A stretch of DNA of 62,718 nucleotides from an uncultured bacterium (GCA_964445745.1 CAYULU010000004.1:3445-66162), one strand, 5' to 3'; counted from the first letter of the stretch, positions 1 to 62,718 are shown. The notes: generated by a model not told the origin, from the sequence alone. Numbers and translations are program-made.

Positions 1-71
1 ATATGGAGATACCCGGTCGGGGAAGGGGCAAAACGAACTCGGATGTTTGACATAGAATTCAATCAATTCTC

Positions 72-154
72 TAGAGGCGGTTTCACAAGTATTTCCAACC
101 CATTGTTTCTCTAGGGGTTGGAAAATGCAAAAAGGACTTATGAAACCGCTTCTA
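72..154. mobile_element. ~83-bp MITE-like palindromic element (family C, copy 1)
   Basis: Imperfect terminal inverted repeats TAGAGGCGGTTTCA (72-85) / TGAAACCGCTTCTA (141-154), internal hairpin TTCCAACCC..GGGTTGGAA, TA on both sides of the core. Near-identical copy at 61518-61599. Confidence 0.75.
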
Positions 155-574
155 ATTTGTATTAAGGCTGCGTCTGATAATCGAACGAATCAAAGATTTC
201 ACATGCTCAATGTCCAGCGGCTTCTCGAGGCATGAAACCGCCCCCATGGCCATCACCTTGCGTTTCTTTTCCGGACTGATAAACCCCGAAATGAACACGA
301 CGGGAACCCTGCTGACTTGTCGAATCTTTTTAAAAACCTTATCGCCCGTCATCCACGGCATGCTTGAATCGAGAAACACAAGATCATATTCCGTCTCGGA
401 AAGTTTCTTGATACCCTCCCCGCCGGAATTCGCGTAATCCACTCTAAAACCTTCATGTTCCAGAGTTTCCAGGAACTCTTCACAAATCGACTTCTCGTCA
501 TCGACAATGAGCAACCGGCCTTGATCCTCACTTTTCGGTATCGGGAAGTTTAAAGTTTTCTCTGAGAGTTTCAA
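152..574 (-). CDS. Single-domain response regulator receiver (CheY-like)
   Basis: LLIVDDE, LVFLD (phospho-Asp), FISG and LEKP motifs. The start is uncertain because it overlaps the nadK 3' end. The TAG stop lies in the end of the repeat element. Confidence 0.85.
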   Translation of the reverse strand: MKLSEKTLNFPIPKSEDQGRLLIVDDEKSICEEFLETLEHEGFRVDYANSGGEGIKKLSETEYDLVFLDSSMPWMTGDKVFKKIRQVSRVPVVFISGFISPEKKRKVMAMGAVSCLEKPLDIEHVKSLIRSIIRRSLNTN

Positions 575-1364
575 GATAACTCCGCTTCGTGCTTTTAATC
601 AATTTAAATGGGGCGTTCGACCGCCCGATCTCAACGGTATAGCTATCGTCGATTTCCACTTTTTCTTGACCATCGGCCGTCAACAGCGCCTTCTCGGCGG
701 GATCGTCCGTGCGAACCTGCACCATGATTTTTTCGTCGGCACCAATCACGAGCGAACGGAGGCTGAGTGCGTGCGGACAGATCGGGGTAATGATAAACGC
801 TTCGAGTTTGGGATGCACCACCGCCCCGCCCGCGGAAAGTGAGTATCCGGTCGAACCTGTCGGAGTCGCAATAATCACCCCATCTCCCCGGAAACTGGTA
901 AGCTTTTCGCCGGACACAAACACATCCAGACGCAAAATCCGCGCAAGGCCTTCCCGGCTGATCACGATATCGTTTAAGGCCAGAAAACGGCGCTCCATTT
1001 TCTTGGTCTTGCTCCAGGCGGTACAAGACAGCATGATCCTGTCTTCAATCTCGGGGGCCTGAAAATACGCCGCCAGTTCTTCAAAAACTTCCGATTGTTT
1101 CACTTCAGTCAAAAAACCAAGACTCCCCAGATTAATCCCCAGCACCGGAACGGAGCGGCTCCGCAAATGGCTCACAATGGAAAGCATCGTACCGTCGCCC
1201 CCGAGAGAAATCACAAAATCCGCATCTTCAACAAATTGTTCAAGCGGCTCGGTCATGGAATCCACAACCACAAGATCTCGCTTCTCGAGCCAGGCGCGAA
1301 TTTTCGCGGCAAGTTCAACCGCCCCTTTTTTTTTCCGATTCACAACCATTCCGATTTTTTTCAT
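528..1364 (-). CDS. nadK: NAD kinase
   Basis: GGDGT motif, GINLGSLGFL, ALND, DGVIIATPTGSTGYSLSAGG. Confidence 0.97.
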   Translation of the reverse strand: MKKIGMVVNRKKKGAVELAAKIRAWLEKRDLVVVDSMTEPLEQFVEDADFVISLGGDGTMLSIVSHLRSRSVPVLGINLGSLGFLTEVKQSEVFEELAAYFQAPEIEDRIMLSCTAWSKTKKMERRFLALNDIVISREGLARILRLDVFVSGEKLTSFRGDGVIIATPTGSTGYSLSAGGAVVHPKLEAFIITPICPHALSLRSLVIGADEKIMVQVRTDDPAEKALLTADGQEKVEIDDSYTVEIGRSNAPFKLIKSTKRSYLETLRENFKLPDTEK

Positions 1365-1483
1365 AACCTGATCTCCGGTGGACTGGATCGTTTAAACCAA
1401 AATCACGCCGAAAGCCTTAACCTTCGGTCCATTCTGAATCATGAGACGTTTCCAAAGGAAATAACCGCCTCCCCTCCCATTTT

Positions 1484-1957
1484 TTAGGGATGCTCATGTC
1501 CGTGAATTTGCCAGTAAAGGGCCTGGTACGCTTCCAGGACTTCACGGAGTTTCCGCACATTTTCCCTGTCAACGGTCTGTTTTGCCTTCATCGCGTAAAC
1601 CGTAATCTGATGAAGAAGTTCCAGCTGACGGGAATAGGGTTCACGGCCCAATTCATCCTCTGGGAATTTAAGCCGCTGGCTGAGGAAATAGTTGGCCACT
1701 TCATCCTTAATCTTGTCCGCGTGGGCATCCTTGTTATTGACCCATCGCACTAGCTGATTCATCGACGGGGTGCCAGAACCTTCCATCTTCAAGATTTCCT
1801 CCATCGACTTTTCAATCGTGTCGATGTGCTGGCTCAACTCCCTGAATTTCATTTCATCGTCGTAAATCCCGCAGGGGATCTCACAATGGGCTGAAACAAG
1901 GCACGGATTAGCCAGCAACGCAACCACAAAAACCAAAAGACATTTTCGGTTCAACAT
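1484..1957 (-). CDS. sodN: Nickel superoxide dismutase precursor with signal-peptide-like leader
   Basis: Ni-hook HCEIPCGIYD after a hydrophobic leader ending VSA. Start moved to ATG 1957, which has GGAGG just upstream. Confidence 0.9.
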   Translation of the reverse strand: MLNRKCLLVFVVALLANPCLVSAHCEIPCGIYDDEMKFRELSQHIDTIEKSMEEILKMEGSGTPSMNQLVRWVNNKDAHADKIKDEVANYFLSQRLKFPEDELGREPYSRQLELLHQITVYAMKAKQTVDRENVRKLREVLEAYQALYWQIHGHEHP

Positions 1958-1985
1958 AGAAACCTCCGGAATCCAAAAAAACAGG

Positions 1986-2249
1986 TTAAAGGTGAAACGT
2001 CTCTTTTTTCCGTTCAAGAGTTCGCTGAAATTTGTCTTCAATGTCCTCGATCGCGCCTCTCAATGCCGAAAAAATCCTGGCGACCTGATCACCATTATAG
2101 GCATATTGCGAACTTGCAAGATTCCCGATCAACCGGATCTTGTCGAGCGCCGCCGCAACTCGTTGTTCAGCCAACCTTTTAAACTTCGCTTCCTTCGTCT
2201 CGCCTGCCGCATCCGCGTCACCCTGCTTCATCTCTTCGTTCGATTCCAA
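1986..2249 (-). CDS. Hypothetical small helical protein (87 aa)
   Basis: In-operon position and strand. The pattern KFKRLAEQRV..LDKIRLIGNL..SQYAY resembles a widespread uncharacterised small-protein family. Confidence 0.7.
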   Translation of the reverse strand: MESNEEMKQGDADAAGETKEAKFKRLAEQRVAAALDKIRLIGNLASSQYAYNGDQVARIFSALRGAIEDIEDKFQRTLERKKETFHL

Positions 2250-2263
2250 GATGATCTCCTTTG

Positions 2264-4195
2264 TTAGCGCGGGTTGGTCTCGATTCCAAAACCCGCCGAT
2301 TTTTCATATTTTTTCTGGCTGCTCAGTTCTTTGACCACGGAATCAGCCACCTTTTCCGGGGACAACCCAAACAAGTCGAGTTGCTTCTCACGGGAACCGT
2401 GTTCGATAAATTCATCGGGAAGTGCCAACCGTTTCAAGGCGACTGTCCTGAGATTCCTGTGTTCAAGGAACTCAAGAATCTTGGCGCCAAAGCCACCAGT
2501 CACAACATGTTCTTCAAGCGTAAAAAGCATTCGGTTTTTTTTAAGGGACTCCAGGATCAGAGTCTCATCAAGAGGTTTTGCAAACCGCATGTTGACCACC
2601 CGCGCCGCGACCCCTTCTTTCTTGAGAATCGCATGAGCCTTGCAGGCAACCTCCACCATACTCCCCAGCGCAAGAAGTGTCACATCCTCACCGTCAAACA
2701 TGACCTCCCCTTCGCCCGTTTGGAAAGAGCGTCTGGGAAATTCATCAAATAGTTTGGCGATATTCGCACGCGGATAGCGCAACACAAAAGGAACGGACGA
2801 TTCCAGCCCGAGCTCAAGCATTTTTTCCATTTCAAATTCATCTTTCGGAGCCCCGATCACTATCCCCGGCACCGAACCAAGATACGCCATATCAAAAATC
2901 CCCTGGTGCGTGGCGCCATCTGCGCCCACAATCCCCGCCCGATCCAGGGCAAGCACCACCCCGGTCCTCTGGAGAGCCACATCATGCATGACCGAATCAT
3001 GGGAGCGCTGCATAAAAGTCGAATAAACCGCCACCACAGGCTTGAGCCCGCTCCGGGCCATGGCTCCGGCAAACGTGACCGCATGTTGTTCGGCAATCCC
3101 CACATCAAAACAGCGGTCCGGAAAGACTTTCTGAAAATCAGCCAGGCCGGTCCCTGAAAGCATCGCGGCCGTCACGGCCACCACCGACGGATCCCTGCGA
3201 GCATGTTTCAGAATTGCATCCGAAAACGCCTGGGTAAAAGAGATCCCGTAAGTAGAACTTTTTTCCCTTGCACCTTTTATTTTTTCTCCGGTTTTAACAT
3301 TAAACGGCACGACCCCATGTCCCTTTTCTTCGTCTTGTTCCGCGTATTCGCAACCTCGTCCCTTTTTCGTTATCACATGAAGGAAACTGCAAGTATTCAG
3401 GGCAAGGACATCTTTCAGAATCCCGACCAACTGAATCACGTTATGCCCGTCCACAGGACCAAAATACCGGTAGCCGAGCTCTTCAAAGAGAACGCCCGGC
3501 ACAAAAAGGTGTTTCATACCATCGAGAGAGGTATTCGCCAATTTTTGAAGCCGAGGAAATTTCTGGAGTTGTTTGTCCATTTCACCGCGCACCTTGTTGT
3601 AAAGCGGATGGGTGAGGACCTTGTTCAAATAGCGGCTGACCGCGCCCACGTTCCTGGCGATCGACATCTCGTTGTCATTTAAAATAATCAGCATACTCTT
3701 TTTGAGATGTCCGGCATGATTGAGTGCTTCAAACGAAAGACCGGCCGTCAGGGCACCGTCCCCGACAATCGCGACCACTTGTTCATTTCCCTTTTTAATG
3801 TCCCGCGCGCAAACAAGCCCGACGGCCTGTGAAATGGCGGTGCCGGCATGTCCGACAATAAACGGGTCGTGACAACTTTCCCAAGGTGCCGGAAATCCGC
3901 TCAGGCCGCCCGGCTGGCGTAAAGTTGCCATTTGATCACGTCGCCCGGTAATCATTTTGTGAACATACGCCTGATGCCCGACATCCCAGCAAATCCTGTC
4001 CGTCGGGGAATTCAGCACATAGTGAAGCGCGATTGTAAGTTCAAGAGTTCCGAGACTTGCTCCCAGATGCCCCCCTGTTTTCGCGACCGACTCTATCAGA
4101 AACTGACGGTATTCTTCCGCCACCTCAGGAAGTTTTTCAAGAGGCACCTTTTTCAAATCATCAGGGCTATTGATCTTCTGTATCCAGTTTGTCAC
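2264..4195 (-). CDS. dxs: 1-deoxy-D-xylulose-5-phosphate synthase
   Basis: GGHLGASLG, WDVGHQAYVHK, TPP motif GDGALTAG..N, DVGIAEQHAV, DRAGIVGADGATHQG. Confidence 0.98.
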   Translation of the reverse strand: MTNWIQKINSPDDLKKVPLEKLPEVAEEYRQFLIESVAKTGGHLGASLGTLELTIALHYVLNSPTDRICWDVGHQAYVHKMITGRRDQMATLRQPGGLSGFPAPWESCHDPFIVGHAGTAISQAVGLVCARDIKKGNEQVVAIVGDGALTAGLSFEALNHAGHLKKSMLIILNDNEMSIARNVGAVSRYLNKVLTHPLYNKVRGEMDKQLQKFPRLQKLANTSLDGMKHLFVPGVLFEELGYRYFGPVDGHNVIQLVGILKDVLALNTCSFLHVITKKGRGCEYAEQDEEKGHGVVPFNVKTGEKIKGAREKSSTYGISFTQAFSDAILKHARRDPSVVAVTAAMLSGTGLADFQKVFPDRCFDVGIAEQHAVTFAGAMARSGLKPVVAVYSTFMQRSHDSVMHDVALQRTGVVLALDRAGIVGADGATHQGIFDMAYLGSVPGIVIGAPKDEFEMEKMLELGLESSVPFVLRYPRANIAKLFDEFPRRSFQTGEGEVMFDGEDVTLLALGSMVEVACKAHAILKKEGVAARVVNMRFAKPLDETLILESLKKNRMLFTLEEHVVTGGFGAKILEFLEHRNLRTVALKRLALPDEFIEHGSREKQLDLFGLSPEKVADSVVKELSSQKKYEKSAGFGIETNPR

Positions 4196-4210
4196 TGTTG
4201 TAACATCCTC

Positions 4211-5038
4211 TTATTTTCGGGGAATTCTTGATTCCAGGAAATCCGCTAACAACACTAAATATCGGGCGCGAGTCCCAAGTTTGCCGGCTACCGTTTTTGC
4301 CGTTTTTATCAATTGTCTGGCTTTTTGAACCACCTGGTCTTCAGGCATAAACCGGCAATAACCGTCTTGATCCAACAAATCATCCACCACCTGAAAAGCG
4401 AGACCGATGGCGTGCGCATATCGGTCAATGAGAGCAAGCTTTTTCGGCGACGCACCGGCAACCAGGGCACCGGCTTTCACACTTGCGCGAATTAACTTTC
4501 CAGTTTTATTGACACAAATGAAGTCATGGGTCGCAAGGTCAAGCCGTTTGGAAACGGTTTCAATATCTTCGACCTGACCCGCAATCATACCATGCACCCC
4601 GGCCGCGGTCGATATCTCCCGCACAAGCCGGATCGCCTTCTCGGCAGGTTGAACCCCCGAGAGGATTTCAAAAGCCAGCGTCAGCAACCCATCCCCTGCC
4701 AGAATGGCTGTCGCTTCTCCGAATTTCTTGTGACATGTCGGCCTTCCCCGGCGGACGGCATCATTATCGAGAGCGGGAAGGTCATCATGCACAAGCGAAT
4801 AAGTATGAATCAACTCAACCGCACAGGCCGGGCGAAGCGCATCCTTCATCCGCCCTCCGCAAGCTTCACAAGCCGCAAGAACAAGAACCGGCCGGAACCG
4901 TTTTCCGCCGGTAAACACCGCATACTGTATGGCTTGGTGAATCGTCCTGGGTCTTTCCGCCCGGCTTTGAAGTTCCTTTTTGAGCGCCCGTTCAATCAGC
5001 CGGAGATGTATTTTAAAACAGGTCCCGTAATTGACCAT
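4211..5038 (-). CDS. ispA: Geranyltranstransferase / farnesyl diphosphate synthase
   Basis: GGKRFRP, SLVHDDLPALDND..RRG (FARM), KTG, FQVVDD. Confidence 0.95.
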   Translation of the reverse strand: MVNYGTCFKIHLRLIERALKKELQSRAERPRTIHQAIQYAVFTGGKRFRPVLVLAACEACGGRMKDALRPACAVELIHTYSLVHDDLPALDNDAVRRGRPTCHKKFGEATAILAGDGLLTLAFEILSGVQPAEKAIRLVREISTAAGVHGMIAGQVEDIETVSKRLDLATHDFICVNKTGKLIRASVKAGALVAGASPKKLALIDRYAHAIGLAFQVVDDLLDQDGYCRFMPEDQVVQKARQLIKTAKTVAGKLGTRARYLVLLADFLESRIPRK

Positions 5039-5344
5039 TTAGTCTTCCTCGCCCGAAAAGTCTTCACCGCGAGCAAGTCCTTTTTTCCTGACTTTCGCCG
5101 CTGGTTTTCCGCATGCGTCAAAAGGTTCTTTTTTGAACGAACCATCAAGCGCCCGGGTCAGGACCTCAATTTTTTTCTCCGCTTCAGTCAATTGGGACTG
5201 ACAGGCCCGGACAAGGCCGACCCCTTCCTCGTATTTTTTGAGCGCCTGATCCAGCGTAAGCTCTCCGATTTCAAGTGCCGCGACCGTCTTCTCCAGACTT
5301 TCCATTGCCTTTTCAAAATCTACTTTTTCTTTTTTCTCTGCCAT
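5039..5344 (-). CDS. xseB: Exodeoxyribonuclease VII small subunit
   Basis: FEKAMESLEKTV..LE.GELTLDQALKKYEEG..L..C...L..AE; lies between xseA and ispA. Start moved to ATG 5344. Confidence 0.93.
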   Translation of the reverse strand: MAEKKEKVDFEKAMESLEKTVAALEIGELTLDQALKKYEEGVGLVRACQSQLTEAEKKIEVLTRALDGSFKKEPFDACGKPAAKVRKKGLARGEDFSGEED

Positions 5345-5379
5345 GGGCATCCTTTCAACCCGCAAAAAAGTCGGGCATT

Positions 5380-6603
5380 TTAAATCCGGGGAGGACATGA
5401 CCCCTTCGTTGCAATCACTTTGGAAACCAATTCACCTTGATGAAGTCTCGTTCTGATCTCGGTCCCGGTCGGAAGGTTCTCGGCTGACTTGAGGACAGCA
5501 CCCCGGGCATCAAACGTCACCGAATATCCACGTTCCAGGATCCCTAACGGATTTAACACATTCAATTTTCCGGCCGCGGTCCGAAAAACCTGTTTTTTAA
5601 AAGTCATCCAGTTCGTCAAGGAAGTCTGGAGCCTCTTTCCCAATTCATCCGTCCGCTCGCTGAACTGTTCAAGTAAATAACGCGGTTGTCGAAATGCGGC
5701 ATTCGCCGCCAGATCTTCCAGCGTTTCCCGATGTCCTCTCAGTCGAAAAATCATTCCCTGTCTTAGCCGTTCCGCCGCATCCTTGATCTTCAGTTCAAGT
5801 TCCCCCCGGCTTGCTACCACAAGCTCAGCGGCTGCCGATGGAGTCGGGGCCCGAAGATCCGCCACAAAATCGGCGATGGTCCAGTCCGTCTCATGCCCCA
5901 CGGCTGAAATGACCGGGATGCCGGAATCAAAAATCGCACGGGCAACCGGCTCTTCATTAAAAGCCCAAAGATCTTCGAGGCTTCCTCCCCCGCGACCGAC
6001 GATCAAGACCTCCGCCGCGCCGCGCCGGTTCATGATCCGAATCGCTTCCGCGATTTCTTCAGCGGCCCCTTCCCCCTGAACTTTGACGGGGTAAAGAAGA
6101 ATATGGGTGCCGCAAAATCTCCGGTTAATAACATTCAATATATCATGGATCGCCGCTCCGGTCGGTGAAGTAATCACCCCCACCGTCTTTGGGAATTTCG
6201 GCACCGGTCTCTTCCGATCGCTCCGGAACAAACCTTCCTTTTCTAATCGTTCTTTCAACTGCTGAAAAGCCAGTTGAAGCGCTCCCACTCCTTTGGGTTC
6301 AATGCGCTCGAGATAAAACTGATATTGCCCCCGCGCTTCATAAACCGAAACGCGTCCAAACACCAACACCTTGTGACCATCCTCCGGCTCAAACTTCAGC
6401 CCTTTATGATAGAAACTGAAAAAAACCGCCGAAATCTGCGACTGTCCGTCCTTCAGCGTCAAATAAATATGACCGGAGCTGTGGCGTTTGAAGTTCGAAA
6501 TCTCCCCTTCTACCCAAATCCCCGTATAACGTGTTTCAAGAACATTGCGGACCTCTTTGTTCAGCTCACTAATCGTATAAATTTTACTATCTAATGTGTT
6601 CAT
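5380..6603 (-). CDS. xseA: Exodeoxyribonuclease VII large subunit
   Basis: WVEGEISNF..HSSGHIYLTLKD, ITSPTGAAIHD, RGGGSLEDLW, SAVGHETD, RAPTPSAAAE. Confidence 0.98.
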   Translation of the reverse strand: MNTLDSKIYTISELNKEVRNVLETRYTGIWVEGEISNFKRHSSGHIYLTLKDGQSQISAVFFSFYHKGLKFEPEDGHKVLVFGRVSVYEARGQYQFYLERIEPKGVGALQLAFQQLKERLEKEGLFRSDRKRPVPKFPKTVGVITSPTGAAIHDILNVINRRFCGTHILLYPVKVQGEGAAEEIAEAIRIMNRRGAAEVLIVGRGGGSLEDLWAFNEEPVARAIFDSGIPVISAVGHETDWTIADFVADLRAPTPSAAAELVVASRGELELKIKDAAERLRQGMIFRLRGHRETLEDLAANAAFRQPRYLLEQFSERTDELGKRLQTSLTNWMTFKKQVFRTAAGKLNVLNPLGILERGYSVTFDARGAVLKSAENLPTGTEIRTRLHQGELVSKVIATKGSCPPRI

Positions 6604-6663
6604 TCGTTTGGCTCTCGTTCATATCACCCGCCTGACCCCGGAGAAAAAAGACCCGCATCCGCC

Positions 6664-7218
6664 TTAATCGGTAATAACACAATCCACAGGAACATCCGTT
6701 TTTGTTACGGGAAGTTGATGGACCACCTGTTCCCGGAAACATAGCCCTATCTTAAAAATTTTCCCGGCCTTCCGCAATAATTGATCGTAATATCCCGCGC
6801 CACGGCCCATCCGGTTCCCTTTTTTGTCAAACCCGACACCGGGAACAACAATCACCTCCATCCGGGAAACACTTCGCCGGGGACACGTAACCCTTGGTTC
6901 CATGATCGAATAGGCGCCTTTTTGGAGATCGTTCCGGATCGATTGAACCCGGTACAGCGAAAGGCGTCGGGTGCTCAGGTTAACGCGAGGAAGGTAAATT
7001 TCCTTATCCTTAACGAGCGTTGCCAGACACAAACGAGTTTGAACTTCAGGAGCAATATCAAAATAAAGCGCAATCTTTTTTGCTGCTAAAAACCGGGGAT
7101 GCTTGAAAAGCTTCTTGAGGATTCTCCGGCTTTTTCGAAGGCGCTCCGCACGGGGAATCGCTTGCCGCCGTGCCCGGAGTTCTTGTCTCACGGTATTTTT
7201 AGAGGAGGGAGAAGGCAT
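6664..7218 (-). CDS. 5-formyltetrahydrofolate cyclo-ligase
   Basis: VPGVGFDKKGNRMGRGAGYYD and DVPVD motifs. Confidence 0.93.
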   Translation of the reverse strand: MPSPSSKNTVRQELRARRQAIPRAERLRKSRRILKKLFKHPRFLAAKKIALYFDIAPEVQTRLCLATLVKDKEIYLPRVNLSTRRLSLYRVQSIRNDLQKGAYSIMEPRVTCPRRSVSRMEVIVVPGVGFDKKGNRMGRGAGYYDQLLRKAGKIFKIGLCFREQVVHQLPVTKTDVPVDCVITD

Positions 7219-7221
7219 CGT

Positions 7222-7851
7222 TTAATTCAGACCGTCCCCGGCTTGATCCGATTCAGCCTCCCGAAGCTTTTCCTTCTGACGGGCCATCTCCTGGAAAAAT
7301 TTTTGCCGTTCCTTCTGAAACGCCACCTTTTGAATATCGAGCTCCTCTTTTTCCTTCCGAAGCTCATCCCGCCCAGGATCAGAAGAAGGGCTCCCGCCCG
7401 CTATTTCCAACTCGCGGATTCTTGCTTTAAGTTCTGAAATTTCACCCGAAAGCTTCCGGTTCGCTTCCTTCAACTCCGCAATTTTTTGTTCAAAAGATTC
7501 GATCACCCGAGGGTCCGCCGCGGCCGCCGCAAGCCTGTCACCCTCCCCAAGGGTTGGGACCACACCTGAATCTTCTCCGGAGAAATCCGCGGATTTCCTA
7601 TCCCGCATCTTTTCAAAGAGTTCTTCCTTCAATCGCTCCAGGTCCTGCTCCTTGTCCTGGATCATCCGAATCTGCTGGTCACGGACTTTTTCCCATTCCG
7701 ATTTCAGAGTCTCAAATTCCGCCATCGTCTCCGGCGGGGTCTTGAGATCTGAAGTTTCATTGGAAAAGGCCGGCGTGACAAAAAGAAAAATTGCCACCAA
7801 AATAAAAAACAACACGTTTTTTAAATTTTGTATTTTTAGATCGATGCCCAT
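7222..7851 (-). CDS. Hypothetical exported or membrane-anchored coiled-coil protein
   Basis: Hydrophobic N-terminal stretch (VLFFILVAIFLFVTPAFS) followed by E/K/Q-rich heptads. The start is uncertain because the longest ORF overlaps the tRNA. Confidence 0.7.
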   Translation of the reverse strand: MGIDLKIQNLKNVLFFILVAIFLFVTPAFSNETSDLKTPPETMAEFETLKSEWEKVRDQQIRMIQDKEQDLERLKEELFEKMRDRKSADFSGEDSGVVPTLGEGDRLAAAAADPRVIESFEQKIAELKEANRKLSGEISELKARIRELEIAGGSPSSDPGRDELRKEKEELDIQKVAFQKERQKFFQEMARQKEKLREAESDQAGDGLN

Positions 7852-7856
7852 ATAAT
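7828..7856 (+). promoter_or_regulatory. Sigma-70 promoter of tRNA-Arg
   Basis: TTGTAT (7828-7833), 17 nt spacer, TATAAT (7851-7856), 11 nt before the tRNA. Confidence 0.7.
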
Positions 7857-7867
7857 ACTGCCTCATT

Positions 7868-7941
7868 GCCCCCATAGCTCAATTGGATAGAGCATCTCCT
7901 TCCTAAGGAGAGGGTTGCATGTTCGATTCATGCTGGGGGCA
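7868..7941 (+). tRNA. tRNA-Arg (anticodon CCT)
   Basis: Acceptor GCCCCCA/TGGGGGC, D-arm TAGCTCAATTGGATAGAGC, anticodon arm TCTCC-TTCCTAA-GGAGA, T-loop GTTCGAT. CCA is not encoded. Confidence 0.96.
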
Positions 7942-8011
7942 TTTTTTTTAGATTGTTTCCCAAAAAACAAGTTTCCGTTTTCCTCTCTTGAACAAGAGGC
8001 GTCAACCGGTT

Positions 8012-8533
8012 TCAATACTTCAACAACGAAAACACATCGTACTTCGCAAGTTTTCCCCTGCCGTTGAGAAACTCAAGCTCGATCACGAAGGTTTGGAGAA
8101 CCACTTTACCGCCGATTAATTGGACCAGCTTCGCCGCCGCCTGCGCCGTTCCCCCGGTCGCAAGGAGATCATCCACGACTGCCACTTTCTGCCCGCGTTT
8201 GACAGCGTCCGCGTGAATCTCGAGGACCTCCTGCCCATATTCAAGCGTGCAACGGACCTGTTTCGTGCGCCAGGGAAGTTTTCCTTTTTTCCGGATGGGG
8301 ACAAATCCGATCCCGAGTTTCGCCGCGACCGGGGCCCCAAAAAGAAATCCGCGCGACTCAATTCCGGCCACAAGATCCGCCTTTGATTTTTTGACAGCTT
8401 TCGTCAATAGGGCAATCACCTCACGAAAAGCCGCCGGATCCTTGAGAACGGGCGTGATATCCCTGAAAAGAATTCCTTTTTTAGGAAAATCCGCAACGTC
8501 GCGTATTTTGGACTTTAAAGAAGTAATACTCAT
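8012..8533 (-). CDS. apt: Adenine phosphoribosyltransferase
   Basis: DFPKKGILFRDIT, GIESRGF, RKKGKLP, LEYG, VDDLLATGGT. Confidence 0.97.
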   Translation of the reverse strand: MSITSLKSKIRDVADFPKKGILFRDITPVLKDPAAFREVIALLTKAVKKSKADLVAGIESRGFLFGAPVAAKLGIGFVPIRKKGKLPWRTKQVRCTLEYGQEVLEIHADAVKRGQKVAVVDDLLATGGTAQAAAKLVQLIGGKVVLQTFVIELEFLNGRGKLAKYDVFSLLKY

Positions 8534-8572
8534 GGGTTCCTCCCGGGGATTAAAGTGTGATCAAAAAAAAAC

Positions 8573-9757
8573 TTACTGGTGCGTAAGGTAGTTTTCGAAG
8601 AGGTCACCTTCAAGAACAAGCCGGGCACGAATTCTTTTCAAGGCCACCGCCTCGAGCTGACGAATCCGTTCCCGCGTCACATTGAAATGTTGAGCCACTT
8701 CCTCAAGAGTGTGCGGGTCATGCTCCCCAAACCCAAATCGCAAAGTGAGGATTTTTCGTTCCCGATCATCCAGATGGTTCAGGAGCTTTTGAATTCTTTC
8801 GCTCTTCAGGACTTCAGCCACCTGGGAATCCGGTTTATTGGCAACATCATCCTCGATGAGATCAATGAGCTCTGCGGTCCCGTCAAGACTGATCGGTGTG
8901 TTAAGCGAACTGGGTTTATTCGCGATGTTTTCAATTTCACGGACCTTCGCGACCGGAATTTCAAGCACCTTGGCAATCTCACGCCGCGTGGGAGGTCGAT
9001 TAAGCCTCTGGGTTAAAGCATCGCGGACTCGCCGCCACTTGGCAATGATATCGTACATGTAGACCGGAATACGAATCGTCTTTCCATGATTGGAAAGGGA
9101 ACGCATCATCCCCTGCTTAATCCACCAGGACGCATAGGTCGAAAACCGGTATCCCCGTTTCGGATCAAACTTCTCAACCGCGCGCATTAAGCCAATATTG
9201 CCTTCTTCCACCAGATCCGAAAAAGGCAGTCCCATATGCGTGTAACGTTTGGCAATGGCAATCACGAGACGGAGATTCGAACGGATCATGTGATGGCGGG
9301 CCTCTTCTCCCTTTCGGCCCCCCCCATGCGCAAGATTCGACAACGATATTTCCTCCTCCGGCGTCAAAAGAGGGATGTGCTCGATTTGATCCAGATAAAT
9401 TTTCATCGCGGTGCGATCGAGCGTCTGATCACTCGAATCTTCGGAATTGTGATCGTCAGGCTCATCCCCCCCGCGAAGTTTCTTCCTGCGCTCCCCCACT
9501 GTCTCAAGGAGAGATTCCTTCTTGATAAGGTTCGAAGCTTCCTCTTGAAACGCTTTTTCTTTTAGAAGGAGTTTTTCCGTTTTGCTTTTACCGGAGGGAC
9601 GCAAACTTTCGGACGGAGACGACTTGGAACTGAGGTGGGAGCGGCGAGCCACAAGTCGGGACCGCCTAGAGCGGTGCCGTCTTGTTTTTTTCTGAGTACG
9701 CCGTTTTTTAAACCGGTGAACAGAACCGGTTTTCTTTTTTTTATTTTTTCCTGCCAT
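8573..9757 (-). CDS. RNA polymerase sigma-70 family factor (RpoD/RpoS-like) with K/R-rich N-terminal extension
   Basis: Region 1.2 YLDQIEHIPLL, region 2 NLRLVIAIAKRY..DLVEEGNIGL..FDPKRGYRFSTYASWWI, region 4 TLEEVA..FNVTRERIRQLE. Start placed at ATG 9757. Confidence 0.93.
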   Translation of the reverse strand: MAGKNKKKKTGSVHRFKKRRTQKKTRRHRSRRSRLVARRSHLSSKSSPSESLRPSGKSKTEKLLLKEKAFQEEASNLIKKESLLETVGERRKKLRGGDEPDDHNSEDSSDQTLDRTAMKIYLDQIEHIPLLTPEEEISLSNLAHGGGRKGEEARHHMIRSNLRLVIAIAKRYTHMGLPFSDLVEEGNIGLMRAVEKFDPKRGYRFSTYASWWIKQGMMRSLSNHGKTIRIPVYMYDIIAKWRRVRDALTQRLNRPPTRREIAKVLEIPVAKVREIENIANKPSSLNTPISLDGTAELIDLIEDDVANKPDSQVAEVLKSERIQKLLNHLDDRERKILTLRFGFGEHDPHTLEEVAQHFNVTRERIRQLEAVALKRIRARLVLEGDLFENYLTHQ

Positions 9758-9795
9758 GAGAGCCGTTAGATGATATCTCTCGCCTGCTAGCGTTA

Positions 9796-9833
9796 TCTCC
9801 GGAAGGTCAGAGTTTCCTCTGACCTTCCGGAGA
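9796..9833 (-). terminator. Perfect 17-bp hairpin downstream of ppdK
   Basis: TCTCCGGAAGGTCAGAG / CTCTGACCTTCCGGAGA with a 4-nt loop (GAAA on the minus strand). No U-tract. Confidence 0.5.
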
Positions 9834-9856
9834 ATCAATGGTTTAAAAATCGGTGC

Positions 9857-12550
9857 TTATTTCTTTCCTCGAAGCGCTGCCTGGGCCGCCGCAAGCCGTG
9901 CGATCGGCACACGATACGGCGAGCAACTGACATAATTCATCCCGACCCGGTGACAAAAATCAACCGAATCCGGATCTCCACCATGCTCACCGCAAATTCC
10001 GATTTTTAGGTCTTTCCTTGTTTTACGGCCTTTCTCGACCGCCAAACGGACCAAGGAACCGACTCCTTCTTCATCAATGGACTGAAACACATCTTTCTCG
10101 AAAATATTCTGTTCGAGATACGCGCCCATGAAGTGTCCGGAATCATCACGTGAAAACCCGAGGGTCATCTGCGTCAGATCGTTCGTCCCAAACGAGAAAA
10201 ACTCCGCCGTTTCAGCAACACGATCCGCGGTCAACGCCGCTCGCGGAACTTCAATCATCGTTCCGATCATGTAATCAACCTTGGTCTTCTTTTCCTCAAA
10301 AACCTTGTTGATCACTCCAACCGAAAGGTCCTTCAGAATATCAAGTTCCTTTTTAGTCCCGATGAGGGGGATCATGATTTCGGGAATCACTTTAATTCCC
10401 TTTTTCTTGAGATTGCAAGCCGCTTCAATAATCGCACGGACCTGCATGGCGTAAATCTCCGGGTAGGTGATCCCAAGACGACAGCCGCGATGCCCCAGCA
10501 TCGGATTGAACTCGTGCAAGGCATTGACTTTGTTCTTAATGACATCCACCGGCACATTCATGATCTGCGCCATTTCCATCTGGTTTTCATTTTCCTGCGG
10601 GAGGAATTCATGAAGCGGCGGATCCAGCAAACGGATCGTTACGGGAAATCCCTTCATCGCCTCAAAAATACCTTCAAAATCTTCGCGTTGCATCGGGAGA
10701 AGTTTGGCAAGCGCCTTTTCGCGTCCCGCCGTGTCATCGGCTAAAATCATTTCGCGAACGGCAATGATCCGGTCTCCCTCAAAGAACATATGTTCCGTCC
10801 GGCAAAGACCAATCCCTTCAGCGCCAAACTTGCGGGCCACGGTCGCATCAAGCGGCGTGTCACCGTTCGTTCGAACTTTAAGAACGCGAACGCCATCCGC
10901 CCACTTCATAAGGATCCCGAAGTCCCCGGAAAGCGTCGGCTCAATGGTATTGAGTTTGCCTTCGTAAACGTAACCCAGCGTCCCGTCAAGGGAGATAAAA
11001 TCCCCTTCTTTCACGGTCACTTTCCCGGCGGTAAACTGCTTCGCCTTGTAATCAATGTTAATGCCGCTCACTCCCGCCACACAGCATTTCCCCATCCCGC
11101 GGGCAACCACCGCCGCGTGCGACGTCATGCCGCCGCGCGAGGTCAAAATACCGGCCGCGACGTTCATCCCGCCGATATCTTCCGGCGAAGTTTCAATACG
11201 GACGAGAATCACGGTCTCCCCCTTCTTCGCCCACACTTCCGCTTCATCAGCGGTAAACACCACCTTACCGGTTGCGGCACCCGGAGAGGCCGGGAGACCC
11301 GTTGCAATCGGCTGTTTTGTTTTTTGCTGTTTGGGGTCAAACATCGGATGGAGCAATTGATCCAGCTGTTTGGGAGCGACCCGAAGAATCGCATCTTTCT
11401 GAGAGATCATTTTTTCCTTCACCATTTCCACCGCGGTACGAACCGACGCGGCCGCCGTGCGCTTTCCGCTACGAGTTTGAAGGATGTAAAGTTTCCCTTC
11501 CTGAATGGTAAATTCAATATCCTGCATGTCCCGATAATGCCGCTCGAGACGCAACCGGATGGTATCAAGTTGTTTATACACCGTCGGCCATTTTTGCGCG
11601 AGCACGGAAATCGGTTCCGGGGTCCGGATCCCAGCCACAACGTCCTCACCCTGTGCGTTCACAAGATACTCACCGTAAAACTTATTCTCACCGGTCGAAG
11701 GGTTACGGGTAAAACAAACGCCCGTTCCGGAGGTTTCCCCCATGTTGCCAAACACCATCGCCTGAACGTTCACTGCCGTACCAAGCAACCCGCGGATTTC
11801 ATTGATCTGGCGATACTTGAGCGCACGCGGGCAATTCCAGGAATTAAACACCGCGTTCACGGCTTTCACCAATTGATCAAACGGATCCTGGGGAAACTCT
11901 TCTCCCGTGTGATCCTGATAGACTTTTTTATACTGACGGACAACCTCTTTCAGGTCATTGGCGTTCAGGTCGGTATCAGTCTTCGCGCCAACCTGCTGTT
12001 TTTTCTTTTCAAGCACATGCTCGAAATCATCGTGCGGTACTTCCATCACGACATCGCCGAACATCTGGATAAAACGACGATAAGAATCCCAGGCAAAGCG
12101 TTCATTCTCGGTCTTGACAATGAGCCCCTGCACAACATCGGCATTCAGACCCAGGTTCAGGACTGTATCCATCATGCCCGGCATCGAAACCGCCGCGCCG
12201 GAACGGACAGAAACGAGAAGCGGATTGTTCCGGTCACCAAATTTAAGCCCCATCGCTTTTTCGAGTTTAACGATATTGTCACGAACCTGCTGTTCAAGAC
12301 CCACCGGCCATTTTTTTTCGTTCCGGTAGAACAGATCGCACGTTTCAGTGGTAATCGTAAAACCGGCAGGAACCGGGACGCCGAGGTTGGTCATTTCCGC
12401 AAGGTTTGCTCCCTTGCCGCCCAAGAGTTGTTTCATCTTGGCATCACCTTCGGCCTTACCGGCACCAAAAAAATAAACGTATTTAGACTTGGAAGATTTG
12501 GATTTTTTGGAACCTGACTTGCCGGATTTCCTACACGTAGCGGTACTCAT
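9857..12550 (-). CDS. ppdK: Pyruvate, phosphate dikinase
   Basis: GGKGANLAEM, SVRSGA..SMPGMMDTVLNLG, GGMTSHAAVVARG (phospho-His), GLCRTEHMF, FSFGTNDLTQ, ICGEHGGDP. Confidence 0.99.
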   Translation of the reverse strand: MSTATCRKSGKSGSKKSKSSKSKYVYFFGAGKAEGDAKMKQLLGGKGANLAEMTNLGVPVPAGFTITTETCDLFYRNEKKWPVGLEQQVRDNIVKLEKAMGLKFGDRNNPLLVSVRSGAAVSMPGMMDTVLNLGLNADVVQGLIVKTENERFAWDSYRRFIQMFGDVVMEVPHDDFEHVLEKKKQQVGAKTDTDLNANDLKEVVRQYKKVYQDHTGEEFPQDPFDQLVKAVNAVFNSWNCPRALKYRQINEIRGLLGTAVNVQAMVFGNMGETSGTGVCFTRNPSTGENKFYGEYLVNAQGEDVVAGIRTPEPISVLAQKWPTVYKQLDTIRLRLERHYRDMQDIEFTIQEGKLYILQTRSGKRTAAASVRTAVEMVKEKMISQKDAILRVAPKQLDQLLHPMFDPKQQKTKQPIATGLPASPGAATGKVVFTADEAEVWAKKGETVILVRIETSPEDIGGMNVAAGILTSRGGMTSHAAVVARGMGKCCVAGVSGINIDYKAKQFTAGKVTVKEGDFISLDGTLGYVYEGKLNTIEPTLSGDFGILMKWADGVRVLKVRTNGDTPLDATVARKFGAEGIGLCRTEHMFFEGDRIIAVREMILADDTAGREKALAKLLPMQREDFEGIFEAMKGFPVTIRLLDPPLHEFLPQENENQMEMAQIMNVPVDVIKNKVNALHEFNPMLGHRGCRLGITYPEIYAMQVRAIIEAACNLKKKGIKVIPEIMIPLIGTKKELDILKDLSVGVINKVFEEKKTKVDYMIGTMIEVPRAALTADRVAETAEFFSFGTNDLTQMTLGFSRDDSGHFMGAYLEQNIFEKDVFQSIDEEGVGSLVRLAVEKGRKTRKDLKIGICGEHGGDPDSVDFCHRVGMNYVSCSPYRVPIARLAAAQAALRGKK

Positions 12551-12700
12551 GGTGTTTCTTTCACTCCTTATAATCGTCCAGTGCCCTCGCCTCTGAAAGA
12601 CGAAACCATGGACTTGTTGGTTATTGAATGCAGTTTTAATTTACCCCTTCGACTGACCCGCACGGGGTTTCAGGTAGGGCAAAGAAGAGCGTGAATTATA

Positions 12701-14800
12701 TCACTCTTCGTCAAGTCTGGATAGCAAAGAAAGGTCGGCCAGCTTCCCCGTATAAATACGGTTCACCGAACCCACAAGCGCCATCCGGTTATCCCGGACC
12801 GATGCCTCCTCCGTATTCACAAGCACGTGATCAAAAAAGTCGTGGAGCGGATGAGAGAATATCTGCGCAAACAACTCAGTCCCCTCCTCATACGCCCCGC
12901 TTTCGATCAGCCCGGAAACTTCCTTAGCCTTCAGACGAATGATTTCATACAGACTTTTTTCCTGGTCCTCCGCGAAAAGCTCCGGTCTAATTTCTCCCGG
13001 AGTTTTCCCGTATCCCTTTAACATATTAGCCGTCCGCTGAATAACTTTTGCGGCCCGGACAAGAACTTTTTCATCCATGCTACTCAACACCTCGTACCTT
13101 TTGAATACATCCGCGACATCATCAAAATGAGACTTCATGACCGCCTGCAAAATTTCAAACTCCCGGGTGCCAGGTTTCACTCCGGATTCAAACACCGTTC
13201 GGTCCTGAAGAAATTTGAGAATCCTCTCGGTCAGCTTTTCTTTTTTATTCAAACGATCCCCGTAAAGCTCGATATTGACCTTCATCATTCCCGACAGGGA
13301 AAAACGCAACTCAAACGCACGGATCAGCTTCACAATCGCGCCTCCGGCGCGCCTCAAGGCAAACGGATCTTGGCTCCCGGTCGGTTCAATCCCGGTTCCA
13401 AAAGCACCCACCAAGAGATCAAGTCGGTCCATAATCCCAAAAAGGGCACCCAGCAAGGTCATGGAGCGCGCCACCGCCTTATGATCCTCCGAAAGATTTT
13501 TCGGGAGATATTGGGTCCCTATCGCAAAAGCCACAGGTTCATTCTCACCAGCCTCGAGCGCATACTCACGCCCCACAATCCCCTGAAGATCCGGCATTTC
13601 ATAAACCAGATGGGTCATGAGGTCAATTTTGGAAAGACAGGCCGTGCGCGCAAGATCGTCCGCGAGATCCTTCTTCCCCGCCATGTCCGAAAAAACAGGC
13701 GCGAGATTCTCAAGCCGCTCTGTTTTTTCAAGCACCGAGCCAAGCTTGCCCAGATACACGAGCTGGCTCAAAAGTCCTTTTTTGGATTCCAGTTTTTCCC
13801 GGGTATCAGCTTCATAAAAATACCGGGCATCTTTCAACCGGGATTCCAGGACACTCTCATAATCCGTTTTAATTTTCGCAAGTCCCGACCGCTTTCCGTT
13901 CATCACCGCGACAAAGCGGTTTAAAGGCCGGCCCTTCGAATCGTAACAGGCAAAGGTTTTCTGGTTCTTCTTCATGCAACTCGCAAGCACCTCGGCCGGA
14001 AGATCGAGGTACTCCTGAGAAAAAACACCCTGGATCGGGAACGGCTCTTCCGTCAGATGGGCGTTGATATGAACCAATTCTTCATCGATCTGTTTTTGCT
14101 GAAAGCGGCCTTTCAATGCCTGTCGGATCAGACTTTCACGAGTGTCAAGACTCAAGAGGACATGTTTCCTTTTAAGGAGTGCGACATACAACTTCCAGTC
14201 GGCCCGGGGAATGGCAAAGGCCTGTGGGGCAAGAAACCGGTGGCCGAAGCTCTGGTTGCCTGCGTTAACATCTGCGATCCGCAGAGGCATTTTTCTAGAA
14301 TCCATCAGCGCCACAAGCCAGCGGATGGGACGCGGAAACCGGAATCCGGACTGGTCCCATCGCATGAATTTTGAAAATCCGAGCGACGCGATCACGTCTT
14401 TCAGAATTTCCGGGAAGATCACGGCAATGGCGTTGCCCTTCTCGTGTTTTTTGAGGAAGATAAATTTCCCTTTGGGAGTATCGCGGATCTCGATATCCTC
14501 CTCAGACGCCTGCTTGCTCCTAAGGAAACCTTGCAACACCGCCGTCGGTTTGCCCTGTGCATCGAAACATTTTTCCCGGGACGGCCCCGAAATCTCGACG
14601 GTACGATCCTGTTGCCGGGAAGCGATCCCTCCGGCAAAAATCGCGATCCGTCGCGGAGTCGCCTCAACCCTGACCTCGTTAAAGGCAATTCGTTCGTCAA
14701 CCAGTTTTTGGCGAAGCTTCACCGCCAGCTCGTCGTAAACGGTATCGATAACCGCCGCCGGCAATTCCTCCGTTCCGATTTCGATGAGAATGTTCGACAT
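12701..14800 (-). CDS. glyS: Glycine--tRNA ligase beta subunit
   Basis: EIGTEELP, TPRRIA, FPRPIRWLVAL, RLKDARYFY, VYEMPDLQGIVG, TGSQDPFALRR; directly after glyQ. Confidence 0.97.
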   Translation of the reverse strand: MSNILIEIGTEELPAAVIDTVYDELAVKLRQKLVDERIAFNEVRVEATPRRIAIFAGGIASRQQDRTVEISGPSREKCFDAQGKPTAVLQGFLRSKQASEEDIEIRDTPKGKFIFLKKHEKGNAIAVIFPEILKDVIASLGFSKFMRWDQSGFRFPRPIRWLVALMDSRKMPLRIADVNAGNQSFGHRFLAPQAFAIPRADWKLYVALLKRKHVLLSLDTRESLIRQALKGRFQQKQIDEELVHINAHLTEEPFPIQGVFSQEYLDLPAEVLASCMKKNQKTFACYDSKGRPLNRFVAVMNGKRSGLAKIKTDYESVLESRLKDARYFYEADTREKLESKKGLLSQLVYLGKLGSVLEKTERLENLAPVFSDMAGKKDLADDLARTACLSKIDLMTHLVYEMPDLQGIVGREYALEAGENEPVAFAIGTQYLPKNLSEDHKAVARSMTLLGALFGIMDRLDLLVGAFGTGIEPTGSQDPFALRRAGGAIVKLIRAFELRFSLSGMMKVNIELYGDRLNKKEKLTERILKFLQDRTVFESGVKPGTREFEILQAVMKSHFDDVADVFKRYEVLSSMDEKVLVRAAKVIQRTANMLKGYGKTPGEIRPELFAEDQEKSLYEIIRLKAKEVSGLIESGAYEEGTELFAQIFSHPLHDFFDHVLVNTEEASVRDNRMALVGSVNRIYTGKLADLSLLSRLDEE

Positions 14801-14802
14801 GT

Positions 14803-15717
14803 TCAGTCTCTCGCCACCCGTCGTTTGTTTTTGGCCTTCGTTTTAAGAAGCGGGAAACCTTGAGCTTCACGGCTCTTGAGATATCCTTCGGCACATTTTC
14901 TCGCCAGCGCACGGACCCGGGCAATGTAGCGAGGACGTTCATTAACGCTCACCGCTCCCCTGGCATCCAGCAAATTAAAAGTATGTGAGGTTTTAAGACA
15001 GCAGTCATAAGCAGGCAGGACCATTCCCTCTTCAATCAACCGCGTGGCCTGTTTTTCATAATCCTCGAAATGTCTTTTGTAAATCTCCGGATCCGCCCCC
15101 TCGAAATTAAATTTCGAAAACTCTTTTTCACCCTGCAAATGCACGTCCCCGTAAGTCACCCGGTCATTCCACTGGATATCAAAAAGCGAATCCTTCTTTT
15201 GCAAAAACATCGCGATCCGCTCCAGTCCGTAAGTAATCTCGCAGGACACAACATCCAGGTCGATCGAACCGCATTGCTGAAAATAGGTAAATTGTGTAAT
15301 CTCAAGGCTGTCGAGCCAGACTTCCCATCCAAGCCCCCAGGCCCCGAGCGTTGGCGATTCCCAGTCATCTTCGACAAACCGGATATCATGCGAAAGCGCG
15401 TTAATCCCGACCGCGCGAAGACTCCCGAGATAAAGCTCCTGAACATTGGCGGGAGAAGGTTTCAGAATGACCTGGTACTGATAATAGTGCTGAGTCCTGT
15501 GGGGATTTTCTCCGTAGCGTCCATCCGTCGGCCGGCGCGAGGGTTCCACGTAAGCGGCTTTCCATGGTTCAGGACCGAGCGCACGAAGAAAGGTATGAGG
15601 AGAAAATGTACCGGCACCAACCTCAAGGTCATAAGGTTGCATCACAAGGCAACCCTGGCGCGCCCAATATTGGTTGAGCGTTTGTATTAACTGCTGAAAA
15701 CTCAATGGCTTAGGCAT
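14803..15717 (-). CDS. glyQ: Glycine--tRNA ligase alpha subunit
   Basis: [55 protein letters not shown]. Confidence 0.99.
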
Positions 15718-15779
15718 CTTTTATACCGGGCTTTCACTCTCGAAATAATTCTCTCAAAAGGAAGGATCAAAGTTGCGGG

Positions 15780-15808
15780 ATTGTATCAAAAAGGATGATC
15801 TGAAGCAA
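15780..15808 (-). promoter_or_regulatory. Sigma-70 promoter of glyQS
   Basis: Minus strand TTGCTT, 17 nt spacer, TACAAT, about 60 nt before the glyQ start. Confidence 0.55.
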
Positions 15809-15873
15809 GCAAAGGCCAGCCCAAAAAATCCGGCTACACTCCCAATAACCCTCTCACTCTTTTCTTGATAAAG

Positions 15874-16038
15874 TTCCGGGGACACATACTTAATTGCACC
15901 CTCAGGGTGATTGGGTCGGGAAAACTCACCGACCCCTCACTTTAATTAGAGGATAGATAGTGTGTCCTGCCTTTGATACGATGCCTACCCTGACGAAACG
16001 TAGCTGCGGAAGATCAGTGAAGTGACGTGTCCCCGGAA
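15874..16038. repeat. Palindromic REPIN/MITE-like element, family A copy 1 (with an insertion)
   Basis: TTCCGGGGACAC (15874-15885) ... GTGTCCCCGGAA (16027-16038). Interior homologous to copies 2 and 3, plus ~45 nt extra at 15896-15940. Confidence 0.85.
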
Positions 16039-16093
16039 ATTACAGAAATTACATTCACCCTGTCCCTTCGGTACCGGCGTCCGGTTTGTGATT

Positions 16094-16966
16094 TCAAACT
16101 GTTAAAAAGGCTCGGAGGGTGTTCAAATAAAGCTCCGTTTTTTCAAGGTGATGCATGTGGGAAGCGTCTTCGATAACGAGGAACTGTGAGCCAGGCATTT
16201 CCTTATGAAAATATTCGGTCGACTCCGGGGAAGCTTCATCGTAACGGCCGCACGTAAAAAGCGCTGGCACTTTGATGTCTTTCAGAAGGGACGAGCGTTC
16301 ATAATTTTTAAGCGTCCCGGTGATCGTAAACTCACTCGGTCCCCACATCGACTTATAAACCTCGGCGCCCAAATGCTCAAAAGTTTTTTGAACGCATTCC
16401 GGCCAGGGATCCATACGGCATAAATGTTTCCGGTAAAACGCCATCATAGCCGCTTGATATTCCGGCGAATCAAAACGCCCGGTTTCTTCGCCGGCCAGGA
16501 TCGCCTTTTGATCTTTTTCTTCCATCGTGTCGATGAGACGTCTGCAATCATTCCGCCAGCGGGACACACTTAAACAAGGCGACGATAGAATAAGACTCAC
16601 GATGCCTTCCGGTCCGTGTGTCAGCATATAATCCACGGCCAGCATCGTCCCCCAGGATTGCCCGAGAAGATGTAATTTTCTTAAAGCCAGTTTCTTCCGG
16701 AGGATGTCCAGCTCCTCGACAAAACGCTCCATCGTCCATAGCGGATCATTCCGCGGCCTGTCGGAATTACCACAGCCAAGTTGATCATAGAAGATTACCG
16801 GTCTGTCGGCGGCAAGGGCCTTCAGAGGATCGAGGTAATAATGCGGCGCGCCGGGGCCTCCGTGCAACACAAGAAGCGGGACCTTCGGCTTATCGGCGCC
16901 GCTTATTTCATACCAGATCTTTCCCCCGGGGACTTCAATGTATCCTTCGCGAGATATCTCAGTCAT
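16094..16966 (-). CDS. Proline iminopeptidase family alpha/beta hydrolase
   Basis: LHGGPG, YDQLGCGNS, GQSWG nucleophile elbow, GRYDE, ASHMHH. Confidence 0.9.
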   Translation of the reverse strand: MTEISREGYIEVPGGKIWYEISGADKPKVPLLVLHGGPGAPHYYLDPLKALAADRPVIFYDQLGCGNSDRPRNDPLWTMERFVEELDILRKKLALRKLHLLGQSWGTMLAVDYMLTHGPEGIVSLILSSPCLSVSRWRNDCRRLIDTMEEKDQKAILAGEETGRFDSPEYQAAMMAFYRKHLCRMDPWPECVQKTFEHLGAEVYKSMWGPSEFTITGTLKNYERSSLLKDIKVPALFTCGRYDEASPESTEYFHKEMPGSQFLVIEDASHMHHLEKTELYLNTLRAFLTV

Positions 16967-17006
16967 TTTTTAAAGGCCTTTTTATCGTTCATCACTTATC
17001 CATCAC

Positions 17007-17618
17007 TTAAGACAGTGAATGGTTTACGTTTTTTCGCATCGCGTAAAACTTCTCGCGGGAACCCGGGACCGCCATTTCCCGCGTGACCTCAAAACCCCAG
17101 TGCTCGTACTTGCGCACATTCAGAAGACTTTGCGTGATAAGCGTACACGGCAAACCTTCCTTCGCGGCTCGTTCCATCATCGGTCTCAAAAGACGCGAAG
17201 CATGACCTTGGCCATGAAATGGGGGCGGCACGGCGATCAGGTGCAGGTACCATTGAGGTTCGTCGCCAAGATGCAGGGTCAGCGTACCGATCACATGGTT
17301 GACCGCCTCGAGTCGCGCCATAGTTCCCCGATTTTTGAAATCTTTTTCGGAAAGCGGGTCTGGCTCCTTATCCTCCGAATGGTCCATGCCCGGCGGAAAC
17401 CATATACTCACCGCTTCAAGTTTTTCCGAGGACGCCTGCCTCACGGCCCGGGGCGAGCACGCAGTCACAAGCGAACGAAAAAACCGCCGTTTCAACTCGA
17501 GATGTCCCGGCTCGTTCTGAAATATGAAATGACCGATCGGATCATCGGCGCCGGAAAAAGCGTCCGCGGACACCTCCGCCATCGCGTCGATCCGGTTCAG
17601 AGGAATTTCATACGGCAT
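17007..17618 (-). CDS. GNAT family N-acetyltransferase
   Basis: WYLHLIAV.P.FHGQGHASRLL (motif A), NVRKYEHWGF. Confidence 0.88.
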   Translation of the reverse strand: MPYEIPLNRIDAMAEVSADAFSGADDPIGHFIFQNEPGHLELKRRFFRSLVTACSPRAVRQASSEKLEAVSIWFPPGMDHSEDKEPDPLSEKDFKNRGTMARLEAVNHVIGTLTLHLGDEPQWYLHLIAVPPPFHGQGHASRLLRPMMERAAKEGLPCTLITQSLLNVRKYEHWGFEVTREMAVPGSREKFYAMRKNVNHSLS

Positions 17619-17630
17619 CAGAAGTCCTTT

Positions 17631-17789
17631 TTAGGAAATTTTGTTTTTTAGTAACCAAACACCCGCGGGCAAACAAACCAAAAGCGTGACAATGTTGTAG
17701 ACCGCCCAAAAAGCGTCATTTTTCAATACCATTCCCACTAACGTCAAACCCGCCAGCACGAGCAGTAGCATACCGATCTTCTTGTTCAT
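17631..17789 (-). CDS. Small two-TM membrane protein (52 aa), not in the supplied ORF track
   Basis: Manual translation MNKKIGMLLLVLAGLTLVGMVLKNDAFWAVYNIVTLLVCLPAGVWLLKNKIS; GGGAGG upstream; fills the gap in a co-oriented operon. Confidence 0.7.
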   Translation of the reverse strand: MNKKIGMLLLVLAGLTLVGMVLKNDAFWAVYNIVTLLVCLPAGVWLLKNKIS

Positions 17790-17939
17790 CCCTTTCACCC
17801 TCCCGTAGTTTTAAGTATTTTTCGAAGCAGATTAAACTTTTCACATTGAGATTCACGTCGTTTCTTATACAAAATACGGCACTTTAATCAAAAAACGAAG
17901 GATCTGGACAGAATATCTGAGGCGGTAGTGGGGGCTATA

Positions 17940-18055
17940 ATTCCGGGGACACATTACTTAATTCGAGAAGTGATAATAACCTTCGGTTGATACTGGGATG
18001 CCTGCCCTGACAGGATTTAGCGACAGGAAATAATTAAGTAATGTGTCCCCGGAAT
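17940..18055. repeat. Palindromic REPIN/MITE-like element, family A copy 2
   Basis: Perfect 24-bp inverted repeat ATTCCGGGGACACATTACTTAATT (17940-17963) / AATTAAGTAATGTGTCCCCGGAAT (18032-18055). Confidence 0.9.
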
Positions 18056-18110
18056 CTTTACCTTGGGTATCCGGAACCATTCTTAGGCGCGTTTGCGTGT
18101 TTATTTTGAA

Positions 18111-18461
18111 TTACCAGAAAAACCACTTTTTTGATTTTTTGCCAACGGGAACGACAACAGCCACATCATTGGCTACATTCCCGCTGTTCCCGGATGTGCT
18201 TACGGAAACAAAATCGGCATCAGCAGTTTCGCGGGTGTATACCGTCACAGCTTGATTCTGCCCTTTTCCCGATCCGGTAACGGCATCCCATGTCACATTC
18301 GCGTAAGGGTCCGGTTTATCAGCTTTTTCACTTCCTACGCTTTTCTGAGCTTCAGTCTCAACCGGTCGAGATACCTTCTCCTGCAAAACTTCCTCACAAT
18401 AAACTGCCGGGATTATCGAACAAATCAACAAGCTAAAAAGAAGACTGGCTCTAACGCCCAT
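18111..18461 (-). CDS. Hypothetical secreted protein
   Basis: Signal-peptide-like MGVRASLLFSLLICSIIPAVYC, acidic and Ser/Gly/Val-rich body, C-terminal KKSKKWFFW. Start set at ATG 18461, overlapping the previous stop. Confidence 0.65.
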   Translation of the reverse strand: MGVRASLLFSLLICSIIPAVYCEEVLQEKVSRPVETEAQKSVGSEKADKPDPYANVTWDAVTGSGKGQNQAVTVYTRETADADFVSVSTSGNSGNVANDVAVVVPVGKKSKKWFFW

Positions 18462-18648
18462 AGGGATTCTCCTGGGTTCTGGCACTCTGAACGGCATAAC
18501 TTTCTGTCGCGCCCTGAATCGGGGCTTGAGTCGTAGCTAATACTGTTCCGATCGGTCGCCCCACTGGAGAGACGGTGTCGTGAGCCGTTTTCCCGGCACA
18601 TCCTGTCAAAAAAATAGCAAAAGAAATGCTCAGGATGATACGCATCAT
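18451..18648 (-). CDS. Small lipoprotein (65 aa)
   Basis: Lipobox FLTG-C after a hydrophobic leader; ATGA overlap with the CsgG-family stop. Confidence 0.7.
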   Translation of the reverse strand: MMRIILSISFAIFLTGCAGKTAHDTVSPVGRPIGTVLATTQAPIQGATESYAVQSARTQENPYGR

Positions 18649-19556
18649 TGCAGTCCCTCCACAAAATCTCCGGCCTGCGCCGGGCCACTTAGAGTACCCA
18701 CTTTGGCCTTGCTGTATTTATCAAGCACCGATTCAACAATAATAGTTCCCAGAACAGTTGCTTCCTGACCGAGCTCCATTCCTGAATCCGGGTCGATAAT
18801 GCTTTCACCGGGCCTGGCAAGCCGCAATACTTGCCCCATGGCCATGCCGCTTTGCAACCCGGCATTAATCAAAATCATACCGCTTTCATCGACTTTAATA
18901 ACTTTGCCTTTCCAAGGAACCGCTGCCATCTGTTCGGCGATATACTGGACAGCGCGGTCAATTGCCATTTGAGTTGCTTTACCCATGGGCGTTTTTTGGA
19001 AACCATCCTGACCGAATCCAACCCCGGCAACGTTCGCGGAAAAAGCAACGCCCCCCGAAGAAGCGTCTCCCTCAACCCGTTGCGAGTGAAGGACCTGAGA
19101 AGTTGTGGTATCAATCAAGCGAAGGATTATCGCAACATGAGCCGTCGCCGATTTATTACGAAGGCTAACCCCATAAAGATTGAGCCCTTGCCCGCCGCTA
19201 GATTTAGTCTCTTCGAACTCAGTAATAGCCCCCTGAACGATAATCTGGGCTTTTTTAATATTCCCGAATTGAGCGCCGGATCCGTCCTTTGAAGCGCGCG
19301 CACTCGACGCAAGATTTTGCTCGGCAAGGACCGCATTTAACGCCTGCCTCTCCAGCACAATGAACTGCCCGCTCTGAATTAAGGAATCGGTCAGCATGTC
19401 TGCCATACCTGTACCAATCCTCCATGCCCCAGCCGCATTGGTTTTATTTTCAAAATCTGCCACAGCGATAGTTTTCTTCAATATGGCGGCATGAATCACC
19501 CCGCTACCCCAAACTAAAAAAAAGAGGAAACCTGAAAAATAAATTAGTTTTCGCAT
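18645..19556 (-). CDS. CsgG/HfaB family protein with C-terminal FlgT-C-like beta domain
   Basis: TIAVADFENKT, GMADML.D.L.QSGQF.VLER..L..VL.EQNL, AQIIVQGAITEFE, VAIILRLIDT.T; C-terminal WKGKVIKV..LINAG..IIDPDSG.ELG. Confidence 0.85.
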   Translation of the reverse strand: MRKLIYFSGFLFFLVWGSGVIHAAILKKTIAVADFENKTNAAGAWRIGTGMADMLTDSLIQSGQFIVLERQALNAVLAEQNLASSARASKDGSGAQFGNIKKAQIIVQGAITEFEETKSSGGQGLNLYGVSLRNKSATAHVAIILRLIDTTTSQVLHSQRVEGDASSGGVAFSANVAGVGFGQDGFQKTPMGKATQMAIDRAVQYIAEQMAAVPWKGKVIKVDESGMILINAGLQSGMAMGQVLRLARPGESIIDPDSGMELGQEATVLGTIIVESVLDKYSKAKVGTLSGPAQAGDFVEGLQ

Positions 19557-19620
19557 TAATCAATCTCCTTCTCCGTATTGTTGTTGCGTATTATAGCCCA
19601 AAAACAAAAAAATCATATGC

Positions 19621-19660
19621 TTGGTTTCTCCTTGGTTTCTCCGGATTTTCTCCGGATTTT
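19621..19660. repeat. 11-bp-periodic tandem repeats upstream of the CsgG-family operon
   Basis: TTGGTTTCTCC TTGGTTTCTCC GGATTTTCTCC GGATTTT. Confidence 0.6.
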
Positions 19661-19802
19661 AGATCAGGAAACAATATCCCTAACGTTATTCATTTTCGAA
19701 GCTGGCGTTGGCGGCGGTGACTTTCTTTTCAGGCGAACTTGTGTCATTTTCCCCTCAATCTGAAACGGAGGTGGAGCGCGACATGAAAAGTGAGACCATC
19801 GG

Positions 19803-19917
19803 AATTCCGGGGACACATTACTTAATTGGGGGAGGGATAGTATCCTGCTTTTGGAAAAAACCTGCTCTGACGAAACACAGCGGCGGGAGATCAGTTAAGT
19901 GACGTGTCCCCGGAATT
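19803..19917. repeat. Palindromic REPIN/MITE-like element, family A copy 3
   Basis: AATTCCGGGGACACATTACTTAATT (19803-19827) ... AGTTAAGTGACGTGTCCCCGGAATT (19893-19917); interior homologous to copy 1. Confidence 0.9.
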
Positions 19918-19994
19918 TTATAGAAATGGATAAAAGATTGGAGATGACACTCGTCATGTTTGTAAGCAATGCTCCTGTTCGAATCCCCTATTAA

Positions 19995-20032
19995 CACAAA
20001 ACCCCAAGATCAAAAGACCTTGGGGTTTTGTG
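19995..20032 (-). terminator. 14-bp hairpin following the duplicated tRNA-Lys 3' end
   Basis: CACAAAACCCCAAG / CTTGGGGTTTTGTG with a 10-nt loop. Confidence 0.65.
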
Positions 20033-20042
20033 AGCCCGGATG
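20027..20042 (-). mobile_element. att-like direct repeat of the tRNA-Lys 3' end
   Basis: TTTGTGAGCCCGGATG is identical to 21381-21396. A second degenerate copy lies at 20092-20117. Confidence 0.8.
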
Positions 20043-20128
20043 CCCTTGCGCTCAATGCGCAAGGACTCCTTTGCCAGGAGCCTGATGCTCCTTGTGCGGG
20101 AGATGGATTCGAACCATTTATCTCCACT

Positions 20129-21049
20129 CTAGGAGGCCAAAAGATCGTACCCAGCCATAATGCCATCACAAATAAAACTCTCGAGATGACTATAGTCATT
20201 TTGCAGCTGCGATTGGTTCAGGTAGAGAATATAAAATCGGCGTTTTTCCTGTGAGATAATGGCCGGAGCAAAATCCTCTTTAAGCAACATGCCCACAAGG
20301 ATAAGCCTGCCGATCCGTCCATTCCCGTCCGAAAAGGGGTGGATCTGCTCAAAACGGCTATGAATCTGCGCCGCAAAACCGATGATATCCTTTTCATCAC
20401 GACGAATATCTTTCAAAAGACTTTTCATCAAGACCGGCACTTTCAGATAGTTTGCGGTCACCACATTCGATCCAGCGATCCTGACAGCATGTCGTCGATA
20501 ATTCCCGGCATCCTCCCGAATCCCGTTCATAAGGATTCCGTGTAGCTTAAGGATCATTTCTTCACTTATCGTTCCCCCATCCGTCAGAGATCGGGTTAAG
20601 TATCGAAAAGCAGCTTGGTGGTTCTTAACCTCCATCTGTTCAATGATGGATTTATCCGGCAACGCGGTGTTTTGAAAAAGGATTGCCGCAGTCTCCGGTT
20701 CCGTGAGAGTGCTTCCCTCGATCCGGTTTGTGTTATAGGTTAAAGCCAGTAGGAATTGGTCATAAAGGTCTTTCCGTGCTTCTAAGATCCGAAGAATGTC
20801 CGAATACTGCTTCCTCCTATCCATCAACACCTGCTTCTTAGCCGCAAGAAAGCTATCGGGGATAATATTTTGACCGGTCAACTGGAGATAAAGCCCGTCG
20901 ATTCGCTTCGCGGCCTGTTGTCTCGGAATCGAACGACCGTTGATCCAGCTATTCAGCGTCGGGAATGACACCCCAAGATCTGCAGCAAGCACCTCCTGCG
21001 TCTTCTTGGATATCTTCTGTATGAGCTGTAGCTTTTCCTTTATATTCAT
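20129..21049 (-). CDS. XRE-HTH-Fic fusion protein (class II Fic)
   Basis: N-terminal HTH TQEVLAADLGVSFPTLNSWING, inhibitory motif TNRIEG, catalytic HPFSDGNGRIGR. Start set at ATG 21049. Confidence 0.92.
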   Translation of the reverse strand: MNIKEKLQLIQKISKKTQEVLAADLGVSFPTLNSWINGRSIPRQQAAKRIDGLYLQLTGQNIIPDSFLAAKKQVLMDRRKQYSDILRILEARKDLYDQFLLALTYNTNRIEGSTLTEPETAAILFQNTALPDKSIIEQMEVKNHQAAFRYLTRSLTDGGTISEEMILKLHGILMNGIREDAGNYRRHAVRIAGSNVVTANYLKVPVLMKSLLKDIRRDEKDIIGFAAQIHSRFEQIHPFSDGNGRIGRLILVGMLLKEDFAPAIISQEKRRFYILYLNQSQLQNDYSHLESFICDGIMAGYDLLAS

Positions 21050-21055
21050 GTTTGA

Positions 21056-21106
21056 AACATACATAACTTTATAAAGTTTGTCAAGTTTTCTTATCTTTAT
21101 AAAGTT
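21056..21106 (-). promoter_or_regulatory. Leaderless-type promoter with two palindromic operators for HTH-Fic
   Basis: TTGACA (21079-21084), 17 nt spacer, TATGTT (21056-21061), 6 nt, ATG. Palindrome AACTTTATAAAGTT at 21065-21078 and a one-mismatch copy at 21093-21106. Confidence 0.7.
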
Positions 21107-21305
21107 GGTCTAAGCCCTGAAACTAGAGATAGATTGCCCAACTTGCGCTGGTTATGGGGACTATTCCAGTTTCAGCAAGGTTATCTTGATGACAACTTCT
21201 GCGATATGTGCGGGATCAGCTGAAACTGGCCGGGTGAAACTAAAGGCCGTTTTGGAGATAAGAGGCGGATTTGAGCTGGAAATTGGGCGGATCGAAGGGG
21301 TCAGA

Positions 21306-21344
21306 AAATGAAAATCCCCCGACACCGTCGAGGGATTTTCATTT
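21306..21344. terminator. Hairpin terminator downstream of tRNA-Lys
   Basis: AAATGAAAATCCC ... GGGATTTTCATTT, 13-bp stem. Confidence 0.65.
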
Positions 21345-21384
21345 GTCGCAAGTCATTATATCTAAACGACTTACATGTTGTTTG

Positions 21385-21458
21385 TGAGCCCGGATGGATT
21401 TGAACCATCGACACCGTCCTTAAAAGGGACGTGCTCTACCAGGCTGAGCTACGGGCCC
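21385..21458 (-). tRNA. tRNA-Lys (anticodon TTT)
   Basis: Reverse complement GGGCCCGTAGCTCAGCCTGGTAGAGCACGTCC-CTTTTAA-GGACGGTGTCGATGGTTCAAATCCATCCGGGCTCA. Confidence 0.96.
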
Positions 21459-21660
21459 ACGAACTTTTCAGATACAACTTAGAATTTATCAAAAAAAAAC
21501 AACGCGCCATTGCTGAGCTACCCCCACAATCATCAAACTCTTCCATTGTTGATTGTGGGGTCCGTCCGACTTTTGAATTTTGCCAACCGGCAAAATTCTG
21601 GGCGGAGGGCCCACGTACTTACAAAATAAAAATCCAACTTCTCAAGCAACGGATAACGCA

Positions 21661-22233
21661 CTATATCGCGTTCAGTTCCGTTTCCTTCTGCTTCAAAGCT
21701 TCATCGATTTGCGCAATGATCTGATCCGTCACTTTCTGGATATCTTTCTGGCCGGAAAACGAGGCGTCTTCAGGGATCGTCTTGGCCTTTTCGAGCTTCT
21801 TGATCTGTTCAATCGCCTCATGGCGGGAGGTCCGGATCGATACGCGGCCTTCTTCAGCAACTTTTCTGACCACGCGGGTCAACTCAACCCGGCGTTCATC
21901 CGTCAGCGGCGGAATCTGGATCCGTACGACTTTGCCGTCATTCATCGGCGTCAGACCAAGATCCGACTTGAGAATCGATTTCTCGATTTCCGGAAGTGCC
22001 GTTGCGTCCCACGGAGTGATCTGGATCGTCTTGGCGTCAGGCGTGGTGATGGTGCCGATGTTCTTGAGCGGTGTAGGCGTATTGTAGTAATTGACGCTAA
22101 TCCCCTCCACCAGAGCGATCGAGGCGCGTCCCGTCCGGATATTCTGGAATTCCTTTTTGGTCGCCTCAACACCTTTGGACATTTTTCTCTTCATTTCATC
22201 GAACACCGTTTTCACTTGCGCAAAATCCGCCAT
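21661..22233 (-). CDS. frr: Ribosome recycling factor
   Basis: IRTGRAS, PLTDERRVEL, AEEGRVSIRTSR; follows pyrH. Confidence 0.97.
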   Translation of the reverse strand: MADFAQVKTVFDEMKRKMSKGVEATKKEFQNIRTGRASIALVEGISVNYYNTPTPLKNIGTITTPDAKTIQITPWDATALPEIEKSILKSDLGLTPMNDGKVVRIQIPPLTDERRVELTRVVRKVAEEGRVSIRTSRHEAIEQIKKLEKAKTIPEDASFSGQKDIQKVTDQIIAQIDEALKQKETELNAI

Positions 22234-22326
22234 AAACTACCTCCTTGAATACATATTTTTATGACCCTCGGCCAGTTTGCATCGCAAACCAGTCCACGAG
22301 GGTTCGACCGACCCAAGTCGATCAAA

Positions 22327-23040
22327 TCAACTTACAATCGTCCCGATCTTCTCCCCCGTCACAACCTTACGGATATTACCCACTTTCGTCATATTAAAAA
22401 CAACGATCGGAAGCTTGTTTTCCATACAAAGCGACGTCGCCGTCGTATCCATCACCCGGAGCTGTTGCTTAATGACGTCAAGATAAGTGAGGGCTGAATA
22501 TTTTTTTGCGTCCTTGCACCGTTTTGGATCCTTATCGTAGACCCCGTCCACTTTTGTCGCTTTCAAGATGACATTCGCATTCATTTCTATGGCGCGAAGT
22601 GCCGCCGCCGTGTCGGTCGTAAAAAAAGGATTCCCGGTACCCGCCACAAAAATAACCACCCGTCCCTTTTCCAGATGCCTCAAGGCCCGCCGGCGAATAT
22701 AAGGTTCGCAAAGCGCGCGGATTTCGATCGCTGATTGCACCCGAGTCTTGACCCCGATTTTTTCAAGGGCGTTCGAAAGCACAAGACCGTTCATGACCGT
22801 CGCGAGCATCCCGATATGATCACCCGTGGCACGGTCAATACCATTCCGTTCACCTTCCGCACCCCGAAAATAATTTCCACCGCCGATAACAAGCATGACG
22901 TCCACGCCGATATCGTGGACTTCCTTGATCTGCCGGGCGATGGACTTTACGACCTCGGGATCAATGCCAAACTCCTGAGCGCCCTCAAGCGCCTCCCCGG
23001 ACAATTTTAGTACAATGCGTTTATAGACGGCTTTTTTCAT
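22327..23040 (-). CDS. pyrH: Uridylate kinase
   Basis: [52 protein letters not shown]. Confidence 0.98.
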
Positions 23041-23116
23041 TACTTTGGCAGGAAACGTTCTTCGGGAAATGCTTCATACTTTCACTCCCCTTCATTCGCT
23101 TCCCGTTCCCCTCAGG

Positions 23117-23728
23117 TTAATTGCCACCCACTTCAAAGCGAACAAATCGCCTCACGAGAATGTTCTCGCCAATTTTAGCAATCATCGCGGTCAAAACATC
23201 CTGGACGGTCTTCGAATCATCCTTGATAAACTTCTGGTTCAAGAGACAGATTTCTTCGTAACGCTTCGCCAGTTTCCCTTCAATGATTTTCGCCTGAACC
23301 GGTGCCGGTTTGTCCTTGACCTGGTCCAGAAAAATCGCTTTTTCCCGTTCCATGATTTCGGAGGGGATATTTTCCGGCGACACAAACAACGGATGGGCCG
23401 CAGCGATCTGCATCGCAAGATCACGGCAAAAGGACTGGAAATTCTCGTTTTTCGCGACAAAATCCGTCTCGCAGTTCACTTCGAGAATCACCCCCAGCTT
23501 CCCCCCCGAATGAATATAGGAAATAATCTGGCCTTCCTTGGCTTCACGCGTGGATTTCTTTTTCGCGATATCAAGACCCTTCTTGCGAATAATGTCCTGC
23601 GCGGTCTTGAGATCCCCCTTCGCCTCGGAAAGCGCGGCCTTGCAATCCATCATACCAGCCCCTGTCAGCTCGCGAAGTTTGGTCAGGTCAGCAGAATTTA
23701 CTTTCATTTCTTTCGTGGTCATGGTCAT
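23117..23728 (-). CDS. tsf: Translation elongation factor Ts (short form)
   Basis: LRELTGAGMMDCKAAL, EVNCETDFVA, LAMQIAA, IGENILVRRFVR. The true start is one of ATG 23728, 23722 or 23707. Confidence 0.96.
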   Translation of the reverse strand: MTMTTKEMKVNSADLTKLRELTGAGMMDCKAALSEAKGDLKTAQDIIRKKGLDIAKKKSTREAKEGQIISYIHSGGKLGVILEVNCETDFVAKNENFQSFCRDLAMQIAAAHPLFVSPENIPSEIMEREKAIFLDQVKDKPAPVQAKIIEGKLAKRYEEICLLNQKFIKDDSKTVQDVLTAMIAKIGENILVRRFVRFEVGGN

Positions 23729-23741
23729 CAGTCCCCTGGTC

Positions 23742-24602
23742 TTATTTAACAATGTCTTTTTTGGGAGAAATTTTCTTTGCCTTCGGCTTTTCAACTTCAG
23801 GCGCGACTTCGGCGACAATCTTCTCTTCAAGAGTTTCGTCGATTTCAATCGCGTCGGCCGACACGGCATCGTCCGCGGCCTGGGCCTCAGCTTCCTCTTT
23901 TTCCCGGGCATTCTTTTCGAAATCCAATCGCCCTTCGCGGACCGCATTCGCCGCCGACTCGCAAAACAGCTTAATCGCCTTGATGGCATCGTCGTTCCCC
24001 GGAAGAGGGAAATCAATTCCATCCGGATTTCCGTTCGTATCAAGCACCGCCACAATCGGGATGCCAAGCTTGCGGGCCTCCGCAATCGAGATTTTTTCGA
24101 GCTCAGCGTCAATAACAAACACCGCGGAAGGGAGCTTCTTCATCGCACGAATTCCCGAAAGGTTTTTTGCGAGTTTTTCCCGCTCCTTGCGAAGGGTCAA
24201 GCCTTCCTTTTTAGTAATAAACTGAAAACTTCCGTCCTGTTCCATCTTGTCGATCTCGTCGAGTTTTTTGATCGACTTACGGATCGTCTCGAAGTTCGTC
24301 AACATACCGCCCAGCCAGCGCTGATTGACAAAAGGCATACCACAACTTTCCGCCGCGGCACGGATAGGCTCCTGGGCCTGTTTTTTGGTTCCGACAAAAA
24401 GGACGCTCTTCCCGTCCGTCGCAATCTGTTTGATGAACTGGAGGGCTTTTTCGAGACAGGCCAACGTGATCTCGAGGTTGATAATATAAATACCGTTCCG
24501 CTCCCCGAAGATATATTTCTTCATCTTGGGATTCCAGCGTTGGGTTTGGTGACCGAAGTGAACGCCTGATTCGAGTAATTGCTTGATGGTAATCTGTGAC
24601 AA
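23742..24602 (-). CDS. rpsB: 30S ribosomal protein S2
   Basis: [47 protein letters not shown] start with GGAGG upstream. Confidence 0.99.
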
Positions 24603-24847
24603 GGTTGCTACCCTCCGTTATGGTTGTTGACCTTCCGGTTTGGCAACCGGAAAAGTCGTCTTGAACACAATGCCAACTCTGACATTAAATCCCCGTCTGA
24701 CTCAGGACCCAGCCTCATGGTGCAAGGCTTTGCTCAAGCCGAGAAGACAAACATCGACTTGTTCATCCTCTCAGGTTATTTGTGACGGCTACAGCATAAG
24801 GGGCTTGTAAATGCGATAACTGCCGATGGCCTTTGAAGTTGCGCGGT

Positions 24848-24875
24848 ATTATAACAAAAAGGATTTAGGGGACAA
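24848..24875 (-). promoter_or_regulatory. Promoter of the rpsB-tsf-pyrH-frr operon (~240-nt leader)
   Basis: Extended -10 TGT-TATAAT (24848-24853), TTGTCC 16 nt upstream, GC-rich discriminator ACCGCGC. Confidence 0.65.
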
Positions 24876-25001
24876 GGCTTTTTTAGGCTTTTTTGGGGGG
24901 TTGTAATCCCAAAATGATAATGTCCTATTCGCCCTCCCCCAAAAAGTATGCCCGTTTTTCGAAGGGGTGTGACAAGCGTCCATGATCTTTACCGCAAAAT
25001 C

Positions 25002-26399
25002 TTATCCCTGAGACTGGGTCAAATGCTCAGGCGAAAGAACTTTGCGGAGATCCTTTTCGCTCATAAGTCCTTTTTCTAGAACAACTTGGCGCAAGGTCTT
25101 ACCCGTTCGAGATGCTTCCTTCACACACTCTGCCGCCCGGGAATATCCAATGTAGGGATTGAGTGCGGCCGCAATACCAAAACTATTTTCGGCGTAATAC
25201 CGGCATTTTTCCCGGTTGGCCTTAATGCCATCCACACATTTTGTCCCCAAAACCGTCAGGCAATTTTTCAGAATTTCAAACGACTGCATCAGATTGTGAA
25301 TGATCACCGGTCGCATGACATTCAATTCACATTCTCCGCTCGCGGCGGCAAAAGCAATCGAAACATCGTTCCCGATCACCTGATATCCGACCTGGGCCGC
25401 CACTTCCGGCATCACGGGATTCACCTTACCCGGCATAATCGATGAACCCGGCTGAAGCGCAGGAAGAAAAATTTCTCCAAACCCCGTATTCGGACCGGAA
25501 CTCAACAGCCGGAGATCATTCGCGATCTGGATAAGCGACAAGGCATAATCACGAAGCGCACCGGAGACCGCCGCAAAATCCGCATCGTTTTGCATCACAC
25601 TAAAAAGATTAGGCGAACTTTTTAATCTGAACCCGGTGATCTTCCGAAGGTTCGCAATAACCCTGGCACGATAGCGAAGCGACGTATTCAGTCCGGTTCC
25701 CACCGCAGAGCCGCCGATCCCGAGTTCAAGCAGGCCGGCCGTCATCAGGACCACCCGCCCCCGGGCCTTTTGAAGCTGATGCGCCCAGCCGCTAAACACC
25801 TGCCCAAGAGTCACGGGTGCCGCATCCTGCAAATGAGTTCTCCCCGCCTTTACCACCCCTCGAAATTCTCCGGCCTTTTTCAGAAGGGACTTTTCTAGGG
25901 CCGCCGATGCCTGCCAAAATTCCGCAGAAATCCTGAGCACGGAAAGCCGGAGCGCCGTGGGGATCACATCGTTCGTGGACTGTCCCATGTTCACGTGGTC
26001 ATGAGAATGAAGAAACCCGTGATCGCCTTTTTTCTTTCCGAGAATTTCAAGCGCACGATTGGCAATGACTTCATTCATATTCATATGCGCGGAAACCCCT
26101 GCCCCGGACTGAAGGGCATCGGTCACAAATTCTTGTTTAAATTTCCCCGAGATGACCTCGTCGCAGGCCCGGACAATCGCCTTTCCCTTCCGCGAGTCAA
26201 GCCGCTTGAGAGCCATGTTGGCCTGGGCACATGCCTTTTTGACCGTCGCAAGGGCCCAGATAAAATCGCCGTGGAACCGCTCCCCTGAAATCGGAAAGTT
26301 CTCAACCGCACGGGCAGTTTCGACACCGTAATAAGCCGCCGCAGGGATCGCCTTGCTCCCCAACGAGTCTTTTTCCCAACGCATTTTCATCTTTTTCAT
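25002..26399 (-). CDS. aspA: Aspartate ammonia-lyase (fumarase class II/aspartase superfamily)
   Basis: GSSIMPGKVNP, GRTHLQDA; QSGAG and HVNMGQSTND look more AspA-like than FumC-like. Start 26399 has an ATGA overlap with the upstream gene. Confidence 0.75.
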   Translation of the reverse strand: MKKMKMRWEKDSLGSKAIPAAAYYGVETARAVENFPISGERFHGDFIWALATVKKACAQANMALKRLDSRKGKAIVRACDEVISGKFKQEFVTDALQSGAGVSAHMNMNEVIANRALEILGKKKGDHGFLHSHDHVNMGQSTNDVIPTALRLSVLRISAEFWQASAALEKSLLKKAGEFRGVVKAGRTHLQDAAPVTLGQVFSGWAHQLQKARGRVVLMTAGLLELGIGGSAVGTGLNTSLRYRARVIANLRKITGFRLKSSPNLFSVMQNDADFAAVSGALRDYALSLIQIANDLRLLSSGPNTGFGEIFLPALQPGSSIMPGKVNPVMPEVAAQVGYQVIGNDVSIAFAAASGECELNVMRPVIIHNLMQSFEILKNCLTVLGTKCVDGIKANREKCRYYAENSFGIAAALNPYIGYSRAAECVKEASRTGKTLRQVVLEKGLMSEKDLRKVLSPEHLTQSQG

Positions 26400-26848
26400 G
26401 ATTCTGCCTCCAGCATCGTTTTTCCGTAATGAACCGCCGCCGCAGTCCTGACCGCTTCCGGCGTACAAAGCACCGTATGAATCGCGTCCACTTTCGCAAG
26501 CGAGGCAATCTCGTCCTGCGGAATGACCGCCGTCGGGTCCCCGATCCCGATCACCAGCGTTTTCCCCTGAATTTCGATCGGAATAATCCCGTATTTTTGA
26601 GCGATACTTTGCGGCACCCGGCGGATCGCAGACTCATCAATATGGATATGGGAAAGATCCGCAAAAGGCATCGCATGCCGTTCTGCAAGCGCCTTATAGA
26701 GGAGAAAGCGCGGGATCCGTTGTTTGCGTACCAAGATCTCCCCCACGAACTCATGCGTAAGCTTCTGCTCACTTAGCGCCTCGTCCAGTTGTTTCCAGTC
26801 GATCAACCTTTTTTGAATCAGAATTTCACCGATATGCCAGTTGGCCAT
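26396..26848 (-). CDS. Stand-alone MshEN / T2SSE N-terminal domain protein
   Basis: Two degenerate MshEN motifs (HIGEILIQKRLIDWKQLDEALSEQ; FVGEILVRKQRIPRFLLYKALAER) and a T2SSE_N-like domain (IPIEI..LVIGIGDP); no ATPase domain. Confidence 0.85.
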   Translation of the reverse strand: MANWHIGEILIQKRLIDWKQLDEALSEQKLTHEFVGEILVRKQRIPRFLLYKALAERHAMPFADLSHIHIDESAIRRVPQSIAQKYGIIPIEIQGKTLVIGIGDPTAVIPQDEIASLAKVDAIHTVLCTPEAVRTAAAVHYGKTMLEAES

Positions 26849-26874
26849 AAGTTTTTTGGGTTACCGTACCTTGT

Positions 26875-27756
26875 TTACCGCGAAAGACCGAGATGAGTAT
26901 AAATTTCCCGGGTGGCCCGCGATTGATTTAAAGTGTAAAAATGAAGTCCCGGAGCGCCTTCTGCGAGGAGCCCCCGACACTGCCGGATCGCGTAATCGAT
27001 GCCAAACCGGAGAATCGAATCCTGGTCATCTCCAAACTTTTCGATGGCCTCCCGGATTTCACGCGGAATTTTCGCCCCGCACATTCTGGAAAATTTTTCA
27101 ATCTGGGGACCATAGGTCACGGGCATGATCCCAGGAACAATCGGGATCTTGATACCTGCCTTCCGTGCCCGTTCAACAAACCGGAAATAATCCCGGTTGT
27201 CGAAAAAAAGCTGTGTATTGATCGCATCCGCTCCCGAGTCCACCTTGATCTTGAGATGTTCAAGATCCCTCTCCAAGTCGCGACATTCGGGATGCCCCTC
27301 GGGATAACCGGCCACCACCAGATCGAAGGCCTGACCATAAACACGGTGGGAGCGGATAAAACTGACCAGCTCCGAGGCATAACGGAACCCGTCAGGGGCG
27401 GGCCGGAATTCGGTTTCCCCCTGCGGCGGGTCCCCCCGGAGTGCGACAATGTTTTCGATATGGGCCTCCGCAAGCTTACCGAGGATCCCCGCAATTTCCC
27501 CACGGGAATGCGCTACGCAGGTCAAATGGGCGGCCGTCTCGATGCCGATCCGGTTTTGAATTTCCGTCACCACCCGGAGCGTGTTGGCCTGGGTGTTTCC
27601 CATCGCGCCGTAAGTAACGGACACAAAAGAAGGCTTCAGTTCCTTAAGCTCGGTGGCTGAAGCATAAAGCTTCTGTTCTCCTTCGGGAGTTTTGGGCGGA
27701 AAGAACTCAAAGGAAATCGCCGGACGACCTGTCTGATAAAAAGAAGAAATTCTCAT
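26875..27756 (-). CDS. metF: 5,10-methylenetetrahydrofolate reductase
   Basis: SFEFFPPKT, FVSVTYGAMG, AHLTC, ALRGDPP, AGYPEGH, TQLFFD, LHFYTLN. Confidence 0.98.
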   Translation of the reverse strand: MRISSFYQTGRPAISFEFFPPKTPEGEQKLYASATELKELKPSFVSVTYGAMGNTQANTLRVVTEIQNRIGIETAAHLTCVAHSRGEIAGILGKLAEAHIENIVALRGDPPQGETEFRPAPDGFRYASELVSFIRSHRVYGQAFDLVVAGYPEGHPECRDLERDLEHLKIKVDSGADAINTQLFFDNRDYFRFVERARKAGIKIPIVPGIMPVTYGPQIEKFSRMCGAKIPREIREAIEKFGDDQDSILRFGIDYAIRQCRGLLAEGAPGLHFYTLNQSRATREIYTHLGLSR

Positions 27757-27768
27757 AAGAAGGAGATT

Positions 27769-28485
27769 TTACCGCAGGAATCCCGATATCCTTAGGAAAT
27801 TTGTAAAAATTTTTTGGGCACTCGATTCGAGTTCGGCGCGAACTCTGGAAAAATCATTTCGAAGCCGGATCGAATCCAGAGCCACCAGGTCCCCATCAAT
27901 TCTCATCCATTCACGTAGCAAGGGTTCACTCATTTCAACGTGTCCTTGTATCCCATAAACCTTTTCGGCAATTTTTACGATCTGGTTTTCACAAAATTTT
28001 CCTCGGGCGAGGCGGGTCATCCCGGATGTAAGGTTAACGGTTTCTCCGTGCAGCTGAAAAACTTTAAATTTCGGCGGTAAGCCCTGAAGGAACGGATCCC
28101 GTGCACCGTCCTCGGTTAATTCTATTTCAAACCACTGCCCGTCGGGGCCGCGAAAACCCGTTTCACAAACAGAGTTACGGGAAACAGTGCCACCCTTCGC
28201 CTTGACGAGAAGTTGCAGTCCCAGACAAATTCCAAGTAAGGGCACGTTTGTCTCCAAACACCGTTTCAGGAAATCGATCTCGTTCAAGATCTTGGGCGTC
28301 CGGTCATTCGCACTGTCAGGACCGCCCAGCACCACCACCGCATCCCCGGGCAATACCACCGGCAGAGGATCTCCTTTATGCAAGTCCACAACCTTAAAAG
28401 AAATTTTCAGCGATTCGGCAAGGGAGGTCAAAAACCCCCCTTCTTCGTGGGTAATATTTTTGATAAAAATAATCTTGTTCTGCAT
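27769..28485 (-). CDS. Type 1 glutamine amidotransferase (GuaA-like, stand-alone)
   Basis: VLGGP, GICLGLQ (Cys nucleophile), FQLHGE, IQGHVE (His-x-Glu). Confidence 0.9.
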   Translation of the reverse strand: MQNKIIFIKNITHEEGGFLTSLAESLKISFKVVDLHKGDPLPVVLPGDAVVVLGGPDSANDRTPKILNEIDFLKRCLETNVPLLGICLGLQLLVKAKGGTVSRNSVCETGFRGPDGQWFEIELTEDGARDPFLQGLPPKFKVFQLHGETVNLTSGMTRLARGKFCENQIVKIAEKVYGIQGHVEMSEPLLREWMRIDGDLVALDSIRLRNDFSRVRAELESSAQKIFTNFLRISGFLR

Positions 28486-28581
28486 CAGGGCACTCTATCA
28501 GGATTTTTGCCGGAGACACCGTCAATGATGCGATCCGGGGTTTCCGGGTTTATCAAACTCGGCACGTCTTCAAACGGTACG

Positions 28582-30087
28582 TTATGATTCGTAAATTTTC
28601 CCAAGGATCTCATCAACTGTTGTTGCATCTTCGGGGAACGCCGCGATACTCGAGTGTATCTCGATTCGCGATTCCCCCTTGATCGTTGAAATATAATCTT
28701 CAAGAATCTGGTAGAGACGCCCCAGAACAATATAAGCATTTTCCTTTTTAGTATCGGGCAGTAGCACCAGGATCGCCTTCCTGTCCTTGATCGCAAGGTC
28801 TGCCGCACGTCGCAAATTTTCATTAATCATGGTTTCCATTTTCAAAACAGCGGCCTGAAGTAGCGGCTCCCCCAGGTTTGATTTTAGCGCTTCAAAATCC
28901 ACCAAGTCAAAAATGATCAGGGAAAGCGTCCCTCCTTCTTCGACACATCGCCCGAGAGCCAGGTTGATTTGCTCCCGGAAAACTTCCCGAGAAGTGTACA
29001 TGGGAAAAAGCAGGGTCACGGTAGTCCCTTGAAGAGGGTAGCTGTCGATCGTAATACTTCCATGGTGAAGTTCGACCAGTTTTTTACAAATGGGTAATCC
29101 CAATCCCGTACCTTTAATTCCGGGACCCGCCACGCGTTGGAACTGGCGGAATTTTTCGAATACTCTGGGGAGATCTTCGCCTGAAATTCCCCTCCCGGTA
29201 TCCGCTACCTTGCATTCCACAAATCCTTCTACCTCGCGAATGGAAACTTTGACCCGTCCTTCAGTCGTAAATTTGATCGCATTGCTTATGAGATTGGTCA
29301 GGATCTGGACAAATTTATCACGATCCAGATAGACTTCCACCCGATCCCCGGAAGTCTCCACCCCGAGCTCGATCCCTTTGGCGGTGGCCACCCCTTCGAA
29401 ACTCCGGATCATTTCACGAACTATTTCCGGCATATTGCAAAGGACCCGGTGGAGCTGAACCTGAGCGGATTCAAGTCTGGAGACATCCAGGAGATCATTG
29501 ATGATCTTCGCCAGGCGGTCAATCCCCTGGAGAATCATGGTGAGAATCTCTTTTTGAGCCGGCAAAATTTTACCTGCCAGACCGTCATAGATCTGGGAGG
29601 CCCCTTCGCGGATCACAGTCAGCGGGGTTCTCAACTCGTGAGAAACCGTTCCGATAAATTCATCCTTGAGTTCTTCATACTGCTTTCGCTTTGTGATGTC
29701 GTGAAAAATTCCGCGTATTAAAACCTTCCCGTCTTGGGCGGAAAAAAGGCCCAGGTTCCCTTCGACAAGAATCTCCCGATTGGATCGCGTCATCAGGGTC
29801 ATGGAGATTGTACGCGGGGATTCCCCGTTCAAGATCCCGGTAACCGCCTTCCGAAACTCACCGTGTTGCCGGGAATGAATCACGCTATAAATCGAATCCG
29901 GCAGAAGAGCGTCTTCCAGACGTTCGAGAGTCTTGCGCCAGGAAGGATTCACCTCAAGAAGCTGTCCTTCGGGAGTGAATAGCTGAATCAAGTCGTAAGA
30001 GTTTTCAAAAAGGTCAGCGCCTTTGAGGGCACATTCCCAGCCAGGTTGAGCTCCCTCGGAATGGTTAAATTGACGGGCCATGGACAT
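28582..30087 (-). CDS. PAS sensor histidine kinase with C-terminal degenerate GGDEF-fold domain
   Basis: PAS (VNPSWRK..FHDITKRK), H-box VSHELRTPLT, N-box NLISNAIKFT, DTGRGI, GTGLGL; C-terminal LSLIIFDLVDF..LRRAAD..ILVLLPDT..SIAAFPED. Confidence 0.9.
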   Translation of the reverse strand: MSMARQFNHSEGAQPGWECALKGADLFENSYDLIQLFTPEGQLLEVNPSWRKTLERLEDALLPDSIYSVIHSRQHGEFRKAVTGILNGESPRTISMTLMTRSNREILVEGNLGLFSAQDGKVLIRGIFHDITKRKQYEELKDEFIGTVSHELRTPLTVIREGASQIYDGLAGKILPAQKEILTMILQGIDRLAKIINDLLDVSRLESAQVQLHRVLCNMPEIVREMIRSFEGVATAKGIELGVETSGDRVEVYLDRDKFVQILTNLISNAIKFTTEGRVKVSIREVEGFVECKVADTGRGISGEDLPRVFEKFRQFQRVAGPGIKGTGLGLPICKKLVELHHGSITIDSYPLQGTTVTLLFPMYTSREVFREQINLALGRCVEEGGTLSLIIFDLVDFEALKSNLGEPLLQAAVLKMETMINENLRRAADLAIKDRKAILVLLPDTKKENAYIVLGRLYQILEDYISTIKGESRIEIHSSIAAFPEDATTVDEILGKIYES

Positions 30088-30161
30088 TCCTTATCCTCTC
30101 AAAGATTTGTCGGGGCACTGAACTCCAAGCAACATGACATTTTTTCTTTTTTCAAAAGGTC

Positions 30162-31406
30162 TCACACAATCAGAGGATCGGGTAGAGGAACGATAAACTG
30201 AACGCCTTTTTCTTTCAGAAATTCTATTTTTTTTATAATTTCGGGCGCAAAGTTCCAGGCGAAGATGAGAACGTAATGAGTCGGCAACTCGCGAAGGTGC
30301 GAACTCGGAACAATCGGAATTCCGGAACCCGGCACCAACCTTCCTTGTTTCAGGGGATTGTCGTCCACAATATAGTCAATCGTCGCTGGCGTAAGGCCGC
30401 AAAAATTGATGATCGTCGTCGCCTTCGCGGGGGCGCCATAGCCGCAAACAGTTTTTCCGCTCCGTTTGATGTCCGACAACATATCATTGAGTTTCGACCG
30501 GAACGCAAGGACCCTCGTCGAAAAATCCTGGTAGACCCTGTCCCCGAGACAACCTTTCTCCGATTCGGCCGCAAGGTAATCCCCCACAACCTTTTCCCGT
30601 GTTCTCGGCCCGCCTTTTTTCTGCATAAAAACACGAAGTGATCCCCCGTGCGTGTTGACAGCTTTAATGTCAAAAAGCTCCATCCCAAACCGCTCCGCAA
30701 ATCGGTCGAGCGCCGTCACACCGATATAACAAACGTGCTCATGGTAGACCATGTCAAAATACATTTTTTCGAGCATGGTCACAAGGTAGGCAAATTCGAT
30801 GACAAAAAAACCATCGTCCGCGATCAGTTCGCGGACATTACGAATCACCGACTGGATATCATCGATATGAGCAAAAACATTATTCGCGCTCACAACCTGG
30901 GCCTTACCAAACCGGGTCGTAATCTCATTGACCGTCTCTAAATCAAAATAGCGGTTCAACGTCACAACGCCCCGCCGGTTGGCGTCGGCCGCAAGGTTTT
31001 TTGCGGGTTCCACGCCGACCCCTTTCAGGCCGCACTTTTCGTAGCAAGAAACCAGAAGGCCGTCATTACTGCCGATGTCCACCGCAAGCATGTTTTTTCT
31101 GGATCCGATTCGCGATTTCACATCCTCGGCATATTCCGCAAAGTGCGTACGAAACGTCTGGGTGGTCGAACTCACATAGAGATATTCATCAAACATCAGG
31201 TTCGCGGGAACAGAATGGGTCAGTTGAACCAGGGCGCAAGCCGGACATTTGACGAGAGAAAGAGGACAGCGAAACTCAGTTTTCCCGGAATCATCCCTGC
31301 GCGGAAGGTTGTTGGCAAGCGGTTGCAAACCAAGATCCAGGAAGGCACTCCCTAATGGGGTATCACAGTATCGACATGTTTTTCGCTGATATAAATTATG
31401 TTCCAT
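30162..31406 (-). CDS. SAM-dependent NDP-sugar C-methyltransferase family protein
   Basis: Zn-binding CRYC..CPAC, LDLGLQPLAN, DIGSNDG, NNVFAHIDD, YHEH, YGAPAK, VDDNPLKQG. Confidence 0.92.
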   Translation of the reverse strand: MEHNLYQRKTCRYCDTPLGSAFLDLGLQPLANNLPRRDDSGKTEFRCPLSLVKCPACALVQLTHSVPANLMFDEYLYVSSTTQTFRTHFAEYAEDVKSRIGSRKNMLAVDIGSNDGLLVSCYEKCGLKGVGVEPAKNLAADANRRGVVTLNRYFDLETVNEITTRFGKAQVVSANNVFAHIDDIQSVIRNVRELIADDGFFVIEFAYLVTMLEKMYFDMVYHEHVCYIGVTALDRFAERFGMELFDIKAVNTHGGSLRVFMQKKGGPRTREKVVGDYLAAESEKGCLGDRVYQDFSTRVLAFRSKLNDMLSDIKRSGKTVCGYGAPAKATTIINFCGLTPATIDYIVDDNPLKQGRLVPGSGIPIVPSSHLRELPTHYVLIFAWNFAPEIIKKIEFLKEKGVQFIVPLPDPLIV

Positions 31407-31411
31407 AGTAT

Positions 31412-32137
31412 CTACGCCGCCGGCGGAGGATAAATGCCGGTAATCTTTCCGTGACGGATAACAATATGTCCACCGGAAAGCAATTCGATCTTCCCCCTGA
31501 TGACCCGGTCAATTACGTCCGCGACAAAACCGGCCCCCTGCTGGCGCTCAGAGTCCTCTCGTCCGAAGAGATCCGCGCGCATTTTGGTATTCATTCCTCC
31601 GGGACAAACAGTCACACACTTGAGATTGCCATCGTTTTCTTTTGCGATCGTTTGCGAAAGAGCAAGCACCCCAAACTTAACGGCCGAGTACGAAAAAAGT
31701 CTCGGCACCGCACGTGTACCAGCCATGGAAGAAATGTTGATAATCAGCGGCCGGGCAACGGTTTTCATCAACGGGATGAAATACTTACACATTAAAAACG
31801 CAGAAACAAGATTTTGCCGAAAGTGTTTTGTAAGGTCCTGCACCGAAGTTTCTTCGACACGCATAAGCCGCCCGCAGTAGCCAGCGTTATTGATCAAAAC
31901 ATCCACGCGAGGAAAGTTTCTTTTAATCTTTCGAACCAACGACACAACACCACTCTCGGACGCAACATCGCATTGCATAAGCCGAAATTTTTTGGACGGC
32001 TCGCAAAGACGGGCCTCAGCCCAGTATTTTCGGGTGCGGCTGATCCCGAAAACAGTATCTCCGGTCGCGATAAATTTTTTTGCTAACTCAAGGCCCAACC
32101 CGCGACTGGCACCGGTAATAACAACTATTTTATTCAT
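31412..32137 (-). CDS. Short-chain dehydrogenase/reductase
   Basis: TGASRGLG, NNAG, NISSMAG, YSAVK. Confidence 0.92.
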   Translation of the reverse strand: MNKIVVITGASRGLGLELAKKFIATGDTVFGISRTRKYWAEARLCEPSKKFRLMQCDVASESGVVSLVRKIKRNFPRVDVLINNAGYCGRLMRVEETSVQDLTKHFRQNLVSAFLMCKYFIPLMKTVARPLIINISSMAGTRAVPRLFSYSAVKFGVLALSQTIAKENDGNLKCVTVCPGGMNTKMRADLFGREDSERQQGAGFVADVIDRVIRGKIELLSGGHIVIRHGKITGIYPPPAA

Positions 32138-32230
32138 AGTGAAAGGCCCAACCTCCCGACCTAAAAATCCGGGATTGCTTTGTTGTATTAATCTAAAAGG
32201 TTTTTGCTTATCGCGACTTCGTGATAGAAC

Positions 32231-32644
32231 TTATCGGGTTTTTAATTCTTTGTTGAGGTACCCGTCGATCACGGCGAAAGCGATGGTGTCTTCTTCATAC
32301 TTTCCCTCTTCGCGCATCCGTGTGGTTAACGAGAGAAAAACGGAATCTTCCGTGAATTTCTGCGCATGTGCGACCATCGGCGGTGTTTTAACGATGTCGC
32401 CAGCCTTCACCTTCAGCACCTGTTTCCTGGAAGGATCCTCGACCGGACAACAGTGGGTTTCATAGGCCCCGCTGATCAAGTACATGTACTGGATATCTTT
32501 TTTATGATAATGATTTGCCCGGACGGATCCTTTCTTAGAGGTAATGTAGGCAACGTGGCCAATATCCCCTTCAAAAACGTTGAAGATTTCTCCTCGAGCA
32601 TCAACAAACGCAGGGTCGACATGCTTAATGGTTTCTAATTCCAT
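32231..32644 (-). CDS. Cupin-domain sugar epimerase/isomerase-like protein (RmlC/WxcM-like)
   Basis: DARGEI, RANHYH cupin motif 1, PPMVAH motif 2; located in a sugar operon. Confidence 0.75.
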   Translation of the reverse strand: MELETIKHVDPAFVDARGEIFNVFEGDIGHVAYITSKKGSVRANHYHKKDIQYMYLISGAYETHCCPVEDPSRKQVLKVKAGDIVKTPPMVAHAQKFTEDSVFLSLTTRMREEGKYEEDTIAFAVIDGYLNKELKTR

Positions 32645-32752
32645 GATAGGTTCCTTTCTTAGATTAGCTTTAACGGGGCAACGTCTTATGGAAAGCGTGG
32701 AACGAAACCCTCGATCCGAAAAATATTCCCCTTTCCTCGTTTCCCAGTATTT

Positions 32753-33838
32753 TTAAAACTCCTGAAACCAGGCAATCGTACGCCTCAACCCCTCTTCAAG
32801 ACCATATCGGGGCTGATAGCCGGTCACCGTGGAAAGTTTGGTAATGTCAGGGCACCGGCGTTTCGGATCACTCTTGGCATAGACCGCATGGGGCGGATCG
32901 ATATTCACGATCTCCACCGGATACGACATAGCTTTTTGGACGTAACGCGCCAGTTCCTGGATTGAGATTTCGGGCTCAGGGTTTCCCAAGTTGAAAGCTT
33001 CACCGTTAGCCTCACTGAAGAGAACTCGGAAAAGCGCTTCAACCCCATCATTGATGTAACAAAAAGACCGCGTGTTCCGACCGTCCCCGTGAATCGGCAA
33101 CGGCTCCTTGCGCAATGCGTGCTCAATAAAATTGGGTAGCACACGATAATCGTCCGGACGGATTCCCGGGCCATAAACGTTAAAAGGCCGTACCATTTTC
33201 ACCGGAGTCTCGTACACGTTCCAGAAAGCCGAGCACATGGTTTCACCGTACCGTTTTGATTCGTCATAGCAGGCTCGAGGTCCAATAACCGCCACGTTAC
33301 CGCGATATTCCTCCCGGGTCGGAACATGCTGGCTGTCCGGATCTCCGTAAACTTCACTCGAACTGGTAAAAAGAAAACTTTTCACTTTTTTCTCACGGGC
33401 AAGTTCAAGCATATTCCGGGTTCCGATTGTACCCACATCCATGGTTTCAATCGGATACTTGGTGTAATAGACCGGGGAGGCAATCCCCGCGGCATGAATA
33501 ATGTAATCCACTTTTTCATCCAACCTTACTGGCTCAATGACATTTTGCCGGCGGAAAACAATATTTTCATCCGAAATAATTTGTTGCTCATAGCCCGTGA
33601 TGAAGTTATCAAGAAGGATTGCCTTGAGCTTTTTGTGATGGAGATGGTGTTGGTTCATATGACGCAGAAGAAGCGTAATGTAATTTCCGAGAAATCCCCC
33701 CGCTCCGGTCACAAGGAAAGTGCTATCCTCGAAGTGTTTATGATAAGGCTTCAGGCTTTTTGCTAACTGCGTGATATCTTCCTGGATAATTTTGGATTCA
33801 TAAAGACGCTTTTTCGATTTATCGGTCACTGCATCCAC
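32753..33838 (-). CDS. NAD-dependent epimerase/dehydratase, UDP-glucuronate decarboxylase-like
   Basis: TGAGGFLG, HAAGIASP, SSSEVYGDP, RACYDESKR, RPFNVYGP, TRSFCYI, DPKRRCPDI. Confidence 0.88.
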   Translation of the reverse strand: MDAVTDKSKKRLYESKIIQEDITQLAKSLKPYHKHFEDSTFLVTGAGGFLGNYITLLLRHMNQHHLHHKKLKAILLDNFITGYEQQIISDENIVFRRQNVIEPVRLDEKVDYIIHAAGIASPVYYTKYPIETMDVGTIGTRNMLELAREKKVKSFLFTSSSEVYGDPDSQHVPTREEYRGNVAVIGPRACYDESKRYGETMCSAFWNVYETPVKMVRPFNVYGPGIRPDDYRVLPNFIEHALRKEPLPIHGDGRNTRSFCYINDGVEALFRVLFSEANGEAFNLGNPEPEISIQELARYVQKAMSYPVEIVNIDPPHAVYAKSDPKRRCPDITKLSTVTGYQPRYGLEEGLRRTIAWFQEF

Positions 33839-33960
33839 CTCTCTCGAATCGTCGTTATTATTTGTTCTACTGGCTATCGTTGGGGAAACCCGTACAGTTT
33901 CTCAGCTAAGAAAAGAGTTGTGATTATAGCCTAAATCGTGTAGAAGAACGAAATAAAATT

Positions 33961-35226
33961 ATGCGACACATCCAGCAAATCATCGAATATTTTCTTCGAA
34001 AAAAGTGGCTCGGGGTTCTTCTCATCATTCTCCTTGTATCGGGGATCGGTATTTCCACCATTTACCGCGGGGCATTCAGCCCGAAACAGAGAACGGATCT
34101 TGCCGTTTTCCTCAAAGCGGCAGAGATGGTTCATGAAGGACGCGCAGACCACATCTACGGGATCGAAACCAAACGGAACTGGCATTATGTCTATACGCCG
34201 CTACTCGCAATTTTGATCGCACCCGCAGCAAAACTCCCGTTCATCATTCCCGTCACAATCCATTACGCTATGTCGCTGGCGGGTCTTGCAATCGTTTTCT
34301 TTCTCTCGCTGAGGTTTACATCCGACAGAAAAAACGCGGCTTGGCAAATCGTTCTCTCCTCTCTCCTTTGCATTCCTGTTTTTCTGAATACTCTGACCCG
34401 TGGACAGCTCGGTATCCTCATGCTTTTTTTTCAGGGAGCGATCTTTTTTTCTTATTTAAAAAATTACAAAGTTTTGGCCGGATTTCTGCTGGCATTTGCA
34501 GTCAGCCTCAAAACCAGCCCGCTTGCCGTCCTTTTCGTTTATTTTTTATTCCGCAAAGAGTGGACCCTTTTGCTAAGTGCCGCTCTTGGGTTTGTTTTTT
34601 TCATGATCCTTTATCCGTCCGTCATGATCGGGTTTGAAGAAAACTGGAAACTGCTAACTATCTGGCAGGGCCTCATGAAGGAAGGATCATCAATTGAAGC
34701 GTATAAAAATTATTTATGGCCAGAGCTCTTCACGCCTTTCGCGGCCGACAATCAGTCTTTCTATGCAGTCCTGACCCGTTTTTACTGGCGGGGAGAATCA
34801 GACTTTATTGCCAATCCTTCCCATTGGGTGCGGTGGATCTCCGTATCAACAGGGATCATCGCCATCCTCTTGCTTTTTGTAAAAAATATGCGTTCGAATC
34901 CAAAATCCGGAGAGGAGACACCGATCGAGGACAAACTGTCCGAATTTTCACTTTATCCCGTAGGGATGCTCCTTTTTTCTCCCGTCACGCAAATTCATCA
35001 TTATACCTCTCTCTACTTCATGTTCCTTGCCGTCTTTTTTCTTTGGAACCGAAAAAAAACATGGCTTCCGCTCGCCGGCGTCTTCTGCTCCGCGTCTTTG
35101 TTCCTGCTGGGTCTGATGATCGAGCCTCTTGCCTACTGGGGCTTTCCGATGTGGGGTGCTTTTATTCTGTGGGGAATTCTTTTATCCTGCCCGGCTCCCT
35201 CCATGAAGAATTCCGGCGGAGCGTGA
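33961..35226 (+). CDS. GT87/DUF2029-like membrane glycosyltransferase (GT-C)
   Basis: Multi-TM protein; DLAVF, YVYTP, GQLGIL, LKTSP, NQS, LFSP..QIHHY motifs. Confidence 0.8.
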   Translation: MRHIQQIIEYFLRKKWLGVLLIILLVSGIGISTIYRGAFSPKQRTDLAVFLKAAEMVHEGRADHIYGIETKRNWHYVYTPLLAILIAPAAKLPFIIPVTIHYAMSLAGLAIVFFLSLRFTSDRKNAAWQIVLSSLLCIPVFLNTLTRGQLGILMLFFQGAIFFSYLKNYKVLAGFLLAFAVSLKTSPLAVLFVYFLFRKEWTLLLSAALGFVFFMILYPSVMIGFEENWKLLTIWQGLMKEGSSIEAYKNYLWPELFTPFAADNQSFYAVLTRFYWRGESDFIANPSHWVRWISVSTGIIAILLLFVKNMRSNPKSGEETPIEDKLSEFSLYPVGMLLFSPVTQIHHYTSLYFMFLAVFFLWNRKKTWLPLAGVFCSASLFLLGLMIEPLAYWGFPMWGAFILWGILLSCPAPSMKNSGGA

Positions 35227-36318
35227 AATATTTTTCCCAAATGTGAAATGAGGCGAGTCACCCCATTCGTTATATCCGGGCTCGGCTCCCATGGCACGAA
35301 TCCGCCGATCAAGGCAGTGGGAACATTGGCGGGAATTTTCATTCAGGCAAGGTTTACCCGCATAAAGCTGATACTGCGCGCGATATTTCACCGGCGTCAT
35401 ATTCGGCATAATGATATTAGCACCAGCTAGAACCCCCTGTTCCCGGCCTTCATCATCGATCGCCTGGAGTGCCGTCGCTGCCACCATATTTACATTTTTA
35501 AGATGAATCCGGGTGAGTGCCGTCATCACCAGTCCAAGCCGCAACTGTTCTTCTGCATCATACCTAAACCCGTTCAATCCCGGACATCGGATCCCCGTGC
35601 TAACCTCCGGCATTAAATCAGGCTGACCCGCTAATGGAGTATCAGCATGCGGGATATAAGGTCCCATCCCAATCATATCGATATCTTCTCTCTCGAAAAA
35701 GAAAATATCGTTCACAAGATCCTCACGGGTCTGGCCCGGAAGCCCGATCATCACGCCGGTACCCGTCTGGTAGCCAATTCGCTTCAGTGCGCGTAGACAA
35801 TCGAGTCTTTCTCTAAACGAATGATCACCGGGATGGATTTTGTGATACAGTGCGGGGTTACTGGTTTCAATCCTCAGAAGATAGCGATGAGCACCCGCTT
35901 TAAACCATCTTTCGTAAGTCTCAGGTGTCTGTTCACCAAGAGAAAGCGTAATCCCGAGCCGTCCATCACTCAACGCTTTCATTCCGCGAACCACCTCTTC
36001 GATGAAACCGGTATAGTCCTCCCCCTGGCGCTCTCCAGCCTGCAGGACGACAGAACCGTAATTCATTTCAAACGCCTGGCGGGTACAGGTTAAAATTTCT
36101 TCCATCGTCATGGCATACCGCGTTACGTTTGGATTCCCGCCACGGATCCCGCAGTAGTAGCAGTTTTTTGAGCACACATTGCTCAGCTCAATCAGCCCAC
36201 GAAAATAGACCTTCGTCCCCACGTATTCAATCGCACACGCACGGGCCTTTTTAAACAGCCCGTCGAGCTGCCTCGGATCTTTTTCATCAAGCCAATGGAG
36301 CATTTCCTTTTTTTTCAT
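35182..36318 (-). CDS. hydE: [FeFe]-hydrogenase maturase HydE (radical SAM)
   Basis: RGLIELSNVCSKNCYYC, RYLLRIET, GTGVMIGLPGQT, GANIIMPN, YQLYAGKPC-x7-CxxC; operon context. Confidence 0.95.
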   Translation of the reverse strand: MKKKEMLHWLDEKDPRQLDGLFKKARACAIEYVGTKVYFRGLIELSNVCSKNCYYCGIRGGNPNVTRYAMTMEEILTCTRQAFEMNYGSVVLQAGERQGEDYTGFIEEVVRGMKALSDGRLGITLSLGEQTPETYERWFKAGAHRYLLRIETSNPALYHKIHPGDHSFRERLDCLRALKRIGYQTGTGVMIGLPGQTREDLVNDIFFFEREDIDMIGMGPYIPHADTPLAGQPDLMPEVSTGIRCPGLNGFRYDAEEQLRLGLVMTALTRIHLKNVNMVAATALQAIDDEGREQGVLAGANIIMPNMTPVKYRAQYQLYAGKPCLNENSRQCSHCLDRRIRAMGAEPGYNEWGDSPHFTFGKNISRSAGILHGGSRAG

Positions 36319-36390
36319 AAATAGTTGAAAGCGCAACGGTCAACACACAGCCCCCGATAAACTCGTCGCCCTTGGACCCTGTGCATTGCG

Positions 36391-37881
36391 TTAAAGAAAT
36401 AAATCCCTCTCTCCATCTCTGATGCGTTCAAGAAATCCATAAAAAACTTTAAAACCATTCGGGTTTCTCTCCCGGATCTCGTTAATTTCTTTTTCCATCA
36501 CCTTCATACCGATTTCACGAGTTTCGGGAGACGCAAAATCATCCAGCCATTCCTGAAAGGTAAGAACAGCATTCAACTTGCAGAATTTTCCCTCCCTGCC
36601 GCTCCTGAGCAGTTCCATAATGCACTTGCCCGTACGCCCACAGCGGTATCCGGCCGTGCAAAACGACGTAATAAATCCCGTCTTCGCAAAATCTCGAACC
36701 AGTTCATCCAGGCCCCGCGTGTCGCCGAGTATAAACTGCTGGCGGTCTTCCTGTTGGGTTTCGCTATCTTCGCTGTAGCCCCCGATACCAAGTTTCGATG
36801 ACGCGTCCATCTGCGTAATGCCGTGATAGATCGCCTCACGCCTTATGTCTGCCGTTTCCCGCGCTGTGACAATCATACCGGTATAAGGGATCGCGAGACG
36901 GATCAGCATGATCACCTTCAGAAAATCTTGATCAGAAACCCGGTACGGCGACTGAAAAACATAAGGGGCATTCAACGCCGGCTCCAGTCGGGGGAAGGAA
37001 ACCGTATGCGGTCCAATCCCCATTTTCGACTCAAGATCAATCGCATGATGGAGCAGTGCCATCACTTCAAACCGCCAGTCATAAAGCCCAAAAAGAACGC
37101 CAATTCCAACATCGTCAATCCCTGTCTCAGGTTCCATGGCCCGATGCATGGCATAAAGCCGCCACTGATAATCCGACTTCAGGGTACCCTTCGGGTGGAG
37201 TTTGGCATAGGTCTCATGATGATACGTTTCCTGAAACACCTGATAGGTCCCGAGTCCCACATCATGCAACAATTTCAATTCCCCGGCAGGCATCGGCGCA
37301 GCGTTAACGTTAATTCGCCGGATATTTCCGCACCCTTTTTTAACCGGTACCTTCACGTCATAAATCGTTCTCATGCTCTCGGCGATGTAATCAACTCCAG
37401 TCATGGGATGCTCACCGTAAACCGCAATAATGCGTTTATGCCCGATGGTGCCCGCCAGAGATTCCGTTTCCTGGCGTATCTCTTCCATCGAGAGGATGCG
37501 TCTTTGGGCAGTCGCATTTTCACGTTTGAAACCGCAATAGGCACAGTTATTGACGCAGTAACTGCCCATATAAAGCGGCGCAAAAGTCACGATCCTGTTG
37601 TCATAGACCTTCAGTTTGATCTTGAGAGCTGTTTCCCGCATTTCGCGAAGCATTTCAGGATCACGAACCTGGATCAGCTCGGCCAGTTCGGCTGGAGTCA
37701 GAGTCTTCACCTCCAGGGACTTGGCCAAAATCTCTTGCACCCGTTCCCTTGAAGGTTCCTGGGCCAATTTGATCTCATCCCAGATTTTTTTATCCTGAAT
37801 AAAATCCCGGCCCCCTTCAAGATACTTGTCAATCTGATCACGTTTGATTCTGTTTGTAACCCATGCCGTTTCCAGACTCAT
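36391..37881 (-). CDS. hydG: [FeFe]-hydrogenase maturase HydG (radical SAM)
   Basis: CVNNCAYC, FQETYH, HTVSFPR, auxiliary-cluster motif C-x5-C-x19-C; ATGA overlap with hydF. Confidence 0.95.
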   Translation of the reverse strand: MSLETAWVTNRIKRDQIDKYLEGGRDFIQDKKIWDEIKLAQEPSRERVQEILAKSLEVKTLTPAELAELIQVRDPEMLREMRETALKIKLKVYDNRIVTFAPLYMGSYCVNNCAYCGFKRENATAQRRILSMEEIRQETESLAGTIGHKRIIAVYGEHPMTGVDYIAESMRTIYDVKVPVKKGCGNIRRINVNAAPMPAGELKLLHDVGLGTYQVFQETYHHETYAKLHPKGTLKSDYQWRLYAMHRAMEPETGIDDVGIGVLFGLYDWRFEVMALLHHAIDLESKMGIGPHTVSFPRLEPALNAPYVFQSPYRVSDQDFLKVIMLIRLAIPYTGMIVTARETADIRREAIYHGITQMDASSKLGIGGYSEDSETQQEDRQQFILGDTRGLDELVRDFAKTGFITSFCTAGYRCGRTGKCIMELLRSGREGKFCKLNAVLTFQEWLDDFASPETREIGMKVMEKEINEIRERNPNGFKVFYGFLERIRDGERDLFL

Positions 37882-39215
37882 GATAGCCTCCACCTTAAAA
37901 CCTTTTCTTTTGCACCGTACGATTCCTTGCTCCGATTTTTTTCACTCTGTGTCCCAATGCGATGTAGGGGGCAATTCTTCCGCATATCTTCATAAACTTG
38001 CAGGGCCTCAGGGAACGGTTCAATAACCCTCCCGAGGGCACCCTGAAGATAAGAAATACAAAGCCCGTAATTGGTCATCGGAACTCCTGCCAGCTTCGCG
38101 CGCTGGATCCGGACCAGTGTCTCACGCCGCGTCAGCATACAAGAACCACATTGAATGATAAGCTGGTACTTTCGGACATCCGGCGGGAAATCCCTTCCTG
38201 AAGTAACATCGATATGGATATCATGCCCAAGATATTTGTTAAGCCAGGCCGGAATTTTGACGCGTCCAATATCGTCCTCGATTGCATGGTGACTACAAGA
38301 TTCAGCAATCAAGACTCTATCCCCAGGCTTAAGGCGATCCACCGCCAAAGCACCTCGGGTCATTTCCACGATATCCGCTTTGAGCCTCGACAGCAGAATC
38401 GAAAAGGTCGTACATTTCACTCCCTCGGGGGTCTCGGCCACCATCCGGTCGACCACCTGAGAATCACAAACAACAAGATCCGGGGGCCCGGCAAGTTTTG
38501 AAAGTGCCTGTCGATATTCACTTTCTTTGACGACCAGCGTCATACCATGATGATCCAACACGTCGCGGATCGCCTGCACCTGAGGCAAAATAATCCTTCC
38601 CTTCGGCGCTTCAGCATCAATCGGAACAATGAGAACCGCAAGACCTCCGCGTGGCATCAAATCTCCGAGCAGTGCCGGCGCCGAAAGGTAGTCGTCCGGA
38701 CAGACCTCAAGAAGAAAACGCTTGAGTTCGTTCACCTGCGCGTCACGCTTTGAAAGATCCGTGCTTGAGCAAATAAGAAAACGAGGCGTTTTTTCACGAA
38801 CACGCGTCAGAAACTCACCAGACGGTAGAACGACATCGGACTTATTAATTACCACAATCAATGGGCTTTTTCGGGATTCTGCCTCACGAACCACTTCTTC
38901 TTCAAAAGACGTCCACACGCCCGACTCCAGGACAAGTAGCGTCACATCCGAACGGTCAAAAATCTTCCGGGTCCTTCGAACCCGGTCCGCTCCAAGCAAA
39001 GACATATCATCCATCCCCCCGGTATCCAAAAACACCACCGGACCAACAGGTAAAAGCTCCATGGTTTTCTCGACCACATCCGTGGTGGTTCCGGGCACAG
39101 GAGAAGTGATGGCAACATCCTGTCCGGCGACCATGTTGAGAAAACTGGACTTCCCCACGTTCGTACGCCCAAAAATTCCAATCTGTAATCTTAAACTCTT
39201 AGGGGTATATTGCAT
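37878..39215 (-). CDS. hydF: [FeFe]-hydrogenase maturase HydF (GTPase)
   Basis: GRTNVGKSS, PGTTTD, DTGG, NKSD, PKGRIILPQVQ, ESCSHH, CGSCM. Start set at ATG 39215. Confidence 0.97.
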   Translation of the reverse strand: MQYTPKSLRLQIGIFGRTNVGKSSFLNMVAGQDVAITSPVPGTTTDVVEKTMELLPVGPVVFLDTGGMDDMSLLGADRVRRTRKIFDRSDVTLLVLESGVWTSFEEEVVREAESRKSPLIVVINKSDVVLPSGEFLTRVREKTPRFLICSSTDLSKRDAQVNELKRFLLEVCPDDYLSAPALLGDLMPRGGLAVLIVPIDAEAPKGRIILPQVQAIRDVLDHHGMTLVVKESEYRQALSKLAGPPDLVVCDSQVVDRMVAETPEGVKCTTFSILLSRLKADIVEMTRGALAVDRLKPGDRVLIAESCSHHAIEDDIGRVKIPAWLNKYLGHDIHIDVTSGRDFPPDVRKYQLIIQCGSCMLTRRETLVRIQRAKLAGVPMTNYGLCISYLQGALGRVIEPFPEALQVYEDMRKNCPLHRIGTQSEKNRSKESYGAKEKVLRWRLS

Positions 39216-39380
39216 TTTTCCCTTTCTCGTGTTCAAAATCGGATATTGAATACAAAAAATTTCTTTTTCTAAATCTCCCCATAACTTCAAGCCATGTCGG
39301 CGAATTTAAGTTGCTGGAAGCGGGACGCGCCTAAAAAAAAATCAGCATGTCGGGTCAAACTCGCCCATGTTTTTCTCACA

Positions 39381-39638
39381 CTAACTTGGTGACTGTTTGG
39401 TAAGCCCCGACTTTACGGCAACGCCGTCAAGGGCACCCAACCTTCCCGTAAGAGCACCCAGCTCATCGGTGGTCGCATCGACAATCAGCGTAATCACCGA
39501 ACACCCCCTCTCCTTGTAAGGTAACCCGACCCTTGCCACAATAATTTCAGCGTGTTCCGAAAGGAGCTCATTAACCGCGTGAGCAGCTTTTTTCCTGTCT
39601 TCAACAATGATTCCGACAAATCCCACTCGTTTTGACAT
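39381..39638 (-). CDS. TM1266-family iron-only hydrogenase system regulator-like protein
   Basis: KRVGFVGIIVED..VNELLSEHA.IIVARVGLPY..VITLIVD..LTGRLG pattern, located between hydA and hydF. Confidence 0.85.
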   Translation of the reverse strand: MSKRVGFVGIIVEDRKKAAHAVNELLSEHAEIIVARVGLPYKERGCSVITLIVDATTDELGALTGRLGALDGVAVKSGLTKQSPS

Positions 39639-39827
39639 TCTTTTCTCCTCTTCTAAAAAAATTAACCCCGGTAGAACCTTCCTGAAGGAACGACCGGGGT
39701 TATGGCAAACTTTGATTTTCCCCTTGGCGTCAGCCCGTAAGGGCCTTCTCTTCAGGAACTTGTTTTTAGTGTCTCACACACTTACAGACAAATACTTTTA
39801 TTGGCGCTCTGAACTTGTCATTACAAC

Positions 39828-41579
39828 TTACCTTCGATAAACCGGAAGGGGCTGATATTTCGTATGGAGCAAATGGTGCGCCTTTTCGCTAAGCGGTTTA
39901 CCGAGAAATTCTTTATAGAGCTTCTGCACATACGGATTTTCATGAGAGCAACGCACCGTTTGAGCTTCATCATCGGTGTACAGCCCTTTCGCACGCGCAA
40001 TCCGAAGCTCATCCGTCACACCATAAGGTTGTCCCCCGCCTCCCACGCAACCGCCGGGGCACGCCATGACCTCCACGAAATGATAAGGTAACGGTTTACC
40101 TTCCTTCTGAGCCTGACGGATTTGGTTTAAGACAAACTCAACGTTGGCAAGACCATGCGCGACCGCAATCTTCACTTCCGTCCCTTTAATATCAACGGAA
40201 GTTTCCTTAACGCCTTTCAGCCCACGCACATTTTCAAATTCGACCTTGGCAAGTTTTTCTCCGGTCACAAACGAATACGCCGTCCGAAGCGCCGCCTCCA
40301 TGACACCGCCCGTTGCACCAAAAATCGTTCCCGCGCCGCTATAATCCCCAAGAATATGGTCGCACTCTTCATCCGGCAAATTGACAAAGTCAATTCCTGC
40401 CTGTTTGATCATTCGCGCGAGTTCCCGGGTCGTAAGCACCACATCCACATCCTGGTACCCCGAGGCAGACATATCCGTACTACGGGAAATTTCAAATTTT
40501 TTAGCCGTACAAGGCATGACGGACACTACCCTTAACTTTGCGGGATCCAGCTTGTTCTTTTGTGCATAGTACGTCTTGATCAACACCCCCATCATTTCAT
40601 GAGGCGATTTCGCAGATGAAAAATGAGGGATCATATCCGAATGAAATTTCTCCATAAAATCAACCCAGGAAGGGCAACAGGTTGTAATGAGCGGAAGCGG
40701 CCCTTTTTTGTGAACAAATCGCTCAACAAATTCCGACGCTTCTTCCATAATCGTCACGTCCGCGCTAAAATTCGTATCAAAAATCGCCTTAAAACCCATG
40801 CGTCGAAGTGCCGCATAAATCTTTTTCGTCACATTAGCTCCAAGCGGAAAACCAAAAGCTTCTCCAAGCGCGACGCGAACCGCCGGGGCAATTTGGACAA
40901 CGCAGTACTGCTCCGGATCACGCAGGGCACGCCAAGCAAGAACGGTATCATCCTTTTCAAAAATAGCACCCGTCGGACAGTGAGCCGCACACTGTCCACA
41001 GCGAACACAGGGAGAATCCGAAAGACTAATATCCCCCGCCGGCGCCATCCGCGTATTGAATCCTCGCTGTAGAAAGGTTAAAGCCCAGACATCCTGGACA
41101 TTTTGGCAAACATCGACACACCTTCCGCAGTTAATACACTTACGCGGATCCAGCACGATGTTTCCCGTCGAATCATCCTTCGGAATTTCACGCACAATTT
41201 TTTCAAAATATTCTTCCCGAATTCCAAAGTCTGCCACCAGAGTCTGTAATTCACAATTATTGTTTCGTCCACAAGTGAGGCACTCATTCGGATGATTGGA
41301 AAGAAAAAGCTCGATCACAGTCCGCCGGATCGCGACAATCTCGGGGTCGTGAGTGATGATATCCATACCTTCCTCGATCGGTGTGCAACAGGCACGAAGC
41401 ATTTTTTTTGAACCCTTGACCCGAACGAGACAAATACCGCAGGCACCCGAGGCGTGCAGATAAGAATCCGGGTGTTTGCAAAGTGTCGGAATCTTGATCT
41501 GGACTTTCTTGGCAGCATCGAGAATCGTCGTCTGCGCGGGCACTTCTACTTGAATACCGTTAATCACTGCTTTAACCAT
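39828..41579 (-). CDS. hydA: [FeFe]-hydrogenase catalytic subunit, group A3
   Basis: H-cluster motifs TTCCPSW, MPCTAKKFE, EVMACPGGCVGGGGQP; N-terminal [2Fe-2S], His-ligated [4Fe-4S] (HPNEC..C..C) and 2[4Fe-4S] domains. Confidence 0.98.
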   Translation of the reverse strand: MVKAVINGIQVEVPAQTTILDAAKKVQIKIPTLCKHPDSYLHASGACGICLVRVKGSKKMLRACCTPIEEGMDIITHDPEIVAIRRTVIELFLSNHPNECLTCGRNNNCELQTLVADFGIREEYFEKIVREIPKDDSTGNIVLDPRKCINCGRCVDVCQNVQDVWALTFLQRGFNTRMAPAGDISLSDSPCVRCGQCAAHCPTGAIFEKDDTVLAWRALRDPEQYCVVQIAPAVRVALGEAFGFPLGANVTKKIYAALRRMGFKAIFDTNFSADVTIMEEASEFVERFVHKKGPLPLITTCCPSWVDFMEKFHSDMIPHFSSAKSPHEMMGVLIKTYYAQKNKLDPAKLRVVSVMPCTAKKFEISRSTDMSASGYQDVDVVLTTRELARMIKQAGIDFVNLPDEECDHILGDYSGAGTIFGATGGVMEAALRTAYSFVTGEKLAKVEFENVRGLKGVKETSVDIKGTEVKIAVAHGLANVEFVLNQIRQAQKEGKPLPYHFVEVMACPGGCVGGGGQPYGVTDELRIARAKGLYTDDEAQTVRCSHENPYVQKLYKEFLGKPLSEKAHHLLHTKYQPLPVYRR

Positions 41580-41625
41580 ATTGACCCCATCAAGTTCCTA
41601 ATCAATTTAGATTTGAAATTTCAGA

Positions 41626-43362
41626 TCAGCTTCGGCTTATGGCCCTAGGCTTACAAACCTCAAAACACTGTCCACATCGAATGCATTTGGTCTGATCGAT
41701 CAGGTAACCGCTTTCACGGTTTCCCGAAATCGCACCCACAGGACAAGCCTTAAAACACATCCCGCACTTCACGCATTTATCCTGAATAATCACAAACTGG
41801 ATCAGCTTCGCGCACTTGCACGCGGGACATTTCTTCTTGTTCACATGCGCATCGTATTCCGCACGATAATAGTGCAGGGTGGACAACACCGGATTGGGAG
41901 CCGTTTGCCCAAGGCCACAGAGGGAGGCCTTCTGCATGGCGTGTGAGATTTGCTCGAGCTGGGCCAGATCCTTTTGCGTTCCTTGTCCATCCGTCACTTT
42001 CGTGAGAAGCTTCAACATTTGGGTGCCGCCGATCCTGCAGGGCGCACATTTTCCGCAAGATTCGTCAACGCAAAACCCGAGATAAAATTTCGCAATATCC
42101 ACCATACAATCATCCTCGTCCATAACAATCATCCCGCCCGAGCCCATGATGGATCCCATCTTCTGCAGGCTTTCATAGTCCACTTTAGTCGCAAAATATT
42201 CTTTCGGGATCACACCGCCCGAGGGACCGCCGGTTTGAATGGCCTTCACCTGCTTTCCGCTCATCGCGCCACCGCAAATCCCGTACACAATATCCTCAAC
42301 CGTGGTGCCCATCGGCACTTCCACCAGTCCAGAGTTTTTAACTTTTCCCGTCACCGCAAAAACTTTAGTCCCCTTCGACGTTTCAGTCCCGATCTTTGAA
42401 AACCAGTCAGCGCCCTTGAGGAGAATGACGGGGATATTGGCAAGAGTTTCCACGTTATTGATGCAGGTCGGCCGACCCCACAATCCCTTGACTGACGGGA
42501 AGGGAGGCCTCGGACTCGGATAACCGCGCTTGCCTTCAATCGATGCGATCAATGCGGTTTCTTCACCACACACAAACGCACCGGCACCAAGACGGATTTC
42601 CAGATCAAAGCAAAAGGAAGAGCCAAGAATGTTATTTCCAAGAAGTCCGGTTTCATGACAACGCTTAATCGCTTTTTCAATTCTCTCGATCGCAACCGGA
42701 TATTCCGCACGGATGTAAAAGAACCCCTTCGACGCGCCAATCGCGTAACCTCCGATGATCATTCCCTCGATCACCGAATACGGGTCCCCCTCAAGAACTC
42801 CCCTGTCCATATAGGCACCCGGGTCGCCCTCATCACCGTTACAAACAATATATTTCTGGTCGTTTTGGGACTTGCGAGTAAATTCCCATTTCATACCGGT
42901 TGGAAATCCGGCGCCGCCTCGCCCTCGAAGCCCACTCGTTTTCATTTCCTGGATAACTTTCTCCGGCGTATAACTTCCAAGGACTTTCGCAAGCGCGGCA
43001 AACCCGTCGTGAGCTATATAATCTTCCAAGCTCTCCGGGTCAACAACACCACAATTGCGAAGAACAATTCTCAGCTGTTTCGAAACAGGTTTCACCAATT
43101 TTGCTGAATAAGGATTCCCCGTTTTGATGCTATCTACAATCAAGGAAACATCGGATTCTTCAATCTGCGTATAAACAAGATTATCCGGAACCACGCGTAC
43201 GGCCACTCCCTGGTTATAAAGACCGATATCTGCAACACGGACCGGGATCACCTCATTTTCAAGACCCTTTTCCCTAATCACTCCGAGAAAGAAACCGTAA
43301 AAGTCCCTGGTTCTATCTTTTCCCGCAATTCCCGTATCCTTGATAAATACTGTCTTAGACAT
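41626..43362 (-). CDS. hydB: NADH/FMN-binding hydrogenase subunit (NuoF-like HydB)
   Basis: LRGRGGAGFPTG.KW, CNGDEGDPG, GAFVCGEETAL, ESCGKCAPCRIG..SLCGLG, C-terminal 2[4Fe-4S]. Confidence 0.95.
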   Translation of the reverse strand: MSKTVFIKDTGIAGKDRTRDFYGFFLGVIREKGLENEVIPVRVADIGLYNQGVAVRVVPDNLVYTQIEESDVSLIVDSIKTGNPYSAKLVKPVSKQLRIVLRNCGVVDPESLEDYIAHDGFAALAKVLGSYTPEKVIQEMKTSGLRGRGGAGFPTGMKWEFTRKSQNDQKYIVCNGDEGDPGAYMDRGVLEGDPYSVIEGMIIGGYAIGASKGFFYIRAEYPVAIERIEKAIKRCHETGLLGNNILGSSFCFDLEIRLGAGAFVCGEETALIASIEGKRGYPSPRPPFPSVKGLWGRPTCINNVETLANIPVILLKGADWFSKIGTETSKGTKVFAVTGKVKNSGLVEVPMGTTVEDIVYGICGGAMSGKQVKAIQTGGPSGGVIPKEYFATKVDYESLQKMGSIMGSGGMIVMDEDDCMVDIAKFYLGFCVDESCGKCAPCRIGGTQMLKLLTKVTDGQGTQKDLAQLEQISHAMQKASLCGLGQTAPNPVLSTLHYYRAEYDAHVNKKKCPACKCAKLIQFVIIQDKCVKCGMCFKACPVGAISGNRESGYLIDQTKCIRCGQCFEVCKPRAISRS

Positions 43363-43384
43363 GGCGCTCCTGTTTTTGAGTAAA

Positions 43385-43732
43385 CTAAACTCGAATATCC
43401 ATTACGTGATCATTGACGAGCAGTCTGCCGCACACATGATCTTCGATGATTTTGACGGCCGTTTCGCGATCCACCTTACCGTAATGAACCCGGGGCAATC
43501 CCCTGACGCAAACCTCAACCATCGGCTCCGCCGAGCACATCCCCACACACCCGCATTTTTTGATCTCAATGTCAGCATTATGTTTACGAGCTTCTTCGCA
43601 AAGCACATCAAAGGTTTCCTGAGCTCCCGCAGCGATCCCGCAACTTGAACAACCCACTTTGATCCAGTTTTTTTCAGCCGCTGTGGCGTCCTGTTTGATT
43701 TTGGCCAGATCTTCCCGAGTCAGTTTTGCCAT
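43385..43732 (-). CDS. Thioredoxin-like [2Fe-2S] ferredoxin subunit (HydD/HndB-like)
   Basis: KVGCSSCGIAAGA..CGCVGMCSAEP.VEV..YGKVD. Start moved to ATG 43732 (MAKLTREDL). Confidence 0.88.
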   Translation of the reverse strand: MAKLTREDLAKIKQDATAAEKNWIKVGCSSCGIAAGAQETFDVLCEEARKHNADIEIKKCGCVGMCSAEPMVEVCVRGLPRVHYGKVDRETAVKIIEDHVCGRLLVNDHVMDIRV

Positions 43733-43748
43733 ATCCCCCGCGCTCCCA

Positions 43749-44243
43749 TTAAACCACTTTCGTTTCCGTCCCGATTTCATCCGAATAATGTGCGATAATA
43801 TTTCCAATATCCTTCTTCTTGACACCGCCGTAAATCTTTTCACCGATCTTGAGAACCGGCGCAAGGCCGCAACACCCCAGACAGCGAACTACTTCAAGAT
43901 GAAACTGTCCATCCTTCGTCGTCTCTCCTGGTTTGATACAAAGAAGATGCTCAAGCTCGGCCACCAGTTCTGCACCGCCCTTCAAATAACAGGCAGTTCC
44001 CATACAAACAGAAATGGTCTTTTTCCCGGGAGGTGAAAGACGGAAAAAGTGGTAAAAAGTAATGACTTCATAAATACGCGCCAGCGGCACATCCAGGACC
44101 TCGGAAAGCACCAGGGACACTTCTCTGGGAACATACCCGTAACGGTTCTGGATCTGGTGGAGCACCATGATCAGATTGCCTTCCTTGTCCTTCCACGCAT
44201 CTGCGATCTCTCGGATCTCTTTCTCAATCTTACTTTTATCCAT
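43749..44243 (-). CDS. hydC: NuoE-like [2Fe-2S] hydrogenase subunit (HydC)
   Basis: VLHQIQNRYGYVP, YEVITFYHFF, C-x4-C (CMGTAC) ... C-x3-C (CLGCC). Confidence 0.93.
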   Translation of the reverse strand: MDKSKIEKEIREIADAWKDKEGNLIMVLHQIQNRYGYVPREVSLVLSEVLDVPLARIYEVITFYHFFRLSPPGKKTISVCMGTACYLKGGAELVAELEHLLCIKPGETTKDGQFHLEVVRCLGCCGLAPVLKIGEKIYGGVKKKDIGNIIAHYSDEIGTETKVV

Positions 44244-44266
44244 TCAAAAACTCCCTCGAACTACTT

Positions 44267-44608
44267 TTATTTTTTTATCTGCTCAATCGCTTTAGCCACC
44301 AACGTTACATAAGTCATTGCACTGGCCCCCCCCACCAGAACCGCCACCATGCAAGCCTCGAGCATTTCTTCCTTCGACCATCCCACATCCAAACATTGGC
44401 GAACCGCATTGGGAATGCAGACCGGACACTTCTGGGTAACGCTTGCCACCAGTATCAAAAGCCACTTTGTCTTTTCCGGAATCTTTCCGCCCCGGGTCAA
44501 AGCTTCTTTTTCCTTCATAAAAGCGTCGTAGGCCTGGGGAACCGTTTTCCGGATATCCACCATCGCCTCATTAAACTGGCTCAACAGCTTCTGCGCATCA
44601 TATTCCAT
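44267..44608 (-). CDS. Carboxymuconolactone decarboxylase / AhpD-like protein with CxxC
   Basis: KTKWLI..ASVTQKCPVCI..H-less..GWSKEEMLEA..VA pattern typical of the CMD/AhpD fold. Confidence 0.8.
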   Translation of the reverse strand: MEYDAQKLLSQFNEAMVDIRKTVPQAYDAFMKEKEALTRGGKIPEKTKWLLILVASVTQKCPVCIPNAVRQCLDVGWSKEEMLEACMVAVLVGGASAMTYVTLVAKAIEQIKK

Positions 44609-44655
44609 ATTTTGACCTCATTTTGGCCCGTTAGAACCCGTAGTTTCCTCAATGC

Positions 44656-45273
44656 TTATGACTGGGCGCCACAGAAAAGAGAAAGTATCTTTAATGTAAA
44701 ATCGATACTCCGAACCTGCACTTTCTCGGGAACATTAATCGAGTGCGGCGCAAAATTCAAGATCCGGTGAAGCCCTGACAAAACCATGTAATCGGCAACT
44801 TCCTGGCACTGCTCTTTCGGTACGGCAATAATTCCAATATCCGCCCGGCACCTTTTGATAATCTCCGGAGCCCTTTCAAGGGGATAAACCTTGACTCCGT
44901 TAACTTTTTTACCGGTCTTTTTTCGATCCACATCAAAAGCGGCCACCAGCTTGATCTTTTTCTGGTGAAAACCCGGATATTTTAGTACCGCAGACCCTAA
45001 ATTTCCTACCCCAAAAAGCACCAAATGAACTGTGTGGTTCTGCAACAAATAATTTTCAAGCGTCTTCTTCAGATCGGCCGTCTTGTACCCGACCCTGGGT
45101 TTCCCGACGCTTTTAAAATTGGAAATGTCTTTCCGTATTTGGACATCCGAAAGACCTGTAATTTCAGAGAGCTGCCCGGAAGAAACCAGATAGCGTTTTT
45201 CCTTAAGCAGACCTTCCAGAGTTCTGATATAGAGGAGAACCCTTGTAATCGTCTTTCGGGGAAGTTTTTTCAT
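44656..45273 (-). CDS. rex: Redox-sensing transcriptional repressor Rex
   Basis: VSSGQLS..G....QIRKDIS.F..GK..VGY winged HTH; NAD-binding GVGNLGSA; AAFD; ILNFAP. Confidence 0.95.
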   Translation of the reverse strand: MKKLPRKTITRVLLYIRTLEGLLKEKRYLVSSGQLSEITGLSDVQIRKDISNFKSVGKPRVGYKTADLKKTLENYLLQNHTVHLVLFGVGNLGSAVLKYPGFHQKKIKLVAAFDVDRKKTGKKVNGVKVYPLERAPEIIKRCRADIGIIAVPKEQCQEVADYMVLSGLHRILNFAPHSINVPEKVQVRSIDFTLKILSLFCGAQS

Positions 45274-45280
45274 TATGAAT

Positions 45281-45332
45281 TCGTGAAATTCAGAACAATT
45301 AAAATATTACCAGCCTAAAACAGTTTTGACAA
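45281..45332 (-). promoter_or_regulatory. Sigma-70 promoter and candidate Rex operator of the rex-hyd operon
   Basis: TTGTCA (45327-45332), 17 nt spacer, extended -10 TGG-TAATAT (45304-45309); TTGTTCT-GAAT-TTCACGA (45281-45298) matches 10/14 positions of TTGTGAA-N4-TTCACAA. Confidence 0.6.
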
Positions 45333-45363
45333 CATGAAATTTAAACCCGAAACTTGCCCCCCC

Positions 45364-45816
45364 CTACTCGCCGATGTCCTCATCCCAGAGCTGAGGGGTT
45401 TCAGAGATAAAATCACGCATGATCTTTTGACATTCGGGAAGATTAAGGTTCATCATTTTAACACCCCGGTTCTTTGCATAAGCCTCAGGCCCCCGAAACG
45501 TTTCATTCTCTCCGATAACCACTACCGGTATTTTATAGAGAAGAATCGCTCCCGTACACATCGAACAAGGTGAAAGCGTGGAGTAAATCACGCATTTTTT
45601 ATAATCCTTCGAAGTAAGCCGCCCCGCGTTCTCCAGACAATCCATTTCCGCATGCAAAATAGCAGAATCTTTTTGGACTCTCCGGTTATGCCCCCTTCCG
45701 ATAATCGCTCCGTCCTTCACAAGGACCGAGCCTATCGGAATGCCGCCTTCGGCATGGCTTCGTAATGCCTCTTTTATCGCCTCTTTCATGAATTTTAGAT
45801 GCTGTTTTTTCGTCAT
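45364..45816 (-). CDS. Zn-dependent nucleoside/cytosine deaminase
   Basis: HAE and PCSMC zinc motifs, IPIGSVLV, GRGHNRRVQ. Confidence 0.9.
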   Translation of the reverse strand: MTKKQHLKFMKEAIKEALRSHAEGGIPIGSVLVKDGAIIGRGHNRRVQKDSAILHAEMDCLENAGRLTSKDYKKCVIYSTLSPCSMCTGAILLYKIPVVVIGENETFRGPEAYAKNRGVKMMNLNLPECQKIMRDFISETPQLWDEDIGE

Positions 45817-45933
45817 AAACTTCTAAAGAAAAAACTTTCCTATTTTTTAGCTCCAGCGTTTCTGTCCACTAGCCCAAAAATAATTTCCTAAAACCGATCC
45901 GTTGGATCTTCCCAACTCCTCTTGGTTCCTGTT

Positions 45934-47361
45934 TTAGAACTTCAAAAATTCCATACGATAATTTGCCGTGGGGTTACGAGCCGAAGGGCCGGCGACTAAA
46001 ACCGCTCGTCCCCCCTCAGGCATTTCTCTTTTCAACCACTCAGCCGCATAGGAAGTCCAACACTCTGGTTCATCCTCCATTTCGATCGGATAAACTCCGT
46101 AGGAAAAAAGAAGCGGCCGGGTCATCGACCGTTCCGCGCTGGCCGCAACAATCCAGGGAGACGGCTTAAACCTCGAGATCATCCGAACCGTTGCACCTGT
46201 CCGGGTGGGGATAAATAGAGCCGCGACCGGGATCGTTTTAAGTGTACGTTCCACAACGAGCGACTCCGCTTCCCCAGGCGAATCGATCGGATCTTGCTCG
46301 CATAGCGCTTGAATCGCCTCTAACGTTGGCTGAGGACGATGGCATTCCGTAAAAATCGCAATTTTCGATAACATCGCCACTGATTCTTCGGGGAACTTTC
46401 CCATCGCGGATTCTGCCGAGAGCATCACACAATCCGCCCCATCAATAATAGCATTGGCAACATCCGTCGCTTCTGCCCGAGTTGGAAGTCGGCTTGAGGT
46501 CATCGACTCAAGCATCTGAGTCGCAACGATCACAGGCTTTCCGGCTAGGTTGGCCTTCGCGATCATTTTTTTCTGCGTGATTGCAATTTGTTCGATCGGA
46601 ACTTCAACTCCGAGGTCCCCCCGTGCCACCATAATGCCATCAGCCGCTTTCAAAATCTCATCGAGTTGACTCAGGGCCCCGGCCCGCTCAATCTTTGCGA
46701 TGATAAACGGATTTTTTCCCATCCGGATCGCGGCGTTCCGAACCGTCTCAATGTCTCGGGCATTTTCAACAAACGACTGACTCACAGCATCCACACCATT
46801 CGCAAGCGCAAATTCAAGACATTCCCGATCCCGTTCTGTAAATGCGCCAATACCGAGATGGATCCCGGGAAGATTGAGCCCTTTCCTTGAACGAAGCTCT
46901 CCGCCCACAAGCACTTTGCACCTGACATCATGCCCCGACACGTTTTCAACCGCCAGTTGGACAAGCCCGTCATTGAGAAAAAGTTTGTCGCCGGATTTCA
47001 CAACCTTGGGGAGAGATTTAAAGCTCATCGAAACCCGCTGAGAATCACCGACAATATCATCCGAAGTCAGGGTAAACATGTCCCCTGCCTTGAGCTCAAC
47101 GGGCTCCGGTCTTATGGGACCCAGCCGCATTTTGGGACCGGAGAGATCCGCCATAATCGCAACTTTTTTTCCGGTGACCTTTTCTGCCTCACGGATTCGG
47201 CGAATCACTCTGCCGTGGGCCGAAAAGTCGCCGTGGGAAAAGTTAAGCCGGGCAATATTCATGCCCGCGTTGATCAGGCTCTCCAACATCTCTCCTGACT
47301 CGGATGCCGGCCCGATCGTTGCGACAATTTTTGTTTTATGCCCCGGAAGTATGGCCACCAT
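45934..47361 (-). CDS. pyk: Pyruvate kinase
   Basis: TKIVATIGPAS, ARLNFSHG, AKIER, MVARGDLGVE, TQMLESM, DVANA. Confidence 0.98.
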   Translation of the reverse strand: MVAILPGHKTKIVATIGPASESGEMLESLINAGMNIARLNFSHGDFSAHGRVIRRIREAEKVTGKKVAIMADLSGPKMRLGPIRPEPVELKAGDMFTLTSDDIVGDSQRVSMSFKSLPKVVKSGDKLFLNDGLVQLAVENVSGHDVRCKVLVGGELRSRKGLNLPGIHLGIGAFTERDRECLEFALANGVDAVSQSFVENARDIETVRNAAIRMGKNPFIIAKIERAGALSQLDEILKAADGIMVARGDLGVEVPIEQIAITQKKMIAKANLAGKPVIVATQMLESMTSSRLPTRAEATDVANAIIDGADCVMLSAESAMGKFPEESVAMLSKIAIFTECHRPQPTLEAIQALCEQDPIDSPGEAESLVVERTLKTIPVAALFIPTRTGATVRMISRFKPSPWIVAASAERSMTRPLLFSYGVYPIEMEDEPECWTSYAAEWLKREMPEGGRAVLVAGPSARNPTANYRMEFLKF

Positions 47362-47440
47362 GTATCGTCCTTTTCACCTTCACCGTTTTTTTGTTGAAGG
47401 TCTCACCAGTTGAACACGGGAATTTGTCCCGTTTGAGAAA

Positions 47441-48313
47441 TCAAACGTCGGAAGACTCGGTCAGGTCATCATCGGCCGTTTCTCCGGCTCCCGCGCCCTG
47501 ATTCTTCCGGGGAACAATCGTATCGGTCACATTTCCCGAACCGTCGATGATGCCACGCCTGGATGCTTCTATAAATTTGACAAAGTGTGCGACCTCCGGA
47601 CTCTTGAAACTTTTTTTGATGGCTTCAATTGCCTGGGTCGTATTAAGTCCTGAACGGTATAAGAGCCGATAAGATTCTTTGATTTCTTTCCGCACTTCAG
47701 ATCCGATGCCGGCGCGACGCATCCCCACCACGTTGATTCCCTGGGCCACACCCGGCCGACCGCCACAAATAACAAAGGGGGGGATATCTTTGTTGAACGC
47801 CGAAAGCGCGCTCACCATGGCAAGCATACCAATTCGCGTAAACTGATGAAATCCTGTCATACCGGAAAGAAATGCACGGTCTTCCACCACGCAATGGCCG
47901 GTCAGCGAAGCTTGATTGACCATAATAATACGGTTTCCGAGACAGCAGTTATGGGCAATATGGCAATAGGCCATAATAAAGTTTTCATGCCCGATGACAG
48001 TTGAAGTCCCGGCCTTGGTACCCCGGTGAATTGTGACAAATTCGCGGATAACATTCTTGTTCCCGATCTTTGTCTCGGTATCTTCATTCTTGTAGGCAAG
48101 ATCCTGGGGAGTGTGGCCAATCACGGCGTTCATGTGGATCTCGTTGTCATCTCCCAACTCGGTACCCGTACCAATAAACGTTCCCTGGGATATCCGGTTA
48201 CGCCGGCCAAGCCTGACTCCACTTTCTATGGTGACGCATGGTCCGATTGAATTCTCGTCACCTAAAGAAACATTGCTTCCGATGATTGCCGTGGGATGAA
48301 TGATGTTCGACAT
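47441..48313 (-). CDS. lpxA: Acyl-ACP--UDP-N-acetylglucosamine O-acyltransferase
   Basis: Hexapeptide repeats, PQDLAYK, IREFVTIHRGT, HIAHNC, HQFTRIG, KDIPPF, GINVVGMRR. Confidence 0.93.
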   Translation of the reverse strand: MSNIIHPTAIIGSNVSLGDENSIGPCVTIESGVRLGRRNRISQGTFIGTGTELGDDNEIHMNAVIGHTPQDLAYKNEDTETKIGNKNVIREFVTIHRGTKAGTSTVIGHENFIMAYCHIAHNCCLGNRIIMVNQASLTGHCVVEDRAFLSGMTGFHQFTRIGMLAMVSALSAFNKDIPPFVICGGRPGVAQGINVVGMRRAGIGSEVRKEIKESYRLLYRSGLNTTQAIEAIKKSFKSPEVAHFVKFIEASRRGIIDGSGNVTDTIVPRKNQGAGAGETADDDLTESSDV

Positions 48314-48412
48314 GCGGGGGATTATATCAAGTTCGGCACGCGGAGTACAGCATACGAAGTGTTGGAAGATGTGTTGGAAGACGACCTTTCGTGTTTCTCA
48401 GGCCATTCCGCA

Positions 48413-49669
48413 TCAAACTTTCTTTAAAATTAAAATCGAATTTTTCCCACCAAATCCAAAAGAGTTTTTCATAGCCGTTCGAATTTTCGCAGGACGCGCC
48501 TCATTAGGGACATAATCAAGATCACATTCAGGATCTCTAGAGCCATAATTAATCGTGGGAGGAATCACCTGATTTTCCATAGCAAGCAATGTGGCGATCA
48601 GCTCTACGCTTCCCGCCGCCCCGATTAAATGCCCGATCATGGATTTGATGGAACTAATCGGGAGCTTTCGAGCATAATCTCCGAAAACTTTTTTGATGAC
48701 CATCGTTTCCGTTTTATCATTCAGAGGAGTCGAAGTCCCGTGGGCATTAATGTAATCAATTTCATCCGGTCTCAGACCCGCTTCACTCAAAGCAAGACGC
48801 ATCGCCCGTCCTGCCTCCCTGCCCTCAGGATCAGGGGCCGTCATGTGATAAGCATCACAGGTCATACCATGGCTCAGGATTTCGCCATAAATATGAGCCC
48901 CGCGTTTTTTAGCATGTTCGTATTCTTCGACCACAAACATGCCTGCACCTTCCCCTAGTACGAAACCATCACGATCCGCGCTAAAAGGGCGGGATGCTTT
49001 TTCCGGCTGATCATTTCGTGTGGAGAGCGCTCGAGCGACACAAAAAGACGCCATAATCCCTGGAAAAATCGTTGCCTCCGCCCCTCCCATAATCAAAAAA
49101 TCAAGGCGACCGCTTCGGATGGCGTCAAAGGCGTAGCCACAAGCATCTGAGGCCGATGAACAGGCGGTCGCAAGAGAAAAGCTTGGCCCCGTTACTCCAA
49201 GCTCAATGGACACGTTCCCGGCACAAGCGTCGGGGAAGGACGCCAGCGCGGTAAACGGGTTAAGCCGCATCGGACCACGCTCACGAAGGACATCGTGTTG
49301 CTCAAGAATGTACCCCACGCCAGCCAAAGCCGTCCCGATAATCACTCCGGTCCGCTCCCGGTAGCCATCTTCTTGCAGATTCAGCCCCGCATCTTCAACC
49401 GCCATCTTGGAAGTCACCACAGCAAGCTGAGTGGTGCGATCCATGCGTTTGAGCTTTTTGGGAAGGATGTGGGCAGACGGATCAAAATCTTTGATCTCGC
49501 CTCCAAACTTAGTGGTAAATGCAGAAGTGTCGAACGAGGAAATCGGCGATATGCCGCTTTTGCCTTTTGAAAGGGAGTCCCAAAAAGCAACTTTCCCGGA
49601 TCCAATCGGAGAAACGACTCCGATTCCCGTGATGACAACTCGCCGATTTTTCCCGTTCGAAGTAACCAC
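48413..49669 (-). CDS. fabF: 3-oxoacyl-ACP synthase II
   Basis: RRVVITGIG, TACSSA (Cys), AHGTST (His), GHLIGAAG (His), NSFGFGG; GTG start. Confidence 0.92.
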   Translation of the reverse strand: MVTSNGKNRRVVITGIGVVSPIGSGKVAFWDSLSKGKSGISPISSFDTSAFTTKFGGEIKDFDPSAHILPKKLKRMDRTTQLAVVTSKMAVEDAGLNLQEDGYRERTGVIIGTALAGVGYILEQHDVLRERGPMRLNPFTALASFPDACAGNVSIELGVTGPSFSLATACSSASDACGYAFDAIRSGRLDFLIMGGAEATIFPGIMASFCVARALSTRNDQPEKASRPFSADRDGFVLGEGAGMFVVEEYEHAKKRGAHIYGEILSHGMTCDAYHMTAPDPEGREAGRAMRLALSEAGLRPDEIDYINAHGTSTPLNDKTETMVIKKVFGDYARKLPISSIKSMIGHLIGAAGSVELIATLLAMENQVIPPTINYGSRDPECDLDYVPNEARPAKIRTAMKNSFGFGGKNSILILKKV

Positions 49670-49671
49670 TT

Positions 49672-51234
49672 TTATGCGGGAATTGACTCGTTTTTACAAG
49701 TCAGCGCAATTTTGCGCCCGTCGTGATCTACATGCAAAACACTACAACGAATTGTTTCCCCCACCTTATAGAGCTTAGCGAGATCATCTCCACTCTTTTC
49801 AGGAAGCTCGGAGACATGGATGAGACCTTCGAGGCCGTTGTCCAATTCAACAAAAATTCCGAAGTTGACAACCCTCGTGATCTTCCCCTGAATCTCAAGG
49901 CCCGTTAGGATGTCCTTGGTCAATTCGTTCCAGGGATCATCTTTCATTTGCTTGAGCCCCAGTGAAATTTTCTTCGCTTCGGTATCAACATTCAGAACCA
50001 TCACTTCCATGGTTTCACCCTTTTGGAGGAGATCTGAAGGCTTCGCAACCTTATGGGTCCAGGAAAGATCCGAAACATGCAAGAGTCCTTCAATTCCCGG
50101 TTCCAGTTCAACAAACGCACCATAATCCGTAAGGTTGCGGATGGTCCCCTGAACACGGGTTCCGACCTGGTATTTATCGGTCACCTTATTCCAGGGATTT
50201 TCCTGCGCCTGGCGGGCTCCAAGGGAGATCTTTTTGGCCGTCGTATCAAGACTCAGGATCACAACATCCAACTGCTGTCCGATCGAAAGAACTTCGCTCG
50301 GATGGGTCACTCTCTTAGTCCAAGAAAGCTCGCTGATGTGAACAAGACCCTCAATTCCGGGCTCCAGTTCTACAAACGCACCGTACGGGAGAATGTTGAC
50401 CACTCGACCGTGGACCAGGTTACCAATTGCATAACGATCTTCAACTGTCCCCCAAGGATCCGATGACTTTTGTTTGAGACCAAGAGAAATCTTTTGTTTT
50501 TCCTTATCGATCGAGATCACAGCCACATCGATTTCATCCCCAATTTTCACAAGATCTGAAGGATGTGAAATCCGTCCCCAGCTCATGTCCGTAATATGGA
50601 GAAGACCGTCGAGGTTCCCGATATCGATGAACACGCCGAAATCAGTAATATTTTTCACCTTCCCATGAACAATTTGTCCAACCTGAAGCTCGTTGAGTTT
50701 TTCCGAACGTGCTTCCTGTCGGCTTTTTTCGAGAAGATCCTTGCGTGACACCACAACATTCTTACGCTTATGATTGATCTTTACGACTAAAAATTTACTC
50801 TGAAGACCGACAAACGCATCCTGGTTTCGTACGGGGCGAATATCCACGAGCGAGGCAGGGAGAAATGCTTCCATTCCGATATCGACCATAAACCCGCCGC
50901 GAACCTTGCGAGAGATCCGCCCCTCAACGATCGCACCTTCCTCGGCATTGGACAAAATATCGTTCCAGGTTTTCTGGCGATCCGCTTTGCGCTTTGAAAG
51001 AAGAGCTGTGCCTTCCCTGTCGTCAAAACCTTCAAAAAGCACCTCGACTTCCTGCCCGACGGCAAGCGATTGAGGATCCGTAAATTCGTCAAGGGCCAAA
51101 ACACCTTCAGCCTTGTAACCAATATCGACCACGACTTCTTTTTGACGAACCTCAATGATGGTCCCGGTCACGACATCACCCGGAACAACGGACTGAAAAG
51201 ACTTTTCGTAAAGCTCTGCGAATTGGGATTGCAT
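49672..51234 (-). CDS. rpsA: 30S ribosomal protein S1
   Basis: Tandem S1 repeats (VKNITDFGVFIDIG..DGLLHITDMSW and similar). Start moved to ATG 51234. Confidence 0.97.
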   Translation of the reverse strand: MQSQFAELYEKSFQSVVPGDVVTGTIIEVRQKEVVVDIGYKAEGVLALDEFTDPQSLAVGQEVEVLFEGFDDREGTALLSKRKADRQKTWNDILSNAEEGAIVEGRISRKVRGGFMVDIGMEAFLPASLVDIRPVRNQDAFVGLQSKFLVVKINHKRKNVVVSRKDLLEKSRQEARSEKLNELQVGQIVHGKVKNITDFGVFIDIGNLDGLLHITDMSWGRISHPSDLVKIGDEIDVAVISIDKEKQKISLGLKQKSSDPWGTVEDRYAIGNLVHGRVVNILPYGAFVELEPGIEGLVHISELSWTKRVTHPSEVLSIGQQLDVVILSLDTTAKKISLGARQAQENPWNKVTDKYQVGTRVQGTIRNLTDYGAFVELEPGIEGLLHVSDLSWTHKVAKPSDLLQKGETMEVMVLNVDTEAKKISLGLKQMKDDPWNELTKDILTGLEIQGKITRVVNFGIFVELDNGLEGLIHVSELPEKSGDDLAKLYKVGETIRCSVLHVDHDGRKIALTCKNESIPA

Positions 51235-51508
51235 ACTGAAATTTCCTCCTTGGAGATTCCTCTTCCTGTTTTTTTGGGCAAACAACCACGAATTGTATTC
51301 TTGGTGGAATGACAAACTCGCAAAAAACTTATATTTGCTCGCTCAAGGAATGAGGCTATCTAAATTCTTGTATTTTCCAGTAGCTGGCGCCACGGAGAGA
51401 ATGTAGACGCGATGATTGTAACACAGGTTTTGTTTTTTGGAAGAGAGATTTTGCTTAAAAAAGTTATAAACATATGGCAAAATAAAAATGATTTATTATA
51501 ATAACTCA

Positions 51509-52219
51509 ATGCGCCGTTTTAAAGAATCTCTCATCCGTCTCCTCTATCCCGCGCACTGCGAGTTCTGCGAAAAATCTCTGAACCTCGATGAAAAACTTAT
51601 TTGCAAAACTTGTGAACAAAACCTCAGGGGGCTGGCCTGCCCCCTCGAAAAATCTTTAGTGGATGAACAGTTTGAATATCTGGATCATGCATGGGCCGTC
51701 TACGCTTACGCAACACCTCTTCGTGAGCTCCTGCAAGCAGTCAAATACAGGCGAAAAGATTATCTTCTCAGGGCCTTTAAAAACCCGGCCGCCAAACTCG
51801 CGACGTCCATTGCTTCCGAATACATCTACAACGCACTCATCCCCATTCCTCTCAACAGAGTTAAACGCATTCAGCGTCAGTTTAATCAGTCGCAACTTCT
51901 GGCGGATCTCTTGCAACCTTTTTTCAAACTGCCGGTCTGGAGCAATCTTCTGAAAAAGAAATACCTCATTCCATCACAAACTTCCATGACCCGGGAAGAA
52001 CGCATCATCAATATCTACGGCGTATTCAAGGTCTTATCCACAAAACATGTCGCGGGGAAATCGTTTCTGCTCGTGGACGATGTACTCACAACGGGTGCTA
52101 CGGCCAGCGAAGCCGCAAGAACATTGAAGAAGGCTGGGGCAAAACGCGTTGATCTCTTCGCGCTTGCTAAAACTAATCTGCCGATAAAAAAAGAAAATAG
52201 CCCCTCAGATAAACATTGA
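51509..52219 (+). CDS. ComF family amidophosphoribosyltransferase-like protein
   Basis: N-terminal double CxxC, IPIPL..R..RQFNQ, LLVDDVLTTGAT. A TATAAT 6 nt before ATG 51509 suggests a leaderless start. Confidence 0.92.
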   Translation: MRRFKESLIRLLYPAHCEFCEKSLNLDEKLICKTCEQNLRGLACPLEKSLVDEQFEYLDHAWAVYAYATPLRELLQAVKYRRKDYLLRAFKNPAAKLATSIASEYIYNALIPIPLNRVKRIQRQFNQSQLLADLLQPFFKLPVWSNLLKKKYLIPSQTSMTREERIINIYGVFKVLSTKHVAGKSFLLVDDVLTTGATASEAARTLKKAGAKRVDLFALAKTNLPIKKENSPSDKH

Positions 52220-52448
52220 TAGAGCACTCCCCATTCTGGCCTTTTCCTAAAATCCAGGTCCATCATCAGATTAATTTCAGGGATCAACTGCCCAGGCATT
52301 AAAAAATGTTGAGATTACCACCGTGCACGGATAGTATAGGGTTTCCTTTTTAGCGGTTTTATAAATCGCTCATCTTAATTATCCGATTTCCGACCCGCTA
52401 GCGTCGGACTTTTAAAGTTTCAAAAATTGGCGTTTTATCTAACTGACA

Positions 52449-52595
52449 CCTCGGGGTCTTTTTCCCGAGGGAATCATCCTGAGCGAAGCCCCCTTGGGGG
52501 CGAAGTCGAAGGATCTCATTGAGGAGACCCTTCGATGCCGTCCAATACAAAAGGGCGTCCCTCAGGGTGAGTGGGTCGGGAAAACTCCCCGACCC
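52449..52595. repeat. Multi-hairpin REP-like element (family B)
   Basis: CCTCGGG/CCCGAGG; TCATCCTGAG (52474) ... CTCAGGGTGA (52570) enclosing GCCCCC-TT-GGGGGC and TCGAAGGATCTC/GAGACCCTTCGA; then GGGTCGGG..CCCGACCC. Confidence 0.75.
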
Positions 52596-52623
52596 TCATC
52601 TAACTATCCTACAGGGGGCAATT

Positions 52624-53721
52624 TTGAAAGTACTGGATCGATATCTCGTCAGGGAGTTACTCATCCCTATTGTCTTCTGTACGGTCACGCTTGTTTTTCT
52701 GATCCTGATAGCGGATCTTTTTGACAATCTGGACGAGCTTCTGAGAAACAAGACTCCCATCCTTGTCATACTTCGTTACTACCTTTGCCTCATACCCATG
52801 GCCTTCAGCCAGACCATCGCGTGGTCCGTGTGGCTCGGCACAATTTTTCTCCTCGTAAACCTCGGGGCCCATAACGAGCTCATTGCTATGAAAGCCGCAG
52901 GGCTGAAAATCATGACGATTGTCCGCCCTCTCATCTTTCTGGCAATTCTGATCGGAATTGTAACATTCCTTGTGACCGACCGAATCGTGCCCGCAACTTA
53001 CAAAACCGCTAACGAACTCCTTGAAATTCACATCGAAAAGAAAAAGGCTTCGGGCGATCGAAAGGTTCTCAAAAACGTCACCTATTACTCGGGGGGGAAC
53101 ATCCTTTATTATTTCAGAGCTTTTACACCCCAAAACCGGGAGGTGGCAGACGCAATCATCCTTTGGCTTGACCCCACAACCCATCACACGACCCGAAAGG
53201 TTTTTGCCAAGGAAGGTACGTTTACCGAAAGCGCGTGGACTTTCAAGGGAATTACGGAATACCAGACCGATGTCCAAGGAGCCGTTCTCGGAAGTCCGGT
53301 CACCATCCCGGAAAAGATTTATCCGGACATCAAGGTCACTCCACGGGATTTGATTATGGCAACAAGCGAAAGCATTTATCTGTCCTACCACGAACTCCAA
53401 TACACCATCAACAAACTCAAAGAAAACGGGATCGCCGTCTATTCAGAAAAGGTTGATCTCTACGATCGGCTCGCAGCCCCGTGGAAAGGCCTCGTCATGA
53501 TGCTGATTGCTATCCCCTTCATGGCCTCAATCCACACCCGAAAATCCATCGCCATCAACGTTCTCATCTGCGCCGCGCTCATTTTCGCTTACCATGTCTT
53601 CGGAGCGGTCAGTATAGCTATCGGAAAATCAGGGAAATTTTTCCCTTTCCTGAGCGCCTGGGGTGGGAACATCCTTTTTGCCACGTTCGCTTTTATACGG
53701 TTTGAACGAGCGAATTATTAG
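52624..53721 (+). CDS. LptF/LptG family LPS export permease
   Basis: LDRYLVRE, NELIAMKAAG, SYHEL, PFLSAWGGNILF. TTG start inferred after a G-rich SD. Confidence 0.92.
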   Translation: MKVLDRYLVRELLIPIVFCTVTLVFLILIADLFDNLDELLRNKTPILVILRYYLCLIPMAFSQTIAWSVWLGTIFLLVNLGAHNELIAMKAAGLKIMTIVRPLIFLAILIGIVTFLVTDRIVPATYKTANELLEIHIEKKKASGDRKVLKNVTYYSGGNILYYFRAFTPQNREVADAIILWLDPTTHHTTRKVFAKEGTFTESAWTFKGITEYQTDVQGAVLGSPVTIPEKIYPDIKVTPRDLIMATSESIYLSYHELQYTINKLKENGIAVYSEKVDLYDRLAAPWKGLVMMLIAIPFMASIHTRKSIAINVLICAALIFAYHVFGAVSIAIGKSGKFFPFLSAWGGNILFATFAFIRFERANY

Positions 53722-53969
53722 AATTAGGCTCCCAGGTTGGAAATACTTGTGAAACCGTCCCTACAAGAGCATAAGAAAATCACCGTGAACTGGAGCGTTC
53801 TGCTAGACGAGAATGGGGAGCCAATTCACAATTACTTATGCGTTTTTGCCTAAGTGGCCGAGCGTGAGTTTTTTTAGATCGGTCTTTCCAGCTTAAAGCG
53901 GAAAAGGTCGTTCAAATTCACAAAAACCTTTATACGCTTACTTAGCCTGCCGATCTTGAACGTAAAGCC

Positions 53970-54248
53970 TTAATCACTCTCAAAAAGATCATTTTTTTCG
54001 ATTTGGAGGTCCTTCGAATCAAATGAAGGTATCGCGATCGTAGCGCTACGACCAATTTGCGGTGGTATCGATATGACGGCCTTCTCACCAAATAAAGATG
54101 CCAAAGTCGACTGGGCGCTTGTCACCGCACTCTGGCCGCCATCTTCAATAGCATCTTCATAAGTTGTGTCGGCAGGTAGCGCGCAACAAAACGTCCCTGA
54201 AGAAAACACCATGAAAGATGCTGTCAAAAAAAAGAGGAGGCCTCTCAT
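53970..54248 (-). CDS. Hypothetical exported protein (92 aa)
   Basis: Signal-peptide-like N-terminus; starts 2 nt after the glgC stop. Confidence 0.55.
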   Translation of the reverse strand: MRGLLFFLTASFMVFSSGTFCCALPADTTYEDAIEDGGQSAVTSAQSTLASLFGEKAVISIPPQIGRSATIAIPSFDSKDLQIEKNDLFESD

Positions 54249-54250
54249 AT

Positions 54251-55513
54251 CTAAATTTTCGTCCCCGCCGGAATATAGACCCCTTTGGGAATAATCACGA
54301 TGCCATCCCGAATATAATAATTCTTTCCATCTTCCTCTTTTCGGTCGCGGCTGTTGGTGATTTGAACGTTATCTCCTACCCCCACGTTTTTATCGAGAAT
54401 ACAATTTTCAATCAGACAATTCTTCCCAATTCCAACCGTCCTGTCTTCACCTGACTTCGGCCATTCGTAGTAGTCATTCCCCATCAAGATGCTCCTCCGG
54501 ACCACCGTCCCGTGCCCCACAACAGATCGCAGGCCTACGATCGAATGCTCAATCTTGGCTCCCGTGAGAATGCAACCTTCCGACATCAACGCATGATCAA
54601 GCTGGGCACCGATGATTTTAGAAGGCGGTAAAAATCGGGGACGCGTAAAAATACGTCCATCAGGAATTAAAAAACTAAACGGCGGATTTTGCTGTGTCAG
54701 CTCGATGCTGGACTCGTAAAAACTCCCGATCGTCCCGATATCACGCCAATAGCCAGTGTGGACATAACCAAATACCTTGTAATTTTTGATCGCCTTCGGA
54801 ATCACTTCTTTGCCAAAATCTTTCTCGTTTCCCTTCAGCACCTCCCAAAGAACCTCCCGCCGAAACACATAAATTCCCATCGACGCCAGATACATCGGAT
54901 TTTTCGATTTGACCCGATAGAGGTCACAAAGAGTTTTGGGCATGATGAAAGAGGAGGGATCATCATCTTTCGACGGTTTCTCAAGAAATTCGGTAATCCG
55001 CCCATCCTTGGTCAACTTCATGATCCCAAACCCCTTGATGACACGCTCCGGCACGGGGATGGTCGCCACCGTAACATCCGCTTTTTGCATCTGGTGAAAC
55101 CCAAGAATTTCTCTGTAGTTCATCCGGTAAAGATGGTCCCCTGAAAGAACCAGAAAAGTATCCACGCCTTCCGTGTGGTAATGAGGAAGACACTTGCGAA
55201 CCGCATCCGCAGTCCCTTGAAACCAGTCTGTGTTGTCCACCGTCTGCTCCGCAGCGAGAAGTTCAACACTGGTCTTGGTAAACGATTCGTAAGGATAAGT
55301 CCGGTGGATGTGACGATGAAGCGAAGCCGAATTAAACTGGGTTAACACATAGATTCGCCGCAATCCTGAATTGATCGCATTCGAGATCGGAATATCCACC
55401 AGCCGATACTTCCCTCCGATCGGAACCGCGGGTTTGGAACGGTAACTCGTAAGCGGGAAAAGCCGTTTCCCCTGTCCGCCACCAAGAATAAGTGTCGCAA
55501 CCCTGCTTGTCAT
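54251..55513 (-). CDS. glgC: Glucose-1-phosphate adenylyltransferase
   Basis: GGGQGKRLFPLT..RSKPAVPIGGKYRLVD, WFQGTADAVR, LSGDHLY, ASMGIY, DFGKEVIP, YWRDIGT. Confidence 0.98.
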   Translation of the reverse strand: MTSRVATLILGGGQGKRLFPLTSYRSKPAVPIGGKYRLVDIPISNAINSGLRRIYVLTQFNSASLHRHIHRTYPYESFTKTSVELLAAEQTVDNTDWFQGTADAVRKCLPHYHTEGVDTFLVLSGDHLYRMNYREILGFHQMQKADVTVATIPVPERVIKGFGIMKLTKDGRITEFLEKPSKDDDPSSFIMPKTLCDLYRVKSKNPMYLASMGIYVFRREVLWEVLKGNEKDFGKEVIPKAIKNYKVFGYVHTGYWRDIGTIGSFYESSIELTQQNPPFSFLIPDGRIFTRPRFLPPSKIIGAQLDHALMSEGCILTGAKIEHSIVGLRSVVGHGTVVRRSILMGNDYYEWPKSGEDRTVGIGKNCLIENCILDKNVGVGDNVQITNSRDRKEEDGKNYYIRDGIVIIPKGVYIPAGTKI

Positions 55514-55812
55514 GTGAAAGCCCTCTTATGTTCATTTTGGGTGTGTCGCCAAAGTACTTTTCGGAATGTATCATTTTCTTCCATCAGAATCGAAAGCCTT
55601 TCACGGATTTTTCCGATAAAAGATTCGTGCTGTGGATAACGCTCCTGATTCACAAAAAGATCAATCCGTTTGATATAAGAATCGATCGTCGCCCTATTTT
55701 TCTGAATTTGTGATTTAACAATCCGGATTTCCTCGGATGTAAACAGCTCTTCTTCTGCCGCCAGAACCTTCGGCACCTCAACCGGAATCTCATAACCCAG
55801 ATGAAGGATCAT
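55510..55812 (-). CDS. Hypothetical helical protein (100 aa)
   Basis: ATGA overlaps with both neighbours; C-terminal coiled-coil-like RERLSILMEENDTFRKVLW. Confidence 0.7.
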   Translation of the reverse strand: MILHLGYEIPVEVPKVLAAEEELFTSEEIRIVKSQIQKNRATIDSYIKRIDLFVNQERYPQHESFIGKIRERLSILMEENDTFRKVLWRHTQNEHKRAFT

Positions 55813-56210
55813 TTCGCATACCTCGTGACCAATTCAGAGAGATCACGGTTAAACTCGGTTTTTAAATAAACACGATCGCATCCGGCCTTCTCAGCCTCCT
55901 CCTTGACCGCACCGCACGACTGGCTGACAAATCCGATGACCGGCACGCCCTTAGCATCGACATTTTCGCGAATCTCTTTGAGAGTTTTATAAGACTCGCA
56001 TTCTAGATTCTCGAAATCAAGGATCACAAGAAACGGTCTTATTTCTTTCACGCTTTCCATCAGAGAGTCTGTATGATCAAAATTTCTGGCACGAAGCCCG
56101 CAACGTGACGCACATTTCACAAGTTGCCCCGCCACGGTCAAATCTCGCACAAGGCCGTAGACAAATCTCCCGGACTGAGCCATACCAAAAGCCAGGGAGT
56201 CGTCTCTCAT
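55809..56210 (-). CDS. Atypical single-domain receiver (REC) protein
   Basis: LVILD, VPVIGFVS, AEKAGCDRVYLK fit the REC fold; the N-terminal acidic pair is degenerate. Confidence 0.75.
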   Translation of the reverse strand: MRDDSLAFGMAQSGRFVYGLVRDLTVAGQLVKCASRCGLRARNFDHTDSLMESVKEIRPFLVILDFENLECESYKTLKEIRENVDAKGVPVIGFVSQSCGAVKEEAEKAGCDRVYLKTEFNRDLSELVTRYAK

Positions 56211-57547
56211 ACATCGCGGCTCCGGGCCTCTGAAGTCTCCGGAATCGAAACTACTTTTGCGAGGATCGCCAATTTCGTCTGCAACTGATTGCGCAACATT
56301 TCCGGACCTCGAATGGTACTTAAAACGCGAAATGCCTCCTTGTATTTCCCTTCACGGGCAAAAGTCATCCCCTCCCGGTAAATTGCAACCGCTTTATTGT
56401 ATGACTCATCCGAAAGATCCATCAGAATATCCTTTTTTTGAGCAAGATCTTCCCGGACATGCAAAAGATCAGTCGTTGACGAAACTCCCGGGGTCGAAAG
56501 CGCGGCAAGGCTTCGCTGGATATCCTGATCAATCATCCCGACCGCTGAAGGGTACGGTGGCAGAGCGGGCCGCTCCTGTGCAAGATTCTGAATCTGAGTC
56601 GCGACAAGCTGAAGCTGATCCAGTTTGAGAATGGCCTCCTCCCACCGTCCTTCCTGGATCGACGCAAGAAGCGATCCGTATTCCGCCGCAATCTCTTTTT
56701 CTTTCTGCCGTCTATCTTGATCGTTAATCATTTGATTCAAAGCACCGATCTTGGAAAGTGTATCCGCAATAAAAGGCTTCAGCATCGTAAGCGCCACGCC
56801 GCGATGTTTCTGAATATTGGTTGAATAAAGCGGGAAGAGAAGCGATTCAATAAAAAGATCACGGGCGGCGAGAAGATCTCCCTTGGCAAATGCCTCCACC
56901 CCGGCAAGGTATTTATTTTCAAAAAGTCCGGTCAGTTTCTTTTTATAACTTCGGGAAAGCGTGATTTTATAAAACTGTTCCTGTTCCGCAATCATTTGTT
57001 CATATTGCGAAAGGGACCATGCCGGAGACGGAAGCTGATCGGACCACCCGGTTTTAAATTTAACCTCCCTGACAAGGATAATTTTCTCAGTTTCACTAGC
57101 AACGGCCCTTTCAGATAATGGGGCTTCACGTAGTAACAGCTCTCTCTCCTGAGACGACAACTCAGACACTACAATTTCAGAAACTGATCTCTTTGCTTTT
57201 GGGGTCTCCCCTTTTTCTCCCTGAATCGAAAAAAAAGCTCCAGCCTTTTTCTGATTCTGGTTCCATTGACCATAGCCCAGATATCCGAGATAGCCCACAG
57301 ATCCTGCCAACACAAGTGCAAACAAAACCTTAAATGCAAAATAAAGTGAGTTGTAAATTCCAATCCTCGTCCCACCCCCAGACGTTTGGGACAATCGCTT
57401 CTTTTCGATGGCTAGCTCATCTTCCCTTTTGACGGAGGATGACCAGAAACAAAACGGGCACTCCTTCACCTCTGGAGTGGGAACTTCAAAAGATTTGCCG
57501 CAATGGCTACAAACAAAACGATAATTTCCCATGGCAGAATTATACAC
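56207..57547 (-). CDS. Hypothetical Zn-ribbon + single-TM + helical/TPR-like protein
   Basis: CSHC-x13-CPFC, a TM helix (VLFALVLAGSVGYLGYLGY), and alpha-helical repeats (YLAGVEAFAKGDLLAARDLF; YREGMTFAREGKYKEAF). Confidence 0.75.
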   Translation of the reverse strand: MYNSAMGNYRFVCSHCGKSFEVPTPEVKECPFCFWSSSVKREDELAIEKKRLSQTSGGGTRIGIYNSLYFAFKVLFALVLAGSVGYLGYLGYGQWNQNQKKAGAFFSIQGEKGETPKAKRSVSEIVVSELSSQERELLLREAPLSERAVASETEKIILVREVKFKTGWSDQLPSPAWSLSQYEQMIAEQEQFYKITLSRSYKKKLTGLFENKYLAGVEAFAKGDLLAARDLFIESLLFPLYSTNIQKHRGVALTMLKPFIADTLSKIGALNQMINDQDRRQKEKEIAAEYGSLLASIQEGRWEEAILKLDQLQLVATQIQNLAQERPALPPYPSAVGMIDQDIQRSLAALSTPGVSSTTDLLHVREDLAQKKDILMDLSDESYNKAVAIYREGMTFAREGKYKEAFRVLSTIRGPEMLRNQLQTKLAILAKVVSIPETSEARSRDV

Positions 57548-57689
57548 GAACCGTTTTTTTATGCCAGCGATCCTGTCGGAGGAAAATCACTTTTTTATAT
57601 TGGAATTTGAAAAACCTGGCTCAGGGCAGAGCATCCATATTTTTTCAGAAGCTAAGAACTGACACGATCCAGAACGGATAGATTCGAAA

Positions 57690-59855
57690 TCAAGATTGCG
57701 GTTGACTGGAGGATACCTTTTCAGCCGTCTGCTCGAGGACTCGTGTAACATCATCCACCGGCAGTGGTTTACTGAACAAAAACCCCTGGAGAATGTCACA
57801 ACCCTGCATTTTTAAAATCTCCAGTTGAGGTTCTTCTTCCACCCCTTCCGCCACCACCTCAAGCTTCAAGCTGTGCGCCATCGAAATAATAGCTTGCGTG
57901 ATGGCCCGATCATCTGACTCAGTGACAATATTATTCACAAAGGATTTATCAATCTTGAGCATGTCGATCGGAAAAGTTTTGAGGTACATGAGAGAAGAAT
58001 ACCCGGTTCCAAAATCATCAATGGTAATATGACATCCCATTTCCTTAAGCCGTCGCAGGGTTTCCGTTGTATCCTCGAGGCGTTCCATGATCGTACTCTC
58101 CGTAATCTCCAGATCCAGCGACCTGGGATCAATCCCCGTTTCTCGAAGAACGCCCATGACCATGTCAACCATGTTCGCATAATGAAACTGCCGGGCCGAA
58201 AGATTGACGGATACCCGCAGTTGGCGAAATCCCGATTTCTGCCAAATACTTTTCTGCTCACATGCCGTCCGAAGAATCCACTCTCCGATCGGATGAATAA
58301 GACCCGTCTCCTCAGCTATCGGAATAAATTCAAGAGGCGGTATCGACCCGAGATCCGGATGCTGCCATCGAACCAAAGCCTCCACCCCGCTTACCTTCCC
58401 GGTTCGGAGATCCAGTTGCGGCTGATAATGAAGCCTGAATTCATCCTTCTCGAGGGCTCGGCGCAAGCTGTTCTCGAGAACCATTTTTTCAAAACTGTTG
58501 TTAGCGATCGAAGAAGAATAGAGCTGATAACGGTCTTTGCCGCGATCCTTGGCCAGATGCATGGCCGCATCCGCATTTTTAATCAAAGACTGGGGATCTT
58601 CTCCGTCCTGCGGGAAAAGAGCAATCCCCACACTACAAGTCGTAAAAAGATCATGTTCCTGAACGCGAAATGGCGATTTGAAAGCCGTCAGAAGCTTGTT
58701 GGCCACGTTCTCGGCGTGCTCGGACTTTGCAACCTTGGGAAGCAGAAACATAAAGCTTCCGCCACCGATCCTCGAAATCGTATCTGATTCGTACATGATT
58801 TTCTGAAGACGCACCGATACCGCCTTGATCAGCTGGTCACCAATGCCATGCCCGAGGGTATCATTGATTCGCTTAAAATGGTCAAGGTCAACAATCAGTA
58901 CCGCTCCCGATTCTTTCTTCCGTTTGACTTCCTTAATCGATTGATCCAGACGGTCCATAAAAAGTTCGCGGTTGGGAAGTCCCGTTAAGGCATCATAATA
59001 GACCAGTTGATGGAACCTTTCTTTTTCTTTGGTGCGTTCCGTAACATCAAACATCACCCCGTCCACATGGGTTACCTTGCCCCCTTCGCCAAGAATGCCG
59101 CGCCCCTGTTCGTGGATCCACCGAAAATCCTTTTCCGATTTAAAAATCCGGTAATCCACACTAAACGCCGAGGCAGACTGGACAGAACGGTTAAAAGCTT
59201 CCCTCACCATTTCGCGATCTTGCGGCAAGATTAAGTCAAAATATTTCTGGATGCTCTGTCCCACAAGCTCCTTGTCCCGCACCCCCGCGATATCATAAAT
59301 CACAGCACTGATAAATTCGACGTCCCAGGTCCCGGATGCATTAAGACTGTACCGATAAACCGCGCCGGGGATGTTGGAAACGAGACTTTTAAACCGCTCT
59401 TCCTTGTCAACAAGCGTACGCTGAGACTCCCGATTTTCCTGATAATATTTCTGGATCTCACGCTGGGACTCGTGGCGTTCCAGTGCATAAAGGATGCTCT
59501 TATTGAGAAGCTCCCTGTCAAAACTTCCCTTCACAAGATAATCTTGAGCTCCCAGGCTAATCGCTTTTGCTGCAAGCTCCGAATCATCAACTCCGGTAAG
59601 AATGATAACGGGCACAAGAGGAACCGCTTTACGAACAGCGGCTACCGTATTTAACCCGGAACTATCAGGAAGCGTAAGATCGAGAAGAACAAGTTGAATA
59701 TCCGACTGATTCAGCCGTTCAAGACCCGACTGAAGCATTTTAGCGCGAACAACTTCAAATGCCGGTTCACGGCATTGACTGAGCCGCTCGTTCAAAAGGA
59801 CAAAATAATTTGGATCGTCCTCAATCACCAATATCCGTACCACTTTATTCTGCAT
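57690..59855 (-). CDS. REC-PAS-GGDEF(degenerate)-EAL c-di-GMP phosphodiesterase
   Basis: REC (IEDD, LLDLTLPD), PAS, YYDALTGLPNR, GGGSF in place of GGDEF, intact EAL, DDFGTGYSSL, KID and EGVE. Confidence 0.95.
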   Translation of the reverse strand: MQNKVVRILVIEDDPNYFVLLNERLSQCREPAFEVVRAKMLQSGLERLNQSDIQLVLLDLTLPDSSGLNTVAAVRKAVPLVPVIILTGVDDSELAAKAISLGAQDYLVKGSFDRELLNKSILYALERHESQREIQKYYQENRESQRTLVDKEERFKSLVSNIPGAVYRYSLNASGTWDVEFISAVIYDIAGVRDKELVGQSIQKYFDLILPQDREMVREAFNRSVQSASAFSVDYRIFKSEKDFRWIHEQGRGILGEGGKVTHVDGVMFDVTERTKEKERFHQLVYYDALTGLPNRELFMDRLDQSIKEVKRKKESGAVLIVDLDHFKRINDTLGHGIGDQLIKAVSVRLQKIMYESDTISRIGGGSFMFLLPKVAKSEHAENVANKLLTAFKSPFRVQEHDLFTTCSVGIALFPQDGEDPQSLIKNADAAMHLAKDRGKDRYQLYSSSIANNSFEKMVLENSLRRALEKDEFRLHYQPQLDLRTGKVSGVEALVRWQHPDLGSIPPLEFIPIAEETGLIHPIGEWILRTACEQKSIWQKSGFRQLRVSVNLSARQFHYANMVDMVMGVLRETGIDPRSLDLEITESTIMERLEDTTETLRRLKEMGCHITIDDFGTGYSSLMYLKTFPIDMLKIDKSFVNNIVTESDDRAITQAIISMAHSLKLEVVAEGVEEEPQLEILKMQGCDILQGFLFSKPLPVDDVTRVLEQTAEKVSSSQPQS

Positions 59856-60258
59856 CAGCGCCTCTCATCCTGCAAAACACATCCATCGCGGTAAGCATTC
59901 GGTCCCTCAACTGATCCCGGTCAAAGCTCCCCTTTACAATGTAGTCCTGCGCACCCAGACCAATAGCCCGGGTCGAAAGGGCCGGGTCATCAACACCAGT
60001 CAGAATAACAACCGGTATGAGAGATGACGATTTTCGAACAGTAATCAGGGTATTTAATCCAGCGCTATCCGGTAACGTCAGATCCAGAAGGACAAGCTCA
60101 ACATCACCTGACCTGAGGCGATCGAGCCCAGATTGGAGCATTCTCGCACGGCTGATTGCAAAAGAGGGGCTTTGGAACTGCATTAACATCTCACTCAAAA
60201 AAACAAAGTAATTGGCATCATCCTCAATCACTAAAACCTTAATTGCTCTGTTTGGCAT
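59845..60258 (-). CDS. Single-domain response regulator, paralog of the REC domain of the next gene
   Basis: IEDD, LVLLDLTLPDS.GLNT, ILTGVDD, LGAQDY.VKGSFDR shared with 57690-59855. Confidence 0.92.
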   Translation of the reverse strand: MPNRAIKVLVIEDDANYFVFLSEMLMQFQSPSFAISRARMLQSGLDRLRSGDVELVLLDLTLPDSAGLNTLITVRKSSSLIPVVILTGVDDPALSTRAIGLGAQDYIVKGSFDRDQLRDRMLTAMDVFCRMRGADAE

Positions 60259-60537
60259 AGGCGCCTTTCTTTATAAAAAACATAGCAATTTTAATCTTTT
60301 AAATTAAAGACGAACTCACTATCGAAATACTAACACGATTTAACAAGTAATCAATGGCGCCAACTAAAATTTGATTGATAAAGTTAAATTATTAACTAAT
60401 TGCTATAATTTGATATTTATTACTATTTAATTTATACAAGTACACTTCTATACTATTATTTATTTTCTTTAGCTACCTTTTATTTTTAAATACTATGTGC
60501 TACATTAACTGTATAGAGATAAACGGGCTAAAACCAA

Positions 60538-61476
60538 ATGAATATACTCAATACAACTCATAGGCTTTTATTTTTAACGGTAATCGCAATCATGATCGCT
60601 GTCTATAGTTTGCAACCCGGCACAGCTTACGGAAGCGATCCCTCCTCCGGTCAACCCGTAAATCTGTCCCCCAAAGCTCCCGCCGTCCCAGTTGTTCAAG
60701 ATTCAGATGTAGCACCAGTCAGAACACTCCAGACACCCAACACTTCATCCACCGATTTTTTAATATCGTCACCGTTAAGAGTCTCTGTTGCTGGGACCAC
60801 AGCTGATTCACCTGAACCGGTATCGGGAATTGCCGATCATCCCTTGGGCTTGAATGTTAATGCGGTCCCAAAAGATTCTCTCACCCTGATGGTTTCTGAA
60901 ACCTGTCAACCGATGGATGATGGAGGTTCAGCATCCCTTGCATGTCACCGCGTTTACTCAAGCGGCCATTACACAAAGGTGATCACACAAAGTGCAAGCA
61001 TGGGAGATGAATATAAACAACAATCGATTATCGAAGAATTCAACTCCGACGGTCACTTAATTTCAAGAAAAACTGTCCGGAACCGAATTGACTATAATTA
61101 CGTCGAAGAAGACAAGAGGAAAGAACGTGAACTCATCGATATCATCTACGAACCGGTCGGAGAAAAAATCACGCGAGAACTTACCATCTACCAATATCAT
61201 TTAGATTCCGGAAAAACAAAATCAATGACCTGGGCACAGTACGAACAGATCGGTCAATCATCGGATGCCGCCCTTGTCCATCATGTTGCACTTTATTATG
61301 ACCCCACGGGAAATCCGGACCGGGGCCTGGTGGAAAAACGGGATCACGGGAAAAAGGTTGCAAACTATCTCGACTGGAATTCACCTCGACAAGGTTCGTT
61401 GGAATACAACCGTAGTACCTGGCACGATTGGGAATCCTGGATCAAGAGCATTACCCTACAAGCATATCTCGGCTGA
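60538..61476 (+). CDS. Hypothetical secreted protein (312 aa)
   Basis: Signal-peptide-like N-terminus, P/S/T-rich linker, beta-rich C-terminal domain; AT-rich upstream region. Confidence 0.75.
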   Translation: MNILNTTHRLLFLTVIAIMIAVYSLQPGTAYGSDPSSGQPVNLSPKAPAVPVVQDSDVAPVRTLQTPNTSSTDFLISSPLRVSVAGTTADSPEPVSGIADHPLGLNVNAVPKDSLTLMVSETCQPMDDGGSASLACHRVYSSGHYTKVITQSASMGDEYKQQSIIEEFNSDGHLISRKTVRNRIDYNYVEEDKRKERELIDIIYEPVGEKITRELTIYQYHLDSGKTKSMTWAQYEQIGQSSDAALVHHVALYYDPTGNPDRGLVEKRDHGKKVANYLDWNSPRQGSLEYNRSTWHDWESWIKSITLQAYLG

Positions 61477-61517
61477 GAAGACCTCTTGAGCCAGACATCA
61501 GAACATAGGGCAACTAC

Positions 61518-61599
61518 TAGAGGCGGTTTCACAAGTATTTCCAACCCGTTGTTTCTCAAGGGGTTGAAAAATGCAAAAGGGACTTACGAAACCGCTTCT
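61518..61599. mobile_element. MITE-like palindromic element (family C, copy 2)
   Basis: Near-identical to 72-153, same orientation. Confidence 0.75.
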
Positions 61600-61825
61600 C
61601 GTGGTAGACCCGTGGAGGCAATCTTCACCCTGAACAAAATGGAGTTTATCAAGCCGTGGACTCACGGATGCAGGAATTCCCAACACTACAAACTCGGACC
61701 GAAGTTTTATCCAGTTATCCAACCTCAAGAGCCTGTGCTTAAATTTGAATTTCAAACTACTTCGGAGCTTTCTTGCCCCGTTCATGGGTGATGACCCCAA
61801 ATCTCTCGCCCACCTCAATAAACTC

Positions 61826-61857
61826 AAAAAGCCCGGAGAAACATCGCCAGGCTTTTT
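61826..61857 (-). terminator. Rho-independent terminator downstream of the tRNA-Pro 3' fragment
   Basis: AAAAAGCCCGG ... CCAGGCTTTTT, with A/T tracts on both sides. Confidence 0.7.
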
Positions 61858-61907
61858 AAACCTTGATCCTCGACCAATAATTTCTCCAATTAAACAGGTT
61901 AAAATTA

Positions 61908-61957
61908 TCGGGGCGAGAGGATTTGAACCTCCGACCGCACGCACCCCAAGCGTGTGC
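61908..61957 (-). pseudogene. tRNA-Pro(GGG) 3' fragment, probable att junction
   Basis: Reverse complement GCACACGC-TTGGGGT-GCGTGCGGTCGGAGGTTCAAATCCTCTCGCCCCGA; the D-arm and 5' acceptor strand are absent. Confidence 0.85.
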
Positions 61958-62081
61958 CTGACCCGGTTTCTTGTCGTTCCATTCCAGAAAAAATATTTTT
62001 CTAAGCTCTTCGGAATCGTAATGTTACGGCGTATTGTCCCAAATAATCGGAAGGCTTTCAAGAATTTCAATTCGGACATTC

Positions 62082-62103
62082 TGGGTACCACTTTGGGTAC
62101 CAC
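62082..62103. repeat. Direct repeat TGGGTACCAC x2, possible integrase arm-type sites
   Basis: 10-bp repeat with 12-bp period, about 125 bp inside the att junction. Confidence 0.45.
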
Positions 62104-62171
62104 CTCGAATGAATTGGCGGGCATTAATCAAAAACGATTTTAATCCCTCATTTAATCCCGCACTTCATCCC

Positions 62172-62669
62172 TCATTTTTCATACGGGCTGTACTCCTGTT
62201 CGCAAATGATGCCTTTCGCCCTCGTGAAACGAAGTTGCTGAAACCCACGGAAGTGACTGAGCTTATTTTTGGCATAATCCATGATAAGAACCGGATTTTC
62301 TTCGGTCTTGAACTTCGCCAGGTCCTGAGCATAGAGCAGAAGGACTAGGTTTGCGTTATAGCCGAGTTTTCCTGTTTCCATAAGGTCATTAATATCCGGC
62401 TTTCTTTCGGCACCCTGCCGTTTCCTGAGTTCGCCTGACGTAAGGATGGGGATTTTATAAGTGTCAGCAAGAGCCTTCACCTGGTTGGCGCGGTCGATAT
62501 TCATCTCCCGGATGCCATTGAGACCTTGACCGATTCCAAGGTTGTAAAGGCCGTCAACAAAGACAACGAGCTTTTGACCGGCCCGGTGTTTGATTTCATC
62601 TTCCAGGTGTTCAACGCATCGAATCCCGGCGATATCTTTGATTTCTAATCTTCTGGCCTTATGGTGAGC
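62172..62669 (-). pseudogene. 5'-truncated DnaB-like helicase C-terminal fragment
   Basis: Manual translation upstream of ATG 62504 gives KLVVFVDGLYNL (Walker B-like), then VKALADTYKIPILTSGELRK..KPDINDLMETGKLGYNANLVLLLY. In-frame stop at 62670-62672 and no Walker A. Confidence 0.7.
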
Positions 62670-62718
62670 TTACCCCCTTTTTACTACCACTCTGAATTAG
62701 AGTTTTAAGGGGTTTGGG
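62665..62718 (+). mobile_element. Possible IS3-family terminal inverted repeat
   Basis: TGAGCTTACCCCC begins where the helicase frame breaks and resembles IS3-type ends (TGATCTTACCC, recalled from memory). The rest lies outside the window. Confidence 0.35.

Follow-up and report, generated by a model that had tools for sequence, protein, structure and literature searches.

Three MITE-like elements of apparent TIRYT origin at the junctions of a variable segment in an Omnitrophota genome

The variable segment between glyQS and tRNA-Lys

The window, a stretch of 62,718 nt from an uncultured member of the Omnitrophota, contains a 5.7-kb variable segment between glyQS and tRNA-Lys, the three junction spacers of which are occupied by elements that we call E1, E2 and E3. 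Nearly all genes of the window lie on the minus strand, and the GC skew of the plus strand is negative across its whole length. The features of the segment and its anchors are the following.

14803-15717, minus strand, glyQ, left anchor
15874-16038, minus strand, E1, 165-nt non-autonomous TIRYT-derived element (113 nt without its nested insert)
15896-15947, no strand, nested hairpin repeat of 52 nt, unrelated, within E1 just past the left TIR
16094-17798, minus strand, module A (three genes, next three lines)
16094-16966, minus strand, proline-iminopeptidase-family alpha/beta hydrolase
17007-17618, minus strand, GNAT acetyltransferase
17631-17798, minus strand, 55-aa membrane protein
17940-18055, minus strand, E2, 116-nt element with perfect 24-nt TIRs at 17940-17963 and 18032-18055
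18000-18017, minus strand, transposase-gene remnant in E2
18018-18031, minus strand, transposase promoter or 5' leader remnant in E2
18111-19556, minus strand, module B (three genes, next three lines)
18111-18497, minus strand, 128-aa secreted protein
18451-18648, minus strand, 65-aa lipoprotein
18645-19556, minus strand, CsgG
19683-19776, minus strand, SIMPL-family pseudogene remnant (last ~31 codons, one in-frame stop), ending 26 nt from E3
19803-19917, minus strand, E3, 115-nt element, sister copy of E1 (81% identical)
20027-20042 and 20102-20117, minus strand, partial repeats of the tRNA-Lys 3' end (16/16 and 15/16 against 21381-21408)
20129-21064, Fic/HTH gene (Fic and HTH_3 domains)
21384-21458, minus strand, tRNA-Lys (UUU), right anchor

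On the left, synteny with the nearest long relative (L126) extends over 6103-15717 and stops at the glyQ start codon. On the right, the Fic gene is bracketed by sequences from the tRNA-Lys 3' end, of which 21381-21396 is repeated exactly at 20027-20042 and 21393-21408 at 15 of 16 positions at 20102-20117. These partial repeats look like att remnants of a decayed island that carried the Fic/HTH gene, in line with the initial annotation, which had placed an att site at tRNA-Lys.

That annotation had also described a complete co-directional module in each interval between the elements, and all the genes that it listed are present on the minus strand, the membrane protein having 55 residues. The nearest non-identical homologue of the module A hydrolase is just 69% identical. 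The three-gene unit of module B recurs in relatives (CsgG 94, 77 and 73% identical), with different neighbours in each relative examined; the CsgG homologues (94, 79, 77 and 73%) form a gradient that resembles that of glyQ, and the trio looks native to the lineage. The GC content of both modules equals the window average. DNA homology with L208-L211 covers 18085-19776 (86% over 1695 nt) and ends 29 nt from E2 and 26 nt from E3. The SIMPL remnant at its edge reads STSVSD-stop-GENDTSSPEKKVTAANASFENE-stop, and its counterpart in L209 reads STSVSDWGENDTSSLEKKVTAVVNASFSIE-stop.

Inverted ends and transposase-gene remnants

The three elements are co-oriented and have common 24-nt terminal inverted repeats (TIRs; ATTCCGGGGACACATTACTTAATT) and homologous interiors in the same orientation. 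E1 reaches 165 nt because a separate 52-nt hairpin repeat is nested in it; this repeat is missing at the equivalent position of E2 and E3, and a second copy of it, which matches its core (15899-15935) at 95% identity, lies at 52559-52595. Identity over the whole element is 81% between E1 and E3, 74% between E1 and E2 and 72% between E2 and E3. The outer 12 nt are identical at all ends, while the interiors are far more diverged. In the window, the only exact occurrences of the 12-mer TTCCGGGGACAC are the six ends of E1-E3; with up to two mismatches there are 17 matches in the 62.7 kb, against 7.05 +/- 2.79 in shuffles. Thus three homologous palindromic elements do lie where the initial annotation had placed them, in one orientation and with no further copy in the rest of the stretch. 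It had likewise seen no target-site duplication, and in the window sequence we saw no direct repeats flanking the element ends.

The arms are complementary at 24 of 24 positions in E2 and at 88% over 26 nt in E3. E2 folds at -47 kcal/mol (z about -7 to -8), and all three elements form long hairpins, with z between -6.1 and -8.2 for RNA and between -4.9 and -7.6 for DNA. It would be tempting to regard them as structural elements kept by the host, that is, as mRNA 3'-end stabilisers, RNase III sites, insulators or terminators comparable to REP/BIME, ERIC and Correia sequences. The stems are strong on both strands, the arms are far better conserved than the interiors, and every element follows one operon and precedes the next. 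However, no U-tract follows the stems and a terminator scan found no terminator at E1-E3, an Rfam search of the elements gave no family above noise, and recognition by a transposase explains the conservation of the arms equally well. We consider this explanation improbable; if the elements act as RNA hairpins between operons at all, this would be a secondary function.

The interiors point to a transposon. In E2, the minus strand of 18000-18017 (AATCCTGTCAGGGCAGGC) encodes N-P-V-R-A-G, which corresponds to the tyrosine-motif region (Y-V-E-L-N-P-V-R-A-G) of TIRYT proteins and matches NPVRAG-coding DNA at 16/18 positions in L079 and 13/14 in L089; one match of a tblastn search with the Y1 transposase also falls inside E2. 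The adjoining promoter or leader remnant (ATTTCCTGTCGCTA) agrees at 13/14 positions with nucleotides 37-50 of a full-length Omnitrophota element in L046 (ATTTCCTGCCGCTATAAT), and the two remnants follow each other in the same order as in the full element. The VRAG-coding remnant of E3 lies at 19860-19874, and the interior of E1 at 15983-15997 (minus strand, TTCGTCAGGGTAGGC) aligns with this block of E2 and E3. The orientation of the elements was assigned from the transposase-gene remnant, and their transposase-sense strand is the minus strand, like that of most window genes. As far as sequence comparison goes, E1-E3 are old, diverged, non-coding, MITE-like deletion derivatives of a TIRYT/"TIRtron" element. 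The parent belongs to RAYT group 1, or TnpA-Y1 subclass 2.1, and is ~740 bp long, with 23-24-bp TIRs that carry a GGGGWSAS motif (here GGGGACAC) and a ~220-aa class-2 HUH/Y1 transposase.

A pattern search that fixed 17 positions of the TIR 23-mer found at least 117 loci in many phyla, of which 95 have a best full 23-mer match with two mismatches or fewer, 35 an inverted partner less than 1 kb away, and 24 a Y1 homologue or remnant. The TIR of E2 is identical to those of L007, L014, L041, L052, L078 and L089. Elsewhere the elements form a continuous size series, which begins with bare palindromes of 48 bp and leads over MITEs and deletion derivatives to the full form, and in L019, L022, L046 (Omnitrophota), L066, L079, L089, L109 and L112 the TIRs enclose single-ORF elements of 738-886 bp. 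The ORF of the full elements matches Pfam Y1_Tnp (1.8e-10) and NCBIfam REP_Tyr_transpos (63 bits), and among solved structures it matches E. coli TnpA-REP (4ER8) best. Its conserved motifs (YCLMxNH[IV]H, LWQGRF, Y[IV]ExNP and SS) agree with TnpA-Y1 subclass 2.1 (PMC6006769), and the TIR of E1-E3 conforms to GGGGWSAS, the motif by which most TIRYT TIRs are defined (PMC3733652). The family is little studied but already known, from two bioinformatic papers, and E1-E3 add a member to it.

The initial annotation had suspected an HUH/Y1 (RAYT-type) transposase behind the repeats, and this was essentially right, given that the same TIRs flank such genes in other genomes and that E2 keeps remnants of one. 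Its description of the elements as REPINs has to be given up: an arm alone is not palindromic, there is no GTAG head, and the transposase is of the TIR-associated, not the REP-associated, group. Within the window, tblastn found no Y1 transposase besides the remnant in E2, and a Pfam scan of about 47 proteins found no recombinase, transposase or integrase domain, in agreement with the earlier remark that the stretch lacks a transposase. Because no matching transposase gene lies in the searched 62.7 kb, we can only infer that E1-E3 were mobilised in trans.

Co-directional modules separated by imperfect palindromes of attC-like length also recall an integron with unusual attC sites. This candidate is refuted at the level of sequence features and keeps practically no probability: the scanned proteins include no integrase, the ends read TTCCGGGG... 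and have no GTTRRRY core (the initial annotation had seen no attC core either), in other genomes these repeats enclose a Y1 transposase gene, and the modules are multi-gene operons.

Placement at block junctions

The junctions in which E1, E2 and E3 lie all separate blocks of different ancestry, and E3 is placed between the SIMPL stump and an att remnant. The initial annotation's view of the elements as boundaries holds to this extent, as they sit at seams marked by the synteny stop and by the limits of homology with L208-L211. Each of the three junctions has exactly one element, in spacers that exceed all others nearby in length, and the remaining gaps of the window, about 35, several of them 250-500 nt long, carry none. 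By post-hoc arithmetic, three copies would fall in consecutive gaps with a chance of ~1 in 200, and in exactly the junction gaps with one of ~1 in 6,500. Three consecutive junction gaps out of about 35 are tighter than random insertion predicts.

The arrangement is very unlikely to be an artefact of a chimeric contig joined through the repeats. Short-read contigs of other samples do break inside E1 and E2. However, independent contigs span the stretch from Fic through E3 to module B (L203/L205 and L204) and that from module A through E1 to glyQ (L118 and L119), two contigs of one sample meet at E2, where they share ~27 nt (from worked-out coordinates), and copies that are 72-81% identical are too different to confuse an assembler. 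In contigs of the same strain from several samples the arrangement is identical in all, and neither an empty site nor an excision junction nor a polymorphism was found for E1-E3; the excision products that the initial annotation had proposed to look for did not appear among them.

The elements could be pure bystanders, inserted independently into existing dispensable spacers with no share in the making of the arrangement, and clustered only by short-range hopping and tolerance of insertion in a junk-rich segment. Their age and divergence and the length of the host spacers are consistent with this, as is the family elsewhere: in L017 co-oriented copies cluster in consecutive gaps around ordinary genes (MNT, PAS kinase and a DUF gene), and in L014 two bare palindromic copies lie in successive intergenic gaps (sigma-54 activator, GAF plus patatin, rpoN). 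However, E3 sits inside a rearrangement joint rather than an ordinary spacer, and the many other gaps of the window are free of copies. We regard this as possible but somewhat unlikely.

A more active role would follow if the transposase acted on the ends of neighbouring copies, so that the segment between them was excised and reinserted, or DNA was joined at an existing end, giving a co-oriented array. This sharpens the capture idea of the initial annotation into an HUH-based analogue of integron or ISCR-type capture. In support of it, besides the placement of one element at each junction, the module B unit occurs in a different context in each relative and is found here with a cut-off stump 26 nt from E3. 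Furthermore, in an Omnitrophota MAG (L216), nine co-oriented Y1-end units, two of which overlap or truncate the upstream ORF, separate six accessory cassettes with GC of 0.31-0.48; the array terminates in a Y1 transposase gene with the sole inverted end, and no such end occurs in the remaining 13 kb of the locus. One of these cassettes, next to the Y1 transposase gene, is a GNAT-hydrolase pair homologous to module A. In two further Omnitrophota lineages, Y1 elements lie immediately downstream of the homologous hydrolase, and comparison with L222 shows that the L217 lineage has an insertion straight after this gene, which consists of a Y1 element and a DUF3313 gene. The L216 array and the Y1 elements beside the hydrolase hint at a role more active than passive settling. 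We found no description in the literature of arrays of this type, nor of MITE derivatives with gene remnants.

Several observations speak against capture. The array in the window has no transposase in or near it; E1-E3 are not bare recombination sites but complete MITEs, with both arms and a decayed interior; and the limits of homology lie 26-29 nt away from the TIRs, not at them. None of the 117 TIR loci has a window module gene beside a TIR, the sole match being a distant Fic homologue ~1.3 kb off, and L216 is a single locus with a TIR subfamily different from that of E1-E3. Co-orientation is explained equally well by strand-biased transposition of single-stranded DNA. We judge capture unlikely. 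The original cassette idea is strengthened by the junction placement and by the parallel array in L216, and weakened by the lack of polymorphism, excision product or transposase here; integron-like accretion is not borne out, with no gain or loss variants in the same-strain contigs, old copies and modules of average GC.

We think it probable that E1-E3 are TIRYT-derived miniature transposons that settled in, or were reused at, junction spacers, with no dedicated capture system. A ~113-bp non-autonomous transposon arose from a TIRYT/"TIRtron" by internal deletions and left three old copies. By analogy with IS200/IS605 and TnpA-REP, its two arms would pair in single-stranded DNA to form a 24-bp stem, at whose foot the DNA would be cut and rejoined by a transposase from another locus of the genome. 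The element would thereby move with no duplication of the target and with a replication-linked strand bias, and we propose that this bias is why all three elements point with the surrounding leading-strand genes. Cleavage chemistry and strand bias are extrapolated here from IS608/ISDra2 and E. coli TnpA-REP; to our knowledge, no TIRYT has been tested experimentally. The variable segment has been reshuffled, the CsgG trio having arrived together with the stump of its former upstream gene, and most likely the elements either settled in dispensable junction spacers or acted as portable homology or nicking sites for ordinary rearrangements. We do not think that they form a dedicated integron-like capture system.

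Relation to known systems

The closest relatives are the TIRYT/TIRtron and "TIR repeat" families (Di Nocera et al. 2013, PMC3733652), which correspond to TnpA-Y1 subclass 2.1 (Quentin et al. 2018, PMC6006769) and RAYT group 1 (Bertels et al. 2017, PMC5581495). Shared features are GGGGWSAS in the TIRs, which lie on either side of a RAYT-like Y1 gene, the right one overlapping the stop codon of that gene, a protein of ~220 aa with NH[IV]H, WQ, Y[IV]ELNP and SS motifs, and TIR-only copies that occur as singles, dimers and clusters with a patchy distribution across phyla. The present host, in contrast, belongs to a phylum outside the sampling of those papers, and the window copies are 113-bp MITEs with collinear scraps of the transposase gene, at block junctions.

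Like REPINs (Bertels & Rainey 2011, PMC3116915), the elements combine two inverted short repeats and a ~70-nt spacer in a long hairpin, are non-autonomous and would move in trans through a Y1 HUH transposase without target duplication. Unlike REPINs, they have arms that are not themselves palindromes and no GTAG or CGTC tag, the TIR-associated transposase has its gene inside the TIRs in the manner of an insertion sequence, and the copy number seen here is low. With IS200/IS605 elements (IS608, ISDra2; "peel and paste") they share the HUH/Y1 catalytic core and, as expected here, a single-stranded DNA substrate, the lack of target duplication and a replication-related orientation bias. However, the tyrosine motif is Y---NP (class 2) instead of Y---Q, the ends are true inverted repeats and not two same-strand subterminal hairpins, and there is no tnpB.

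Integrons and ISCR/IS91 capture resemble the present case in their co-directional modules separated by co-oriented repeats; the enzyme gene at one end of the L216 array recalls the former, and HUH enzymes that pick up neighbouring DNA the latter. Yet the tyrosine-recombinase integrase and attC core of integrons are absent here, ISCR/IS91 enzymes are Y2 rolling-circle enzymes with distinct ori and ter ends, and capture in our case is a candidate reading. Finally, Correia/NEMIS, ERIC and RUP MITEs are, like E1-E3, ~110 bp long with TIRs, lie between genes and are co-transcribed as stable stems, which is predicted to be likely for E1-E3 as well, but they derive from insertion sequences with DDE transposases and have target duplications.

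Elements E1–E3 and the TIRYT family

The three palindromic elements of the window, E1–E3, are TIRYT-derived miniature elements, a known but barely studied kind that is new for Omnitrophota. TIRYTs are RAYT-like genes located between long terminal inverted repeats (TIRs) that share the motif GGGGWSAS (defined in PMC3733652 and restated in PMC6006769), and some genomes with TIRYTs also hold moderately abundant 'TIR repeat' families (PMC3733652).

Features between glyQ and tRNA-Lys
15874-16038, - strand (transposase sense): element E1
15896-15947: hairpin repeat nested in E1
16094-17798: module A (membrane protein, GNAT, alpha/beta hydrolase)
17940-18055, - strand (transposase sense): element E2
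18111-19556: module B (CsgG trio)
19803-19917, - strand (transposase sense): element E3
20027-20117: two partial repeats of the tRNA-Lys 3' end
20129-21064: lone Fic/HTH gene
21381-21408: tRNA-Lys 3' end

The initial annotation had placed the elements correctly, and its statement that the window holds no further copy is borne out: across 62,718 bases there are six exact matches to the 12-mer TTCCGGGGACAC, all of them ends of E1, E2 or E3. The outer 12 nt are identical in all ends, and nt 5-12 (GGGGACAC in six of six ends) fit the GGGGWSAS motif. The 24-nt arms are spaced 63-68 nt apart; those of E2 (ATTCCGGGGACACATTACTTAATT) are perfectly complementary, and those of E3 are 88% complementary over 26 nt. 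Each element folds as a single long stem, as RNA (-44 to -53 kcal/mol, z-scores -6 to -8) and as DNA (z-scores -4.9 to -7.6). The interiors are homologous and in the same orientation, with whole-element identities of 81% (E1-E3), 74% (E1-E2) and 72% (E2-E3). The elements measure 113-116 bp without the nested insert, which is the sole reason for the extra length of E1, and none holds an intact ORF. Direct repeats are absent from the flanks (AAAG/ATTA, ATAA/TCTT and GGAA/TTTT), in agreement with the reported lack of a target-site duplication.

The insert in E1 is a separate 52-nt repeat that directly follows the left arm and forms the hairpin GGGTCGG-GAAAACTC-CCGACCC; a second copy, with a core 95% identical, lies at 52559-52595, upstream of lptF/G. 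Outside the right (+ strand) arm, about 10 nt are common to E3 and E1 and are not found at E2 (TTACAGAAAT vs TTATAGAAAT; 19918-19930 and 16039-16050); in this subfamily the true end may lie beyond the inverted repeat, or copying of the element may have taken some of its flank too. Because a search of Rfam at gathering and permissive thresholds returned only two tRNAs and one noise match (a plant miRNA family, E=0.07), a structured-RNA family was rejected for E1–E3. A hammerhead-like reading of 'CTGACGAAAC' was likewise dropped, since this block is the reverse complement of a gene remnant encoding VRAG.

That remnant is part of what the interiors retain of a transposase gene. On the - strand, E2 consists of the left arm, ATTTCCTGTCGCTA, AATCCTGTCAGGGCAGGC, about 35 nt without assignment, and the right arm. 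The first of these segments matches the promoter region of L046, a full TIR-bounded element in an Omnitrophota genome, at 13 of 14 positions; the second matches, at 16 of 18, the DNA of another full-length element (L079) that encodes N-P-V-R-A-G of the tyrosine motif, and both are collinear with the full element. The V-R-(A/V)-G block is retained in E1 and E3, and the 'asymmetric interior ..CCTGC..CTGAC..' of the initial annotation is this block on the opposite strand. No transposase had been seen in the window, and none emerged: a domain scan of about 47 window proteins (a few small ORFs left out) was negative for transposases and recombinases, and tblastn of a TIRYT protein found no Y1 transposase gene in the window, only an 18-aa remnant inside E2. 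Taken together, the gene and promoter remnants show E1–E3 to have descended from a TIRYT element by internal deletion.

The same ends are found far beyond the window. A scan with a 17-base end pattern over 596 Gb (one genome per species) gave at least 117 loci in many phyla, against some tens of chance matches by our own estimate. At 95 of the 117 loci the full 23-mer is matched, at best, with no more than two mismatches, an inverted partner lies within 1 kb at 35, and a homologue or remnant of a Y1 transposase gene is present at 24; these three features show that the loci are not chance matches. Eight loci (L019, L022, L046, L066, L079, L089, L109 and L112) hold a 738-886-bp element bounded by TIRs, with a single ORF of about 220 aa whose stop codon lies inside the right repeat. 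From these full-length elements the family extends in other genomes down through deletion derivatives of 203-394 bp that keep both gene ends and MITE-like copies of 58-200 bp to bare palindromes of 48-55 bp (arm, 2-7-nt loop, arm).

The protein matches Pfam Y1_Tnp (PF01797) at 1.8e-10 and NCBIfam NF047646, 'REP-associated tyrosine transposase', at 63 bits, below the 80-bit equivalog cut-off. Among PDB structures it is best matched by E. coli TnpA-REP (4ER8, E=1.6e-4), in an alignment that pairs both the HUH and the tyrosine motif. The eight proteins have YCLMxNH[IV]H, LWQGRF, Y[IV]ExNP and SS in common, of which NH[IV]H, LWQ, Y[IV]ExNP and SS are invariant or nearly so. Hence the HUH motif, the class-2 tyrosine motif (Y---NP) and the signatures of TnpA-Y1 subclass 2.1 described by Quentin et al. 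(PMC6006769) are all present; these authors regard subclass 2.1 as the same proteins that Di Nocera et al. (PMC3733652) call 'TIRYT'. A full-text literature search for the term TIRYT returned these two papers only. The TIR had no match in a scan of viral contigs, and a plasmid collection gave only distant transposase homologues (at most 37% identity at full length), annotated just 'transposase'. In some full-length elements (L066:4751-5636 and L109:1272-2150), the 23-nt end sequence is present at either end in 3-4 tandem copies, 25-48 nt apart, an arrangement reminiscent of multiple transposase-binding sites.

The glyQ–tRNA-Lys segment and its joints

The window is almost wholly housekeeping in content (dxs, xseA, an rpoD-like sigma factor, ppdK, glyQS, frr, pyrH, tsf, rpsB and fumarase, as well as [FeFe]-hydrogenase with maturases, pyruvate kinase, fabF, rpsA, lptF/G and glgC). 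Almost every gene is encoded on the - strand, the GC skew of the + strand is negative throughout (-0.07 to -0.20), and the window is inside one replichore with very strong gene-strand bias. Judged by homologues of CsgG and of the hydrolase, the organism belongs to Candidatus Omnitrophota. Only one part of the window is clearly variable, the 5.7 kb from glyQ to tRNA-Lys. Synteny with the nearest long relative, L126 (glyQ 90%, PPDK 85%), extends over 6103-15717 and stops at the glyQ start. Moreover, the two closest relatives (glyQ 93% and 90%) differ by a 1.26-kb indel directly upstream of glyQ (L162:547-1808 vs L126:9774-9916), which contains a four-helix-bundle gene and a 30-nt direct repeat, indicating that this spot is variable in relatives too. 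Among 80 glyQ loci of relatives, none has a TIR copy and none has the modules upstream of glyQ. At the far end of the segment, the tRNA-Lys 3' end is partly repeated twice (16/16 and 15/16), with a 59-nt hairpin-rich insert between the two fragments; the repeats bracket the Fic/HTH gene, and the whole resembles what is left of an island that integrated at tRNA-Lys and then decayed.

A tRNA-like string, 'GTTCGAATCC', at about 19970 was set aside as a further att remnant because it has neither fold nor match. Promoter and terminator scans of 15600-21600 remained at shuffle level, each with 7 sites where about 7 were expected. A second family of miniature repeats, 83 nt long with inverted ends of about 18 nt (AGARGCGGTTTCAYAAGT), is represented by two full copies 61 kb apart (71-153 and 61517-61599, 94% identical) and a half copy (53735-53763); all are at gene 3' ends and, unlike E1–E3, scattered over the window.

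The two intervals between the elements hold the genes that the initial annotation had assigned to them. The trio of module B (CsgG, a 65-aa lipoprotein and a 112-128-aa secreted protein) is kept in relatives whose CsgG is 94, 77 and 73% identical, and its neighbours are different in each relative examined: SIMPL upstream and NfeD/Band_7 downstream in L208-L211, DsrE and PLD in L212, and adh_short and a response regulator on a third contig. DNA homology between the window and L208-L211 covers 18085-19776 (86% over 1695 nt) and stops short of E2 by 29 nt and of E3 by 26 nt. Its final 94 nt correspond to the 3' end of SIMPL in these relatives (window STSVSD-stop-GENDTSSPEKKVTAANASFENE-stop vs L209 STSVSDWGENDTSSLEKKVTAVVNASFSIE-stop); thus the trio reached its present place with the cut-off stump of a former neighbour. 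E3 occupies the 250-nt joint between this stump and the att remnant, and on the other side of the trio homology fades 26 nt past the stop codon. For the hydrolase of module A, the nearest non-identical homologue is only 69% identical, and the contexts of its homologues vary. No copy of the E1–E3 TIR family was found at the loci of CsgG and hydrolase homologues, including the trio loci for which DNA was compared (L208-L212).

Each of the three joints (glyQ to module A, module A to module B, and module B to the Fic gene and att remnant) holds one element, and the other ~35 intergenic gaps of the window hold none; by our own post hoc arithmetic, three copies would fall at random into exactly these gaps about once in 6,500 trials. 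This arrangement is not the product of chimeric assembly. Contigs that encode identical glyQ, CsgG and Fic proteins come from several sequencing runs and either repeat this gene order or end at one of the repeats; none of these same-strain contigs was found to have an empty site. The stretches Fic-E3-module B and module A-E1-glyQ are bridged by independent contigs of other samples, and in one sample two contigs meet across E2, sharing about 27 nt. The same strain is present in the runs SRR16642448, SRR16642447, SRR27197509, SRR27197511, SRR11845624, SRR11845625 and JGI 3300076261.

Parallel arrays and possible mechanisms

The initial annotation had proposed an integron-like array in which the elements capture gene modules. 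Their placement at module boundaries agrees with this proposal; capture itself is not established for the window. A comparable arrangement is present in the Omnitrophota MAG GCA_043813255.1 (contig JBDRLG010000012.1; locus L216 = L213, 3852-11589), where a frameshifted GNAT gene and a hydrolase gene (68% identical to that of the window) lie directly upstream of a gene for a 196-aa Y1 transposase. A unit of about 45 nt (GGGGACGTCCCAAAAAGGGACACCCTGATGGCGCGTAATTT), which includes the 25-nt TIR of the Y1 element, occurs there in nine co-oriented copies over 7 kb, each between co-directional cassettes, six in all: DUF5640; DUF6088 with a truncated AbiEii; hydrolase; DUF6788 with NTP_transf_8; HigB/HigA; and GNAT with hydrolase. 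A single inverted unit is located just after the transposase gene at the array end, and the remaining 13 kb of the locus contain no units. The GC of the cassettes lies between 0.31 and 0.48, and two of the units reach into the 3' end of the ORF upstream of them. The arrangement looks integron-like. In another Omnitrophota lineage (L217-L221), a DUF3313 gene and a 739-bp Y1 element, bounded on both sides by the palindrome GGGGACAGTCCCGGGGACTGTCCCC, follow a homologous hydrolase gene; the filled site L217:3350-4838, between hydrolase and clpB, corresponds to an empty one at L222:6867-6911, and L222-L224 have 45 nt in place of the insert. Three co-oriented 193-bp copies of the E1–E3 TIR family occupy consecutive gaps in L017, and two bare palindromic copies lie in successive gaps around ordinary genes in L014. 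These parallels, which come from other TIR subfamilies or single loci, keep the capture reading alive.

To the observed family relationship, hairpin potential of the TIRs, lack of target duplication and junction placement, a mechanism may be added by analogy with IS608/ISDra2 and E. coli TnpA-REP (background in PMC6006769): the transposase would act on single-stranded DNA, would recognise the folded ends and cut at the foot of the stem, and would prefer the lagging-strand template. All three elements are co-oriented with the G-rich strand, the strand that bears nearly all genes. Their transposase-sense strand is the - strand. Judged in the usual way by gene orientation and GC skew, this strand has the leading-strand sequence and so serves as the lagging-strand template. 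An orientation bias towards the lagging-strand template is known for the IS608/ISDra2 family. As the orientation of E1–E3 matches this bias, their co-orientation needs no cassette logic. Short-range hopping could explain the clustering, as could a tolerance of junction DNA for insertions, or rearrangements in which the elements take part, either as portable homology or through a transposase acting on the ends of different copies.

Combined, the passive and ordinary-recombination readings rank first, and we consider it probable that the explanation is among them. Dedicated gene capture by the elements ranks below them and seems unlikely. In a far-reaching form of this idea, TIRYT-type Y1/HUH ends would be junction or capture sites that stack modules into co-oriented arrays, a single-stranded HUH counterpart of the integron; the window would then be a decayed three-site array and L216 a live one, with cassettes that include toxin-antitoxin pairs, hydrolases and GNAT. 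We regard this form as quite improbable.

E1–E3 mark a site of reshuffling in an otherwise housekeeping, strongly co-oriented Omnitrophota stretch, and so help in following the plasticity of genomes in an uncultured phylum. What is known of TIRYT elements comes from two comparative papers only, and no experimental test of them is known to us. The family forms a natural deletion series, from bare 48-bp palindromes through 113-bp MITEs with gene scraps and larger derivatives to full 740-bp elements, and its 24-bp TIR is almost unchanged across several phyla; with this material the cis requirements of the transposase class are directly testable. The gene remnants in E1–E3 are informative, and among the leads the L216 array deserves attention most. 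If arrays of this type are general, they would be a new way for bacteria to gather accessory and defence cassettes.

Relation to known repeat and transposon classes

Membership in IS200/IS605 (TnpA-IS200, subclass 1.1) was rejected: that group has the tyrosine motif Y---Q and same-strand subterminal hairpins without TIRs, whereas the family of E1–E3 has Y[IV]ExNP and ends that are true inverted repeats. Nor are the elements attC sites of an integron. The scanned window proteins (about 47) contain no IntI integrase or other recombinase domain, and the ends read (A)TTCCGGGGACAC with the GTTRRRY core at neither boundary, as the initial annotation had also found.

Like REPINs (sensu Bertels & Rainey), each element consists of two inverted repeats and a short spacer that form one long hairpin. 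However, one arm alone has a folding energy of 0 kcal/mol, which is not below that of shuffles, and is not itself a REP palindrome, so that E1–E3 are not strict REP doublets; the GTAG or CGTC tag is absent from their sequence. A cognate RAYT of group 2 or 3, single-copy and vertically inherited, would be expected for REPINs; the transposases related to E1–E3 belong to group 1 (subclass 2.1). The REPIN identity suggested initially does not hold in the strict sense, and membership in the classical REP/REPIN class was rejected.

In form, E1–E3 resemble MITEs, which are non-coding, 70-300 bp long and bounded by TIRs of 15-30 bp; the elements have 113-116 bp and 24-bp TIRs. They differ from MITEs in having no flanking target-site duplication. 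Such an absence is expected for Y1 transposition. E1–E3 are MITE-like in form, yet their origin lies in a Y1 element, and they are not products of a DDE transposase.
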